NCBI RefSeq assembly: GCF_021028975.2 | Contig: NC_059434.1 | Span: 34,100,001 to 34,164,000, forward strand | Length of the DNA: 64,000 bases | Direction of reading: 5' to 3' | Origin: Sphaerodactylus townsendi | Taxonomy: Eukaryota | Shown: positions 1-64,000 of the stretch, piece by piece | Layout of the letters: the number at the start of each line of letters is the position of its first letter | Position numbering within the stretch: position 1 is the first letter of the stretch | The notes under the pieces: model-generated | Seen by the model: the letters and a program-made list of their open reading frames with translations, nothing else | Told to the model about the DNA's origin: nothing | Database searches by the model: none | Position numbers and translations under genes: made by a program

Positions 1-54
1 GTTTGCTGGGAGCACTCTAACAGTAGCTCTTACAGCCCATGCTTTGGAGGCATG

Positions 55-110
55 AGGGACAGGAAGTTCCGGGTTAAACATGCAACGCCACGTCAAGCTT
101 TCCCGGTTAG
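55..110. promoter_or_regulatory. Candidate promoter motifs upstream of Myb gene A
   Basis: Paired ETS-like cores CAGGAAGTTCCGG and CRE/ATF-like CCACGTCA just upstream of ATG at 148. Motif presence only. Confidence 0.3.
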
Positions 111-147
111 CTCACTAGGCTGCCCTTCCATACTTTGCAAGGGTCAT

Positions 148-2506
148 ATGGCCTATCCCCTCACAAGCAATTCTATCACCCCCAGTAACAGTGAGCACTT
201 AATGGTCTATATGTCAGTCCTCTGAGGGCGTGAACTGGTCGGAAGAGGAGAGGTGGGAGGCTATGATTCGTCTGTGATCAGCAGGGAGTGGCGTCGTAAC
301 CACCAATTAGTGGGTAGCGGGCTCCCAACAGGAAAATATACCTCAGCTCCCAAAAGAGCCATGGCAAGTGAGGGGGGATTACAACAGGAGCCCCACTCAC
401 TCCAAAACAAGTGGAAAGCCGCCAAAAAAGAGTACCCTAAAGCTGAGAGCTGACCCGCGTGGAGGGCTCCAACCGTTGCCGCTTGGAGTCAAAGCACTAC
501 TCCCTCATGCGCGCCAGGCTCTACTGAAGGCTGGTGGGTCCCTGCGCAGACATCGGGAGAAATGAAGGGGGGTGAGTTTGGTACCTTTCCACAGCATGCT
601 CTTGCAGTGACAAACCAGTTTACTGGTTTCAAATGCACCTGCTAGCTTTAATCTGAGCACCACTGAGAACCAACCAATCCAGTGAGATTGTGAGTTTAGC
701 TTGGAAGGGATGCGTGGACTTCTACTTTAGGTGTTACAGAGCACTCTAAGGCAATGGGTCTGCTTTGAGCACAACCCATTAGAGGTGTGGACTGTGTGAA
801 CGAAAGGCAAATTGTAGGTAGCAAATGGAGCACTGTGCAGCCGTGGATTTTAGGAGGTTAACAGCCAGAGCTAGACCACTCCCTGGTCAGTGGTGCATAC
901 CCCCCCCCCCAACGCTGCGGCTAGCTGGTGATGTGAAACCCACTCATCAATTCAGGTTCCATGGAACAAGCTCCAAATGTAATTGTTGTGTTTTACTTCG
1001 GCCAGCTCCCAGTACTTAAAGGCTGTGTCTGAGTCCAACCAACGCCGCGTAGTCTCTTGAGGGGTGGGCAGAGTGAGAGGGGAATGTGATGCCCTTTGAG
1101 CATGCTGCAGTAGAGGAAGGGGGCCGGAGGGCACACCCCTTTCTCCTCTTCCCTTACCACCTCCCTAGTCATAAAATTAAAAGCTGGGTATGTGAGCACC
1201 CGCTTATCTCCTCTCCCATTACGTACATGCTCTCAGTCCGGGTCTTATGGTCTAGCTGCAAAGCCGCGATTAAAATCATGGTGGGAAGGAGCGCATTGTG
1301 ACGTGGAGTGTTTCCAGGCCCACTGCCTCTCCCGTTTGCATTGCCGCAAAGTTTACCCATCAACGCGTGCAGAAAGGTTAAGCACTCTTTAACCAACAAT
1401 GCGACGCTGAAGAGCGCCACTATATTCCGGCCCCACCTTGAGAAACTTTGATGTGTGGGAGTCCTAAGGTAAACTTTAAGAACTACAAACTTGAGAAAGT
1501 TAAGACCATAGGGGAACTTGTATCTCAGTTTGCCACGCCTACCTTGTATTCGATGGGAGCCCCACATGCTGGCCTCCCTGTTCAATGACAGCAGGGGCTC
1601 TGTTGAATGTGGGAGAGAGCGCACTCTTTAAAAAATTAGATGTATGTGGCTATCTGGAGCTTAAAGCCATGCATCCCCCCCCTATTCCCCTTCAGGAGCA
1701 GCTCATTCCCACCACCAGAAACCAAGGGGAGGAGAGGAGCGAGGGGGGCACCCAGGTGCAGCGCAGTGAAGATGAGGGGTAAGCCTACAGAGTGCCATGT
1801 TCTTTGGGAAGGAGGTGTTGCCGCTGGATGCCAACGTTGCTCCATGTTACTGAGAGTTGTGGTCATGCATCTCTCAAATGCTAACTGGCTCTGCAATCTC
1901 TCCATGTTTGTGCAAAAGGAAATGTCTAGGGGACACAGAGGGGAGGGCTCCTAACCCACTGCAGGGAAGCTCTGCCAACTTAGGAAACCACTTACTACTC
2001 CAGAAGTTGGCACTCAGACAGAGCCATCGCTGGATGCCAACTTTGCCAGAGCATGAAGAAAAAAACTGGGCGGGGGGGGGTTGTTTTAAAGCGGGCTTAG
2101 CGGCAGCAGAATTCTTCTGCATGGAAGCCCAGGGATGGCTTAAGTGGTACTGAAAGAGCTCCTGAAGCGAAGGGGGGGGGACACAAGCAGCAGGAACCAG
2201 GACCCAGCGCCTTGCATCATCTAAATTTTCTAATTGTGGTTATATCTTCCACACTCTCTTCAGACACAGGGATCTGGAGGCGCCCTTAGGCTGGCTGTGG
2301 TTGAGAAGTGGATGAACAGGGAGGGAAGGGGGTCACAGGAGGCTCCCTGGCAAAGCCGAGGAGGAGGGAGCTGCAGAGAAGTGCAGGCAAACCACATGGC
2401 TGGCGGCATCCAGCCAAACAAGCACCAAACTTCCCTAACCCATCTCCCAGCTGGCCCTCCAGTTGTCTTGAAGCTGTAAATGCATTGCTTAAATCATCAC
2501 AATAAA
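148..2506 (+). pseudogene. Myb/SANT-like DNA-binding (MSANTD/trihelix-type) gene A, spliced, frameshifted in this assembly
   Basis: 227-450 reads across frameshifts as GVNWSEEE..EAMIRL...QLVGS.LPTGK.Y....AMASEG.YNRS..LQNKWKAAKKEY.KAE. Candidate donors GTGAGT (~572) and GTAAGC (~1779), last-exon acceptor ~2266 with coiled-coil-like tail, AATAAA 2501-2506. Exon limits approximate. Confidence 0.7.
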
Positions 2507-2546
2507 GGTAAATTGTACTTTTCACAAATATGCTTGTGCATATGGT

Positions 2547-5500
2547 TTTATTATCAGCTTGTTGGTTACAGCATCTCTGCAAAGCAAGGAGGAGTTGTCT
2601 GCTTTCCATGACCCAGCTTCCTCTCTCCCTGGCAAACCAACCTGAGGAGGACAGGGAGATGTATAATCGCTTTATAAAACATATAAACAAAATTAAACTT
2701 CCTGATGCTTAAAACGCAGCATCACTAAATTTCCTATGCAAAAAAAACGTAGGGGGTCCCTGCCGTGGTGGTGGCAGAACCAGAGAAAACAGGGGTGGGT
2801 GGGTGCAGCTTTGCTGAGTTACATCTCTGTAAAGCAGAGGATTGTCTGCCTTCCATGACCATCCTCTCCTGGCAACCTACCAGAGGGGCGAGCCAGGCAC
2901 GCGTGTAGCCCCTTTTAAAATATTAAAACCAATTAACCTTTGATGCTTAAGCGACATCATCACTAGCCTGGCAAAAGCTGGGGTCTCTGCGTGAGTGAGG
3001 TGGCAGACAGAGAAAAAACAAGGGTGGGTGGGTCGCTGGTTGGTTGGCATCTCTGCAGAAAGCAGAGGATTGTCTGCTTTCCATGACCATCCTCTCCTGG
3101 CAACCTACCTCACAGGAGGCTCAGGGGCGACGTAGTAATACTTTTTTAAAATATTAAAACCAATCTAACCTCTGATGCTTAAAACGCACATCAATAGCCT
3201 ATGTCCAAGTAAAAGCAGGGGGGGGGGGGTTCTGGCCGTGAAATTGGTAAGGCAGACAGAGAAAACAAGGGGGGGTGGGTGGGTGGGTCGCTGGCTGGTT
3301 ACATCTCTGCAAAGCAGAGGGATTGTCTGCTTTCCATGACCATCCCTCTCCTGGCAACCTACCTGAGAGGGGGAGCAGGGCCATGTGTAGCCTGTTTTTA
3401 AAATATTAAACAAAATTTAACTTCTGATGCCTCAAACTTGCATTACGCTAAGCTAACCCATGTAATAGAAGGGGGGGGGCTTGCCCGCGTGGTGGTGGCA
3501 AGTGTGACAGGCAGAAATAACAGGGGAGAGTCCTCTACAGGTCCATTCTCCTGCTTTGGAGCTTCCCTCAAGCGCTTGTGCATTGGCTGCTGATTCTTGG
3601 CAAGCTAACCATTGAGTGCAGCACAGCTCGCGAAGAGGTCTCCCCAACCATCATCAGGTCCTCCACCTGTGATGGAAGAGGTACCGTGGCCGCCATTAAA
3701 TCCACACAGGACTCCAAGTCGCGGTGTCCCTCAGCCAGAAAGTGGGATAAGTCACCTCTGGGTCGCATCTCCAATGAGATTTACGGTGCAGCCGGGCCAG
3801 CAATTTCCACAAGTGGGCGAGAGCACTGCTGAAAGCCAGCTGGGGAGCAGGCAAAGGTTTGTGATGCGACCCGACTTGGGAGCAAGAGGCGTAATGAACC
3901 CCCCAGCACCTACCTGCCACCGAGGGAGCCCAGGCGGCTGCAGCAAAGCCGCCACAAGGGTCTGCATTAATGTCATTCCCCACTGTCGATGGCCAGCCCT
4001 CATGCACATGACAGCTCCCTGTTTTGCTCTCTTGGCAGCTGCTCTGCATGAATGACGCCACCTCCCTTTCCACGCCTATCCCTCGAAGCGCCTCTGCCTC
4101 TCCATTGCCTCGACCTCTCCCTGCTCCACCATGGTACCCATACCGTGAAAGTCAGCTGCAGCACTCCAACACGTCGCATTAACGCCGCCTGTCAGCAGTC
4201 ATTCTCTCCGCTCTGGGTGAGAGTCAGTTCCATCTCATGGGCAGGGGTGTGGAGCCTGTAAAGGAGGACATCGTTGTTGAAAGAAAAAGCAAAATTAATA
4301 GCTGTAGGTGATGGAAGGAACTTTTATGAATCCAATGTGTCATCTACCCTAGGCTCGCATGGAGGGAGACACGCACTTTCTTGTTATGAGCACATGAGCA
4401 GATCTGCATAGGGCATCCTAGGGTTTTGCAGATAAAGCTGAATCAGAACCCCTAGCATTCAAGCATTGAGAATCAAGCAGTGAGGGAGGCTCAGTAAGGC
4501 GCAGTAATGAGGCAGCTCACTTTTGCGGCATGCTGTCTTCTCTTGTCGTGCAATGGAGTGGTTGTCCCTATGCTCTCAGGAGTGCCTACCGCAAAAATGC
4601 AGCTGGTGTGGGGTTGGGGTTTGTGTTTTCAAAAGCGCTAACCTTCATTTCCAAATTCAGAACTCCCCAGCAATAGGGATGGTCAAGGACATCATTCATG
4701 TCACCAGAGGGTGTCTGCAAGAAGAGAGCTGCCATGAAGGAGAAAGAAACATGTAAGGGGCGCACTCATCACTTTTCTTCCTTTTGGACAAGCACTATAG
4801 CGCATTAAGGCCAGAGTGCTGAGCGTACGCAGGAGTATTTGGTCAGCACAATGTCGTTCCAGCAGCACCACCACCCTGGCAGGGCGCGATACTGCGCCCA
4901 GCACTAACATGCAATGGCTAAGAGGCATCCTGTTGTGGTTTCACCTCACATGCCCGCTAAGCCTGTGGAGTGGACCATTGCTTCCCTGCATCGCCTTCCT
5001 CCTGGCAGGAAAAACCATTGAATGTGCACTGTTGTTTTTAGGACTGGCAAAATTCCATCCCAAAGAACATTACTGTGCCCCTTAACCCGTCCTCACCCCT
5101 TTAGGCGCCGCACTGTGATGGAGGGATGTCGTTGGGAACACCACAAAGCATGGCCTTACACCAGCAGGCTAAATAACAGCCAATGAACTCTACCCACTCA
5201 TCTCGCGACATAGGGATCTTTCTCGCATTGGCATCGTCCTCCTGGAGAATTGCTGATTTCTGGGGGTGGGAAACTTCTGTTACGAAAAGCCAGCATTACA
5301 AGTTCAGTAGCTGCGTGCAGAACCCGTTGACCAAAGAGGAGAGAGGGGAGAATTGAGGATTCACCCTGCTAGTCCACTGCACTGTGCAACAACAGCGACA
5401 GCGAGGAATGCAAAGCATTTCCCTGCACATCCGGGCATCCATCTTTACATGAGAAATAGGACATGAGCTGGGACCACAGTTAAACCAACCTTATAGAAGT

Positions 5501-6150
5501 GAAGCGTGCAGAGTCTGGAGTGCCCCATCACAAGAGAGGCACAACAGAGCAAAGCGGCGCTGCATCCAAATGGTATCAGGCAGAAGTATAGGAAAACTCA
5601 CCCGGGATGTAGGGGATGGGGGGTGGGAAACCTGCAGGGTCAGTCTCGCGCCCATGAAAGTGCTCCTGCAAGTCTCTGCTCCCGAACGCTTTGGTGTGGA
5701 AGTCCCTCAGCGGCCCCGGCGTCTGGAGAAAGCCGTCACGACGCATCTCTGTCGCCTCGGAGCTGATCGCGGGGGGGGTTGATCGCCCCTGTCCCCCCCC
5801 CCCAACATCTGCTCGAGCTCCTCATGCAGAAGGGGCATCGTCCGGTGGCCCATTCCCCTGAGAAGTGTTGTTGTTATTGCTGGTGTATCCGGCTTAAAGA
5901 ATCCCTTTTCAAAGTCTTTTGCGCTTCGGCCCTGCACTCAGCGGGACGTCCTGTTGTCTTGCCCCGGCCCGGCATTTGATCTGCCACCCTCTCAAAACAT
6001 GCGTCCAAGTTTCGCGATGCGATTTAGGACTTCAGCTTTGAAGCTTGAACTTCCTCTTCCCCCACCGCAGCAATGCAGGTCCCTTAGCGTCTCCTCCGGG
6101 TCGCCATGAGAAATACGCCTCTACCTGACCCTTACCGAAAATGATGGCCG
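2547..6150 (-). pseudogene. Myb/SANT-like DNA-binding gene B, multi-exon, frameshifted in this assembly
   Basis: 6110-5790 on minus reads across frameshifts as SWRPEET.DL...WGEEEVQ...SHRNLD.FERVADQM...G.NR...ECRA..K.LKRDF......SG.G.RTMP..EELEQM. Donor GTGAGT 5596-5601; exon 4714-4521 (TTGCAG / GTGAGC); last exon from 4255 (TTTACAG) with R/E-rich helical segment; minus-strand AATAAA 2547-2552. Confidence 0.75.
2560..3520. repeat. Tandem array, 4 units of ~240-250 bp, inside the Harbinger-type element
   Basis: Unit core CATCTCTGCAAAGCAGAGGATTGTCTGCTTTCCATGACC...CCTGGCAACCTACC...TTTTAAAATATTAAA...CTGATGCTT recurs near 2572, 2822, 3048, 3302. Confidence 0.9.
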
Positions 6151-6891
6151 CGATTGTTTTGTATTGCTTCGAAGTTTCCCTCCTCCCATCCCGCTTAGCG
6201 AGAGACTCTTCGGAAAGCGTTGCGCTATACGCGCGTAACAGGGCAGGAAAGCGAAGCTGACGAAGTCACCGCGTGCTGAGGCAAAATATCACCGCGGCAA
6301 GCGGGGGCCACGAACCTCCCCACCGGTTCGATTCAGGCCTAAGGCAAAGCGCCTACGACCCGAAACGGTATGGGAGGGGGGGGGGAGGCGAAGTGAGATG
6401 CAAAAGGAACAAAAGGGAGTAATGTCGCGCTAGCGCAGCCAGGTAACGCCCTTCGCCGACTCCCATTGGATGGATCAAATCTCGGCCACACGCTACGTGA
6501 ACCCATGCGCCGTCACTTCGATCCACTTTTCGCTCCACATTTGTTTCAAGAACTAGGCACCACCCAAATTCTGGGGGGGAAACTGCGTTTTCCCCAAAAG
6601 TTGCACAGAGTATCGGCGACAGGAAAAATGTGGTCAAACGGCTGGAATAATGGCAATAAGCAGATCGGCACACATTTTGGCTTAAGTGTGTCGCGAACAG
6701 ATGTGTGGGATACTTAAGCATCTAATCTCTGCCACATTACCAGATCTGCAACAAACAGTGTGTGCGAAAACGCCCAGAGTGAAGAGCCACATATGGCTCC
6801 TAAGACATTGAACAGATACTCAAGTGTCTTATATTAAGGAAAGTTTAATTTAATTCAATGTTCAGATCTAATAACAAGAGTCTGAGTCTGA

Positions 6892-7111
6892 GATAGGTTT
6901 GCCAACCTCTGGATGGGGCCTGGAGATCTCTCAGAATTACAACTGATCTCCAGACTACAGAGATCAGTTACCCTGAAGAGAATGGTTATTTTGGAGGGTG
7001 GACTTTATGGCACTTTCCCTTGTTAAGGTCCCTCCCTTCCTCAAAATTCATTATTCCCTGGTTCTACTGACAATCCCCCTGGAAATTCCGAACCCAAAGA
7101 TGGCTACTCTA
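6892..7111. mobile_element. Degenerate hAT-like MITE (TAGGGTTGCCA-type termini)
   Basis: Starts TAGGTTTGCCAACC, ends TGGCTACTCTA (imperfect TIR). Confidence 0.6.
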
Positions 7112-7452
7112 AATGAATACAATGTTATGGAAAATTTTTTTTAAAACATAGACATAGAATTTGTTTGAAGGCCAAGAGACAATATTAAGGTTCAGTTTAG
7201 TCTATTGAGTATTGTAGACCTGAAAATGATCCCACATTTTTCCTCCATTTGGTGGATCATAAAATTGAATCCCCAACAACTTTTACCAAACTTGTGGGTC
7301 TTTAAAGAAGAGTCATCAGAAGCTAAACTGGTAATTTAATGCCTCTGCTGTAAAATCAATCAATCAAACAAACAAACAACAACAAAACAGCCCCCTGAGC
7401 CCCAGAGGTTATAATAGAGCCAAGGGCAGATTTAAATGTTAAAGGTCTACAT

Positions 7453-7740
7453 AAGAGGAGTTTGGATTTATATCCTCCCCCTTTGTTTCCTGTTTGTAAA
7501 GGGGCTTACAAACTCCTCTTCCTTCTCCCCACAACTGACTACTGGTGAGGTAGGTGGGACTGAGAGAGTTCTGAAGAACTGTGACTAGCCCAAGGTTACC
7601 CAGCAGGGATGTAGGAGTGTGGAAACAAATCTGGTTCACCAGATAAGAGTCCATTGCTGGTGTGAACGACTGGGGAATCAAACTCAGTTGTCCAGATTAG
7701 AGTCCATTTGCTTTTGACCACAACACCTTGCTTGCTCTCC
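7453..7740 (-). mobile_element. tRNA-derived SINE (Squam3-like)
   Basis: Reverse complement matches the SINE at 63061-63366 (GGATATAAATCCAAACTC tail, GGGCTAGTCACAGTTCTT core, B-box remnant). Confidence 0.75.
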
Positions 7741-9176
7741 AGGGCATATGTACTCAAGTGGTTTTTTTCCCTTTAAAAGTGATTTTTCCCTTTCTACTGG
7801 GGCAGCTTTGGATCTTGAAATGATCATGAAAAAGCCCCCCCCCTTTTTTTTTTTTTGCTTTTTGAGATTGTTAGATACAGCCTAAACTACCAATTTTGCA
7901 CAAGACTCACACCCTTCTGCCCTTGTGCAAAGAGAAGACTGGAATTCTTGGGATCATGAATATTCAGCACATTAATGAGAACAGAAATCTTCACTTCATG
8001 AAAATAACTTGGGAGTCTAATGGCAAAAGATTTCACAACCACAGCTCACTTCCTTGAATGCATCTCTAAGGTGCCCTAGACTTATGTTTTATTTTGTTAT
8101 TATAGACTAACAAGACTATTAACCTAGAATTAACTTCATGAATTAAATATTCAATATTTTTGTGGAAATGAAATCCCTACATGAATCAATGACAATATTC
8201 AAGTTGCTAGTTAGTTTTTTACAGTTAGTAAAAAAATATTTTATTGCTGAAATAGCATGTTGCCCTTCGGATTTGGACTGGTTTTTTTTTTTTAAGCAAC
8301 TAAGCCATTACAGAATCCTGTGAGTCCTCCATGCCATAGCGGGAACTGGAGTTTCAGGAACACTGGGCTCCCAACCTAATCAGGGAGAAGGCTCAAATGG
8401 GGTGTATGTTTAATTTTCTTTATTAATAGCCCATGTTTCTTGCCAAGTCTCAAGACAGATGATAAAATATCAATAGTGAAATCAAATAGCACAAACCAAC
8501 CAATGACCACCCTAATAGGACCAGTAATGCTGAATTAAGGAACAATGTGAACAACACATTATCTAAGTCAGGTAAATGATAAATAATACAGATAATTGAT
8601 TACTAGGGAAAGACAATGCACTGAAAGCAGGTCATACCTACGATAATCATTTCAGTGGACTATTCCATTATAAAGGTGCCTTCCTGGACTTTAATCGCTT
8701 TCTTAAAATGACCTCTTGAACATTTTGGTTTTGCACATTTCATGAAATTACAGAAGGTCAGAAGCCTGCCTGACTTTTTCAGGCATGCTTGCTTTCCTTT
8801 GGCATGCGGCTTGCCATTCACAACTGCCCACCCACCAATCCCTACGTTTGGCAAGGTGTTGGTGTATTTATTTTATTTATATCATGCTGCTCTTCATAGT
8901 GGGGACTCAAAGCAGCTTATTACATCATTCTTCCCTCTTTCATCTTATCTTGACAACAACTGCCCCATGAGTCTTGCTATATTCAGATATTTCAAGTGGC
9001 CTAAGTTTACCAGTAAATTTCCATGGCAGAGCAGGGATTCAAACCTAGTTTTTCCAGATCCTAGACTGACATTGATTTCTATACCATGAAAGTAGAACTA
9101 AATGGACATTTCAGGGCTGAACAGAAATTTCTGGGACTCAGGCTGTGAAAGTGTTCTTTTTCACCTGTATCACTTT

Positions 9177-9325
9177 GGGCACTTTTGCAGATGTAGAATA
9201 ATGCAGTTTCAGTTCACTTTCACAATTGTTTGCAAGTGGATTTTGCTATTTTGAACAGTAAAATCCAGCTGCAAAGTGCTTTGAAAGTGGATTGAATGCA
9301 TTATTCTACATGTGTGAAAGTGCCC
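9177..9325. mobile_element. Harbinger-type MITE
   Basis: TIRs GGGCACTTTTGCAGATGTAGAATAATGCA / TGCATTATTCTACATGTGTGAAAGTGCCC; 3-bp TSD TTT on both sides. Confidence 0.8.
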
Positions 9326-9879
9326 TTTGCCACTACTCAGTGTGTATCATAGGTGGGTTCCACACTGCATATTTACAATGAGTTGCATTAGTTATAAATG
9401 AATCCATTTTTCTTTTTCCATTTTGTGCAATGGTCTGGCAATAATGAATGTGTTACTGTATATCTATGAGTGCAATGGTGGTCATACTCGCTGCCATGGT
9501 GAGAAAACATGCTTGGGAGATCTGCATAGTGGTGGGTGGACAGAATCTTCCTGACATGGCAAATGGCAGCAGAAACAAAGTAAAAGGGTGGAAGGGAGGA
9601 GAAATTAGATAGCAACTGGAAAAATAAAGCATCTCCTACCTGTTATGTTCACACAAGAGTGCCTTCAACCCAGAATTTTGCTAAAAGATAGTTTAGTGAT
9701 TTTGAAAAAAAAAACAGGTTAGGAGTATAACAGGCTTAAGTCATTTTGAGGTTGAGACCTGTGTGAAGTTCTTCCCCAAAACATTATTTGAAATGAAGTG
9801 AAACCTTTAATGGCATTTAAAAAAATAATATACAATGGGTTTTTAAAAATATAAAAAATTAAAATCCTTGAATACAGTC

Positions 9880-10790
9880 ATTAAAAAATTAAAGATTTTG
9901 TTCAGGAAAAACATTCAGACAGCAATACACATAAATCTGGCCATAGGTTCAGGTACTGTGGCTGAATTACTATTTAGCAGAAACAAGGTTTTAGCAGGAT
10001 CTGCAATACTGTCTAGGCCAGTCAAGGGGAGCTTTAATTTTTTTTTGTGCAGAGTCATAAAAAAGGCAATGGTGAAGGGCATGATGGACAGTTTCCTCCA
10101 ATCTGATGGTGCAGCTACAGTTTCTGTCAAAGATTGCAAGATGATTCTTTCTGCTGGAAGGAATCACATTACATCTAGCCAGAGTATCAGCTCCTCGAAG
10201 TTTAGGGTCAGTTAGTAAATAAAGATAGCTGGCTGTCATGGTAATCCGAGGGAGGATTCCCAGATGAATAGGAGAGAAAAATGTATTCACTTTAGCCATC
10301 CATTTCTGTGATTCTTGTTTGAGAAGACTAGGTTTTATTGCATGGAATGTCTCCTTGGCAGTTAGCATAAGTTGACAGTCCAGAGGCAGATCCAGGTCTT
10401 GTAATTTAGCATTCAGATGAACCTACCAGTCTGTTAAATGAAGAAAGGAGAGGGCTTGAGAAATAAAACTAGGGTCCTTGTTTCTTTAGCAAATTTGTAG
10501 CCAGAACTTGAAGGTAAGACACCAGGCTTTGGTTTCCATCAAGTGCTAGCCTGCTTCCAGAGATAAAACAGCATAGGGCACTGAATGAGGAATTCCAAAA
10601 ATTCGACATAAAAATCCAGATTGAATTTGCTCAATTTTAATGTTACATGATTGAATCCATAAAAGGATGCCACAGAAAAGTTGGTGGCAGTTTTTAGAAT
10701 TAAAGATCTTTAAAACCGCTGTGATATATCCATATCCCTTGTAAAAAAAAGCGAAAGATGGCATTACTGGTGATTTTACTTGATGCTATC
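9880..10790 (-). mobile_element. LINE ORF2 3' fragment, RTE-X-like
   Basis: Post-RT segment KIEQIQSGFLCRIFGIPHSVPYAVLSLEAG*..ETKAW....KFWL, then ASYLY.LTDPKLR...TLARCNVIPS...RNCSC...EETVHHAL.HC.FY (CCHC-type C-terminal knuckle); stops and frameshifts. Confidence 0.75.
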
Positions 10791-10811
10791 GCTCTATTCC
10801 TATGTTGTATT

Positions 10812-11506
10812 TAGGGTTGGAGATTGAGACGTAAGAAATGCCAGATTCGGACTGATCTGGGCGATTTTGGGCATGTTCAGACAAAAATTGTCCAAATGTG
10901 TCCTGTCCAAATATGCACGAATCCAAATGCAAGGTATTTGGGATTTTTTTTAAAAAAAAATTGGAGTTTTTTTGCATTTCAGCCTGAAGGGAGTGCATTT
11001 TTAAAGCTAGTGGCACCAGAATTTCAGGGTACTATTCAAAGACTGTCCTGATTATATCAACCAAGTTTGGTGAAGTTTGGTTCAGGGGGGGCAAAGTTAT
11101 GGACTCCCAAAGGGTGTGCCCCATCCCCCATTGTTTCCAATGGGAGCTAACAGGAGATGGGGGCTACCCATTTGAGGGTCCATAACTTTGCCCCCCCTAA
11201 ACCTAACATCACCAAACAGATGACTGTTCTGTCTGGCATTTCCTTGCTTGCAAGCAAAGAAACTCCAAAGCAGGCGGGGGCAGGAAAGAACCAGGTTGTC
11301 CACTCCTGACCGGATCACTCCCCCCTGCTGCCTCCTGGATCCCCACAGCAGCCCCAGCCCTTGACTGCTCTGGCGTTTCCTTGCTTGCAAGCAAGGAAAT
11401 GCCAGAGCAGGCGGGGGCAGGGAAGAGCTGGGGCCACCCATGATGCCGGGCGCATGCCTGTGGGGTGCCCAGCAGGCTTCTGCCCACCGACCCACCACCA
11501 CCCACC
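10812..11506. mobile_element. Non-autonomous hAT-like element (TAGGGTTGG terminus), truncated by gap; internal ~140-bp repeats
   Basis: Starts TAGGGTTGG; shares ACCAAGTTTGGTG..GTTTGGTT..GGGG and CATAACTT motifs with 32990-33948; repeated palindrome TTCCTTGCTTGCAAGCAA(A/G)GAA near 11240 and 11377. Confidence 0.6.
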
Positions 11507-11657
11507 NNNNNNNNNNNNNNNNNNNNNNNNNNNNNNNNNNNNNNNNNNNNNNNNNNNNNNNNNNNNNNNNNNNNNNNNNNNNNNNNNNNNNNNNNNNNNN
11601 NNNNNNNNNNNNNNNNNNNNNNNNNNNNNNNNNNNNNNNNNNNNNNNNNNNNNNNNN
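11507..11657. other. Assembly gap
   Basis: Run of 151 N. Confidence 1.
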
Positions 11658-11819
11658 CAATCTTTGGAGCATTGCCCTTTTAAGAAAATCATAGAAACAC
11701 TTCGTCCAAGCGGCAGCTTCCCTGAAGCCAAGCCTCAGAGCCTGTGGGGAGAGGAAAGGATGAGTGAGTGAGTGAGAGGGATGACGGGCAGTGGTGGTGA
11801 CACCGCAGCGGTGGAGAGT

Positions 11820-11899
11820 GGCTTGCGTATAAGGTGAGGAGGGCTTTTTCAGCACAAAAAATGTGCTGAAAAGGTCAACTTATACGCAAGTATATACGG
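11820..11899. mobile_element. Terminus of a Tc1/mariner-superfamily (Tc2/pogo-like) non-autonomous element
   Basis: Ends CTTATACGCAAGTATATACGG followed by TA; reverse complement CCGTATATACTTGCGTATAAG; subterminal copy of CTTGCGTATAAG at ~11823. Confidence 0.6.
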
Positions 11900-14800
11900 T
11901 AAGTAAATTCAGGCTTTGATCACAATGTGTTCTCATACTCTCAATGAGTTCACAGTTAATTGTATAACAAGCAAAAAGAAAATAAGGCAGCAGTTTAGAA
12001 GGAGACCCAATGAGATAAAATGCAATAAGCTTAAGTTACAAAATTTCCAAAACATGCCAGTTAGGGGTGATTTAAAGCCTCTAGAAATCACTCAGCCCAA
12101 GGATCGCAGCAGAAGCACAGGGTTGCAAACAATTCTTATCTTTGAAGACTGATTAATTTCCACAGTGTGTGGCTATTTTAACATAAATATATCAAATATT
12201 TATCAGAAAGCGGAAACAAAGGAAAGAAAAATCAAAATATTCATGGAGAAGCTTTGCATGTGACCTTCACCAGTGAAACCTGGAAGCGCACCACCAAACA
12301 CTATTTATAATGTCCTAAAGATGTTATATTTGTGCTGTGCGGAATCCACCATACTATTGTATGCAGGCCTGGTTTAGGTAGTTAGGCCCTACTGACATTT
12401 GTGGGAACAGTGAAAGCTTTAGCTCATTGAGGAATATTTGGCAATCACCCTAGGGTGTCTTGGGTGAGGAGAGGGCTTTCCAAACCAGTTTTTCCTGGTT
12501 TACTAGTCAGAGAGATTGGAAAAGGGGACTCTTTGTGACTGTGGCTTCACCAGTTTGCCACCCCTGGAAGGAACCTAGCAGAGTGATATTCTTTCAGGAT
12601 GCCATTCCATGGCAGATTAGGAAAAACTACAAGTAGATTAAAGTAGCTGTGTTCTTGAACCCAGGTTCACAATCTTAGCATGCCTCCTACAGCCCAGTAT
12701 GGTAGAGTGTGAATGCTAGGAGCTCAGATTTAATTAGAATCAGGTCCAAATTAGATTCTTGGGGTTTCCGTAAGGATGCTTGCCATTTTGAAAAAAGTGA
12801 GTTACCATCCAGGAACATTGAAATGAACCAGATAAGCTCAATTGTGGTTGGGACTACAGTATCACTGAGAGAAAAGGGGCTCCTGCCTCCTGCCACCAAT
12901 TTTTTTCTGACTTGGAACTATTTTGCTCAGAAACCAAGTGGGGCAAGAGCACCTCTTCCCCCATGATGTCATGATCCCAAGAAGAAGTGGGCTGCTGTGG
13001 CACAGTTTAAAGGATTTACCAGCTGGGAGAAATCACTACTTCAAAATGACAGGCTTCCCCTGTGTGCCTTAGGGGACAGCCATAATGTCTAGTTCGGTTC
13101 TCAGAATGTTTATTAATAAAGAAATCCCATTTGAACCCACCTTGTATGTTAGCATCTTTATTTGAAAGGATGGAGAGCTAACATATGCAGTGTATATTTC
13201 TGTGCAAAGACGAAGAAAAAAATAAACATGCAAGGTTAAGCTAGGTGGGAAATGTATCCAAGGAAAAAAATGAAGTGTTTGTGAACTTTACTATCTCCTC
13301 TGTTTTATTCATTTCTTTTCCTTGATATGAGCTCTCCCAGAATAGGAGTAAGATGTGTAAACAGTCATATTATTGCACAAACTGTTCTGTACATGAAAGC
13401 AGACTTTGGAACGAAAGAACAGAATAAACCTGAATGCTTTTCCACACACACATTAATGCCTGTACATGCTTGCGCTATGCAACTGAATTGCAACCATATG
13501 TCACAGTAAAAATTAGGAAGGGATTGGAATTTGTAGAAAATTTGAGCTTGTAATATAGGTATATCTGAAGGAATTTCAGTCAGTTATATACAAACCAGCT
13601 GTTTTAAAATCCACTTATATTTGATAAATCATAGGAGATACGGTGTCATATAATGGGTAGAAAATTGATTTCTAGAAGATGAAGATAAAAATATTCATTA
13701 ATCCTGCAGTAAGTGTGGCAGTTAACTTAAGGTATTGTATTCCCCTTTATTTTTATCATATACTGGCAGTTTTCTCCGTAAACATTCCTAAAGTGTTGAC
13801 AATGATCACTAATAAAATAAACGTATGCTTTTTTATTATGTTGTGTTCAATCAATCTTCTGACCTCTTGAATTGAGTTCTACAATAATGACTCTTTCTAA
13901 TACTTGATTGTGCAAACTCATAGACAAATCAGTGATAAAACAGCAGGGGAGTTATGACATGCTTATAGCGTTGCAGTTGTTAACAAGTAGTAAAGTCCTT
14001 TATGTGCATTAACTTTGCAAATTCTCCTGTAGTTGCATGCTCCAAATTTCTTCAATGACAAACAAAAAATGGGTCTGGAAATATCGCCCTGAAACCCATT
14101 TCCTCTCACTAGAGACTTCTTTATTAACATCACATCTGCACAAGAACGATGTATTCTGCAAAGCCAGCAACAGCTTAAACCATGTTATTAAATTATGAAG
14201 GAAAAAACACAAACCTCTGTGGGCCTGTTTAACGTATCACAAACCAGTGTGCAGTGATGCTGCCTCCTGAGTCTGGGCCTGTAATGCCTAAATTTTATGT
14301 AATGATATTATGAAATATTTAATAGTATACTATTTGTTGAACACCTTTCCAACACAATTTACATTAAAAATTAATCTCTTCAAATGGTTAAAGTTTACCT
14401 GAGCAAAGTTTATTACAGGCTTTCAAAGCTGGTGAAGGATGAATTGATATTAGAAGATGCATTTTTATATGGAAAATGGGATTAATGTATTGACCAAATA
14501 ATAAATAAAGGAATTAAGCTCATGAAACAAGGCAGTGCTCCTGGAACCCTTTTGCTGGACTACAAGATATGCTTACAAAACTATAATGTTAGCCATTTGA
14601 TGAGAACTGACTCTGTTTCCTTCATGACGATACAGCCGCAGCCCATGCTAAATCAGTCAAAACTGTCTGAAGATAGAGCTATAGTCAGTACTGAGTTAGT
14701 AGAATACTCATGAAAGGGTGGGATGTATATTCTACATTGTTTGGGACTCTGCCAAATGTCTTTTGAGGTCTGTATGTTGAGTGAGAGTTTGTCACATCTT

Positions 14801-16042
14801 GTCTATTGGTACAAGCTTTTTGTGCAAAGACATTTTTAAAACATATGTAGTCCACCTTTCTCAAAGCGGATTATGCAAAGTAAATCAATACAGTCAATAG
14901 AATAACACATCTAATATGCAATGTAATACAAAGCACAAATATTAGATGCATGTTAAACCAGAGCCTCCCTGTTCTCTTTGAGCCTGCTGGCACATTTGAA
15001 ATTCTGACCCAGTATAGTGGGTGCAGACAGTAAAAAAACGGCTGCCGTAAAATGACCGCTGCAGTCACAGAATGATTGCCACAGCTTAACTTCAATAATA
15101 GAGTGCAGATACCTGTGTTGTGGTGGTAGCTGCTGCCAAAGCAATGTTTAAAAGCATCTGCAGAGCCAATCAAATCTCAAAGCCCTACCTGGACCTACCC
15201 ACTTCCTGAAAACTTTTGACAGGCAACAGAAAAGGTGCCAATGGGTGCCATGGTGCTCATAGGAGCCACATTGGGGATCCTTTGTTGAACAATGGTTGAT
15301 TTCTCAACTGTTTATGCAAAGATATAGCCTCAATATTGTGGTGTATTGTTTAGAGATAGGGTATACTTCTGAACAAGTAAGACTGTGGTTCTATTCATGT
15401 TTTATTGAAAGTAAGCTTCATGGAAATGATGAAACTTTACTGAAATTGATAGGTACTCCCAGAATCTCAACCCAAATCTTACTTCACCTACTTATAAAAC
15501 TGTCAAATTCTACTCCTAGTTCATGTTGCCTGCTGTCTTTCTGAGTGGCACCAGGATATATTTTTTTAAGCAGAGTTGCAGGTGCTACTTCTGGGAAAAA
15601 TCTGGAAGTGATATATGGCAGCTGTAGGAATCACCAGAAACTCTACAGTTTTACTCTGGGAGTTTACCACTGCCCAGCAAGCCTAGCTGCCAAGAAGACT
15701 TTTTACTCCTATTAAAGCTGAGCACAACAAGCTAAGTTGTGTGTATTTTCTATTTAACTGTGAAGGCTTCAAGACTTAAGAGAAAAAGCAAATGGGAAAC
15801 TTCTACATGGGCACTTTTCTATGCACATTAATTTGACCAATTCAGAGCTATGCTGCTGGAACAACAAAATCAGAGATCGTGTAGCATAAGGCCTTGTGCC
15901 ACTTTTCTCATTTTGAGACAAGCCATACTGTTGTCTCAGAAGAGAGTTTGAGCAGATCCTGGCATGAGCATAAGCTCTAATAACAGGATGTTTCTTATTA
16001 CCTTCTCCAGCAATGTACTGTGGTAATTTACCAGTAGGTAGT

Positions 16043-16789
16043 TGTCCGGGGGTCGCCACAACGGCTCGCCCCGGATTCGTTCAGCCGGGGGGCGGGGCCT
16101 GCCAAGAGCCTGCAGGAGGCGTGGCGAAGGGACCACGATGCAGCTCAGCTGGAGCTTGTCAGGCCTTCTGCGGAGCACGGGGGCGAGGCAGGAGATGCCC
16201 CAGAAGCCCCAGCGAGGGCTTATAAGGCAGGGAGAGACGGGCGGGCGAGGCTTGGCACAGCAGGATGTGGGAGGACAGTGTGGAAGCTGGGAGGTGGAGA
16301 ACGGAGGACAGGGGGGAAGGAGGAAGGAGTGAAAGGGAGAAGTGTGAAAGGAGGAGGCAGTAGGGTCAAGGGGACCAGCACTGCGGAGAAGAGATAGAGA
16401 GGGGGGAGAGAGAAAGGAGAAACTAAGAAGGAGAAGAACGGAGTGGAGTGTGAAAGGCAAGGAGTTAGGAGGAAGGAAGGAGGAGAGAACGAGCAGGGAA
16501 GGCTCACAGGGGTGAAGGCCAGTAACCCGGTGGTGGGACATTTACTGGCGGGAGGGAGATTGGCTGAGACAACCCTAGTAGGCAGGGCGGCTGAGACCCC
16601 TGGCCTAGGGTAGGGAGTGCCTTCAGCAGCGGCAGAAAGGGAGGGTACTCCCTCCCGTCAGCATCCTGTGGCTGACTTCATTGAGAGCCCCAAAGACAGG
16701 GGCTGAAGTCAAGGAGACCAACACCTTGGAGAGGGATGGTGGGACGGCTTGTCAGCCCCACTCACAGGAGGGAAAGGGGGATCGCCACA
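16043..16789 (+). mobile_element. Solo LTR (Gypsy/ERV-type)
   Basis: Begins TGT, ends ACA; perfect 5-bp TSD GTAGT at 16038-16042 and 16790-16794; GC box GGGGCGGGGC, TATA-like CTTATAAGG ~16219, purine-rich downstream tract; CpGs retained. Confidence 0.85.
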
Positions 16790-17070
16790 GTAGTATGGAA
16801 CTTCAGCAGTCTTCCAGAGATCTCGGCATTTTCTCTTTCTTTACATGGTATGATTTCTTTTGGACAACCAACTTAACTAGCAAGTGCTTAAGACAAGCAT
16901 CTTGCCATTGTGAGATTCTTACTTCTATTGTAAGTCTTTTGTGCCTGAAAGGACAAATCCTGACTATTATAAAAGTTTGGCAATATAAACCACCATGAAG
17001 AAGACAGCTTCTTCTCTATCTTCTCCTGTCAGCAGGAATAGGGGGTTTCTCTGCAGCTTTTTTGACCTCT

Positions 17071-17320
17071 AGCTCTTATTCACATTATGATGAACACACA
17101 TATATCTTGTATTTACATGCATATGTATATTGTAAGAAAAGTCAACATATATTCACATCACAATAAAACAGATGGCCAGCATCTGAATAAATGTTTAGTT
17201 TTGATCCGATGTTCAGCACTGAATATAACATGAGAATGACTCCATATGCGGATAAAGGAAAATCACATGTGCACTGTACATGAATTGTACATGTGTTCAC
17301 TGTAATTTGTGATCAGGGCT
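17071..17320. mobile_element. Degenerate MITE
   Basis: Imperfect inverted ends AGCTCTTATTCACATTA..TGAACAC / GTGTTCACTGTAATTTGTGATCAGGGCT. Confidence 0.45.
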
Positions 17321-19784
17321 TTTATATTTGTCTCTGTGGTACCCTGTTAATTTTATGTGTAGCATTGAAGATTCCCTATAGAACTCATCTAAGTCATAAT
17401 AATAGGTCACTATTAATTCAATCTCTACTGCTTAGATAAAGGATGTGCTTAGATGTAGGAGCTGTTTAATATTGGATCTATGGAGGATCTAGTACTAAAC
17501 TGATCCTATAATATACTTAAAATGCTATATCTTCAATTGGCATGACAGATATGGCATTTTCAGACAGTGAGAAGCAATTTCTGTCTAGCATTACAGCAAT
17601 GTAGAAACACATAGTGAATGTGGATAAAAAGGATATACAATAAAACATACATTTTGGACTAAAGGTTCTTCACAGTGGAAGAAATCATTGCCTACACAGT
17701 GATGCACAACACGTTGGGGGTCAAAGAAATTAAAATAAAGCCAGGAAAACACAGAAGCAGCATTTTTTAAATTATGTCCCAAATGTCTTATTTCATTGGT
17801 TTCAAGCAGTCCATAAAATAGCTCCAAACCAGCAGCTATCTATGCTAAAGACGTTCTCATGAAATTTAAGATGGTTAGGCTTACTTTTCATAATGTTAAG
17901 AATAAGACAAATAAGAAGCAATGGGGGCTGACATGAAGGGAGAGAACAGCTCTGGAAAAAGATAATGGAAAAAATAGTGTTAACCTGGAGAGAATATTTG
18001 AAAACACTATTTTCACTTCTTCATAATGTTATTTACTCCTCACTGACCTAATTATATTTTAGTTTGGGCCTGATCCTTCTAGATGCTATCAATTATAATG
18101 GCCACTATAAGTTTTTGCAGTTTGAATTTACAGCTACTGTACTGTAACATGTTTTGTTGCCACTCTCTCTCATTCTATATGTTTCCCCCTTTTGTCCAAT
18201 TATTTGTATTTTGCTAGCACCATCTTCAAATTAAAATTTTATATGTATTCCTTGAAACTCATTTCCTGTTATCAGCCCAGGCCTTTGTAATCTTGTTTTT
18301 AATACAAAAATGCATTGACGAGTTACTATTTTGATTCCTAATATGAATTTCCAGCTTGACAAAATGAGGAGTCCTCCTTTACTTAAATAAGTCTGCTTTC
18401 TGTTTGTAAGCATTACACATTAATAATGCATTAGCTACCACCTCAAGTCTTTGCCCACCCAAAACATAATGAGCTTCACACCAGGAATCTGTGTAGGTCT
18501 TGCCTCAGGGAAATACATTTTTTTTTGAACAAGACAAGCAGGTTTATCGATTTAATGTTCTGGACACTAAAAGTTTGCTGCCGTCTGGAGCTCAGACACT
18601 GTGCTAAGGCTCAACATTACACTGAAATACTAACCTTAGAATTACCAAGCAGACCTATGATCAAAATTTGAAAAAACAACAACCCTGTTTTTGGAAACAG
18701 ATATGTGCTATTGTGAAAAACCTGAAGTAATTACATGACCAGAACAAGTCTATCTATGCATGTTTACATATGAAAAATGACAAATATGGTTTCTTTTAAA
18801 GTTGTACAGAATGTATAGTTAAAAGAACTCATGCCATCTATATTTACTGTGGGGTTTTGTTTGTTTTTTGTTTTCTACAAACTTCAAAGATTGATTACAG
18901 CATCAATACTCCACATATACTATCAAAGAAAGACGCGAGACTCTAAATAAGGATTTAACTAGGTTTTATGAATGGCTTATCTGTGAGATAAGAAACAGTT
19001 CCTTCCCATTTTCGTACAGTTATCTCATTATGGACATCATCTAGTAGCTCTCAGCTATTGTTCAAGCACACAGTGGCTCCCAATTCCCAGGCCATTATTG
19101 TCATTTTATTAAATCACAAAGTCTGCATGAATTGTGTGAGGCAGGCAAAAAGTCCTCCTCTGAGCCAATCTAAAGGGCTAAAAACTCAGCCCCAAAAGGT
19201 GTCCAGAGGGCAGAGAGGAAATTGTTCCAGCAAAAATCCTGCAAGAGGGAAGCAGAGCTGGGCTGCACAGTCACTTTAAAGTCATTCCTTTTTTGCCAGG
19301 CTATATCAGACTGGTGGGAAAAATGCCATAGGAGGCAGGGGATAGATGTGTTACTGCAGCCAGTTAGAGGAAGGATTATGATAAACTAAAGGTAATGTTA
19401 AAGGTGCAGTATAGAAACTATAATAAGCTTTCTCTCATGGATCTAATTGTCTTGCTGGATCAGATCATCTGTTGTAGATTTTTATCTCAACCACATGAAA
19501 TCCCATCCCAAGCAGGACATAATGATGACAACTGTACTAGTTTTTTTGCTGCTTAATCACAGATATACAACAATTTGAACATCACATTTTAAGCTCATCA
19601 TTCTTCCCAGGAGATCAGGGTGCTATACCTGGCTTTCCTCCTCCATTTTATCCTCACTAAAATAGCTTAAATTGAGAGTGTGAATGACCCAAAGATTCCC
19701 AGTAAGCCTTGTATCCGTTATTATTTGACCCAGATCTTCCTAGTCTTTTCTAACCAGGAAAGTACACAGGTTCTTAAGAGAGAT

Positions 19785-21050
19785 AACGCAGCCTGGACTT
19801 ACCCAGGGCTGCTGTTGCGGGAGGAGACGAGATGAAGCAAATCCCAGCTCCTGAGCACTGCGCTTGCATGCGCTCAAAAGTGGAGCACGTGATGGGGCCT
19901 GTCAGGCCAGATCACATGACGGGCCTCCCATCACATGTTCATAAGGGGTGGGCGCGCCTATATAAGGCAGTGCGTGGCTTGCCTCAGCCTCCTTCTAAGC
20001 AGCCAAGCTAAGCAGGTGCTCGCTCATCACTGCTGGAGGCTGCATGCTTCGTCTTGGCGTTGAGTTTGAGCCACTGCCACTCACAGAGAAAGAGCTTGGG
20101 CAGTAAAAAGTGCTCTGGAGTGAGCCTGAGCATCGTAGAATGCATTCAGGAGTGGGAGGGGTGCAGCAACTGGGGGCTTTGGAAGGGTGTTCCCTCCCCC
20201 CAATTAAGAGCTAAGGGCTGCGGAGGCTCAGGCTGCACTGGTGCAGGACAGCCCGCCCAGTTAGTCAAGAGGGAAGTCAGATGTTTGTCCTCTCCTCACC
20301 CCTCCCTCGTTGCTTAAGTTTTTTGCCAGTCCTGCCCAGCAACAGAGCTTGGGCAGGCTTGGAAGAGCAGATAGCTGGGGCTGGGATAGCAGGCCTGGCT
20401 AGGGGGTATTTGAGGGAAGCAAGGAGAAATACCAATTCCTTGTCCCCCTTTTTTCATTGCCCACCCAAAGTTAAATAATAATTAGGCTGTTAGGGTTAAG
20501 TTAGTAGTAGCGTAGGATAATGAGTAGTAAGTGTAGGCATTGCTGGAGTTAGTGTTAAGGTTAGAATACTATTTTGTTTATTAGTGAAGCATAGGGAATT
20601 GCTTTGATAACTGGGCACTGCGAGATGGCTCCTAAGAAAAGGACAAGTAACCATTCAGGAGCCCAGGATGGCCCAGGCTGGGGCTCAGTCACCAGCAGTA
20701 GCTGCAGTGGCACAGAGGGGCAGGACAGCCTCAGACCCAACAGTCAACGTTGAGTTGAGTAGATCAACCCTCCCACGCACAACCATCAGAGTTGGTAGCT
20801 GTCATGGGCCAGCTAGTGCCGGGCCAATCCTTGGGGCCAGGGGAAGTGGCCGACTCACTGGTGGTTTACTCAACCATGGCACATCAAGTACCCACATACA
20901 AGGGCACACTAGTGGCAGTGGGTTGGCCAGGGTTTAGCACAGAAACCCCAACTGGTGTGCAGTTCTTTGGTGGCCTGGGTTTAGGCTACACAGGTCAGTC
21001 GGGGCTGGGAGGGAACATGCTAGAAGTTGTATGCATGGGGAAGAAAGCTT
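19785..21050 (+). mobile_element. 5' fragment of a DIRS/Ngaro-like tyrosine-recombinase retrotransposon
   Basis: GC-rich block with CCTATATAAGG TATA (~19958), GT/TAG-rich leader, then ATGGCTCCTAAGAAA (MAPKK, ~20624) opening a decayed low-complexity gag-like frame. Family call from layout recognition only. Confidence 0.45.
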
Positions 21051-21789
21051 GTATGTGCTGCAGAACACTGATCCATGCAGGTACAATACAACTTCCTCAG
21101 GCTAATTCCACATGCAAATCTGGTGATGTGGAAACACTTACAGGCAACATGTCATGGTGACAACACAAACTGAGGGCAGGACAAATGAGTTTTTCAAGGA
21201 AATGTGTTTTTCTGCACCATGCCAGAAAAGAGCTGAAAAGGCAGAAACAAGAATGCACAATACATGCTACCTGGCCCACATGAAAGGGAGATGATTTTAC
21301 TGCTGACAAGAAGTGGAATATGACATGGGTGTGTAATTGACCTATCTTCCTGACCATTCACTGTAACACTGAGGACAACAGTTTTATTTTCAGAAAGCAG
21401 TTAATATAAGTTGTGACTTTAGCAATTTAGTTCATAAATATTTTGCTAGCCTCTTATGATTTTAGTATAGGGTAATACCTGCATTAAGACCGAATTGTTG
21501 CAACATTCTGCAGGGCTCCAGAACTCCTGAACTATCATCTATCATAGTTCTGGAGATTCAAACAAGCTGCAGCAATTCTGTATTTATTTAACAAATCTAA
21601 AACAACGGAACATTGATCTAGAAACTTATTCATACTATGCTCCTATTAAACCACACATTTCACAGCAGTTGGACTCCTGGACTGTTGTTTGAGGATATTT
21701 TGTAATAACAGTGCTTTTTTGTCACTTTCTAATGACTTTGTTTTATCTATATTTTTAGCCTACACTTTCTCCAAGCAGCATTGTTCCCC

Positions 21790-22545
21790 CCATTTTGTTC
21801 TTACAATAAAGAGCGGTTGGGAATCAGCATGACCACAGTTGTCACTTGGGGTGGGGGCAGGGAGGAGTCCTAGTAAGGGCAGAAAGGGACAGACAGGCAT
21901 CGCAGTGCTTGCTCTGTGATGTCACCAAGCCTATAAAGGTGCAGGTCAGCCTTTGTGCCGGCCATGTGCTCAGGCCGGCCAGAGACTTGCCCGCCCGCCT
22001 CTCCCTATAATACTTTGGATTTCTGATAATGCATGATTCTTGTCATACACAATACAAGAAGATTCGCGCAGTGCGAATCGTCTTGTATTGTGTTCTAAAA
22101 CACAATTTGTGTTCTAAAACACATCATTGGAGAAAATGATTCTTGTCATAGCCATTTACGGTTTGGCGCATGGGTATTAATCTGAAAGGGCTGAAGGGGA
22201 GGGAGCTAGGGAGCTACCCCTCCCCTTTTGACGGGGAATGCTACAGCAAGAAGCCGACTGCCCAGCTGAGCATTATGTCAATGGGATGCTCTCGCAAGAG
22301 GTCGACTGCTCAGCGGAGCTTCACGGCAGAATGTAGCTCCAGTAAGAGACTGACTGCTCGCCGGAGTTTCGGGGGCCATTTCACAGAACAGATCAAATCC
22401 CGTGCTGCGCCTCACGCTTCTGATTGTATAAATTGGTGGCTATGGCCAAATATTTTCCCCAGCCAGGAATGTAGTGTGGTTATTGGGTCAAACACTCTGG
22501 CCAAGGGGGATCCCGCCCCTGGACGTCACCCCTCTGATGTAGGTT
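21790..22545 (+). mobile_element. Non-coding terminal unit of an Ngaro/DIRS-like (or LTR-like) element, copy 1
   Basis: Colinear with reverse complement of 44155-44830 (CAATAAAGA, CCTTTGT.C.GGCCATGTGCTC, CCTCTCCCT, GGTTTGGC.CATGGGTAT, GGGAGCTAGGGAGCTAC, GGCTATGGCCAA). Confidence 0.6.
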
Positions 22546-23267
22546 AGGCTGAGACAATTTGACTTGCCTAAGGTCCCAAAGTGAGCATCATGGTTTGGTG
22601 TGGATTTGAATCCAGAACTTGTCAATGCTAGTCTGCTATGCTAACCACTATACCATGCAGATTCTCTAAGCTAACAGCTGTTATCACTTTGTCTTATATG
22701 ATGATCATTTTCTGAGTCACTTTGATTTACTGTACTTTGTTTTGTTGCATTTATTAATACACCTTGATAATTTTCTTTTTACAATCAATCTTTGTCATCC
22801 ATTGTTTATTACGGTCATTCATTAAGGCAGTGTTCCTATTGGGCCTGTCTGTGAGTAGTCTTTCTTCCCCATTATGTTGTCTTTTCATACTTATTCTGCA
22901 CCTGGTTGATGTATTGTGCATGATGGGCAGGAGCAAATTCTGCCAGCATTTTCTTTTAAGTTTTCAAGGCAACTGCTTGCATTTCTGAAGAGCTACAGTA
23001 CATGTAAGTTTTGAATGAGGTTGGCTTTTTCATCAGTTAGTGGTATTGCTGGAAACTTCAACAGTACCTCCAGGAGCATTCATGGTTTCTCCTGTGTACA
23101 CAAACAAGCTTTGTTGATTCACTGTTTAGAGCTTTTAAATACTTAGGTCAACCTGGGGCTTAAGTGCTCCTTGCATCCTCTTCACTACTGCAGAAAAGAT
23201 CAGCTGTAGGCAGGTGGTTGTATTAAGGAGCACCACAAGAGAAACACCACTTGAGATCTACAAGAAT

Positions 23268-24070
23268 GGTCTGTTCCACCTAGCACAAAAAAGTCTGTGG
23301 GATGTCATTAAAAAAGGTGACTGCCTCTTTTCACTCTGCCTACCCAAAACATGATGCCCAGACAGCAAAGATGTCAGAGGGGGAGATTGTTTCCCACTCA
23401 ACCATTTTGCTCTCTGGTCAGTTTCACTCTCAGCTTGTGCTTGACAATTTGTGTGCAGCTGAAAGGACTCTCCCTGCTGCCATTTAATGAAGGTTTCACC
23501 AGATTGCTTGCTCTGCAGGCTCCAATCCTGGGTGCCTTTTCAGCCCCAAAAGTACATAGTTGTACTCAGCTGGTCCTGTTATTCTGGTAGTATATAGCTT
23601 TTCTTCTTCTTTTTTAAATTTTCAAGCCGCTATCTTTGTAGCTACGCAGAAACACATAAGAGAATCTTAGCCACACAAAAGATCGGTCTGCCGCCCATTA
23701 AAAAGCATTGGATTGACCTGCCCTCCATGAACTGACATTTTTTTTCTTACTACACAGCACCTGCAGAGCAAACATCCTAGGGCAACCTTCATCAAATGGT
23801 GACAAGGAGAATCCATTTGCATGCAAGATGTTTGGTGCAAGCTGAGGGTGAAACTGACCAGACATAAATGGTCATTTGGGAAATATAAGATGCCTCCTGA
23901 GCTCTGCATTTCACACAGCCAGAAAGGAGATGTTTTGCAAATGGTTTAGGAGGAAAAGGTGCACTTTGAAGCATTTTTTTTTAAAAAAGATGTATTGAGA
24001 AGAAATAAGAAAATTCCAGGGATATCTTAGGAAAAAGGATGTGTGAAGTGGTTTCCCAGGATGCTTTTTT
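23268..24070. mobile_element. Dispersed ~800-bp repeat with internal ~120-bp inverted arms, copy 1
   Basis: Arms ~23400-23520 and ~23755-23872 are reverse complements; homologous to 59451-60220. Confidence 0.75.
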
Positions 24071-24642
24071 TTTAAATTGCAGTCTCAAGACATGGACCAC
24101 TGTGTTGAATGGAATGGAATGGACCATTGTGTTGAAGCCTGAAATGCTAGATGCACATAAGCACTTTTTATTATGGATAATGTTTATTCTGGTGCATTAC
24201 ACAGCATGCTAGTCTATTAATTTTTGTAACTGAAGGAGGGGAAGGATTGAACTCACTTGGATGGTCTTATTCTAAGCAAATCACACTGTCAGATGAACTT
24301 GCTTAGAATGTATCTATGGATTCTTATAGAACTGATATAATTAGTGACTTTCTTCAAACAGCTATAGAAAAATGACTGTTTTGCATAATGCAGGATGATC
24401 ATCCCTTGCCTTTCCCTTCTTTTGTTTAGCTTCATGATGTGGGGAGTGATCCTAGGCCCATTATTCACTCACCTCCTGTGGCATGGCAGTGAGCTTTGAA
24501 ATGGAGTTTCCCCACGGCTTTCTGGGCAAACAGGGATTCTCTAGCAGTGAAGTCCCTGGCAGCCTTGCAGATCCACACCCACTTCCTGATTCTCCTTTTT
24601 GTTGGAATTCTGGCTGTTTGGGCAGGGACATCTGGGAAGAGC

Positions 24643-24898
24643 AAGAACATAAGAAGGTAAGAAAGAGCCTGCTGGGTCAGACCAGAGTCCATCTAGTCCA
24701 GCACTCTGCTACTTGCAGTGGCTACCAGATGCCTTTGGGAGCTCACATGCAGGAGGTGAAAGCAATGGCCTTCTGCTGCTGCTGCAGCTCCCGAGCACCT
24801 GGTCTGCTAAGTCATTTGCAATCTCAGATCAAGGAGGATCAAGATTGGTAGCCATAATAGATTGACTTCTTTCCATAAATCTGTCCAAGCCCCTTTTA
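24643..24898 (-). mobile_element. CR1 LINE 3' end, copy 1
   Basis: AAGAACATAAG tail, GTCCATCTAGTCCAGC 3' motif, minus-strand ORF2 end KRGLDRFME. Confidence 0.85.
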
Positions 24899-24902
24899 GA
24901 AA

Positions 24903-25933
24903 GGGTCTCATTCGAGACAACGATGAAACCGCATACAGACGGGAGGTTGAACAACTAGCCTCGTGGTGCCACTGGAACAATCTAGAACTGAACACACTTA
25001 AAACCGTAGAAATGGTGGTAGATTTCAGGAGAAACCCTCCCATCCTACCTCCTCTCACAATACTAGACAACACAGTATCAACAGTAGAGACCTTTAAATT
25101 TCTAGGCTCCATCATATCTCATGACCTAAAATGGTCACCTAATATCAAAAATGTCATCAAAAAAGCACAACAAAGAATGTTCTTTCTGCGCCAACTCAGG
25201 AAGCTCAAACTGCCCAAGGAGCTGCTGATACAGTTCTACAGAGGAATCATTGAGTCTGTCATCTGCACCTCTATAACTGTGTGGTTTGGTTCTGCAACCC
25301 AACAAGATCGACACAGACTTCAGAGAATAATCACAACTGCAGAAAAAACAATTCCTTCTAACCTGCCTTCCATTGAGGGACCTGTATACTGCCGCGGGTC
25401 AAAAAAAGGGCTGTGAAAATATTACTGACCCCTCGCATCCTGGACATAAACTGTTTCAACTCTTACCCTCTAAACGTCGCTACAGAGCACTGCACACCAA
25501 GACAACTAGACATAAGAACAGTTTTTTCCCGAATGCCATCACTCTGTTAAACAAATAATTCCCTCGATAATGTTAAACTATTTATTATATACTTATTATA
25601 TAATTACTGCACTACTTTTTTCATCATTCCTATTACCCATCTCCTCCCACTTATGACTGTATGACTATAGCCTGTGCTGGCATTTCATTTTATTTTACAT
25701 TTTATTTTATTTTATTTTATGATTTTACATTTTATGTTTTCATTACTACTGATTGTTTCCTGATTGCTTACTAGACCTATATGACAATCATTAAGTGCTG
25801 TACCTTATGATTCTTGACAAATGTATTTTTCTTTTATGTACACTGAGAGCATATGCACCGGAGACAAATTCCTTGTGTGTCCAATCACACTTGGCCAATA
25901 AAGATTCTATTCTATTCTATTCTATTCTATTCT
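24903..25933 (+). mobile_element. Rex-Babar (Rex1-like) LINE, 5'-truncated, near-intact RT C-terminus
   Basis: GLIRDNDETAYRREVEQLASWC..NNLELNTLKTVEMVVDFRR...FKFLGS.IS.DLKW...KKAQQRMFFLRQLRK...FYRGIIESVICTSITVWFG...DPSHPGHKLFQLLPS.RRYR...KNSFFP.AITLLN; 3' UTR with AATAAA and (ATTCT)n tail. Confidence 0.92.
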
Positions 25934-27292
25934 TTAAAACTATTTGTGCCTGCTGCACACATACATGGGTTATTTGCAGATGCGGTTTTTAATACTGTTT
26001 ATTGTATTGCACTGAACGCTGCTTTTATTGGGGTTTTTAGCACTTATGTTTTTGGAGTTTATATTGTTTTATGATCTGTATTAGTTTGATACTCCATCTG
26101 TTTTTGTGTGTGTTATGTTGTGCACCACCCAGAGTCCTTTGGGGGAAGGGCAGTATATAAGTCTGATTATAAATAAATACATGCCTTCCATTTGCAGACA
26201 CTTCGGTAATGATCGATGCATGTCAGCACGCCAGTTCGAATGTGTTTTCCAGGAAGACACTTTTGCAATTATTGAAACGCCCTTGAGCTCTTCACCTTTA
26301 TTGCCAGAGCTAAACAACCAAAAGGGTGACTTTCAGGACCAGTCATTAGAACTCTCCAGCTGAGCTTTGGGAGAAAAAATCAGCTCCCCTCCACCCAGTG
26401 GCATAATGCCAATGGGGACATCCCATTGAAGAATCACAGAAGGCAAAATGCACACTACTTGCCTTCATTTTTGGTGTGAAGCTCCGGGGAAGAGGCAAAC
26501 TTTCCCAACATTTCAAACGCACGGAGCTTCGGTCCTTCGTGGCACAGTGAGTGTGGGGGAGGGAACAATCTCTGTGTTACAGGGAGATTTCCCTGAAGGG
26601 AATCAAGGCTTACTGCAGAAGTGACCACATGTACATAAATGCCCTTACTGTCAAACCTGAAGTGGGCACAACTAAGAATGAACCAATGCTGGCAATACCA
26701 ATTAAGGATCCTTTTGCCTTTCCAATAACAAAGTAAAAAAAATAATTATAATAGTCGAAAACAGAACCTCACATAGCAATCAGGAATGCTCAGTCACCTG
26801 CTGGTTTTGATTGTGTTCTGTTTCCTTGTTACAGTTAAGGCAGTTAGTTTACAGAATTGTTTGGCTACACTTGAATAAATTGGGATGTACCTTTTCAATT
26901 ACTGCTTCCTTGCAGCTACTGCCTCCTCATCTGTCTGCCTACACCACCTCCAATCATTTAAATTAATATAGTTTAAATGTATTTTTAGTTGAGATTTGCT
27001 GTCTACTTAGTAAACTTTTACTATGCCCTTCTTCCAAAAGTTCTGGGTGGCATGCATCATTCTTTCTTCCTCACAGCAGCCCCATGAGGTAAGCTGTAAA
27101 TTGAGAGAGAATTACTAGTTTAAAGTTTAAAGGCACCTAGAGAACTTCATTGCAGACTGACGTCTTGAACTGGAGTCTCCAGATCATAGTCTGACACTAT
27201 AACAACTATACCACGCTATCCCCATACTACTTAAATGCCTCTGTATATCTTTTGTGTCTGTCTGTGAGTCTTACCAATCTTGTTATCCATTG

Positions 27293-27418
27293 AGAACCAG
27301 TTTGGCATAGTGGTTAAGACCAGCAGAATCTAATCTGGTGAGCTCAGTTTGTTTCCACACTCCTTCGCATGAAGCTTGCTGGGTGACCTTGGATAGTCAC
27401 AGTCCTTTCAGAACTCTT
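27293..27418 (+). mobile_element. Squam3-like SINE 5' fragment
   Basis: A-box TGGCATAGTGGTTAAG and GCTGGGTGACCTTGG.TAGTCACAG core. Confidence 0.6.
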
Positions 27419-28439
27419 GCATTTTCCTGATAGGAATCTTTATTTTGTTTTAAATTTTGGATATATTTTCAAACAATAACTGTCTCCCACTGGAATCTTA
27501 CCAATGTAGCAACTCCTCATAGCCTTCCTATTCTCAAAAGCGATTGAAATATGTTGTGTTTTGCACCTGTTCATGGACTTTAACCACTGAACCTTTACAA
27601 ACATCTCTTAAAATATATTATTCACATTAGTGTTTTTTTAACCTATACCTAGAAATATTAAGTCTTTTTAGCAGAATAACACTAATTGAGTTTGGTAAAT
27701 GGTACAGTCATTTTTAGTGTGCTCCTTAGTACAGTTCAATATCTACCTAACCTTTGTATAACAATAATTTAGACCTTTTTATATGTAGGTACTGCACAGG
27801 CAGTAAATCACCCAAGCTACCATCAGGCTGCCTAATGGAAGTTCCGCTAAGTCACTTGGCATAGTGCCACTAAAAGAAATCCTCATCCCTTTTTTCTCTC
27901 TCTTTCTTATTCTTTTTCAGAGATGAAAAAACCTTTCAAGAAATAATATTTGTTGTTACAGGAATTGTTGCTTCTTCCCTGAGTACATTGCAATAGCAAA
28001 TTCCTGTACTCGCTTGGTTTCTAACTGAAAAATATCTGAAAGAAATAGTTTCAGACTTGTAACATGAATTTCTCTTCTTAGAGGTCCACATTCATTGTCC
28101 ACTGCAAATCAAATATCTGGTTGAGTCTTTATGGAATAGGTTTGCTTCTACCTCAAAAAAATTTTATGTAGAAGAAGATGAACAGGCAATGGCTGACAGA
28201 TTGCTTCCTCTATAGTTCCATTAGCCATCCCTTTCATTTAAATACTGTGCACCAAGATCACATGCAGACACAGATCATTAATATAATTCTTTTCATATCA
28301 TCAAACATCCATGCCACTATAAAACGTTACATAACCCTCTCTCTTCCAGCGAGAACATCTTTAAACAACAGCAACCGAAACGGATGCGTGGTACACCATA
28401 TTGATGAAGAAATTGGGAAGTTGAACTCTACAGACTGAC

Positions 28440-29950
28440 TACTACCCCCAAATGCCCCGCCAACTGGCCTTGAGACCATCTCCTGGAACATTGCTGGGTG
28501 GGCAAATAAGACACTGAACTCCGAATTTACCCACTACCTCACCCAATTCCATATCATTCTATTACAGGAGACATGGATGACCTCCACAATTAACATTCAT
28601 GGTTACAAATCATTTACACTTCATGCTTCAACTTTAAAGAAGAGAGGCAGACCATCAGGAGGCTTAGCAACATTTATATCTCAAGGAATTGCCTCAACCG
28701 AACTTGATGTGTGTGAACCAATTGCACAGGCGATCAAAATACTGTACAATAACAAAAGCTTTATTCTAGTAAATGTATACTTCCCCCCAAGAAATGGGTC
28801 AGTAGCTAATGACAGTGATTGGAGAAGACTGTCAAATTTTATAGGTGACTTAGAAGCCAAGCATCCCAGTCAGGAGTTAGTAGTGGCGGGGATTTTAACG
28901 CCAGGGTAGGAAACGATCCCATCCAATTATGTTCCCAAGAAGATATAGATCAAGAACACCTTCAGCTACACTTTACACCATATGCAAGGAGATCTAAGGA
29001 TCTAAATTCCAACTCAAATGGGCTCCATTTAGCCAAATTGGCCCTCCTACACAACAAAATCTGGCTAAACGGACTGGACTAAGTTTCCAAATGCAGGCGA
29101 ATTTACTTTCATCTCTTCCCATGGGTGCAGCGTAATAGACTATATACTCGTGTCTCCACACTTGTTAGCCATTCTCCAAGCCTTTAGGATAGGGGATTCT
29201 ATGATTAGCGATCACCTTCCACTCATCCTCTCCCCGCAGAGACCTCTACTGCCAAAATTTCAAACTATAAGGCAATTAACACAACTCCCATAATAAGATG
29301 GTCAACCCAAACATGCAATAAAACCAAGGAAGCACTAAGCAACACCACCTGCAAGTTTCTAGGCTCCTCAGTAGTTATTGCAGATAATGTTAGCAGCAGT
29401 ATAGGAAATTATGAAAAACTTGTTTCATATTTGGTGTCCCTTTTAGGGGAACAAGAGGGAAGAAATCTCAAAGGCAGAGACTGGTTTGACGCTGAGTGCA
29501 AATATTTGAATCAACAGATTCGGATCACATTACAATAGATTTAGGGGCCTCCAAGGCCAAATTCCCGCCTCCTGAATTCGTTTAGTCTCCAAAACAGACT
29601 CTATGCAACCACATCAAAATAAAACGTCAAGAGTCAATAAGGCGCAACTGGGAGCAACTACTATATGCCACCCTATCCAATAACACAAAACAATTCTGGC
29701 AATTAACAAATAGGGGCATGTGTCAAAATCTCCCAATAGCTGCCGACATCACTCCTTCATTATGGCAGAAACACTACTCTGGAATTTTTTACTCCGACCA
29801 AGAGATTGACCGAAGCTCTAGCATGAGCCCAGCCGAGGATTTGCCTGAATGGGCCCCAGTTAACAGGCGAGAGGTTATTGAATTAATTCACCAACTAAAG
29901 TCTGGGAAAGCAGCTGGCCCTGATATCATTGTAGCAGAGATGTTAAAAAC
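28440..29950 (+). mobile_element. LINE ORF2 5' half (APE endonuclease to start of RT), RTE-X-like, decayed
   Basis: ISWNIAGW, ILLQETW, RGRPSGGLATFIS, LVNVYFPP, AGDFNAR (frameshift), RRSKD..NSNG, GEFTFISSHGCSVIDY, SDHLPL, DWFDAECK, LKSGKAAGPDII.AEMLK. Confidence 0.88.
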
Positions 29951-30049
29951 TGTTAAAACGTTACATCATAATGTTTTAAAATATTAAATGGCTTTACATA
30001 TGTCCTATCAGGTCACCAAAACTGAGCAGGGTTGGAATTTGAAAGGCAG

Positions 30050-30120
30050 ACCCCCAAGGAAGACTCTGCAGAAGAAGGCAAACCTCCTCTGCTTTCCATT
30101 TGCCTTGAAAACCCCTTGCT
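30050..30120 (+). mobile_element. RTE/BovB-related SINE tail fragment
   Basis: GGCAAACCTCCTCTG...TTGCCTTGAAAACCCC; reverse copy at ~63505-63580. Confidence 0.45.
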
Positions 30121-30490
30121 TGGTTTGATAGCACTTTACACATATCAGCCTGAATACCAAAGAATCAGCCCATTCAGCGTTGGTTGCAGAGTTGGATCCT
30201 GCAATGTGACCTTGGAAAGATTCTTGCTATTTGCAAATGGCTGCAACACAGCAATCTGTTATGGTTTGCCTTGATCAGTTCCACACAACTTTTCATTTTG
30301 TGAAAGGCATGCAAAATAAATACAATTTTGCCTTCTCTCCAGTAATTCAGTGAATTTTATTTGCCAGCAGCAAAGAGATATTAATTTTTTAAAAAATAAT
30401 AATAATTTAAGAAAAATTAGGGTAGGCACTATTTCATTCACAGGAAAAAATGACTTCCATCTGAACTTTTATGCTGTGCTGCAGAGCTAG

Positions 30491-30787
30491 ACATAAGAAC
30501 ATAAGAACATAAGAACAAGCCAGCTGGATCAGACCAAAGTCCATCTAGTCCAGCTCTCTGCTACTTGCAGTGGCCCACCAGGTGCCTTTGGGAGCTCACA
30601 TGTAGGATGTGAACGCAATGGCCTTCTCTGCGGCTGTTGCTCCCGATCACCTGGTCTGTTAAGGCATTTGCAATCTCAGATCAAGGAGGATCAAGATTGG
30701 TAGCCATAAATCGACTTCTCCTCCATAAATCTGTCCAAGCCCCTTTTAAAGCTAAGCCCCTTTTAAAGCTAAGCCCCTTTTAAAGCT
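30491..30787 (-). mobile_element. CR1 LINE 3' end, copy 2, with triplicated 17-mer at its 5' junction
   Basis: (AAGAACAT)n tail; nearly identical to 49136-49397; AAGCCCCTTTTAAAGCT x3 at 30737-30787. Confidence 0.9.
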
Positions 30788-31309
30788 AAAGAGAGACTAG
30801 GGTTGGCGGTTCGGCCCCTCCCGAACGGCAAATCAGGCCGAGATCAGCCAGTTCGGAGGTCGGAGGGCCGAGGAGCCGAGCCACTGCCCCCCTCCTCACT
30901 AAACGCAATCCAGAAGTTTGGCCCTTCCCCGAGCCAGCGGCTTCTCCGGAGTCCAGCCTGGGGAAAATAAAATTTAACTCCTTCTGGCCCAGCTCAAAGC
31001 CTCCTGGCAAGCTTGCAGGACGAAGCGGAGCTTCAAGTAAGCTTGGGACGAGCAGCTTCAAGTAAAAAAAAACAAAAACAAACCCTACTCCGCCCATAGG
31101 CGCCGCTCCCCACCCACTCCTGCCACAAGTCCTACAAGCACCCACCCCACCCAGCCTCATTTCCCACCCAGCCCGGCCAAGACCCGAAGACTTGTGCAGC
31201 TCCTGGCAGGTGGCCCGGTGGGATGAGTGGGAGCTTCAAACTAAAAATAAAACACAGAATGGTCCCCACAAAGTTTCCCACCCAAAAGAGACCCCACTTA
31301 CCCACAGTG

Positions 31310-32180
31310 TCACTGGGCCTTTCCCCACTGCCGTAAGCCCAGCTGCCAGGGAGAGTAGCGGGGGTTCATCTCCCTCCCGGCAGGGGCGGCCACAGCCTGG
31401 CCGCCCGCCCGCTGCCGCTGGGCCTTTCCCCACTTACGTGAAGCCCGGCTGCCAGGAGAGTAGCGGGGTTCCTCCCTCCCTCCCACGGCAGAAGCGGCTA
31501 CAGCCCGCCCCCCGCTGCAGCTGGGCCTTTCCCCTGCAGTGGCCCCAGCTGCCAGGGAGAGTGGCGCGGGGTTCCTCCCTCCCATGGCAGGGGCAGCCTG
31601 ATACAGCAGCCCGCCTCCTGCCGCTGCCGCTGGGCCTTTCCCCCCCCCACTTACCGTAAGCCCAGCTGCCAGGGAGAGTGGCGGGGTTCCCCTCCCTCCC
31701 ACGGCAGGGGCTGACTGCAAGCGCAGCCGCCCCCCCCGCTGCGGCTGGGCCTGCCCACCCCGTAGAAGCCCAGCTGCCAGGGAGAGTAAGCGGGGGTTCC
31801 TCCCTCCCGGCAGGAAGCGGCCACAAGCGCCAGCCGCGCCGCTGCCCGCTGGGCAGCACCACTTACCCGTGGCTCGCGCTACTTGAGGGAGGCGGGGGTG
31901 CCTCTCCCTCCCACGGCAGGGGGCGGCCACAGCACAACCGCCCTGCATGCAGCTGGGCCTTTCCCCCACTTACCGTAGGCCCAGCGTTACTTGAGGGAGA
32001 GATGGCGCGAGGTTCCTCCTCCATCCCACGGCAGGAAGCCCACAGCACAGCCCGCCCGCCGCTGCCGCTGGGCCTTTCCCCCACTTACCGTGAAGCCCGG
32101 CGCTGCCAGGGAGGAAGTGGCGCTGGGGTTCCTCCCTCCCTCCCCGCGGCGGGGGGCGGCCCTGGCGCGGTCGCCCCACC
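31310..32180. repeat. GC-rich minisatellite, ~7 units of ~115-120 bp
   Basis: Unit GGGCCTTTCCCCACTTACCGTAAGCCCAGCTGCCAGGGAGAGT.GCGGGGTTCCTCCCTCCCACGGCAGGGG... repeated with many indels. Confidence 0.9.
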
Positions 32181-32564
32181 GCTGCGCTGTCGTGCCCCTC
32201 GGCAGCGGCATCCCAGGCGCTCTTCTGAACGGCGAGGCGACCCGCGCAGGCGCGGGGTCGTGTGGACCTGGACGCCTGGGATGCACAGCAGCTGAGCAGC
32301 GCGCGGCATAGAGGGATGGAAGGGAGTGGGGGAGAAAGCCCACTGTCACAGGCTTCTCCACTCCAGTGGAAGGCAGGACAGCACAGTAAGGCTGGAAGAA
32401 GTGCTGGGGGGGAAGAGCAAAGCAGAGAATCCACATCCACAATGTTAGAAATGTGGCAGAAACAACACTTTAACTGAAAAAATCAACTACTTTAACTGAA
32501 CAACTAACTAAAACTTTGAAATAAATTTATGTGTGAGATTCCACCTGCCTGGGAGTTTCTTACC

Positions 32565-32980
32565 ACAGTGCACTTAAAACATGGTTAAAAGCATGGATCC
32601 TCAAGGATCCGCATGGTTTTCATAGTCACCAAAATCACCACCACAACATGGCACAAGTCATAGACACATGTCTGAACAAAGCAGTCACACATCCCATGCT
32701 TCATGGCCCAACAGTGCAGCAAACATGGTTAAAAGCATGGATCCTCAAGGATCCGCATGGTTTTCTTGATCTTAAAATCACCACCCGCACATCATGGCAC
32801 AAGTCCTTGGGTACATGTCTGCACAAAGCAGTCACACATCCCACGCTTCCATGGCCCAACAGTGCCCCAAAACATGATCAAAAGAATGGATCCTCTGATC
32901 CTAATGATTTTTTCTCTTGGTCACCCAAAATCACACAAACATCACACAGTAGCACAAAATCTGTTTTAAAAGCAAGGTTC
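32565..32980. repeat. Tandem repeat, ~3 units of ~145 bp
   Basis: AAACATGGTTAAAAGCATGGATCCTCAAGGATCCGCATGGTTTTC at ~32577 and ~32721, diverged third unit ~32870. Confidence 0.8.
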
Positions 32981-34585
32981 CTCAAAGGATCCTTTGGCCC
33001 CCTCAACCAAACTGCACCAAACCCTAGGGGGGTATGATCATGAAAGTCTCCAGATGATACCCTGAAATTTTGGTAGTCTCTAGCTTCTAAAAAATGTATT
33101 GTCAAGGAAGGCTTTAAAAAAAATGGTTTTGCATTTTCCGTCAACCCACCTCCCTCGACATTGGGTGATAATGGACCACCTACCTGTTTGTGGGTCCATA
33201 ACTTGGAGCCCCCTAGAACCAAACTGCACCAAACAATATGGGGTGTATGATCAGAATAGCGTCTGGGAGACACCCTGAAAGGGATTTGGTGGATGATACC
33301 TTTTAAAAATGCGCCCTCTGCAGGCACCCCAGAATTCCCCATTGAAAGCAATTGAAAAAAATTCAATTGCAAACCACAGGAATCTTAGGCCAAAATCCCT
33401 GGGGTGCCTGTAGGGGGAGCATTTTAAGAAGGGTATCAACTTTATGAAAAATTAATAGGGATTGCTATCTTCAGATCATACTGTTCCTGATCCCACATGC
33501 ACCCTAAGTTTGGCACAGTTTGGTTCAGGGGCCCATGTTATGAACCCTCAAAAAAACTTCAACCCTATATTCCATTGGCTTCCATTGACAACAATGGAAT
33601 ATGTAGACTATCTTTGAGGAGTCCCACATAACTTGGGCCCCCCCTAGAACCAAACTGCACCAAACTTGGCAGGATTGCATGATCAGAACAGTATTCTGAA
33701 GATACCCTGAAAATTTTCATGCCAATATCTTCCAAAAAAATGCGCCCCCTTCTGCGAGGCCATAGAAACAGGGGAAAAAAAACATCAAAAAAAAAATAAA
33801 AGCAGAACCCGAGAGTCTCGAGAATTTGGGTGTATCCGAGCCCTGGCAGTCCCAGGATATGGGGGGGATCCTGACCCCATACATCCGAATCTGGACCTCG
33901 AGACTCCGAACCCCGGGGCCAAATTTTTTCCCATTTTACCAACCCCTAAGCTATATAGCTATATATATGCAAGCTAAAGGAGAGACCCATATAGCTATAT
34001 AGTTTTGCTTAGCATGCTTGCTTATAGCCTTAACACATATGGAATGTATGAGTTGCATCCTTATGCAAGTGAAAGTCAGACAACCTGAGTATATCAAGGT
34101 CATTTGACTACTCTGACATGCAGTGGCTTTCCAGGATCATAAGTAAATGTTCTTTCACATTGGCTGATTCCTGATGCCTATTTTAATTGGTGATGGTAAT
34201 GACTGAAGCTGGACCTTCTGCTTGCAAAGTGGATCCTCTACCACTGTGCCAGAGCCCCATCCCAACATTAGTATTCTTTGAGGGTTAACACCAGTAGTGG
34301 CTTGATTGCTACTTCTTGCTCCTGTTATGGAGCACTGACTTCTTCCACTAAAATTCTGAATGTATTCATAATATAAAAAGAATTTAAGTATGTGTACATT
34401 GTGTGTATATCTAGCAGCAATAGACACTAGATACAAGCAATTCATCACTAACACAGCTGGCTTTTGAAAATCAGAAAGGCATTCTGGCCACTGGTTAAAA
34501 AAATGCTGCACTAAATGGAAACTTAATCAGATCTAGTTATGTAGCTGTGATGGAGAGAAAGCATAGTAGAATGGTTTGACTAGGA

Positions 34586-34740
34586 CAGGGGTAGGGAACC
34601 TGCGGCTCTCCAGATGTTCAGGAACTACAATTCCCATCAGCCTCTGTCAGCATGGCCAATTGGGCCATGCTGGTAAGAGACTGATGGGAGAATATAGTTC
34701 CTGGTAATTTATCTGAGAATGGCCGCAGGTTCCTACCCTG
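34586..34740. mobile_element. Palindromic hAT (Charlie-like) MITE
   Basis: CAGGGGTAGGGAACCTGCGGC...GCCGCAGGTTCCTACCCTG; central hairpin CAGCATGGCCAATTGGGCCATGCTG. Confidence 0.8.
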
Positions 34741-37387
34741 AACTACAGGGACCTTGAAGACTACTTGGGTTCGAATCTGCCTCAATCAGTTACCTCATCT
34801 TGAAGTGTCATTTTTTCTTGCCTAGTTCACTTAACAGGATTGCTGTGAGGATAAAATTGACAGGTGGGAAGATAAACAGTGTACACTTCTTGAGTTCTTT
34901 GTATGAAGGGAAAATTAAACATGTATGGAATTGATTGTTTCAGGTCTGATGTTTGTCTCAGAATGAATTGTCTTGCTTGTAGAAGACAGCACCTTAGAAA
35001 GCACCTTCCTTGCTTAGAAAGCACAGGTTCAGGCTTTACTTCACAACATAAGTTTGGCAAGAAATCGACGGCAGTCGAAAGAATAATATAGTGTGCAGAT
35101 TTCTTGCTGCAGTATTACACTTTCCTATGCATATGATGTGGTGCAGTAGCAAGTGCATCTTGCAATCTGCTATATTAAGTGTTGCAGAATCAAAATTGAG
35201 TTGATTATGGTACAACGGTGCTTGAGGTTGCCTGACCAAATGGTTATGCTTGCATCTTGGAGAAATGTCTACAGGAGGCATTCTCTTCATGATATAGTGG
35301 GTTTCCTTGTTCTTGTGGTTTACTAGCATTTTAGATTACTGTGATTGAATCCAAGATGGCTTCTAAACGATCTACAGTAGAACCAAGCTGACAATCATTG
35401 CTGTTTGCCTCAGGGTAAAGGTCTGAGGGGTTTTTTTTTCTTGTGCAACTAAATAACACCTTGGGAGGCATCACCTGAAACAGATCATGTAAATGTAAAT
35501 GTGACAGAAGTTAGTTGTACCAGTTAAAATAGATTATAAGCTGCCGAATCTGCTTCAATGAAACTAGATTGCTGGTCAGTCAGATCAGACTTTGATGCTT
35601 TATGTTTAATATTCTTTACAGGTTATAAAACTTTGTGTATTGTAATGACTGCATACTTATACAAATAATAATGCATGAAATTGTAGGTCATACAGAAGGT
35701 GCTATTACAAGTTGGCCATTTACTGCTGACAGCAGTTAAGTTTATGGTGTAAGTTATTCTCCATTTCCACTATATGGAACTTCACAAATGTTATTAAAGA
35801 AAATACAGCAGCCTGGTAAACATCCATTTTTCAAAGATGTCCACTGAATGCATTAAAAGGACATGTGTTGTAATATCATAACAGCCTTTCAGATGACCAT
35901 ATTTTTCCCAAAATGGATTGTTGTACTGGCCACTACTACAATCCCATTATTTTATTTTACTTGTGCCCAGAAAACTTGGCCCAAATCCATGTCTAATGTT
36001 TTCTGAACAGACATTTGCTACATAATTATGTGTGGGCTTGTGGCAGATGCTTAAAACACATCATCCAAAAGTGTTGGCTTTGGATGCTGCTGAAGCATGG
36101 ATGAGTCACTTCCTCACCCAGAAAACATTCATGGCCCTTCTATCTGTACAGCATCCCTTTTGCCAGATGTCTCTATTTCTCTGCTATCATATTCCTTTCT
36201 CAGTTCTCAAAATGCCTTCTCACATCCAATAAACCCAGTCTTTCAGGTTTATAGCCTCTCTGCATTTTCAGAGAGATCCACAAATGGCAGATATTTGTTA
36301 ATGTGGTATCCAAGATTTGTTTAGAATTCCATCCAGATCCTGAAGACATTGAAAATTGTCTTCAACTGTTCTTGAGAACTCTAAAAGATCTCTGGGAAAG
36401 CCAGTGCTGCTCTTCTGTTTTATGTGCCAAGGGAATCCCTACTTGTATTTTTCCTATGCATACACAGAACAGGCCACATTAGCCTTGACAAGGGACAATG
36501 CCTGTTTGAACAGAGTAATATAACACTGGAGTCACCCCATGTGATGAAAGTATTTGAAGTGGGACAACAACAAGGATGCAATTAGAAATGTTTTCTGACT
36601 CAAGTCAAATATTCCCACTTTGAGAGTTTTTCTCCTCACCTTGTGAGAAATGTGTCTATACTATAAGTCTAGATTGTTGCACTGTTTTCAGTCTCCTTGT
36701 AACGAATTTCCCACTAAAATTAATGCGGTTTTTTACTCTTTATTTTAAATGCTTCTTTTCTCAGGTCAACAAAGCACAACTATTAGGGCCAGTTCTAGGT
36801 CTTGGAGAGTGCCAGGCAGACAACTTCTATGGCTCTTTTCCCCTCCTTTATTCATTAATAGGGTCTACCACTCTTGCCCTTCTTCCCTCCCATCCATCTT
36901 CATGCCACTCATTGGCCTCTGCATCCTTCCTCTGCGCATGAACCCTATCACTGTCCATGTTCACAGCTCTCTGTACTATCTCCAAAACCTTTGCTGGTGG
37001 CACAGTGCAATGCATGCAACTGAAATCACAAGTGATGGAGTGATAAAAAGTGAGCGAGGAGGGGATCAGCATCTGTTTGATTATTCAGTGTCCTTTTAGT
37101 CTTTACAAGGCCACTATTTTCAATGGGCTACTGATTTTGGCCCTTTAAATTTTAACAGCTGACATTGGTGTGTGGTCCTTCTTTCTCCCTCCCTCCCTGC
37201 TTCAGCAGTTCCCTTAAACTAAAATTCTCAGAGATAAATTATCATAATTTCTAGAAACTGAGAGTATTTGGGGTCATTTTAGATATTCCAAAAAAGACCT
37301 GAAACAGCTAATTTGGGGTTTAATTTCAACTCAGATAAATCTGAATCCCTCAGATGTATTCAAAACCTTTTTCTGTTTCTACTTTAA

Positions 37388-40022
37388 TCTATATATATAT
37401 AAAGCAAACCGTGAGTTTGTTCCTGATGGTCTACCACAGGAACTGCTGGCCCAACTCCTCTGAAAATTCCCAGCCACTATAGCCTACCAGGTGAGCGTGT
37501 TTTAAGCCTCTCAGCTGACTCCGGCACCCCTCCTGAGCCACGAAAACCTCTCCTTAACAAAACCTGTGGCACCCCCTACTGGCTGGTCCGCCAGCGAATA
37601 CTCCGCCCACTACCCTGCCGACCCACCAATATCTCCTGCTGCCTATCCCAACGTGCCAGAAGAAGCCTCGCTGCCGGGTTCCAACTGCTGCCACGTCCAC
37701 TGTGCCTGGCCCGCAGACCACCCCCCGAGCGATCTCCCCCTCCTCCCAACACCATCTACTGCACATGCCCGCAACTGTCCTCAGATCATCACTGCCACTC
37801 CTAGCAGCCGCGCTGCCAACACCCCTTCTGCAGCTGCGCAAATGCGACCACACTTCGTCAGACACCACCCGGAACACAATGAGTGGCAGCAGCACTCTCC
37901 CCTGCCCCCCACTTACTTTTGCTCGCCAAACAGAATGCATAGCGATCACTGCACCGCCTGCCCTGCACAGCTTTCACACGCCCAGCCACCTACCCGCCTC
38001 ATTTGCGCCCCAGCAACTCCCACAGTGGACTTCGCTCTGCCCACTGAGCTCAACATTTTTCCCTACAAGGCACATACGGGGCTCCCTCACCCCACCAAAC
38101 CATCTCCCTTTGCAACACATACACACGTTTGCACGTGAGATGTCAAGTGTGGTTCCCCTCCTCACATGTAGATAACTTTCACGCTCTGTGCCTCACCCAC
38201 TACTACCACACAACACACTTACTCTCATACATATCCAGCTCATCCTCACACACCTCACTCTGCCCTCCCTCACATTCAACCACCACTTAACCACTTCTGC
38301 ACCCATATTCGCCACAGTTCTCTGCCTTCATTTGCTCATCTCTAACACCCACCCACTCTTCCAAGACACATACACCTCCTACTCACATCCTTCCCTACTA
38401 CCTACCTCACATTCCAACAACACATTCACACACCATCAAGCACACCCTGACTTTTTCATTCCTCCAATAACACGGCCAATTCACTCATTGTGCCACACAA
38501 ACAACTCTCCAACGACACCACCTCCTGCCTTCATCATTCCCTTCCACAAACCACACCACTACAACTTCCTTCTTCCACTAACATCACACTCTTTTCTGCT
38601 GTTGCCTACCCAACCAGCTTGGCTTCTGAGATTTCATTGCCATGGTTTTCAATAAAGACCAGAAACAGTTTAAAATGAAAGGGTTTTAAATTGAAAGCTG
38701 TGGTTTTCAGGAAACTAAAGGTGCACCAGCACTTTTCATTAGCTTCTTATATTTATAACTACAGTGTCTTCAATTTAGGATTTATAGTTTTTTCCTTGCT
38801 CAAAGGCAACCTTTCACAGACCAACTGGCCAAATTGCAAGCCAACTCCCGCATCTTTATTGCAAAATACCAACACGCCAATTTCACCTGAACACTGCGCT
38901 TTCTCTTTATACAAGCCGGCTGCCTCTCAAGTGTGCCTTTCTCTGGGGTACACTGGCTGAAGCACCTGTGCAAAAGTTACACTGCATGACTCACAAAACT
39001 ATTCGCCTTCGCTCTGACACAACCCCACTTACCAACATCCACGCTTACTCCCAGTCACAGGACTCTGCCCAGGCGAGCCTGGGTGTGTGTGTGGGTAGGA
39101 GTCTGGTGTCTGCCAACCCCGCCCCTCCAAAACACTTCCTCTGTGTGGACGTGCTCACATTGAACTCTCCAAAAGCCACCTCTAACAACTGTTCCATAGG
39201 TTCCCCACCACTGCTCTAAGGCACTGATGGCGAACTTCTTCGAGACCGAGTGCCCACATTCCAACCCAACACCCACTGATTTATTGCAAATTCCCATCAC
39301 AGCAATTTATCCTGAATACTGAGGTTACAGTTCAGAAAACCAGGTTGGCTCCGAGGCACGCATTACTCAAGAGTAAGCTTGGTAAACCAACTGTGACATA
39401 CTTTGAATGGCTGAGTCGTACCCTTAGGAGGGTTTACTCAGAAGCAACATCCATTGCCAGCAACCACTGCCTCAACAGGGTGGACCACCACAGACCTTGA
39501 AAACATTCCATGCTGGCCAATGAATCTAAGCCCTTCCTATCTAACCTCAGGAAGAACAACTCATGCTTCCAAATGACGTGCAATCTACCCTGGGACGATA
39601 TACAACAGCTTTTACTTTATCCTTCACCTATATCCTTCATACACAAGTAGATCAGCAGAGGATGGCTGTAAATCCACTACCGTGCAATTGCAAAACAGTT
39701 TCATCAAATTAGACAACCAGTGAGTTGTTCCATATTCACTTTGCTATCAACCCCATACAAGGCACACATCAACGTACAATACTGCAACTCTCTTAAACCA
39801 ATCCAACACCTTTGTAAGTACATGAATAAAGCCAGCAGCATATCAGTTTTTGTCATACACCCATACAGAAGTGTGAGGAATGCAGTCACACACATCAATG
39901 ACATAGCACAGTATCAGGCTGCACGTTTCCATGAGCACGTACTACTGGCCTCTGTAATTGCTACTGTTCCTTTCCCATTTCACCACAATAAGCCACAGCA
40001 ACGCGTGGCCAGGTACTGCTAG
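37388..40022 (+). mobile_element. Non-autonomous Helitron with RepHel remnants
   Basis: 5' A|TCTATATATATATAAAG; 3' hairpin GCCACAGCAACGCGTGGC then CTAG|T; no TSD. Remnants: PPQTLKT..ESKPFLSNLRKNNSCFQMT (39485-39578) and YPSYTSRSAEDG..DNQ*VVPYS.LLSTPYKAHINVQYCNSLKPIQHLCKYMNK..NDIAQYQAARF (39625-39930), matching Helitron Rep motifs. Confidence 0.92.
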
Positions 40023-40269
40023 TTATTAATAAATGTGGAGAATATGAAGAGCATGTATCTCTGCATGTATCACTCACTCTGCATGCAATGATTGCTCCTT
40101 TGACTGGATTTGTCTAGCCCCTCCTATGATAAACATAAAAGCATTGATTCAAAAGATATACAGTCCAAGGCATCTTATGAAATGAGTTGTAACTCTTGAA
40201 AGATCATGCTGAATATTTTTTGTTAAAAAACGCCACTGAACTCTTGTTTTATTTGGATGCTAGATAGGC

Positions 40270-40954
40270 AGCCCAATCCAGGTGACTCTACCAATGTTCT
40301 GCCACGTCTACTTCAGAGGGCTTCCAGGTGGCATGAGGCCACCTGAAAGCTCTCCACAGGCTAAATGAAGTTGTGCCACCCTTTGGGGTGGTAAATGTCT
40401 TAGACCTGTGCTGGCATTCCCAGCTCAAAGGCCTGGTGGAAGAGGTTTAAAGTCAGTTCCAAGGTGGGGGAAGCTTTCTCCAGCATTAGCCAGGAGGCCT
40501 GGATGGGCAGGGGCCACCAGAGGCCCCCGCAGGGGGCTGGCTGGCCACTGAGTAGGTTGCACACCTCTGAGCCGGCGGCGTGGCCTTTGGAGGAGGTCCG
40601 CCCATGACCAGCTGCTCCGGGGCTCAGAACACCTCCTCTGGGGTGATGGGATTCAGCCAGTTCTGCAAACTAAGCAAAAAATCAGCTACTGGTTCTATGA
40701 AACCGGTGTAAACTGGCTGAATCCCACCACTGGCTCCACCCCAGGAATGCCCCTAGTCCACCCCCAGCTGTGCTGGAAGCTAAGTTTAATCTGGCACGGT
40801 TTGATTGGGTGGACTCCCACAGTGCCTGGCTGCCAGTTTGCTCTTCCCTCCCCCTGTGTAAGTACCTCTTAAACCATTGGGGTGGGAAAATGAATTGAAA
40901 CAGCCCTGCATTAGCTTCAAGAGCCAATTTGCCCCTTCCCAAAAGGATTGGGCT
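40270..40954. mobile_element. MITE with CAGCCCAATCC termini, containing a nested short hAT-like MITE (~40642-40731)
   Basis: CAGCCCAATCC ... GGATTGGGCTG; inner GGTGATGGGATTCAGCCAGTT ... AACTGGCTGAATCCCACCACTG. Confidence 0.6.
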
Positions 40955-41974
40955 GTAATAAATCTATCAGTACATGGAACTGTTTCTTTCATCGTGTCTA
41001 TATTGCTTTATTTTCTACATTTGTTGTCTGCCTTTCCTATGAAGATTCAAGGTGGGTTACACAATTATGAAATAATGCAATAAATGCAATAAAGACCAAC
41101 ATGCAATAAACCAAATGAAACAATGCAATAAAACTGGATTAATCAATGGAATCAACTGTAATGACAGACTTAGAATTTTCCTTTTACATTTTGTAACATT
41201 CTAGCTTTCTCATGTTATTCAAATGAGTAGGCAAGGATCCAAAGAACTGCATGATTATTCTGTGTGCCAAGGACAGGCTATGTACTTGTGTTTCCTAAAC
41301 AGCAACTCCTCTCACTGCATGGCAAACTACTTCTGGCAAAAGCATCCTGAAGTGTTGTATGAAGGCCTGCTGTTCCAAGAAAATAAGTCAAACAATCCCA
41401 CTGTGGTGTGCAGAAATATTTTGGTTCACCTTAGATGTTTGGCTCACTGTGCTAGTACTTCTGTATTGTCTAGACAATTAACTTCTGAAAGAACCTCTAT
41501 CAAAATGTTGAATTCCATAATATCCATTCAACAAAATGCACCCTGTTTCAGCCCTTATCATAGTAAACAATTTGTTAGTAATCTTTTTTCCCTTTTCACG
41601 CAGGACAAATTCAAGTATATGCACATGAAAGAAATTACCAAGGTGTTAGACACTGCATAATTATCCTCTTACAAGAGATTTCTGAGAATGCATCCCTTGT
41701 ATTTTCTTTAAAAGAACTATGTAGTGGAGCTCTTAACTGAATTAGGCCATATGTGGGTGATGCTTTATAGCAGCATAATTTCAAAATACACCTAGCAGGC
41801 ATTGTAATATGTAAGATGTTTCTGGCAAGAATCGTCCTTTAAAAGTAGATTGTACACATTGCAGTGATAAATATTGAGATCTCAAAGGCACAAAAGGATT
41901 TTCAATAGTGGCTTCTAGTTTCATTCCTGTGCTTTAAGTTTTTTTCATTTTTTATCACAAAACTTTCCCATAAA

Positions 41975-42180
41975 CAGCCAGTGTGGTGTAAATTTAAAAT
42001 CTAGGATGTTGGAAATTCAGGGTTGAATCCCCACTCATGCCATGGCTGCTTGCCGGGTAGCCTTGGACCGGTCACACACTCTCAGCCTAATCTACTTCAC
42101 AGAATTGTTGTGAGGATAAAATGGGGGCAAGGGAGAATGGTATAACTTGTTTTTGGTCCCCAGTTTTGGAAAACACTGGG
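41975..42180 (+). mobile_element. Old tRNA-derived (MIR/core-like) SINE
   Basis: GTGTGGTGTA A-box remnant, GGGTTGAATCCC B-box, CTTCACAGAATTGTTGTGAGGATAAAAT tail; similar remnants near 34745-34920, 57840-58010 and on minus near 8870-9090, 19590-19760, 27020-27215. Confidence 0.55.
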
Positions 42181-42614
42181 AGTCTCTGATTTGAGACTGT
42201 GATGAATTCTGAAAAGGGGAAAATGTGTGTGTAACCAAGAATCCAACCCAGAGGGAATGCACACTCAATGTGAAGATCACAGTTCTGTAAGTGGCCTATG
42301 TGAAATTCACCTGTGCTCAGTATCTAAGGACCAATGAGGTCCTCTATTACTAAAAGGTAAAACACTCCAAAGGCAAAGATACATTGTTTCAATTTAAATT
42401 CATATTCACTCAACAGAACACAAGCAAAATTGATCTTATATTTTTTTCAAAACAGCAAATGCTAACTGCATATTGAAGTCAGAGCAGATGTTTTACACTG
42501 GTCATCCAGCATATATCTTCATTCAAAGTTGTCGTATTTAATGTGAAAGGGCAGAAAACTTTTCTCCTTTTCTTTTTTTGTGAAGCTGAATTCCAATGAT
42601 TTTTTCCACTCATC

Positions 42615-42790
42615 CACCAAGTTGGAAAGGGTCACACAGGCCATCTAGTCCAATCCCCTACTCAATGTGGGATCAGCCTAGAACATCCCTGAGAAATGTT
42701 TTTCCAGTCAATGCTTAAAGACGGCCATTGAGCAAGAGTTCACCACCTCCGCAGTTAGCTGATTCCACTGTTGAACAACTCTTAATATAT
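42615..42790 (-). mobile_element. Older CR1 3' fragment (different subfamily)
   Basis: GTTGGAAAGGG..CAGGCCATCTAGTCCAA..., TTCACCACCTCC, TTCCACTGTTGAACAACTCTTA typical of CR1 ORF2 end / 3' UTR in antisense. Confidence 0.65.
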
Positions 42791-44154
42791 TTTTCCTTAT
42801 TATCCAGCCAGTACTCTTCCACCCATTAATTCTTTACATCAACTTCAGTTATTTAAAGAACACATACAAATGCACAGTGCAAAGACAGGACAAACAGAAA
42901 AGGACTCTTGACACAAAAAGCAGTTACCTTGGATAACTGTCCATGTCTCTAAAAAAAAAAGACTTTTCCAATGACTGAGAAGAGTTAGCTTCCTGGATTC
43001 ACAGGCACAAGAGCAGCCACAAGACACAATTAAGTTACAAATGTAGATTTTTTTACCAAGACATGATGATCCTGTAGCACCAGTGGCTGTTCAGCACAAT
43101 ATTCAAGCTGAACATCAAAGACCAATCCTGAAGTGATCTGACAAGAGGGTTTGACTTGCATGTAGACAAGAACTTTGAGCAACACAAAATCGTGTTTCCA
43201 ATTACATCATTAGAATCCCAACAACTTATTATTTTCAGTCTGTCTTATCTATTTCTGTCAGAGCAATTCTTGGTCTTTCAGTCCTTTCTAAAGCTTAATT
43301 ATTGAAGATTGTCACATTGTTTCTCCCATGAAGACTTTATGATCATTGTCTGTATGACAATAATGCACGCAAGATTATAAAACTGTAAGTGAAAAATGTG
43401 ACACTATCATAATAAGACTGTCTTTCCTTGGAAAGAATACTCACAGTATCCCTAGCGTGTGAATATCTATTAAAAGTACTATCAATCCTTCCATTCACTG
43501 TTTAATGTCTATTTAAAAGTTCCCAGCTGATGCCTATCAAAATATAAGTGTGAAAGTCAGAAAATGACATCCTTACAATCTAAGTATCTCATTCTTCTGA
43601 TTTAGTATAGTGAATGTATTCATTTAGTCCAATTAGTACTCTAAGGATAATAATTTCCAGACATAACTAGTAATTATCATGAAAACACTAACTGATTTAT
43701 TTTAATTATGACAGCTGAAAAATTAAAATTTAGTGATGACATTTCATTTATAGATGTGCTTATGTTATGCAGTGCTTGAGCCATAGATTGACTTCACTTT
43801 TTGAATCTGAAAATTCTAATTCTATGCTAAGCAAGAAATTTGGATTTTATTTTCTTCACTAATGTTTGCCACCACATAGTAGCAGCCACTTTAATATATG
43901 TGGGTTGTGGTCAACAGTTCTGTCCTCAGGTCTTCCACAACATTTAAAGATCTATTCATAATCACAATCTATAACCTTGTGCTTGACTTAGTTTCCACAG
44001 AAAGTGAAATTTGATTGCAAGGGCACGCTTAGTAATTTTTTCAGTTTCTGAGACAAGAATATGGATTCAGATTTCAAATTTCAGAAGCCTTTAATAGGCA
44101 TTAGAAAAAAACCCTAAAACAGTTAAAAGTAAATAAAGTTACAGTTGAAAGAAC

Positions 44155-44830
44155 ATTGCTGTCCGAGGGTGGATCTCTTTTGTGTGAGGCCCTTTACCAA
44201 TAATACACACTACTCCATTGCTGGGGTAATAAATTGGCCATAGCCATTTTATTCAGCAGAAGCATGAGGCTAAGCAGGGGTCTGGATCTGGTCATACGGG
44301 TAACGTGCTACAGCTCAGCAGGGCGGGTGCCCCGTCCCAAGCTTTGTTCTACCGCAGGGCTCTGCCGGGTGGACGCTCCTGGCCAGAGATGTTCCCCTTT
44401 GGCCCGGTTCAGCAGGGGCGGTCGCCTCTTGCCGCTGTTGCCGTTCTCAAGGAGAAGGTGTAGCTCCCTAGCTCCCTTCCCCTTGCCCTTCCAGAGCCAT
44501 ACCCATGTGCCAAACCACCAAGCATCTAGGCTATGACAAAATGAGCATGCATTAACATAGAAAATGAGGGAGAGGTAGGTGGGCAAATAGTCAACTGGCG
44601 AGCACATGGCCTGGACAAAGGTGGGCGAGCCCCTTTAAAGTCTTGGGTCACCCCTCCTTTCATCTGGTGACGCTAGCCCATTTCTAGCATGGCTCCCCTT
44701 CCCCTCTTGCCCTTACTGGGGCAGCATCTGCTGGTCCCACTTTTCCCCACCCCGAGCAGCAACCGTGCCTCGTGGGTGATTCACAGGCGTCTTTATTGCA
44801 GGGCATGCAAAACATGTATTAAGAATAAGG
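44155..44830 (-). mobile_element. Non-coding terminal unit of an Ngaro/DIRS-like (or LTR-like) element, copy 2
   Basis: Reverse complement colinear with 21790-22545 but lacking the hairpin insert. Confidence 0.6.
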
Positions 44831-47800
44831 ATTCACTGAGAATCTTTTGTCCTGCTCTGTTTGTAAGGATTCATGGCTCCTATGCATGAAGGAAAGATTC
44901 TAGCAACATGGCTCAGTCTCACATCTTGTTTACTAGTTGTATTCAGATAACCAGTGAATCATTGGGATGTCTGGCTGTTTGTGATCCATCTGAGCCTGTT
45001 CTGAATGGACAGGCTAAGCACAGATCAGAAACTGAATCCATTTCCACTGTGGAGATGTTGTTGGTTCCCAGGCTTGCAGGGACTCAGTGAATTTTTTTGG
45101 TGTGTGTGGGAGGGGGCGGGGGACGGGACAGGTTCTTATCTTTGATGCCAGGAATCACATTGGATCCATGCCTGAGAAAGGACAACTTTTGCACCTGTAG
45201 GAGATTGTAAGTGCTCTCGCTGATCTCTAAGTTTTCTAATTGATACTTCCCCCCCCCCCCCCCCCCGCCCGCCTTCAACTTACCACTATGGCTCAGAAAC
45301 TGTGAAATGATAAAATTTCACTATTGAATTCATTAGGAAAACTGAATCGTTGTGAAATTTCTGTTTTCAGTTTTTTTGGATAGTAATGGTGCTAAAGCAG
45401 CATCTTTCTCCTTCTATGTAGAAGAGTGATTTTGTGATGGCATGAAGTAAAGAACATTATCAACATAGATGTAGTTACAATGCATTCACAAGCTGCCATT
45501 GTGAACAGAAGAAGTCATCGGTCTGGCTTTGTCAGGCATATTTATTTATATTAATAAAACTGAAGAAAAAATAATTTTGATTGCAATGTTCAGTGTCCTT
45601 GGCAGTGGCCATAAATGAATGCATTGATTTTGAAAGCTTGAAATGTAGACATGAATAGACTTCTAGCCTCAGTCAGAGTGAAACAGTCACTTGACAGCTG
45701 GATAATGGATAGATATGAATCTATGAATAAATGCAGATTTACTGAACCTTATTATTTTTCAGATGGCTGCTAGCTATCAATATATGCCTTAGTTTGCATG
45801 CCATTTGTTACACAGATTCCAGATACAACATCTTGCATTAACTTTGACATTAGTCCATACAGAAAGGAAACATACAATATATCTTTCAATACCAGTTTCT
45901 TAAAGGTAAGTCTAGGTTGGATTAAAATTGCTAAATGTGTTACTGTCTTCATCACCATTGTGTTATGTTATACATATTCTCTTCTAACAATATGTCTTGA
46001 TACGCAGAAAAAGATTATTCCTTTTTCATTAAATCTTTAATCAAATCTTTGGTTCTCTAAAATAATATAATTAATAGATTATTGACAGAAGTCCTCTGTC
46101 AGCCCCATCTTGAGATTTCAGGTTGTTCAAAAAAAGCCTTTTTAAGCACTCAAAACTGGACATTTTTTTTTAGCAATTCTGTCTCTCTTGTGAAATGTTT
46201 CAGGAAACCAGGAAAAGGGCTTCCCATTTTACAGGCAATTAGAACTCTCACTTGCAGTTTCATTGCTACCTGCACTGACTTGTGAAAATTATGAAGATTA
46301 TCAGTCATTAAAAATGGTTTCAATTAGCAATTGTTTTCAAAGATTGTGAGCCAAGTGCATATCTCTGGCATACTGTGTGCATACAATCCTTGCTATTGAA
46401 GTTACTTGAGCAGTAAAAAGAGAGGGATGAATGGAGATAAGGGAAGTACACAAGTCTCTCATTATCATCATGCCTTGGGACATTATAGGCTTGGAGCAAG
46501 AAGGATGAGCAAGGTTCTCTTGAACCCAAAAGGAAATCTTTTCTTAAAGTTACTGACTCCATGGGATAGCTGGATGGTGCCCATGTATCCCCTTCCTAAG
46601 GATTCAGTTTCTTTGAGTTTGCTTTTCATTGCTTTAAGTGTGTGTGCATTTTATTGCTTGGTCTAATTGGCAGTGAAATCCAAGATCTTTAATAGAGGAG
46701 ATGAAGAACCTCTAAAATTGTTCATAGAAAATAGAAAGGAACACTTGACTGTAATCCTGAAACACTTCAGCTAAACTATGATTAGCTGCACATGCAAGTA
46801 CTTTCAGAACTGCATTCTTTATATTTGCCACTTCACTAGTAAAAGAGTAGGTGAAAAATATGTGTGGCCTCAGACCTGGACTCCACTTCTCAAGTTGTCT
46901 TCTTTGGCCTTCCCACTATGCTATCCTCTCAGGTCTTCTTATCTGTGCTGTCTCTTAGACCTCAGTCCCCAGGGTCACTTGTATTGCTTTCTCTGGGTGA
47001 ACTCTGTGACTAGTGCAGTCTTCTCTTGACCTTCGCAAGGCTTTCCCTGCTGTAGCTGCCTTCAGTCCAACAGTTGTCAGCTCCTTTACTGTCTCAAGCT
47101 GTTTCTTTGCTCTTCCCTCCATGTGCAGGTTCTGAGCATCTGCTGCTGTTGTGACCATGCCCACCTCATCTGCTCATTGCCTCCTTTTACATGTGTGGCT
47201 TGCCATGCAGGTTCTGTCACAAGGGTGGTGTTTCTTCCCCCTTGATAACCTGCCTGATCTGACTTCCAGTTGGGCTGTTTAAAATTTCCCAATGCTACCC
47301 AGACCTTGGGGGTCTGCTGTGTGGGCCACAGAGCAGACAAAAATCTTCCTATATACAGCCTTCCTTCAAATTTCTCTCCTGGATTAAAGGGGGGAGCATC
47401 TAATCCAGAAAATCTCTTGCTGCCTGAGGAGGGGAGAAGGAGGTTGAGGGTGCAGAACAGCAAGACGCAGACAACCAATTTTGTGGAGTAAAATTTGGCC
47501 ACAGCTTTTTTATTGGCATGCTGGCTAAAGGAAGCAGAGGCACAGCATAGGGGAGGTCCAAAACTGGGCAGCACATGTGCTGTCTCCCAAGTGATAACCT
47601 TCCCCCAAGCCCAATGCTAGGGGAAAACACCAACACCTGGAGCAGCAAGATAGTGAGAGCCATCTGGGAACTGGCCTCTGGATTAACTCCCCTTGATGCT
47701 AGGGTGTGCAAGCCACCACCAGCCCATGCCTGGCCATGTGGTCCTCAGGCTTGCTCCACCCCCAGTCCTCTTATGGAGGCCCCCACCAAATGGGGAGGGC

Positions 47801-49135
47801 TGGCATTCAGGCTCCTCCTCCCTTGAATGGATCAGTCCCCATGCGTACCCCAGCAGACTGTGAAAGATGAAATGCAAATAACAAAACACAACGTAATGAG
47901 AGTGCAACGCTCAAAACTCAGAAAAATGAGGGACGGTGGGCAGGAGAACCATTGGAGCACTGGTGAGAAGAGACATGGGAATGGTCTGGCCTGCCACAGC
48001 CCCACCTTCTCTGGTCATGTTACATGTTCATGCCAGCAGCTGAACAGCCCCACTCACCCTGAATTGAGCTCACCTCTCTCCCTGCCCTACTCTCAGGTGG
48101 CAACACCAGCCAAGTAAGTCTCAGCCATGTTTTTTTAAAAAATATTTTACTAGGTAACTTTATTTGACTTCCCCATTTTCTGGGACAGCTACCATGCCTA
48201 TTTTAGAAGGATGCAGTGCTGTGCAAGCCATAAATTGTACAGGCTGAACTCTAAACTATATAATGAGAGGAAAATAAACATGTTGCTTTTTTTTCAGGAT
48301 GAAAAGTGAAATGTTTGGCACTAGCCTTTTGGTAATGTAAGGATGTGTGATTCTTTTAACTGTTAGCATTTTCCAGTTTCATAGGCTACAGTAATCATAT
48401 ATTCAATCTGCGATGTGACCTGACCAGTCCAACCCTGAAGTTTCCAGTGGCAAATCTTTAGATCTGCAGCTGTAATTACATAAAGGTTGCAGTGATTTTT
48501 TTTCATTTTTTTTCTCATTAGCAAGATATGAGCAAAAAAAAAATATGTAAGCATGGCTAGGTGAAACACTTGCATTTCCCCTCTGAAAAATAACCCAGCC
48601 AAAAAAACTGTGAACATTAATTGATTTCAGTTCCATATTGATATTAATCAAGAGGAACATACATAGTTTTCAAGAAAATCCATGGTTTTATTGCTAAAAT
48701 GCCACAATTTTCTCAGACCATTTCATAACCGAATCCAGAAGCCATATGCAATATAAAATGAAGAGAAACTAAACAATACCCCCTACACTTTGGCTCTCAA
48801 CATTACAATGCCAATTTAAAAAGTGGACAGAAATTGGTGCAAGTGTATTAAAAATAACACATAGAACTACTATAGATTATTGAATGTCATACAAGACAAT
48901 ATACAGGAAGCACTATGTAGAATGTACAGTCAGATATATGAAAGCATAAGGTCCATAAGAAAAAAAAAACTAGTAAGCCCTGATATACTGTGTCCTTAGT
49001 ACAGGCATTACTTGATTCTTTCTGTGCAGTGCGGGAACATATAAGTTCCAACTGTTCAATGCACAATGTGGAACCAGAAAAGTGGATTACTTCAAGACAG
49101 TATGGAATTTAAGGATTCACACCCATTTTGCAACA

Positions 49136-49397
49136 TCATAAGAACATAAGAACATAAGAACAAGCCAGCTGGATCAGACCAAAGTCCATCTAGTCCAGCT
49201 CTCTGCTACTCGCAGTGGCCCACCAGGTGCCTTTGGGAGCTCACATGTAGGATGTGAACGCAATGGCCTTCTGCGGCTGTTGCTCCCGATCACCTGGTCT
49301 GTTAAGGCATTTGCAATCTTAGATCAAAGAGGATCAAGATTGGTAGCCATAAATCGACTTCTCCTTCATAAATCTGTCCAAGCCCCTTTTAAAGCTA
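49136..49397 (-). mobile_element. CR1 LINE 3' end, copy 3
   Basis: (AAGAACAT)n tail; near-identical to 30491-30754. Confidence 0.9.
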
Positions 49398-49872
49398 AAG
49401 AGCTGTTTCATCAACAACATTTTCATTTAATACACATAAAGCTTGCCCATGCTGTGTGTACACATATCAAGCCTAAATCCAAGAAGATTTATATTTAAAA
49501 ATCCCAATTTTTACAAGACTAAGCATGTACAGACAAAATCTGTCCTGAAATCTGTCCTGTCCTGTCCTGTTTTTGGATGTCTGATTATACATTCTAATTT
49601 TGTAATTTTGAGAACCAGAGTATATAGTAGGTATTGTTTGGTTTCTCTGCCTTTTTTTCACTACACCCTTCTGTAATATAAAATGAAGTCATAGTAGGTT
49701 CTTCATTCATGGTATTAGCTTAGTCCCTGATATAACACCTTCCATTATGGAAGTACAAATCAGTGGTTATAATGGTAGCTCAGCTAACCTTTTGATTTTT
49801 GAAGCATGCATAAATATGTTTATTCATATATATTCATTCTTTACTTGGTTGGGAAAATAAAGCAAACTTTTA

Positions 49873-49938
49873 AAAAGTAAGTTGCAAATAATGAAAGAAT
49901 TGATACTTAAAAGTAAGTTGCAAATAATGAAAGAATTG
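49873..49938. repeat. 30-bp local duplication
   Basis: AAAAGTAAGTTGCAAATAATGAAAGAATTG twice, separated by ATACTT. Confidence 0.9.
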
Positions 49939-51533
49939 GAAAGAGGGCTTCATGATGTCACAGGCAGAGACACAGCTGTGTAAAATGGAGCCCAGGACAA
50001 GCCCGATGACTCACCCAGCCAGTGAGCCAGGTCTGTTTGATGCTGGGCTCAGCTTGACCTGAGCCCATTCAGCCCACCATTGAACTGAACAGCTGGGTTG
50101 ACTGGCTCCAGCTTTATAAGGTGGCTCTGTCTCCCAAGCTCCACCTGACTAGATGTTTGAAAAGTGGGAGAAGGATGGGATGACACAAGTGTAGGAGGAC
50201 ACCATTATGGATGGGGGAGAGGGAGGGAGGGAAAAAAAACATTGTGCCTTCCCTGCAAAGTGGGAAAAATTGTGTTTTCCCACACTTGAAAAACACAGGC
50301 TTCCCCTTAAAAAAAGCACAGTCACTTCAGAACAGTTGCGTAAGGGAAAATCTAACTTGATTCATATATCAAAGCTGTTGTGTAATTAAAATTTTTATTT
50401 GAAGCAAAAGGATTTTCATGCCCTTCCCCCCATCCTGATGTGGCTAAGAGTTCTCAGATGAGGACCTACTGGAGTCTCACAGAGACAAGCCAGCTGTTTC
50501 AACTGAGCAGCAAGATTTACAGTCACAGGCACCCAGCTCAAAGCATATCAAAAGTATCTGGCAAGATGCCAACAGTTCTTCTGAATCTCCAGACACTATC
50601 CAGCGTTATAGGCAGACGCTGAGGATGGTTATGAAGGAAAGAAGATGTTCAGCACATATGCAGGGTTGGTGCAGCAGAGTGTGCTGAGTCTTTTTTGCAG
50701 CTCTCCTGTTCAAGCAGCCCAGATGGATTTAATGAGCTGCTGTGAAAGCCAAAGCTGTGAATGCAACATGTTGTTTTCCCTGACGCTGCCTGAACTCCAT
50801 TGCTCTGTTTCCAAACTGTGCTTTGACCTCAGACCAGCTTGTGATGACCTTGACTTTGGCTACTCCCCTCTGGTGTGTGTTTCTTAGTGTGTGACTAACT
50901 GGCTTGTTTGACCCTGCTTCCTAGACTCTCCCTCTGGCCTGGTATGCATCTATGTTTGAACTTTGCTTACTGCTCACTAGCTTGGACTGTCATAAATATG
51001 TTTCCAAGTCTCAGGCCCTGCTGTAACTGTTCCTACTGCCAGCCTCTGAGCCTCCTCAGTTTGGTGCTACCATGGAAGCACACCAACCCTGTCCAGCCTG
51101 TACAAGGCTTCTTGAAGCAGGCAACACTTTGGTGCATAATGGGCCACTGTAACCTGACTGGTATTAGTCAGTTTTTCTTTTGCATCAGACTGCTTTTTCT
51201 TAGGTTAGTCAAGTTGATCCTACTTCAGGTCACTTTGTACCTCAACAGAAGCTGGACATTCTGACCTAGTTCATGATCCATTAGATGTTGTCTAACTAAA
51301 TCTACTCCAGTCCCTTACAGAGCAAATTGCACCTAAAAGATTGATGGCAAGATTCACATCATGGCTTTCTATGCTTCAAATCCTGCTCTTTCTTTTGCCT
51401 GTTCTATAATTGATTCTTGTAAATATTTCCAAAATTATTTCTTTCCCATTACATCTGAAGCATATGAGCTCTGGATCAAGCAACCTCATGTTGGAATATA
51501 TTTTGTTAGGATTTAGGATCTTGCTGAACCTCT

Positions 51534-51673
51534 GGTGGATTCCGCATGGGCCAAAAACAGTGGTGTGAAAATGGTATGAAAATGGTGTAAACCCTTGACA
51601 CCGTTTTAAACCATTTTACACCATTTTCGCACCATTTTCACACCACTGTTTTTTGGCCCATGCAGAATCTGCC
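51534..51673. mobile_element. Palindromic Harbinger-type MITE
   Basis: GGTGGATTCCGCATGGGCCAAAAACAGTGGTGTGAAAATGGT / ACCATTTTCACACCACTGTTTTTTGGCCCATGCAGAATCTGCC; flanks TCT/TTT. Confidence 0.75.
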
Positions 51674-54600
51674 TTTGTTTTATGGGCATAGAAAGACTAA
51701 GTTTAATCCATGAAGTTGTTCAGTTAACCTTGGTCAGGTCACTGGCATATGTGCAATCATTGACAAATGTTTCAAATCAGGGCTTTCCTGCTTTTCCCTC
51801 TGTTTGCAACCCACTGAACACCCCTATGTCATTTCTCCCAATCAGTGAACCTTTTGGACAGCATAGGGGCAAACTGGCATATTGGCAGAAATGGTTGCTC
51901 CTTGTTCCACAAATGGAAATGCCACCCAATTGGAAAACTTTTCAGACTTGAATACATACAATGGTATCTCAGGACTATTGCAAGGATAGCATTGTGAGGA
52001 GGAGTATAGACTGCTTAGCTGTTTGGAGGAAGGGCATGATAAAAATGTAACAATTTTTAATTGTTAAGGAAGGTAACCTTAAAGGGCAACTGTACCATTA
52101 TCTTCTATTAGATTCTGCAGAACTGCATAATTAACTCCCCCAGTTTAAATAGAATTTATGTATGATTTACTACATCTGGATCTTATTCAAAATATTTTTA
52201 TGTGTGGTTAGAGAATGGCATGCCCAACTTTATGATGAGAGGAAGTTTCACCTCTGTTAGAATAATAAAAGCAGTGGTTGTTTGAGTTTCAGATTTTTGG
52301 CACATTTGAGCAGGCTGAATATTTGTGTGAATAAAAATCATTTAATGTGACTTCTATGGTTAATGGAAATGTGAAATGCAATGCCTTGGCTTGTTTCTAA
52401 TCTGTATTAGAGAAATGCCAAACTGTCAACAGTTCCTGAACACCATGAATGTTGTAGTTCTTCACACCCCTTTGAGTTCATATCAATCATTTCCAAATAA
52501 CCACTTTTTTCAGAATGAGCTGTCACTATTAATTTGAATAGTGGCTGTTCGTCTGGAATTAATCCAGGTTTTTTTTCCAGCAGACCATTTGGCTTTTTAT
52601 ACTACAAACCAAGCACCCCTCCCCTTTACTCTTCATTATAATGACATAGCTTTAAAAAAATCCTGAATTTGCATATATTTCCATTTTATTTTAATAGATA
52701 TTCTAGTATTTTATTGAATTGAATTAGGAGCTGGCATAATTGCTTTCCAAATGTGTACAGGTCTGTCTGTCTGCTTACTGATCTGCTTCACTTGTGTCAG
52801 TGTACCTGCTCCCAGGCTGACTTTGCACAGTAAAAATTCACTGTGCTATATCCGGGAGCACAGCTGTCGTTGCACTTTTTACCCAGCTATTGACTTTGCA
52901 CTGCTCCCTGGTTCTCCTCCACTTGCACTGCGAAGTCTTCAGCAATGTTTTCTACACATGTGTGAAGAACCTCCGTTTCCCGTGTTCTGATTGGTTGAAT
53001 CTTCCCCTCCCTGTTCCCCCCACTCACTTTCACCAATTTAGTTTAAAATGACTCAGGTGCTGGGAATTGGAGCCCTCATCTCCCCCGGTCTAAAACTCCT
53101 TGGATGTGCAAGGGAATCACCACTCTCCTGTTTGCAGCGCCTTCACACGCCACTTTTCAGCAAGGTTTCTCCCTTCGTGTTTTTTATTCCACTGCAAGGC
53201 GGGAAGGTGCCCATTCATTGGAGGGTCGGGCCAGAGTGGCAAGGCAGGAAAAATGGTCTCGTTCTGCTGCTGAGCAGTTTTCACAGCAGTGGAAGCCACC
53301 GGAGCAACAGAGGGGCATTCCAAAAGGTCCCCAACCTTTGTGGTTCTGTAAAGTCCCAAAGCAAAATCACGGCTGTTGGGCGGTGCTGGGACAACAGCAT
53401 GGCAGACACACTGCAGAGCCAGGAGCTGTGGGGAGCTCTCCATTGTACCGGGGCAATCCCTGTGCCAACAATGAGGCATTTTTAATGTTCAAAATCAGCC
53501 CCATGGATATCTGAGATGGAGGAGAAAATATGTATTTCTAGGAAATCCTGTGACCGTTCCTATTTACCAACACCCCAAAGAAATGAGACCATATCATGTT
53601 TAGCTAAAAATTAGCTGATCTATGTCATCACTATTAAATATGCTAACATTTATGGGGCTGGCTGAATAAGGCCATGGCTGGCTTTGGTTTGGCAACTCCA
53701 CCCTGGTTCCAGACTTCAAAGGCATATCTGGGTGGGGAGGCAGAGGTGGCAGAAAATCCAGGCACCCTTCACCTCGGTCACGTGGGGAGGGGCACATTTT
53801 GGCTACCTGCCTCTGCCTTCTCTCCCCCTTGTGCCCAGCCCCCAGCCAAACTCCCCTTGCCCTCCATCAAGCCCCCCACCAAACTCCCCCCCCAGTGTGC
53901 TACCAATGGCAGCACCACTTGAAGGGATAGAGGAAAGCTAGATGCATTTTTAAAATGCAGCTAGCTTTCCTCGGTTCCTCTAAGTGGTTCTGTGGCTGAC
54001 AACACACTGGGGGTGGGGACAAGGCCAGGGAGGGTGCACTCTTTATTTGGTCTTGTCCCCACCCTCAGTGTGTTGCCAGCTCTGGCATCGCTCAGATGGG
54101 CAAAGGAAACGTTTGTTAGCTCTTTTGCAGAGCAGGAGAAGTTCAGCTGGGGGTCGGCGGGAGGCATGGCGCCCGAGGCAAGCCCCAGACACCATTTTGT
54201 TACAATATGCCACTACCAGACTTGGCCAGCAGTAGCCACTGGCCTTGTTTATCCAGTGATGGTTTGTTCAGGACATGTCCTCAAACATACCCATTGGCTA
54301 AAGTAAACTACCTGCCCTGTCCTTAAGCCTAAAAAGATCAAAGGCCAGACCTGTTTAGTAATCTAGCACCTTTCCCTTGCTTCATTATGAAGCAGGTAAG
54401 TAAAGACTCCCCGTGTACCCAATCAAGAGAACCCCAAAAATCCCTGCTTGGTCCCCAGACTGGCAAACAGCTAATCCTGTGATAGCTACATTCTGCAGCA
54501 AGCAGCAAAAGCCTGCAAGAAAGGGAGCGAGGCTTGAATATAAAACCCCTTCCCTACACACTTCCCAGTGGAGAGTCATCCTTCAGCCAGCAAACTAGGA

Positions 54601-55351
54601 GCCTCATGCTTTTTTTTAAACCAGGGCAGATAGATCCATAGCTTCACTGTCATGAATACAACTTCCCAGAAGAGCCTCCCAAAATACCCATAAGTAAAGG
54701 GGGGGGAAAGCTGTCTGATAAGATGGGCCCAATTGAGTTTGAGCCTCCCAAAATTCCTCTCTCCCAAAAGAACAGGACATGTCTTCCAGGCAACCTTTAA
54801 TAATTGATACTATCAGCCTAATACCAAGTTAATCTCTGTGCTTTTAGTTATTTGTATAGTTCCATCCATTCTTGCAAGTTTTTTTTTCTGATGAATCTTC
54901 TGAGGATATTATCTGGACATTAACATATTTGCCTAATATCCTTTGGAATGTTTGATAACTGACACCCAGTGATATTTCATTTCAGTATTCAATATCTGAA
55001 AGTAGGTGCTTGATAGAAGTTGCTGACCAGCAAGCGGTAATGTTTATTAGGTCATTATTGTGGTGGCTGCACAAATGGCTATATGAGAACTCTGTAAATA
55101 TCCATTTGAATTCTAAAGAACTAGAAATGATATAGCCAGCTAGAAGGGAAAACATATTTTAAGATCTGGTGGATGCCTAGCAAAATGAAGCAGGGAGGGA
55201 GGAGGTTATAGTAGACAGAATGGAGAATACATAGAATGGTTTCTTCACCCAGTTTGGGTTTTCTGAACTACCTTGTTTTCTTTCAAAGTGGAGCCAGCTG
55301 ATCCATTAAGAATTGTTGATCAATTATTTACTTCTTAATATTATTTTAAAA

Positions 55352-55844
55352 TAATATGGCCTCATACCTTTGGGACCGCATTACTCCATATGTCCCTACT
55401 AGGCCTCTGCATTCAGCTGAGGCCAATTTGCTGGTAGTCCCTGGCCCCTCAATGATGCGGCTGGCCTCCACGTGGGCCAGGACTTTTACAGCCCTGGCCC
55501 CTGCCTGGTGGAACACTCTTCCTCCAGCTGTCCGGGCCCTGCGGGATCTTGGTGAGTTCCGCAGGGCCTGCAAGACGGAGTTGTTCCGCCGGGCTTTTGG
55601 AGTGCCCAGCCACTGATATGAGTGCCCCCGCCTCCTCCTACATTTCGGGCCCACTACCATCTATGGGCCCATTCTTTTTCTCCCCTTTTGGGAGAGTCTA
55701 ATAGGAATTGTTGCGGGCATTGTTGTTTGTCGTTTATTAATTGCTGCATTTTAACTTAAATTATTTACAGTCCATTATGTAATTGTTAATTTATGTTGTT
55801 CACCGCCCAGAGCCCTTCGGGGGTTGGGCTGTCTATAAGACTGA

Positions 55845-55884
<40 letters not shown>

Positions 55885-55888
55885 AAAA
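55352..55888 (+). mobile_element. L2 LINE 3' end
   Basis: YLWDRITPYVPTRPLHSAEANLLVVPGP....LAST.AR.F.ALAPAWWNTLP..VR....L..FRRACKTELFRRAF; 3' hairpin CCGCCCAGAGCCCTTCGGGGGTTGGGC; (AAAT)n tail. Confidence 0.9.
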
Positions 55889-55998
55889 TGGTATACAGTA
55901 ATTCCATGTTTCTTTTTATTACTGATGCACACTAATAAAGCATTACAAAAAAGAGCAGTCTTCATAGAATTTGTATGTGTGGTATGTCACCATTATGC

Positions 55999-56236
55999 AA
56001 GAAGAAGAAGAATTTGGATTCATACACTCCCTTTATCTCCTGCAAGGAGTCTCAAGATGGCTTACAAACTCCTTTTTCTTTCCTCTCCCTGCAGCAGGTA
56101 CCTTGTGACTGAGAGAGTGGGGCTGAGAGAGTTTTGAACTAACTGTGACTAGCCCAAGGTCACCCAGAAGAAATGTAGGAGTGGAAAAACAAATCTAGTT
56201 CACCAGATAAGAGTCTGCCACTCATGTGAAGAGAGG
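55999..56236 (-). mobile_element. Squam3-like SINE
   Basis: (GAA)n + TTTGGATT tail, AACTGTGACTAGCCCAAGGTCACCCAG core; matches 7453-7740. Confidence 0.7.
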
Positions 56237-56239
56237 CTT

Positions 56240-56530
56240 GGTCAATATCCTAGAAATTCGGTAAAATTTGGTTTTGGATTTATTCAGGCATGAAATTGTC
56301 TGTATGCCCAAATAAGACAAATAACATATTTGTATATACTTGAATATTTGGGAAACCTACCTGAAACATTTGGATCCGTCTGATTTTTTTTTGTATTTTT
56401 GGTGGTTTTTGCATTTTAGCCTGCAGGGGGTGCATTTTTAAAGCTAGTCGTACTACATTTTCAGAGTCTCATCTATAGTCTGCCCTGATTATACCAACTA
56501 AGATTGGTAAAGTTTGGTTAGGGGGGTCCA
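56240..56530. mobile_element. Fragment of the hAT-like family seen at 10812 and 30798
   Basis: GCATTTTAGCCTGCAGGGGGTGCATTTTTAAAGCTAGT...CCTGATTATACCAAC..AGTTTGGTTAGGGGGG matches 10975-11090. Confidence 0.6.
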
Positions 56531-59450
56531 CAGAATACATAGATGGACACTGTAGTCTTGAATGCTTCTTTGACTTGGATTTCAACCTGCATCTCTTTAA
56601 AGAACACCTCTCACTTTTACAGATTCACTTGCTGATATGTACCTTCTGCGAATGTTCTAGAGGTGAGAAGAGAAGGTAAGGTTGTATCTATGCCTCTTTC
56701 TGCCTGTATATCTCAGAAATATGGTAACAGTGGCCACTGCAAGAGGTATGGAAAGTTAGAGGAAATCTTTGGTGCCTCCAGCTTCTGTCCCTTTTATACC
56801 TCCCTGGTGCTGTGGTAGCATTTATAGAAACTAGGAAATACAGCATGTTTCCCCTCAAGGTCTGCTATCTTTTATTTGGCAACTGTTTTGGTAGAATTAT
56901 AAGCTATTTAGCCCCCACACTGAAATAGGCTTTGGTTGCCAGGTACCCCCTGGCAATTGGCAAAGGATAAGAGAGGAATTTAGTTGCAAATTTAGACATA
57001 GGCTTTTGTCACTGGTAGCATATCAAAGTACTTCCAATGCACATGGGAAGTATCATCATCACTTTGCCAGTGTCAAGGAGATGCTCCAGTATTTGGGCAA
57101 AAATGTATTTGGTAGAAGATGTTTTTACAACAAAATTTTGCCCTAATATCCATATGGGGTGCTGGCAGATGATGATGTCACTTCTTATGCATACCAGAAG
57201 TGGCATACCGATGTCACTGGCAACATAGGCATCAGTTTGCTGCTGGTAAGTCCTCTTGCCAGCAGGCTGAATGGCATCAGGAAAAGGGCCCTGAAAGTAG
57301 GGGCTACCCTGCCCCTCTAGTGGCCTGAGAAATACACTGTCATTTCATCCCTAATATTTTTATGCTTTATTGTCTGGAGAGTAAATATCAAGGTTTGTTG
57401 TACAATTATGTATTTCAAGTTGATTTTAAAATGGAAAAAATAGATTTCATGAATTAAGTGGCCTATGTATTGAAGCATATAGATCTATTATTAACTGCTA
57501 GTTCCCTAGACAACAATCTAGTCATGTGTAATTTTCTAAAAGAAAAGATGAAGGAAATGAAACTGCAAAGCTTTTATTATTTTTGTCAAGACAAGTAAGG
57601 ACCTTTATGATGATACAAATAAAATAGGGCATCTGTTTGTATATTTATGAATGCATTCTTACATACTCCAACCAATTTTGTTTTGTTTTTTCAATTATTG
57701 AAGGCCACCAAGATGTAGTAGTTAGATCACCAAGATGTAGTAGTAGTTGTTTTCCCACACGATGCTATTTTTTTTATTTGGCAACTATTTTGGAAGCATT
57801 ATAAGCTCTTTAGCCCACACATTGGGCTCTTTGTCCCTTAATACTGGACTAGGATTTGAAAGATCCAGGTTCACATCCTCACTCTGTCATGGAAGCTTTC
57901 TGGGTGGCCTTAAGCCCATGCCACTACTGCACAAAGTTGTTGCAAGGATAAAATGGAGAACAAGAGACTAATGTATACCATTGGGGAGAGAGGTGGGGTA
58001 AAAATGATATAGATAAATTAACTAATTCCATAAAAATTATAGCATATTGCTATGCTTCTAAGCAGATATGACAATAATTATTGAAACTGACACCTGAAGG
58101 TACAAACCACATTTCAGCTATTAGATCTGATTTGTATATCATCACTTATTGATTTAGTGTTTCCATCTTGATAGTGGAAGAAAGGATTTGATATTTAGGA
58201 AGCATTATGGAATTTATTGTTGACAGGAGATTCTAACAACTAATACGAAACTAGTCAATTAAAAGAAATACAGCTTTGTTGCTCTGCCAAATGAAAATTC
58301 CTGTAACTGCTTTTAAGTTTGCATCATGCCATTAAATGTAATGTGATCTTACAAAGCAAGCTTTCCCAATCCACAACTCAGTTGAGGTGTAATATTTTGA
58401 CATAGGTTGACAAGTCACGTGATGTTATCCATTGCTATTTGGAAATATGCTCCATAGAGCTCAATGGGACATTTCTGAGTAAACAGACCTAGGACTGAGC
58501 TGAATTAATAGCCTCAGGCTAATGACTGCTAGCAGCTCTATACAGCTTTGCACTGTACTAGTGAGTGTGGCATCTCATGCTAGCTAGCTGTGGTGGAATT
58601 ATGCAGCTTTTCCATTTCTGTCTCTTAAAATATAGAAAAATTGCCCTTTAAGAACAGTGGACTATGGACCTTCTGTATTTCTACTACCACTGCTGTATCA
58701 TTTTCTTTGTTTAAACTTTTACCCTTACAATAACCTTTGTGTTAAACATGAATTTATTAGGATATTTCTATGCTGTTTCTCCATAGGCCAGAAGTGACCC
58801 CAGAAATTTTCAAAATACAAAACAGGGAATTTAAATATAAATTTTTAAAAAACTAGATCTGGGTGTGTCTTAATTCACTGTGATTACTAGGACACATTAC
58901 AAACTCAAAGCCCGTTAGTTCTTACCTTTTAGCTTGCATCTGTGAGAATGTCCAGAACCTTCAAAAAGAGAAGACAAACTGATCAGGATCCTTTCCTACT
59001 AGGGCCAGTTGAAGAATGAGGCATAATTGCAATCAACAAGCTTCTGTGGATTTTGGCTCAAGTCCCTGTGGCTACCTGACTTTGGCTCATTATATGTCAG
59101 CACTAAGCCCAAATTTCAGTCAGCACTGTATTCCATAGAACTGGCTTCAAATGAATGTTTTTTCATAGACATGGCATACTGCTCGGGCTTGTTGAAGCCA
59201 GGGTATCTGTTTCACTATTTTTAAATGACTGCTTTCTTGGGCAAGATTACCTGTTTTAAGCACCAACAAATGCTATACAAATTCACTAATACTTAAGGGA
59301 AATCTTACTTCATTAAAAAAAAAAACCAGCAGATTGCTAATATATGGACACGTTATGTCAGCTTGTGTTAGTCATACTTTGTTACACTATTAAACCTCAA
59401 TTAATCCCCCTACCAGATAGCTTCCATGAAGCAAATTACTGCCAGAGACA

Positions 59451-60220
59451 GGTCTGTTCTGCAAAGCACAAAACAGATGTTCAGGGGACATCTTTAAAAG
59501 AGGTGGCTGCTGATTTGGTTCCAGTCAGCAAAGGTGTCAGAGGGGAAAAGAGGCTTTTTCATGCCCAACTGTTTTGCTCTCTGGTCAGTTTCACCATTTG
59601 CTTGAGTCCAACATTTTGTGTGCTGCTGAAGGGATTCTCCCTGCCTCTATTTGCTGAAGGCTGCCCCAGGATGTTTGCTCTGCAGACTGCAGGCTCTGTG
59701 TAATAAGAAAAAAACTGTCGGTTCGCGGAGGGCAGGTCAACCCAATGCTTTTCAATGGGTAGTAGAACCATCTTCCAAATAGCTAAGATTCTCTTATGTG
59801 TGTCTGCATAGCTACAATTTTTTAAAAGAAAAACTATATACTACCAGAATTGACAGGACCAGCTGAAAACAACTATGTACTTTTTGGGCTGAAATAGTAC
59901 CCAGTGTTGGAGTCAGCACAGCAACTGGGTCAACCTTCAGAAAAGGAAACAGGAAGAATCCATTCAGAAGCACATAAAATGTCAGGCACAAGCGAAGAGT
60001 AAACTGACGAGAGAGTGAAATGGTCAGGTGGGAAACATCAGACACGTTTGAGCTCTGCATTCTGCACAGCCACGAAGAGACGTCTTTTAGGCACTATAGA
60101 AAAAAGGTGCACTTCGAAGGATTAAAAAAACCCAACAACCTTGAACTGAAATAAGGCATACAGAGGATGTCTTGGGGGGGGGGGGGGGAAGCTGTGTGGA
60201 ATTCCTTCCCAAGATGCCTT
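59451..60220. mobile_element. Dispersed repeat with internal inverted arms, copy 2
   Basis: Same outer flanks as 23268-24070; arms ~59570-59690 and ~59915-60025. Confidence 0.75.
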
Positions 60221-60237
60221 TTTTAATGTTCTCAGGA

Positions 60238-61040
60238 TGGTTGTGGTGGGTTTTCCAGGGTCTGTAGCTGTGGTCTGGTAGATCTTGTTCCTAACGTTTT
60301 GCCTGCATTTGTGGTTGGAATCTTCAGAGGTGTATCACAGAGAGAAGTCTGTTACACACTGTGTCTAGTGAGAAGGGAATGTTTAGTGGGGTATATATTG
60401 TCCATGACCCAGGGTGGGGAACCAATCAGTAAGTGTTTGGGTGGAACTTGCTATGCAAAGGTGTGTTTGAGTGCGGTGTATTGAGGGTGGGTTTATCAGT
60501 CCATTTACATTTGTAGCCACATTTGCATTCCCTGCAGAAGCAGCAGTATTGGTGGATGCAAATCCTGTGTCTGGGTGGAGTCCATTGTACATGTCCTTGG
60601 CCTTTGATTCTGGTGTTTTTAAGTACTGGTAGCCAAGCTTTGTTAATTTTCAGAGTATCATCTTTCTTGTAGAAATTGTCTTGGTGTTTGTGAATTTCAG
60701 TGGTTTCCCTGTGCAGTCTGAAATTGTCCAGAATTTCAGTGATTTCAAATAAAATGTTATGTCCAGTTTTGTTTAGGACATGTTCTGCTACTGCAGATTT
60801 TTTCAGGATGGTTAAGCCAACAGTGTCTTTCATGCTTCTTAATACGAGTCTGAATGCTGCATTTTGTGGGTTTTTTTGTAGACCTTTCCACAGCTGCAGG
60901 GTATGCGATAGACTCCTGCAGAAGTGAGGGGGTCTCTTGTCCTTTGCTGAGCATAGCATCTGCTGTATTTTCCTGGAAGGTTTGAAGAGGGTTTGTAGGT
61001 TATGTTTCTTCATCAGTTTCCCTATTGGATCTGTGATTCA
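60238..61040 (-). mobile_element. Penelope-like element 3' part (GIY-YIG endonuclease + pLTR)
   Basis: KKHNLQTLFKPSRKIQQML.SAKDKR..AGVYRIPCSCGKVY..TTK.SIQTRIKKHERHC...EKSAVAEHVL.KTGHNILFE.TEIL..RLHRE..EIHKH..NF.K......INKAWLPVL. Confidence 0.9.
60290..60330 (-). ncRNA. Degenerate minimal type I hammerhead ribozyme motif in Penelope pLTR
   Basis: Minus strand CCT-CTGAAGA-TTCC...AGGC-AAAAC-GTTA-GG; CUGANGA intact, GAAA core mutated to AAAA. Confidence 0.6.
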
Positions 61041-62581
61041 ATGATGCTGGTCTGATATTCAGTGTATACCAGATAAAAATGGTTTTATTCAGACTTGTTA
61101 TATTTGCTGTAGAGCAGTCTTGACAACTATCGATAAAGCACAATGCCCCTGAAAATAGCTGAACTCATTATGCTAACATCCTTACTTCAAGTTACTTTTC
61201 TGAAATAGTCCTAATTGAAGTCTATGCTATTAGCAGGAGAAACCAGAGAACTTGTAGATCTTGGTTCATTTGCTTACGTGAGTGCTGAAAACCATATGGC
61301 AGCCTGTGAAGTTTATTATCATTTTTTATTTTTAAAATAAAAAGACAGCTCTGTTTTACAAGACAAGAGAAAAACACCCAGGAGGTTATTTTAAAACTTT
61401 CTGCAGAGATAAAGCATACAAATGCGTAGGAGAGTTTGATTTTGACTAGAGCACCCCACATTGAAAGCCGTCTTATACAAACAAATGGTAATTTTCAATT
61501 ATGCTATAAATATTCATAAGCTCACATTGAAACAAAAAGAAAGTACACTGGCAATTTCTTACCTGTGTTCATTGTTGCTTCTATTTCCTGGGCAGTTTAT
61601 ACTTCATAATAAATTTCTGATGCACTGCAAGGATATCAACACTGTCCCTAAAGTAACATTTCTCTTTGAAGGGCTGAAACTGAGGGCCCTCTATGGCATT
61701 GTAAATCTTAGTTTTCATTTGTAATATAGGAGTCGTAAAGAGAAGAAAAAATATTTAAACTTCAGAGAAGAGCTATTTTCAATACCGGATTGTTTTGGCT
61801 GTAAAGGAATGAGTAGATAATAGGAATTTTTGAATTCATAAAGATTTGCTAGAGAGAGAATACCAGAGCATCTGAGCCTTGGGGAATCTACAGGATACAT
61901 GAGTGACCAAAAAACTAAGGAGGTCTACAAGGATTAATTCATTTTTTCCTGGTCACATGAGCTACAATAGGAGTATAGAAATTACAGGATACCAACATAA
62001 CATGTTTAAATAAAATAGAAAATATCTGTAGCATGATTTGCTGAAAGTACTACTCAGAAAACACAAGTTCATTTGCAGTCAATTTTTAAAATAAGTTTAA
62101 ATAAAGGGATAGAATTGGGTCATATTAGATTGGGTAATTAGAAAGAAAATCTTGGTGCTTTTAATGCACAATAGGGGATCTGTTGTGACATCCAATTCTA
62201 TGAAAGTCTTTTTAAAACAAATTCACTTTTTACAAACTCATAGAAAAACTCAAGATAAATAAATCTCTAACTTCTTCAGATCCCACATCCCAACAGCATA
62301 GTGATTTGTTTTGTGGTGAATCCCCTGGGTTTTTATCAGCACACTGGTGGACAAACTTCAATCCATCAAAGGAAAGCTAGCAAAAATCCCTTTTATAAGA
62401 TAAGAAATATGCTTATGTTTATTTAAAGTGTAAGGATATGATTTATGTTGGTCTGGGGAATACGTCTAATAATACAACAAAAGAAAAGAATGCACTACCC
62501 TTTGTTTTGTATGAACTACAATCACTAATACCGTAATACATCTAGCTTAGTTGAACACTGCTGGAATTTTCACACGCATGC

Positions 62582-62766
62582 NNNNNNNNNNNNNNNNNNN
62601 NNNNNNNNNNNNNNNNNNNNNNNNNNNNNNNNNNNNNNNNNNNNNNNNNNNNNNNNNNNNNNNNNNNNNNNNNNNNNNNNNNNNNNNNNNNNNNNNNNNN
62701 NNNNNNNNNNNNNNNNNNNNNNNNNNNNNNNNNNNNNNNNNNNNNNNNNNNNNNNNNNNNNNNNNN
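62582..62766. other. Assembly gap
   Basis: Run of 185 N. Confidence 1.
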
Positions 62767-63060
62767 AAGAGATGAACTGAGGCCCTGAAGCCTTTTGCCA
62801 GCTTGCTTACTTTTTTGCTAGCACTGAATTATTTATTTGCATTGACAAAACCATCAACAGTTTTTTAAAAGACTCCTATAAATTGGCTTTAGATTTTGTA
62901 AAAGTACATATTGATTCTAAATTTTGAAAACTAAGTGGAGGTGTTGGGAAGGGGAGGAAACTCTGGATTTACATTCAAACAGACTGATTCTGGATTTACC
63001 TTGAAATGAAATAACAGAGGAGAAAAGGTACCCAGCAGCTGAGCTTCACTGAGGGTCCTT

Positions 63061-63366
63061 CAGCAGCAGCCGCGTAGTGGTTAAGAGCAGGTGTACTCTA
63101 ATCCGAAGGAACTGGGTTTGATTCCCTGCTCTGCCGCTTGAGTTGTGGAGGCTTACCTGGGGAATTCAGATTAGCCTGTACACTCCAACACATGCCAGCT
63201 GGCTGACCTTGAGCTAGTCACAGTTCTTCTGAGCTCTCTCAGCCCCACCTACCTCACAGGGTGTTTGTTGTAAGGGGGTGAAGGGGAAGGAGATTGTAAG
63301 CCCCTCTGAGTCTCCAATAGGAGAGAAAGAGGAGATATAAATCCAAACTCCTCCTCCTCCTCCTTC
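63061..63366 (+). mobile_element. Full-length tRNA-derived SINE (Squam3-like)
   Basis: A-box region GCGTAGTGGTTAAGAGC, B-box GGGTTTGATTCCC, core GCTAGTCACAGTTCTT, ends GATATAAATCCAAAC(TCC)n. Confidence 0.82.
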
Positions 63367-64000
63367 TTTGGCCGACCTCCAGGGCTAAGGAGGGAGGCAG
63401 TGTGTGACTTTGACCTGGACAACACTTACTTTAGACAGAGGTGCTCCACTCCAAGTGACCTGACCTTCCAGCTGGCAAAGCTGTTGGTGGGGGCTGGGGA
63501 ATTGACTTACAATGACCCTGCAGGGTTTTCAAGGCAAGAGCTGAACATAGGTGATTTGCCATTGCCCACCTCTATAGAGTGACTCTGTTTAGCCCACAAA
63601 AAAGGCCTAAAGCAATCTGTTATTATTTAGGTCTATGCTCTTCATCAAAATGCCCTAATGAGCAATTCTGAGCAACAGCTGAGTGTGGGCAGGGATTCAA
63701 AAAAGCAAAGTGTCCTAAACTCTATAGAAAAGCTTGAACTTCAGGATGTGGGGCAACATGTGTTAAAGGCAAAGGAATCCTCCTTGGTCAACAGATAAAA
63801 AACATTTGTGGCAAGCCTATTATTCTAGTCTGGCTCAGGTTATCTCTGCTGAGTTGCTTTTAGGGCTGGTAGTTAAAGAGTCATGGTAACTAGTGGGAAG
63901 CTATGCTCCTGGCTTTACCAGGAAAACTTGGCTCAGCTCAGCTTCTGGACTGTCTTTATTTGTTTTTGTTTTTTGCAGTCCTAAGTTGACTTCAGATAGT

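Follow-up and report, generated by a model that had tools for sequence, protein, structure and literature searches.

Results

A CpG-rich block and its right edge

The 64-kb window, which is the whole stretch of DNA that was analysed, begins with a GC- and CpG-rich block in which two predicted genes with Myb/SANT-like domains, A and B, face each other (Table 1). The block (1–6775) contains 226 CpG dinucleotides (33.4 per kb) in comparison with nine in 6776–10000 (2.8 per kb) and 10 per kb in the remaining window. Its GC content is about 0.52 and lies between 0.41 and 0.60 in every 300-nt bin. Position 148, which the sequence-only reading had taken as the left boundary of an element, is an ATG; the block continues to base 1 without any host-like stretch. 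The window as such is vertebrate-type DNA with LINE remnants and many short repeats.

That the block is closed by a GGGC-type terminal inverted repeat (TIR), as had been proposed, holds for the right side only, where a candidate repeat ends at 6775. The sequence GGGCGTTTTCGCAC (6775–6762, minus strand) has this single exact match within the 64-kb window. Four matches with three mismatches to the 14-mer are within chance expectation. One of them marks an end of a separate inverted-repeat element (MITE) at 9177–9325, which has TTT on both flanks and whose arms are identical to the 6775 terminus at 10/14 and 11/14 positions. The CpG change-point, computed with the terminus left out, is 6771 (range 6771–6819). 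Because the change-point falls at the terminus and the terminus resembles the MITE arms, a right end at 6775 is credible.

If the element ended at 6774 instead, the flank would be CAG (6775–6777) and would fit CWG. We favour 6775, since the MITE flanks agree for the GGGC end only (TTT/TTT versus TTG/CTT). According to excerpts of PMC4482050, target duplications are TWA in the PIF/Harbinger group, CWG in NuwaI and C|TNA|G in NuwaII, and the first base of PIF/Harbinger TIRs is usually A or G. The terminus at 6775, the single end visible, starts with G. Its flank AGA, visible on the right side alone, differs from the canonical TWA; the NuwaII target is not matched either (AGA-G follows 6775), where a read error is possible.

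No left TIR was detected: the best plus-strand match in 1–6700 agrees at 16/28 positions, and shuffles give 14–18. Long inverted pairs are absent from 1–7000. An inverted match between 5027–5050 and 6737–6760 was rejected as an inner TIR, as it shows 71% identity over 24 nt among 306 such pairs and has no GGGC end. Internal TIRs, which the sequence-only reading had named as the mark of two separate nested elements, were not found.

Table 1. Features of the block and of its right edge, in window coordinates.
Feature	Position	Strand	Remarks
GC-/CpG-rich block, putative visible right part of element	1..6775	.	left end beyond window
Gene A, exon with Myb/SANT-like domain	227..571	+	helix-1 W 236, loop motif 380, helix-3 motif 406; several frames
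Gene A, predicted exon 2	1696..1778	+	acceptor rank 1/212; donor 1779 joint rank 3/129
Gene A, possible exon 3 (weak)	1965..2080	+	acceptor rank 8/212; good donor near 2080 absent
Gene A, predicted last exon	2264..2506	+	ends in AATAAA 2501–2506; acceptor rank 2/212
Gene B, poly(A) signal	2547..2552	-	40-nt distance to signal of gene A
Four tandem repeats of ~240 bp, in predicted 3' UTR of gene B	2571..3540	.	73–77% identity between units
Gene B, predicted tail exon(s)	3600..4255	-	coding end approximate; acceptor 4255; further intron from donor 3913 possible
Gene B, predicted internal exon	4521..4728	-	acceptor 4728 or 4714, donor 4520
Gene B, exon with Myb/SANT-like domain	5602..6110	-	W 6106; motifs 6065, 5996, 5837, 5820; three frames, two stops
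Candidate promoter adjoining terminus, CpG-dense, upstream of gene B	6001..6775	-	21, 24, 11 CpG per 250 nt
Candidate right TIR, GGGC type	6762..6775	-	on CpG change-point; MITE-arm likeness
Right flank AGA, half of possible 3-bp target duplication	6776..6778	+	sequence

Two predicted genes, tail to tail

The facing poly(A) signals noted from the sequence were borne out. The hexamers at 2501–2506 (+) and 2547–2552 (-) are the only AATAAA on either strand in 1–6775, and a facing pair of such geometry appeared in 5 of 400 Markov simulations. Splice sites were ranked with a matrix built from textbook frequencies, and the exons of both gene models are predictions. The GT-AG sites proposed for both genes exist and are top-ranked, whereas exon 3 of gene A has no good donor. 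The Myb/SANT-like motifs, too, were found at the places given for them, but neither domain is an open frame.

Gene A has an uncertain start codon (ATGs at 148, 202 and 211), and its Myb-like domain switches frames. In the ESM Atlas, the natural ORF 226–450 was placed next to Myb/SANT clusters at 0.90 with a recognition of 2769, all 10 of the 10 best family hits agreeing; the value is borderline, being reached by 4–10% of shuffles, and at 163 the shared-feature count stays under 170, a value usual for true family hits. An ordered-motif test matched two of three generic motifs (score 3), a result seen in 0/400 simulations. Donor 572 ranks first among 129 GT sites, and acceptors 1696 and 2264 rank first and second among 212 AG sites. 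Upstream of gene A there are six CpG in 1–250 as against 21–24 per 250 nt upstream of gene B, which suggests a more distant position for the promoter of gene A and for the left end.

The domain of gene B crosses two stops and requires at least three frame switches within ~290 nt. For this gene, the motif set consisted of six short motifs from the fish Harbinger Myb proteins in Data S2 of PMC9179366, as far as available. Five of the six occur in order and spacing, and this chain is the best site in the window (128 kb of strands); it scores 7, the best simulation reached 5, and the score was obtained in 0/400 simulations. As the motifs for both tests were picked after inspection of the sequence, the 0/400 rates for A and B are optimistic. 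By eye, the domain matches the type of Harbinger-3_OL/1_ON/7_DR in the same data set. Donor 5601 ranks third of 206. Among 289 AG sites, acceptors 4728 and 4255 take ranks 6–7; the five acceptors that outrank them all sit in the tandem-repeat array. The CpG observed/expected ratio is 0.91 in 6001–7000. A different-frame ORF over gene B gave no Myb match in the Atlas, only unnamed clusters at 0.88.

The motif set of gene B does not pick gene A. There is no blastn match between the two genes and no blastp match between their Myb regions. Given this lack of significant DNA or protein similarity, A and B are, as judged from sequence, two different Myb types and not duplicates; an inverted duplication was likewise rejected. 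A candidate exon of gene B at 5276–5193, considered as a homologue of exon 2 of gene A, was rejected: its similarity was reached in 6/300 shuffles with 20 exon pairs tested, its splice sites are weak, and another exon pair scored higher.

Searches for domains, transposase and relatives

Lack of HMM support had been named in advance as evidence against the two domains, and no Pfam Myb match was obtained, although such a scan has low power on fragments of this kind. Of the 125 stop-to-stop pieces (at least 38 aa) of the block, 123 were scanned, the two that straddle the terminus being left out; they gave neither a Myb nor a transposase match, and seven stop-read-through frames gave no Myb match. 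The cut-offs of PF13837 and PF12776 (Myb_DNA-bind_4 and Myb_DNA-bind_3) were not reached by these short fragments. No Pfam model scores either domain because the Myb domains are scattered over several frames.

A DDE transposase (DDE_Tnp_4) was not found in 1–6775 by the Pfam scan. Six motifs of fish transposases gave no match in the block at up to one mismatch and eight at up to two, compared with 10.6 in 30 shuffles; this test had no positive control, and sequence errors lower its power. A transposase remnant in the introns was considered and rejected. The space in the block is already occupied by genes A and B.

The best frame of gene B had no phmmer match among 1.84 billion proteins. Word-based protein searches with three natural ORFs gave lists of 25, 21 and 135 candidates in which no match reached E ≤ 10, and a PDB sequence search returned one irrelevant match (E 1.3). 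Gene A gave 30 and 593 pattern matches in viral and metagenome contigs, respectively, none of which was confirmed. A 20-nt pattern of the terminus had no match in metagenomes, and Rfam had none. There is no second copy of the block within the 64-kb window.

Frame breaks: read errors or decay

Differences between the tandem-repeat units comprise 32 indels and 53 substitutions; for five pairs of dispersed repeats the ratio is 20:107 (Fisher p=0.0005). The ratio of transitions to transversions is 23:30 between the units and 66:41 in the dispersed pairs (p=0.04); one dispersed pair is identical at 258/264 positions. The proportion of indels is as high in a second tandem array of the window (93:92), so that slippage could account for the indel excess, and the repeat units were therefore dropped as proof of read errors. 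CpG retention at 33 per kb despite the shattered frames points to a young element, and the frame breaks are probably uncorrected read errors. Elsewhere in the window, the stretch 37500–40000 resembles a raw read.

Comparison with known Harbinger elements

Two genes per element is the rule stated for PIF/Harbinger in the available parts of PMC4482050 and PMC9179366. The role of the Myb partner, as summarised in excerpts of PMC9179366 and PMC13668399, is to bind the ends of the element and to bring the transposase into the nucleus. The fish families Harbinger-3_OL, -1_ON, -7_DR, -5_DR and -2_NF share with gene B the order and spacing of their Myb motifs (PMC9179366, in part). These families have one transposase and one Myb gene each, whereas the block has a second Myb facing B and no visible transposase.

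For Laticauda colubrina, 452 single-ORF Myb-only Harbinger derivatives are recorded in excerpts of PMC8437027. These solo-ORF variants of Harbinger-Snek resemble the block as Myb-only derivatives of a squamate Harbinger, where they occur in multiple copies; they have one ORF and a standard two-gene parent, whereas the block has two Myb genes. MADF-only Harbinger copies are described from Caenorhabditis inopinata (PMC13668399, in part). Among them, Harbinger-1M_cIno is comparable to the block as a mobile element with a DNA-binding gene and without a transposase, which is proposed to be supplied in trans, but it is ~1.6 kb long with one MADF gene, and the block is longer than 6.8 kb with two spliced Myb-like genes predicted.

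TET+ PHISTA elements of rust fungi and HarbingerS of Phytophthora, which has a SET gene, are precedents for an additional gene, for which an anti-silencing role has been proposed. Their extra genes encode enzymes (TET/JBP, SET) and not a second Myb as in the block, and the third proteins of PHISTA have no Myb/SANT domain in the available sections of PMC12730594. The domesticated MSANTD1–4 and NAIF1 genes, with three to four exons and an N-terminal Myb-like domain, resemble the genes of the block; they are single-copy, intact and syntenic according to excerpts of PMC9392472, unlike the block, which has broken frames, a CpG content resembling that of transposons and a TIR-like end. A domesticated MSANTD/NAIF1-type gene was rejected as an explanation of the locus, as the frames are broken and a TIR-like end is present.

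A Harbinger with two Myb genes was not found in the literature searched, Repbase reports lying outside this search. The available portions of PMC5741667, PMC9710019, PMC7998251, PMC11872487, PMC4470032 and PMC3787270 do not describe one, and PMC4255032 does not mention Harbinger. Myb-only and three-gene Harbingers have been published already, and the two-Myb layout would be a further variant.

Discussion

The block is probably a Harbinger. From sequence, it is best read as a single Harbinger-type unit in which two Myb-like genes converge, as the sequence-only reading had proposed. Composition is uniform and there is no internal TIR, which speaks for that proposal; a transposase, a target site duplication or an HMM match, which would have strengthened it, was not seen. 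Further signs of a single unit are the absence of a long inverted pair and the poly(A) signals 40 nt apart. The layout is seen in one truncated copy, in poor sequence.

We consider it nearly an even chance that the block is the right part of one young Harbinger-type transposon from a three-gene family, with the transposase gene situated to the left of the window or deleted from this copy. A three-gene family is preferred because a Myb+Myb element without a transposase is most simply a deletion product of a three-gene parent. More tentatively, and with clearly less than an even chance, we propose a recently active lizard Harbinger that encodes a transposase together with two unrelated spliced Mybs, one an end binder and the other a targeting or anti-silencing factor. 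Both genes would be spliced and each would be transcribed towards the middle of the block, with transcription of gene B starting in the CpG island that adjoins the right TIR. Gene B may encode the canonical helper, with its roles in end binding and in nuclear entry of the transposase; it is read as such because of its match to the usual Myb partners in several Harbinger families of fish. Gene A would be a putative accessory DNA-binding factor, most likely involved in target choice or in keeping the element expressed. Most frameshifts would be uncorrected long-read errors in an unpolished repeat and not true decay.

The lack of a transposase in 6.8 kb could also mean that no three-gene family exists and that the block is a transposase-less Myb+Myb element, formed by recombination of two two-gene Harbinger families at their 3' ends and either moved in trans or dead on arrival. 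Gene A would occupy the position of the transposase if the parent was such a convergent two-gene element. Single-ORF Myb-only derivatives are common (excerpts of PMC8437027 and PMC13668399), and rare recombination between families has been proposed (PMC9179366, in part). However, the crossover must have left two poly(A) signals 40 nt apart, and the region upstream of gene A is not CpG-dense as a terminal promoter would be; we regard such a recombinant as unlikely. It is quite unlikely that gene A lies outside the element ending at 6775, as part of an adjacent or host element or as a domesticated host gene, with a Myb-only element carrying gene B having landed at its 3' end. Here the left end beyond the window, the absence of detectable common sequence between A and B and the chance that an error-rich TIR escapes detection would be accommodated. 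Against this, TIR-like sites are lacking both between the genes and around them, gene A is frame-broken as is gene B, its introns are as CpG-rich as the rest of the block and unlike host DNA, and only 40 nt separate the two signals.

An assembly artefact, with noisy reads from two families of Harbinger merged close to the tandem array, is improbable in our view: the junction between the genes (2506–2547) lies outside the array, which starts at 2571, and a mis-join gives no reason for facing poly(A) signals (5/400), even though the block looks unpolished and the stretch 37500–40000 resembles a raw read. We give least credence to the explanation that a real Myb gene is present in just one of the two regions, the other having been over-read from frameshifted noise, and that the block is a decayed Myb-only Harbinger fragment of the ordinary sort. 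This would agree with the failure of Pfam, phmmer and word searches and with motif tests designed after inspection. It is opposed by two independent kinds of signal for gene A (the Atlas, which was untuned, and the motif test), by the chain of gene B with five of six motifs in order and spacing, the best in 128 kb of strands, and by top-ranked splice sites and an AATAAA after each region.

Descriptions of Harbinger transposition assume a system of two proteins, of which the Myb partner is highly variable and often domesticated. A one-off recombinant or an assembly join would matter little in this respect. An element that keeps two different Mybs, by comparison, would offer a direct test of whether end binding, nuclear import, target choice and anti-silencing are separable functions. 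It would also be a warning that transposase and Myb, whose pairing is used for co-phylogenies, do not always come as one of each. If a three-protein family is real, the two-gene rule would be broken in vertebrates, and a second pool of Mybs would be available for domestication by the host.

Splice-like sites and start of gene B

The units of the ~240-bp tandem array (2571–3540, minus strand), which lies in the predicted 3′ UTR of the Myb/SANT-like gene B, contain strong splice-like sites; at position 3362, acceptor and donor are combined in one such site. Such sites could let gene B be spliced in alternative ways at its 3′ end, but they could equally have arisen by chance. A splice donor of fair strength (score 7.5) is located at 6135 (minus strand), shortly upstream of the Myb domain, and no clear in-frame ATG for gene B was visible in the sequence as given.

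Other repeats and a MITE with ends resembling the 6775 terminus

Repeats and LINE-type protein matches
Feature	Position	Strand	Details
MITE	9177–9325		149 bp; inverted ends starting GGGC; TTT at both flanks
Palindromic/inverted-repeat elements	11065–11422, 23413–23862, 51548–51658, 53886–54109, 59580–59924
ALKBH8_N (Pfam)	24811–25413	+	E = 3.6e-16
Exo_endo_phos (Pfam)	28439–28906	+	E = 2.8e-6
Dispersed repeat pair	30492–30755, 49137–49398		258/264 columns identical
Second GC-rich tandem array	31313–32144		~7 units, 105–117 bp each

The two Pfam matches are both of a type typical of LINE remnants. The near-identical dispersed pair represents either a young insertion or a well-polished repeat. 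The second tandem array, very rich in indels, sits within another CpG-rich repeat (~30800–33700), and the C/A-rich stretch at 37500–40000, with its strong strand bias (GC skew reaching −0.49), reads like one unpolished long read.

The five palindromic or inverted-repeat elements are probably non-autonomous DNA transposons. The ends of the MITE are identical at 10 and 11 of 14 positions to the candidate terminus, at 6775, of the likely Harbinger-type element. Because of this similarity, the MITE may be mobilised by a related Harbinger.

What the first reader, a model, noticed from the sequence alone, without database searches (positions are those of the whole stretch)
37388..40022. Helitron showing strand-specific guanine loss (G>C/T/A on the transferred + strand)
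Seen: the element has intact Helitron ends, and 38190-38600 is almost devoid of G on +. Compared with the Helitron Rep consensus as I recall it (PPEPL, DGYPLYRRRS.EDGG, DN.WVVPY, HINVEYCNSVKSIKYICKYVNKGSDMAVFG, DEI.QYQ.GRY), many of the amino-acid changes are explained by losing a G: E>Q (twice, CAG/CAA), D>H (CAC), G>L (CTA), R>T (ACA), G>C (TGT), W>stop (TGA), V>L (CTT), V>M (ATG), G>A (GCC, GCA), M>I (ATA), A>S (TCA), G>V (GTC), E>D (GAC). G>C transversions are the most frequent, unlike neutral vertebrate decay (symmetric, CpG transitions). Inference: a mutational process tied to the rolling-circle ssDNA intermediate, either guanine damage on the peeled + strand or cytidine deamination plus abasic bypass (APOBEC/UNG/REV1-like) on the - strand, accumulated over rounds of transposition. 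This may be a host anti-Helitron editing signature. Caveat: the ancestral codons are inferred from a remembered protein consensus.
Basis: partly seen in the sequence, partly recalled or inferred. Interest (0 to 1): 0.8.

Follow-up and report, generated by a model that had tools for sequence, protein, structure and literature searches.

The report
Helitron remnant with one-strand purine loss
A broken, non-autonomous rolling-circle transposon (Helitron) in an animal genome has lost guanines (and adenines) and gained cytosines on one strand only, a real and statistically solid pattern that five related Helitron lineages do not show and whose cause is still open.

Summary
Window 37388-40022 is a deleted, non-autonomous Helitron: A|TC...CTAG|T, with both termini homologous to relatives. 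Its + strand is C 34%, G 15.5%. At 38190-38600 G is 4.4%, the lowest in the 64 kb, and the skew starts and stops at the element ends.

I fetched real DNA of six relatives, so nothing rests on a remembered consensus. In Rep remnant 39620-39935 the window lineage lost 28 of 62 ancestral G but 2 of 47 C (Fisher 8e-7). All 33 transversions are purine>pyrimidine. There are 27 gains of C against 6 of G. Ancestral CpG became CpA nine times and TpG never. The same test on five relatives is symmetric.

- G>A (14) and A>C (12) outnumber G>C (7), and adenines are hit too.
- A third or more of G losses sit at CpG, and the GA (APOBEC-type) context is not enriched.
- The asymmetry is patchy: absent at 39519-39618 and at 38600-38800.
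- The G desert has no detectable ancestor, so it cannot be polarised.
- Symmetric relatives mean it is not a general by-product of Helitron transposition.

Most likely it is a lineage- or host-specific, strand-biased mutational process that acted before this insertion. The mechanism is unproven.

The parts
37387..37387 (+). Target-site A 5' of the insertion; T at 40023 on the other side (A|T target)
   Evidence: Read directly. Single-copy contigs of the runs end or start at the element borders (pieces 9, 15, 17, 23).
37388..37403 (+). Helitron 5' terminus TCTATATATATATAAA
   Evidence: 16/16 identical to L005 7798-7813, about 200 nt upstream of the Rep start codon of the pseudoscorpion relative.
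37404..38189 (+). GC-rich (about 60%), C-skewed (skew -0.26 to -0.47) internal region of unknown origin, present in a few paralogous copies
   Evidence: Composition. Paralogous contigs at about 88% identity and depth about 5x that of the flanks. No Pfam family. No homology to relatives even with an asymmetry-aware matrix.
38190..38600 (+). G desert: G 4.4%, C 43%, A 27%, T 25%
   Evidence: Residual G sits mostly in TG and GC contexts. No tandem array. Its ORF has no protein relatives. At 38299, 92 or more distinct contigs in one run show that part of it belongs to an abundant, equally G-poor repeat.
38601..38810 (+). AT-rich segment without GC skew in the middle of the element
   Evidence: C = G = 17.4%.
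38818..38896 (+). First copy of an internal 79-nt repeat (second copy at 39243-39321, 76% identical); both resemble very abundant genomic repeats
   Evidence: self-BLAST. (very high summed depth at 39072-39572; loose ends at 39290, 39343, 39425, 39465).
39243..39321 (+). Second copy of the internal 79-nt repeat
39485..39585 (+). Rep remnant A: PPQTL ... FLSNLRKNNSCFQMT (P0014 residues about 105-138), frame-shifted
   Evidence: tblastn, 70% over 20 aa. (alignment with L006 and L005). No G-loss asymmetry here: with remnant B, G lost 0/7 and C lost 4/19.
39576..39617 (+). Rep remnant B (P0014 residues 441-454), joined to remnant A by a deletion of about 300 codons
39631..39995 (+). Rep remnant C (P0014 residues about 540-660), including the two-tyrosine catalytic motif region, with stops and frameshifts. 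The polarised strand-asymmetric spectrum was measured here.
39991..40022 (+). Helitron 3' terminus: hairpin 39992-40009, then CAGGTACTGCTAG
   Evidence: fold. (84% identical to the L001 3' end GGCCACGCAGAGCGTGGCCAGGTCCAGCTAG followed by T).

Best explanation
The feature is an internally deleted, non-autonomous copy of a Helitron family that also occurs in a pseudoscorpion chromosome, in a second NCBI assembly and in ENA metagenome-assembly contigs. It keeps the canonical 5' and 3' termini and three decayed pieces of the Rep gene. It also carries about 2 kb of C-rich sequence of unknown origin.

Shown: in the one long segment where ancestry can be polarised (39620-39935), the lineage leading to this copy changed in a strongly strand-asymmetric way. 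Purines of the + strand were lost (G 45%, A 23%). Pyrimidines were kept (C 4%, T 12%). Changes ran mostly towards C. CpG decayed to CpA, not TpG.

Inferred: this reflects a strand-biased mutational process that acted on the mobile, non-coding lineage before this insertion. It is specific to this lineage or host and is not intrinsic to Helitron transposition. The spectrum fits best a + strand that was repeatedly re-synthesised on a damaged or uracil-bearing - strand template. In that scheme, C or 5mC deamination gives G>A, and abasic-site bypass that inserts dC gives N>C and leaves C unchanged. This is consistent with donor re-synthesis and re-use in the Helraiser model.

Whether the G desert is the end state of the same process or a captured C-rich sequence is not settled.
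For: - Anatomy.
- Skew confined to the element.
- Polarised spectrum: G lost 28/62 against C lost 2/47 (p = 8e-7), and 19/39 against 1/27 when an outgroup is required.
- 33 R>Y against 0 Y>R transversions (p = 6e-8); CpG fates CA 9, TG 0.
- Outside CpG: G lost 16/49 against C lost 0/34 (p = 1e-4). Changes to C 27 against to G 6 (p = 2.5e-4).
- Same test on relatives L001, L003, L004, L005, L006 over up to 1.3 kb is symmetric.
- Rep DNA of relatives has no skew. Third codon positions of the near-intact relative are C .19, G .16.
- Derived residues are unique to the window among 123 relatives.
- Paralogous contigs at 80% identity or more, and 64 or more contigs sharing the derived 3' region, argue for a pre-insertion origin. 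Differences between orthologous copies in related organisms are few and ordinary.
- Iterating the estimated substitution matrix 3-4 times gives C .40-.44, G .06-.07, near the G desert.
- The plus strand is the one transferred, and the donor is re-synthesised and re-used (PMC5876387).
Against: - Only about 290 sites and 63 changes from one copy. No full set of genomic copies could be fetched.
- Rep remnants A and B show no asymmetry (G lost 0/7, C lost 4/19).
- Region 38600-38800 has no skew.
- Short glimpses of the abundant repeat fragments show ordinary C>T changes (loose ends).
- A process acting on the whole + strand should be uniform unless the element is a mosaic of pieces of different age.
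- The many changes at A (A>C 12, A>T 7) need extra assumptions in any deaminase model.
- The G desert has more A and less T than the iterated matrix predicts.
- No context signature reaches significance apart from CpG.
Confidence: 0.5

Rival explanations
1. Host anti-Helitron editing. An AID/APOBEC-type deaminase acts on the single-stranded - strand. UNG excision and REV1-type bypass follow, and the changes accumulate over rounds of transposition.
For: - G>A is the largest class, and G>C and G>T are both present.
- C on the + strand is almost untouched.
- dC insertion opposite abasic sites would explain N>C (27 changes) and silent C.
- Three of the six relatives come from invertebrate genome assemblies (a pseudoscorpion, and GCA_900618345.1), and all five lineages tested are symmetric, as expected if the factor is host-specific.
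Against: - G followed by A (TC on the - strand) is not enriched among lost G: 11/19 against 15/39, p = 0.26.
- 12 of 28 G losses are at CpG, where spontaneous 5mC deamination suffices.
- 25 changes at A are not deaminase products.
- The pattern is patchy along the element.
- No paper in the held library links APOBEC editing to Helitrons.
Confidence: 0.15
2. Mosaic origin plus a local process. Most of the skew (37400-38600) is simply the composition of captured or low-complexity C-rich DNA. The asymmetry of the Rep remnant comes from a local, in-place process such as antisense transcription with R-loop exposure of the G-rich - strand.
For: - The 2 kb upstream of the Rep remnant has no homology to relatives, whose 5' untranslated region is only about 200 nt.
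- Segments differ sharply in skew.
- Parts of the element match abundant unrelated repeats.
- Other strongly skewed low-complexity tracts exist in the window (16200-16600).
Against: - It would be a coincidence for captured C-rich DNA and an independently C-shifted Rep remnant to lie on the same strand of one element.
- The flanks show no skew.
- Paralogous copies at 80% identity or more share the derived state.
- Known transcription-linked asymmetries are far weaker than 33:0.
Confidence: 0.2
3. Selection on the non-autonomous family for a G-poor transferred strand. Such a strand forms almost no internal secondary structure or G-quadruplexes, leaving the 3' hairpin as the only signal.
For: - Predicted ssDNA folding energy is -0.078 kcal/nt for the element and -0.012 for the G desert. 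It is -0.12 for a skew-removed control of equal GC and -0.11 to -0.12 for the flanks.
- The 3' hairpin acts as the terminator in Helraiser (PMC4778049).
Against: - The folding result follows from composition alone.
- Selection on single point changes in a small transposon population would be very weak.
- It does not explain why C is almost never lost once G is gone, nor the loss of A.
Confidence: 0.08
4. Artefact of ancestral inference: a long branch, or relatives sharing a compositional shift.
For: Only six relatives at 65-74% nucleotide identity. Ancestral states were assigned by parsimony.
Against: - The result holds when an outgroup must agree.
- All five relatives treated the same way are symmetric.
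- The ancestral residues are conserved in over 100 proteins.
Confidence: 0.05

Closest known systems
Non-autonomous animal Helitrons (for example the HelibatN families) and the Helraiser model of transposition
   Same: 5'-TC and CTAG-3' ends, a short hairpin about 10 nt before the 3' end, insertion between A and T, decayed Rep remnants, and a heterogeneous interior shared by only some copies (PMC4778049).
   Different: Strong one-strand G depletion and C enrichment, and a purine-only transversion spectrum. I found no paper describing this for Helitrons. Relatives of the same family lack it.
APOBEC3-type G>A hypermutation of retroviruses and retroelements
   Same: Strand-coordinated loss of G on the plus strand, attributed to deamination of a single-stranded minus strand.
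   Different: Here G>A is only 14 of 63 changes. G>C, G>T, A>C and A>T are common. The GA context is not enriched and CpG dominates. The element is a DNA transposon with no reverse-transcription step.
Strand compositional asymmetry of vertebrate mitochondrial DNA (G-poor, C- and A-rich light-strand sequence)
   Same: Similar end composition (G far below C, A at or above T). The transition part of the spectrum (G>A and T>C in excess of C>T and A>G) is what deamination of the opposite, single-stranded strand produces. This comparison rests on general knowledge; it was not tested here.
   Different: Half of the changes here are transversions, all R>Y, which the mitochondrial model does not predict. 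The sequence is nuclear and Helitron-derived.

Membership tests
Helitron (eukaryotic rolling-circle transposon) | 5'-TC ... CTRR-3' termini, no terminal inverted repeats | tested here: met
   TC at 37388-37389 and CTAG at 40019-40022. No terminal inverted repeat spanning the ends.
Helitron (eukaryotic rolling-circle transposon) | Short hairpin about 10-12 nt upstream of the 3' end | tested here: met
   GCCAC(A)GC / GCGTGGC at 39992-40009, at -5.8 kcal/mol and not better than shuffles (z = -0.56). It is conserved with the 8-bp stem of the L001 relative.
Helitron (eukaryotic rolling-circle transposon) | Insertion between A and T without target-site duplication | tested here: met
   A37387 | element | T40023. 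No empty site was available for comparison, because all three coded organisms carry the insertion.
Helitron (eukaryotic rolling-circle transposon) | Rep (HUH, two-tyrosine) and Pif1-like helicase protein, or remnants of it | tested here: met
   Remnants of Rep residues about 105-138, 441-454 and 540-660. Pfam itself gave no hit on the short pieces, whereas the relative P0014 carries Helitron_like_N. No helicase remnant is present, so the copy is non-autonomous.
Helitron (eukaryotic rolling-circle transposon) | Termini homologous to those of an autonomous relative | tested here: met
   5' 16 nt identical to L005 7798-7813. 3' 31 nt 84% identical to L001 1694-1723.
APOBEC/AID-type edited element | Strand-coordinated excess of G>A (C>T on the other strand) | tested here: met
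   G>A 14 against C>T 2.
APOBEC/AID-type edited element | Preferred dinucleotide context of the deaminase (for example GA on the plus strand for TC-specific enzymes) | tested here: not met
   G lost in GA context 11/19 against 15/39 elsewhere, p = 0.26. CpG is the only significant context (12/13, p = 7e-5). The sample is small.
APOBEC/AID-type edited element | Changes restricted to G:C pairs | tested here: not met
   25 of 63 changes are at A and 8 at T.

The most novel reading that the evidence does not exclude
A vertebrate-type host, or this Helitron lineage's own replication route, imposes strand-coordinated hypermutation on a rolling-circle DNA transposon. The mutations would arise through its single-stranded or re-synthesised intermediate (uracil or abasic lesions on the - strand, dC-inserting bypass). 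The process drives whole non-autonomous families towards a G-free transferred strand. This would be the first editing-type footprint on a DNA transposon and a natural record of which strand is exposed during Helitron transposition.
Probability: 0.25. Interest if true: 0.8.

Novelty: new variant of a known kind. Interest (0 to 1): 0.55.

Why it matters
Helitrons are the only eukaryotic DNA transposons thought to move through a single strand. Direct traces of that intermediate in natural genomes are lacking. A strand-specific substitution footprint that is absent from related lineages in other hosts would give two things. One is a handle on which strand is exposed or re-synthesised in vivo. The other is a test of whether hosts attack it with deaminase or glycosylase pathways known so far from retroelements and viruses. 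If the pattern instead proves to be a mosaic of captured C-rich DNA plus one odd segment, the element is an ordinary dead Helitron.

Tried and rejected
1. A neo-3'-terminus inside the Rep ORF. The last 10 nt align with the relatives' coding GTACATCTAG. Rejected: the whole 3' end is homologous to the canonical terminus of the L001 relative.
2. P0001/L002, a 1164-aa tandem-repeat protein that was the top hit. It has no nucleotide similarity to the element, so it is a repeat-inflated chance hit.
3. Other copies in the window: none.
4. Tandem-repeat origin of the G desert: no array found. Only one 58-nt pair at 71% identity.
5. Protein relatives of the G-desert ORF and close relatives of the Rep piece in the word-index search: none.
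6. Scan of JGI metagenome contigs for the 3' end: three chance matches of 19-20 nt.
7. Asymmetry-aware local alignment of 37400-39520 against the relatives' Helitron DNA: no score above shuffles, while the positive control was strong.
8. Rfam: no RNA family in the window.
9. Copy number from read laying. The summed depths of 1e5-1e6 come largely from short matches to abundant repeats and low-complexity contigs (loose ends at 37482, 37503, 38323, 39425, 39465). I do not read them as family size.
10. Pfam on the three short Rep pieces gave nothing.
11. A 3' end for the L005 autonomous relative could not be fixed.

No N run was touched.
Full report
**What is there**

Window 37388-40022 (+ strand) begins TC after an A and ends CTAG before a T. 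A small hairpin (39992-40009) ends 10 nt before the terminal CTAG.
- The first 16 nt (TCTATATATATATAAA) are identical to L005 7798-7813. That site lies about 200 nt upstream of the Rep start codon of a near-intact Helitron on a chromosome of the pseudoscorpion Cordylochernes scorpioides. The species name comes from bioRxiv 10.1101/2024.07.29.605683.
- The last 31 nt are 84% identical to the 3' terminus of a decayed copy in L001, which reads GGCCACGCAGAGCGTGGCCAGGTCCAGCTAG followed by T.

The interior holds three frame-shifted pieces of the Rep gene:
- 39485-39585: PPQTL ... FLSNLRKNNSCFQMT.
- 39576-39617.
- 39631-39995, which includes the two-tyrosine motif region.

There is no helicase remnant. 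The 2.1 kb between the 5' end and the first Rep piece has no detectable relative. There is no Pfam hit, no protein relative and no nucleotide homology to the relatives, even with a scoring matrix built from the observed asymmetric spectrum. The copy is therefore a deleted, non-autonomous Helitron.

**The composition claim**

- The element is C 33.8% and G 15.5%. Region 38190-38600 has 18 G in 411 nt and 43% C.
- This is the most G-poor 400-nt stretch of the window on either strand. Its skew is -0.82, against a maximum of 0.55 elsewhere.
- The skew switches on and off at the element borders.
- It is not uniform. 37400-38100 is GC-rich with skew about -0.4. 38100-38600 is the G desert. 38600-38800 has no skew at all. 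38800-40000 runs between -0.06 and -0.4.

**Is the G loss derived?**

I replaced this with real sequences.
- An exhaustive profile-free search with the 77-aa Rep piece returned 123 relatives.
- All carry HINVEYCNSVKSIKYICKYVNKGSDMAVF-type residues, and none shares the window's derived residues.
- I fetched the encoding DNA of six relatives: L001 and L004 from GCA_900618345.1, L003, L006 and L007 from ENA assemblies, and L005.
- Their Rep DNA is A .33, C .20, G .19, T .28, with no GC skew. Third codon positions of the near-intact relative are C .19, G .16.

I aligned window 39620-39935 with the six relatives. Ancestral bases were assigned by agreement of at least three of the four closer relatives. 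The window lineage then shows 63 changes at 287 sites:

| Class | Count | Class | Count |
|---|---|---|---|
| G>A | 14 | A>T | 7 |
| A>C | 12 | A>G | 6 |
| T>C | 8 | C>T | 2 |
| G>C | 7 | All Y>R transversions | 0 |
| G>T | 7 | | |

Key contrasts:
- G lost 28/62 against C lost 2/47 (Fisher 8e-7). When an outgroup must also agree: 19/39 against 1/27 (8e-5).
- All 33 transversions are purine to pyrimidine (binomial 6e-8).
- Changes to C number 27, changes to G number 6 (p = 2.5e-4).
- Of 13 ancestral CpG, 9 became CpA, none became TpG, 2 became TC, 1 became CT and 1 survived.
- Outside CpG the asymmetry remains: G lost 16/49, C lost 0/34 (p = 1e-4).

Neither is met in this segment.

**Controls**

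Treating each relative as the target in the same alignment gives balanced spectra. Over a longer Rep alignment (up to about 1.3 kb), the lineages of L006, L001, L005, L004 and L003 all show G loss about equal to C loss, R>Y about equal to Y>R, and balanced CpG fates. The method is therefore not biased. The asymmetry is a property of the window's lineage, not of Helitron evolution in general.

**Before or after insertion?**

Logan contigs of four runs from three coded, closely related organisms were laid on 36400-41400.
- Organism B matches the window exactly.
- Organisms A and C carry the same insertion, with 1-2% difference both inside the element and in the flanks. The listed differences are ordinary transitions and a few A/C changes.
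- Paralogous contigs at 80-90% identity cover 37726-38120 and parts of the Rep remnant (for example two further contigs at 39874).
- Sixty-four or more contigs share the derived 3' region, differing by an 8-nt indel near 39959.
- The inferred ancestor is itself only about 78% identical to the window. Copies laid at 80% or more must therefore share much of the derived state.
- In the run-wide table of differences, other copies do not carry G where the window carries C (C>G 14 against G>C 16 in run X2).

I conclude, as an inference, that the G-poor state predates this insertion. The very high summed depths in some bins come largely from short matches to abundant repeats, so I do not use them as copy numbers.

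**Limits and patchiness**

- Rep remnants A and B (76 sites polarised with two relatives each) show 10 changes with no G loss (0/7) and four C losses out of 19. These segments were already G-poor in the ancestor.
- Pooling all Rep segments still gives G lost 29/70 against C lost 7/71 (1.6e-5). The signal nevertheless sits in 39620-39935.
- 38600-38800 is unskewed.
- The two fragments of an abundant repeat (38818-38896 and 39243-39321) differ from the 30-nt glimpses of that repeat given by the loose ends mainly by C>T.
- The element is therefore a mosaic whose pieces have different histories, or the process was local.

**The G desert**

It cannot be polarised. Iterating the estimated substitution matrix 3-4 times from the relatives' composition gives C .40-.44, G .06-.07, A .19-.22, T .31. 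The G desert itself is C .43, G .04, A .27, T .25. The match is similar but not exact, so a common process is possible and not shown.

**Mechanism**

Shown: strand-asymmetric purine loss and C gain in one segment, confined to this lineage.

What the data rule in and out:
- Damage to an exposed + strand by deamination predicts C>T on +, which is almost absent. Simple exposure of the transferred strand therefore does not fit.
- Depurination of the + strand would explain why only purines change, and G more than A. It needs dG insertion opposite abasic sites to give the commonest transversions (R>C), which is not the usual bypass choice (general knowledge, not tested).
- The alternative fits more classes. 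If the + strand is repeatedly re-synthesised on a - strand carrying deaminated C or 5mC and abasic sites, then G>A (especially at CpG) and N>C by dC-inserting bypass follow, and C stays C.
- Helraiser work shows that the plus strand is the one transferred and that the donor is re-synthesised and re-used (PMC5876387). The 3' hairpin acts as terminator (PMC4778049).
However, the APOBEC-type GA context is not enriched (p = 0.26), and the 25 changes at A need a further assumption.
- Selection for an unstructured strand agrees with the folding energies. That result follows from composition alone, and such selection would be weak on single changes.

I rank these readings as follows:

| Reading | Probability |
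|---|---|
| Lineage- or host-specific strand-biased mutational process before insertion | about 0.5 |
| Specific deaminase-editing version | 0.15 |
| Mosaic or captured composition plus a local in-place process | 0.2 |
| Selection for a G-poor transferred strand | 0.08 |
| Inference artefact | 0.05 |

**Comparison with the known and novelty**

As an element this is an ordinary new member of the Helitrons. All defining features that could be tested are met.

The strand-coordinated spectrum has no counterpart for Helitrons in the papers I could search. It resembles APOBEC hypermutation only in its G>A component. It resembles mitochondrial strand asymmetry only in its transitions.

Earlier notes of the scan on this genome mention another Helitron (s1-736316) and a Harbinger in this window (s1-736261). 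Neither concerns this signature.

**Verdict**

Interest is moderate to high but rests on one copy. The decisive work is a genome-wide, branch-resolved spectrum of the family.

Noticed in passing
L005 7798-11337 (GCA_030710605.1 CP092886.1), L001 and L004 (GCA_900618345.1), L003, L006, L007 (ENA assemblies): Relatives of this Helitron family, 65-74% identical in Rep DNA and with conserved termini, occur in a pseudoscorpion chromosome, in small contigs of a second NCBI assembly and in contigs filed as metagenome assemblies. This patchy cross-phylum spread fits horizontal transfer.
   Followed up: partly
window 16200-16600 (- strand): A 400-nt polypyrimidine (C+T rich) tract with GC skew +0.74 and AT skew +0.71 on the + strand, next to a GC-rich segment. 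It is a different kind of skew from the Helitron's, being A-poor as well.
   Followed up: partly
window 24862-25416 (+): An ORF with an ALKBH8_N domain (E = 3e-16). I take it for the C-terminal part of a CR1-like LINE ORF2 remnant; that assignment is from memory.
   Followed up: no
window 39425-39465 and 39239-39572: Short stretches inside the element match extremely abundant genomic repeats. Hundreds of contigs diverge on both sides, with loose ends such as GAGCTTACTCCCAGGTAAAGGATCG. This suggests a SINE-like fragment inside the Helitron.
   Followed up: partly
L004 about 565-690: The decayed relative in L004 carries a tandem duplication of a roughly 27-nt unit (GAAATCGCCCAGTATTAGACTGAAAGG...) inside its Rep remnant.
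   Followed up: no
L002 1416-4910 (ENA ERZ21849172 contig_25394): A predicted 1164-aa protein made of 16 near-identical 68-aa repeats was the top hit of the Rep search through repeat-inflated scoring. It has no nucleotide similarity to the element.
   Followed up: yes
window 37203-37385: Single-copy contigs of three runs skip 181 nt just left of the insertion site and carry TCTGCC instead. This may be an indel allele or a paralogous locus beside the Helitron. The shorter side is only 22 nt.
   Followed up: no
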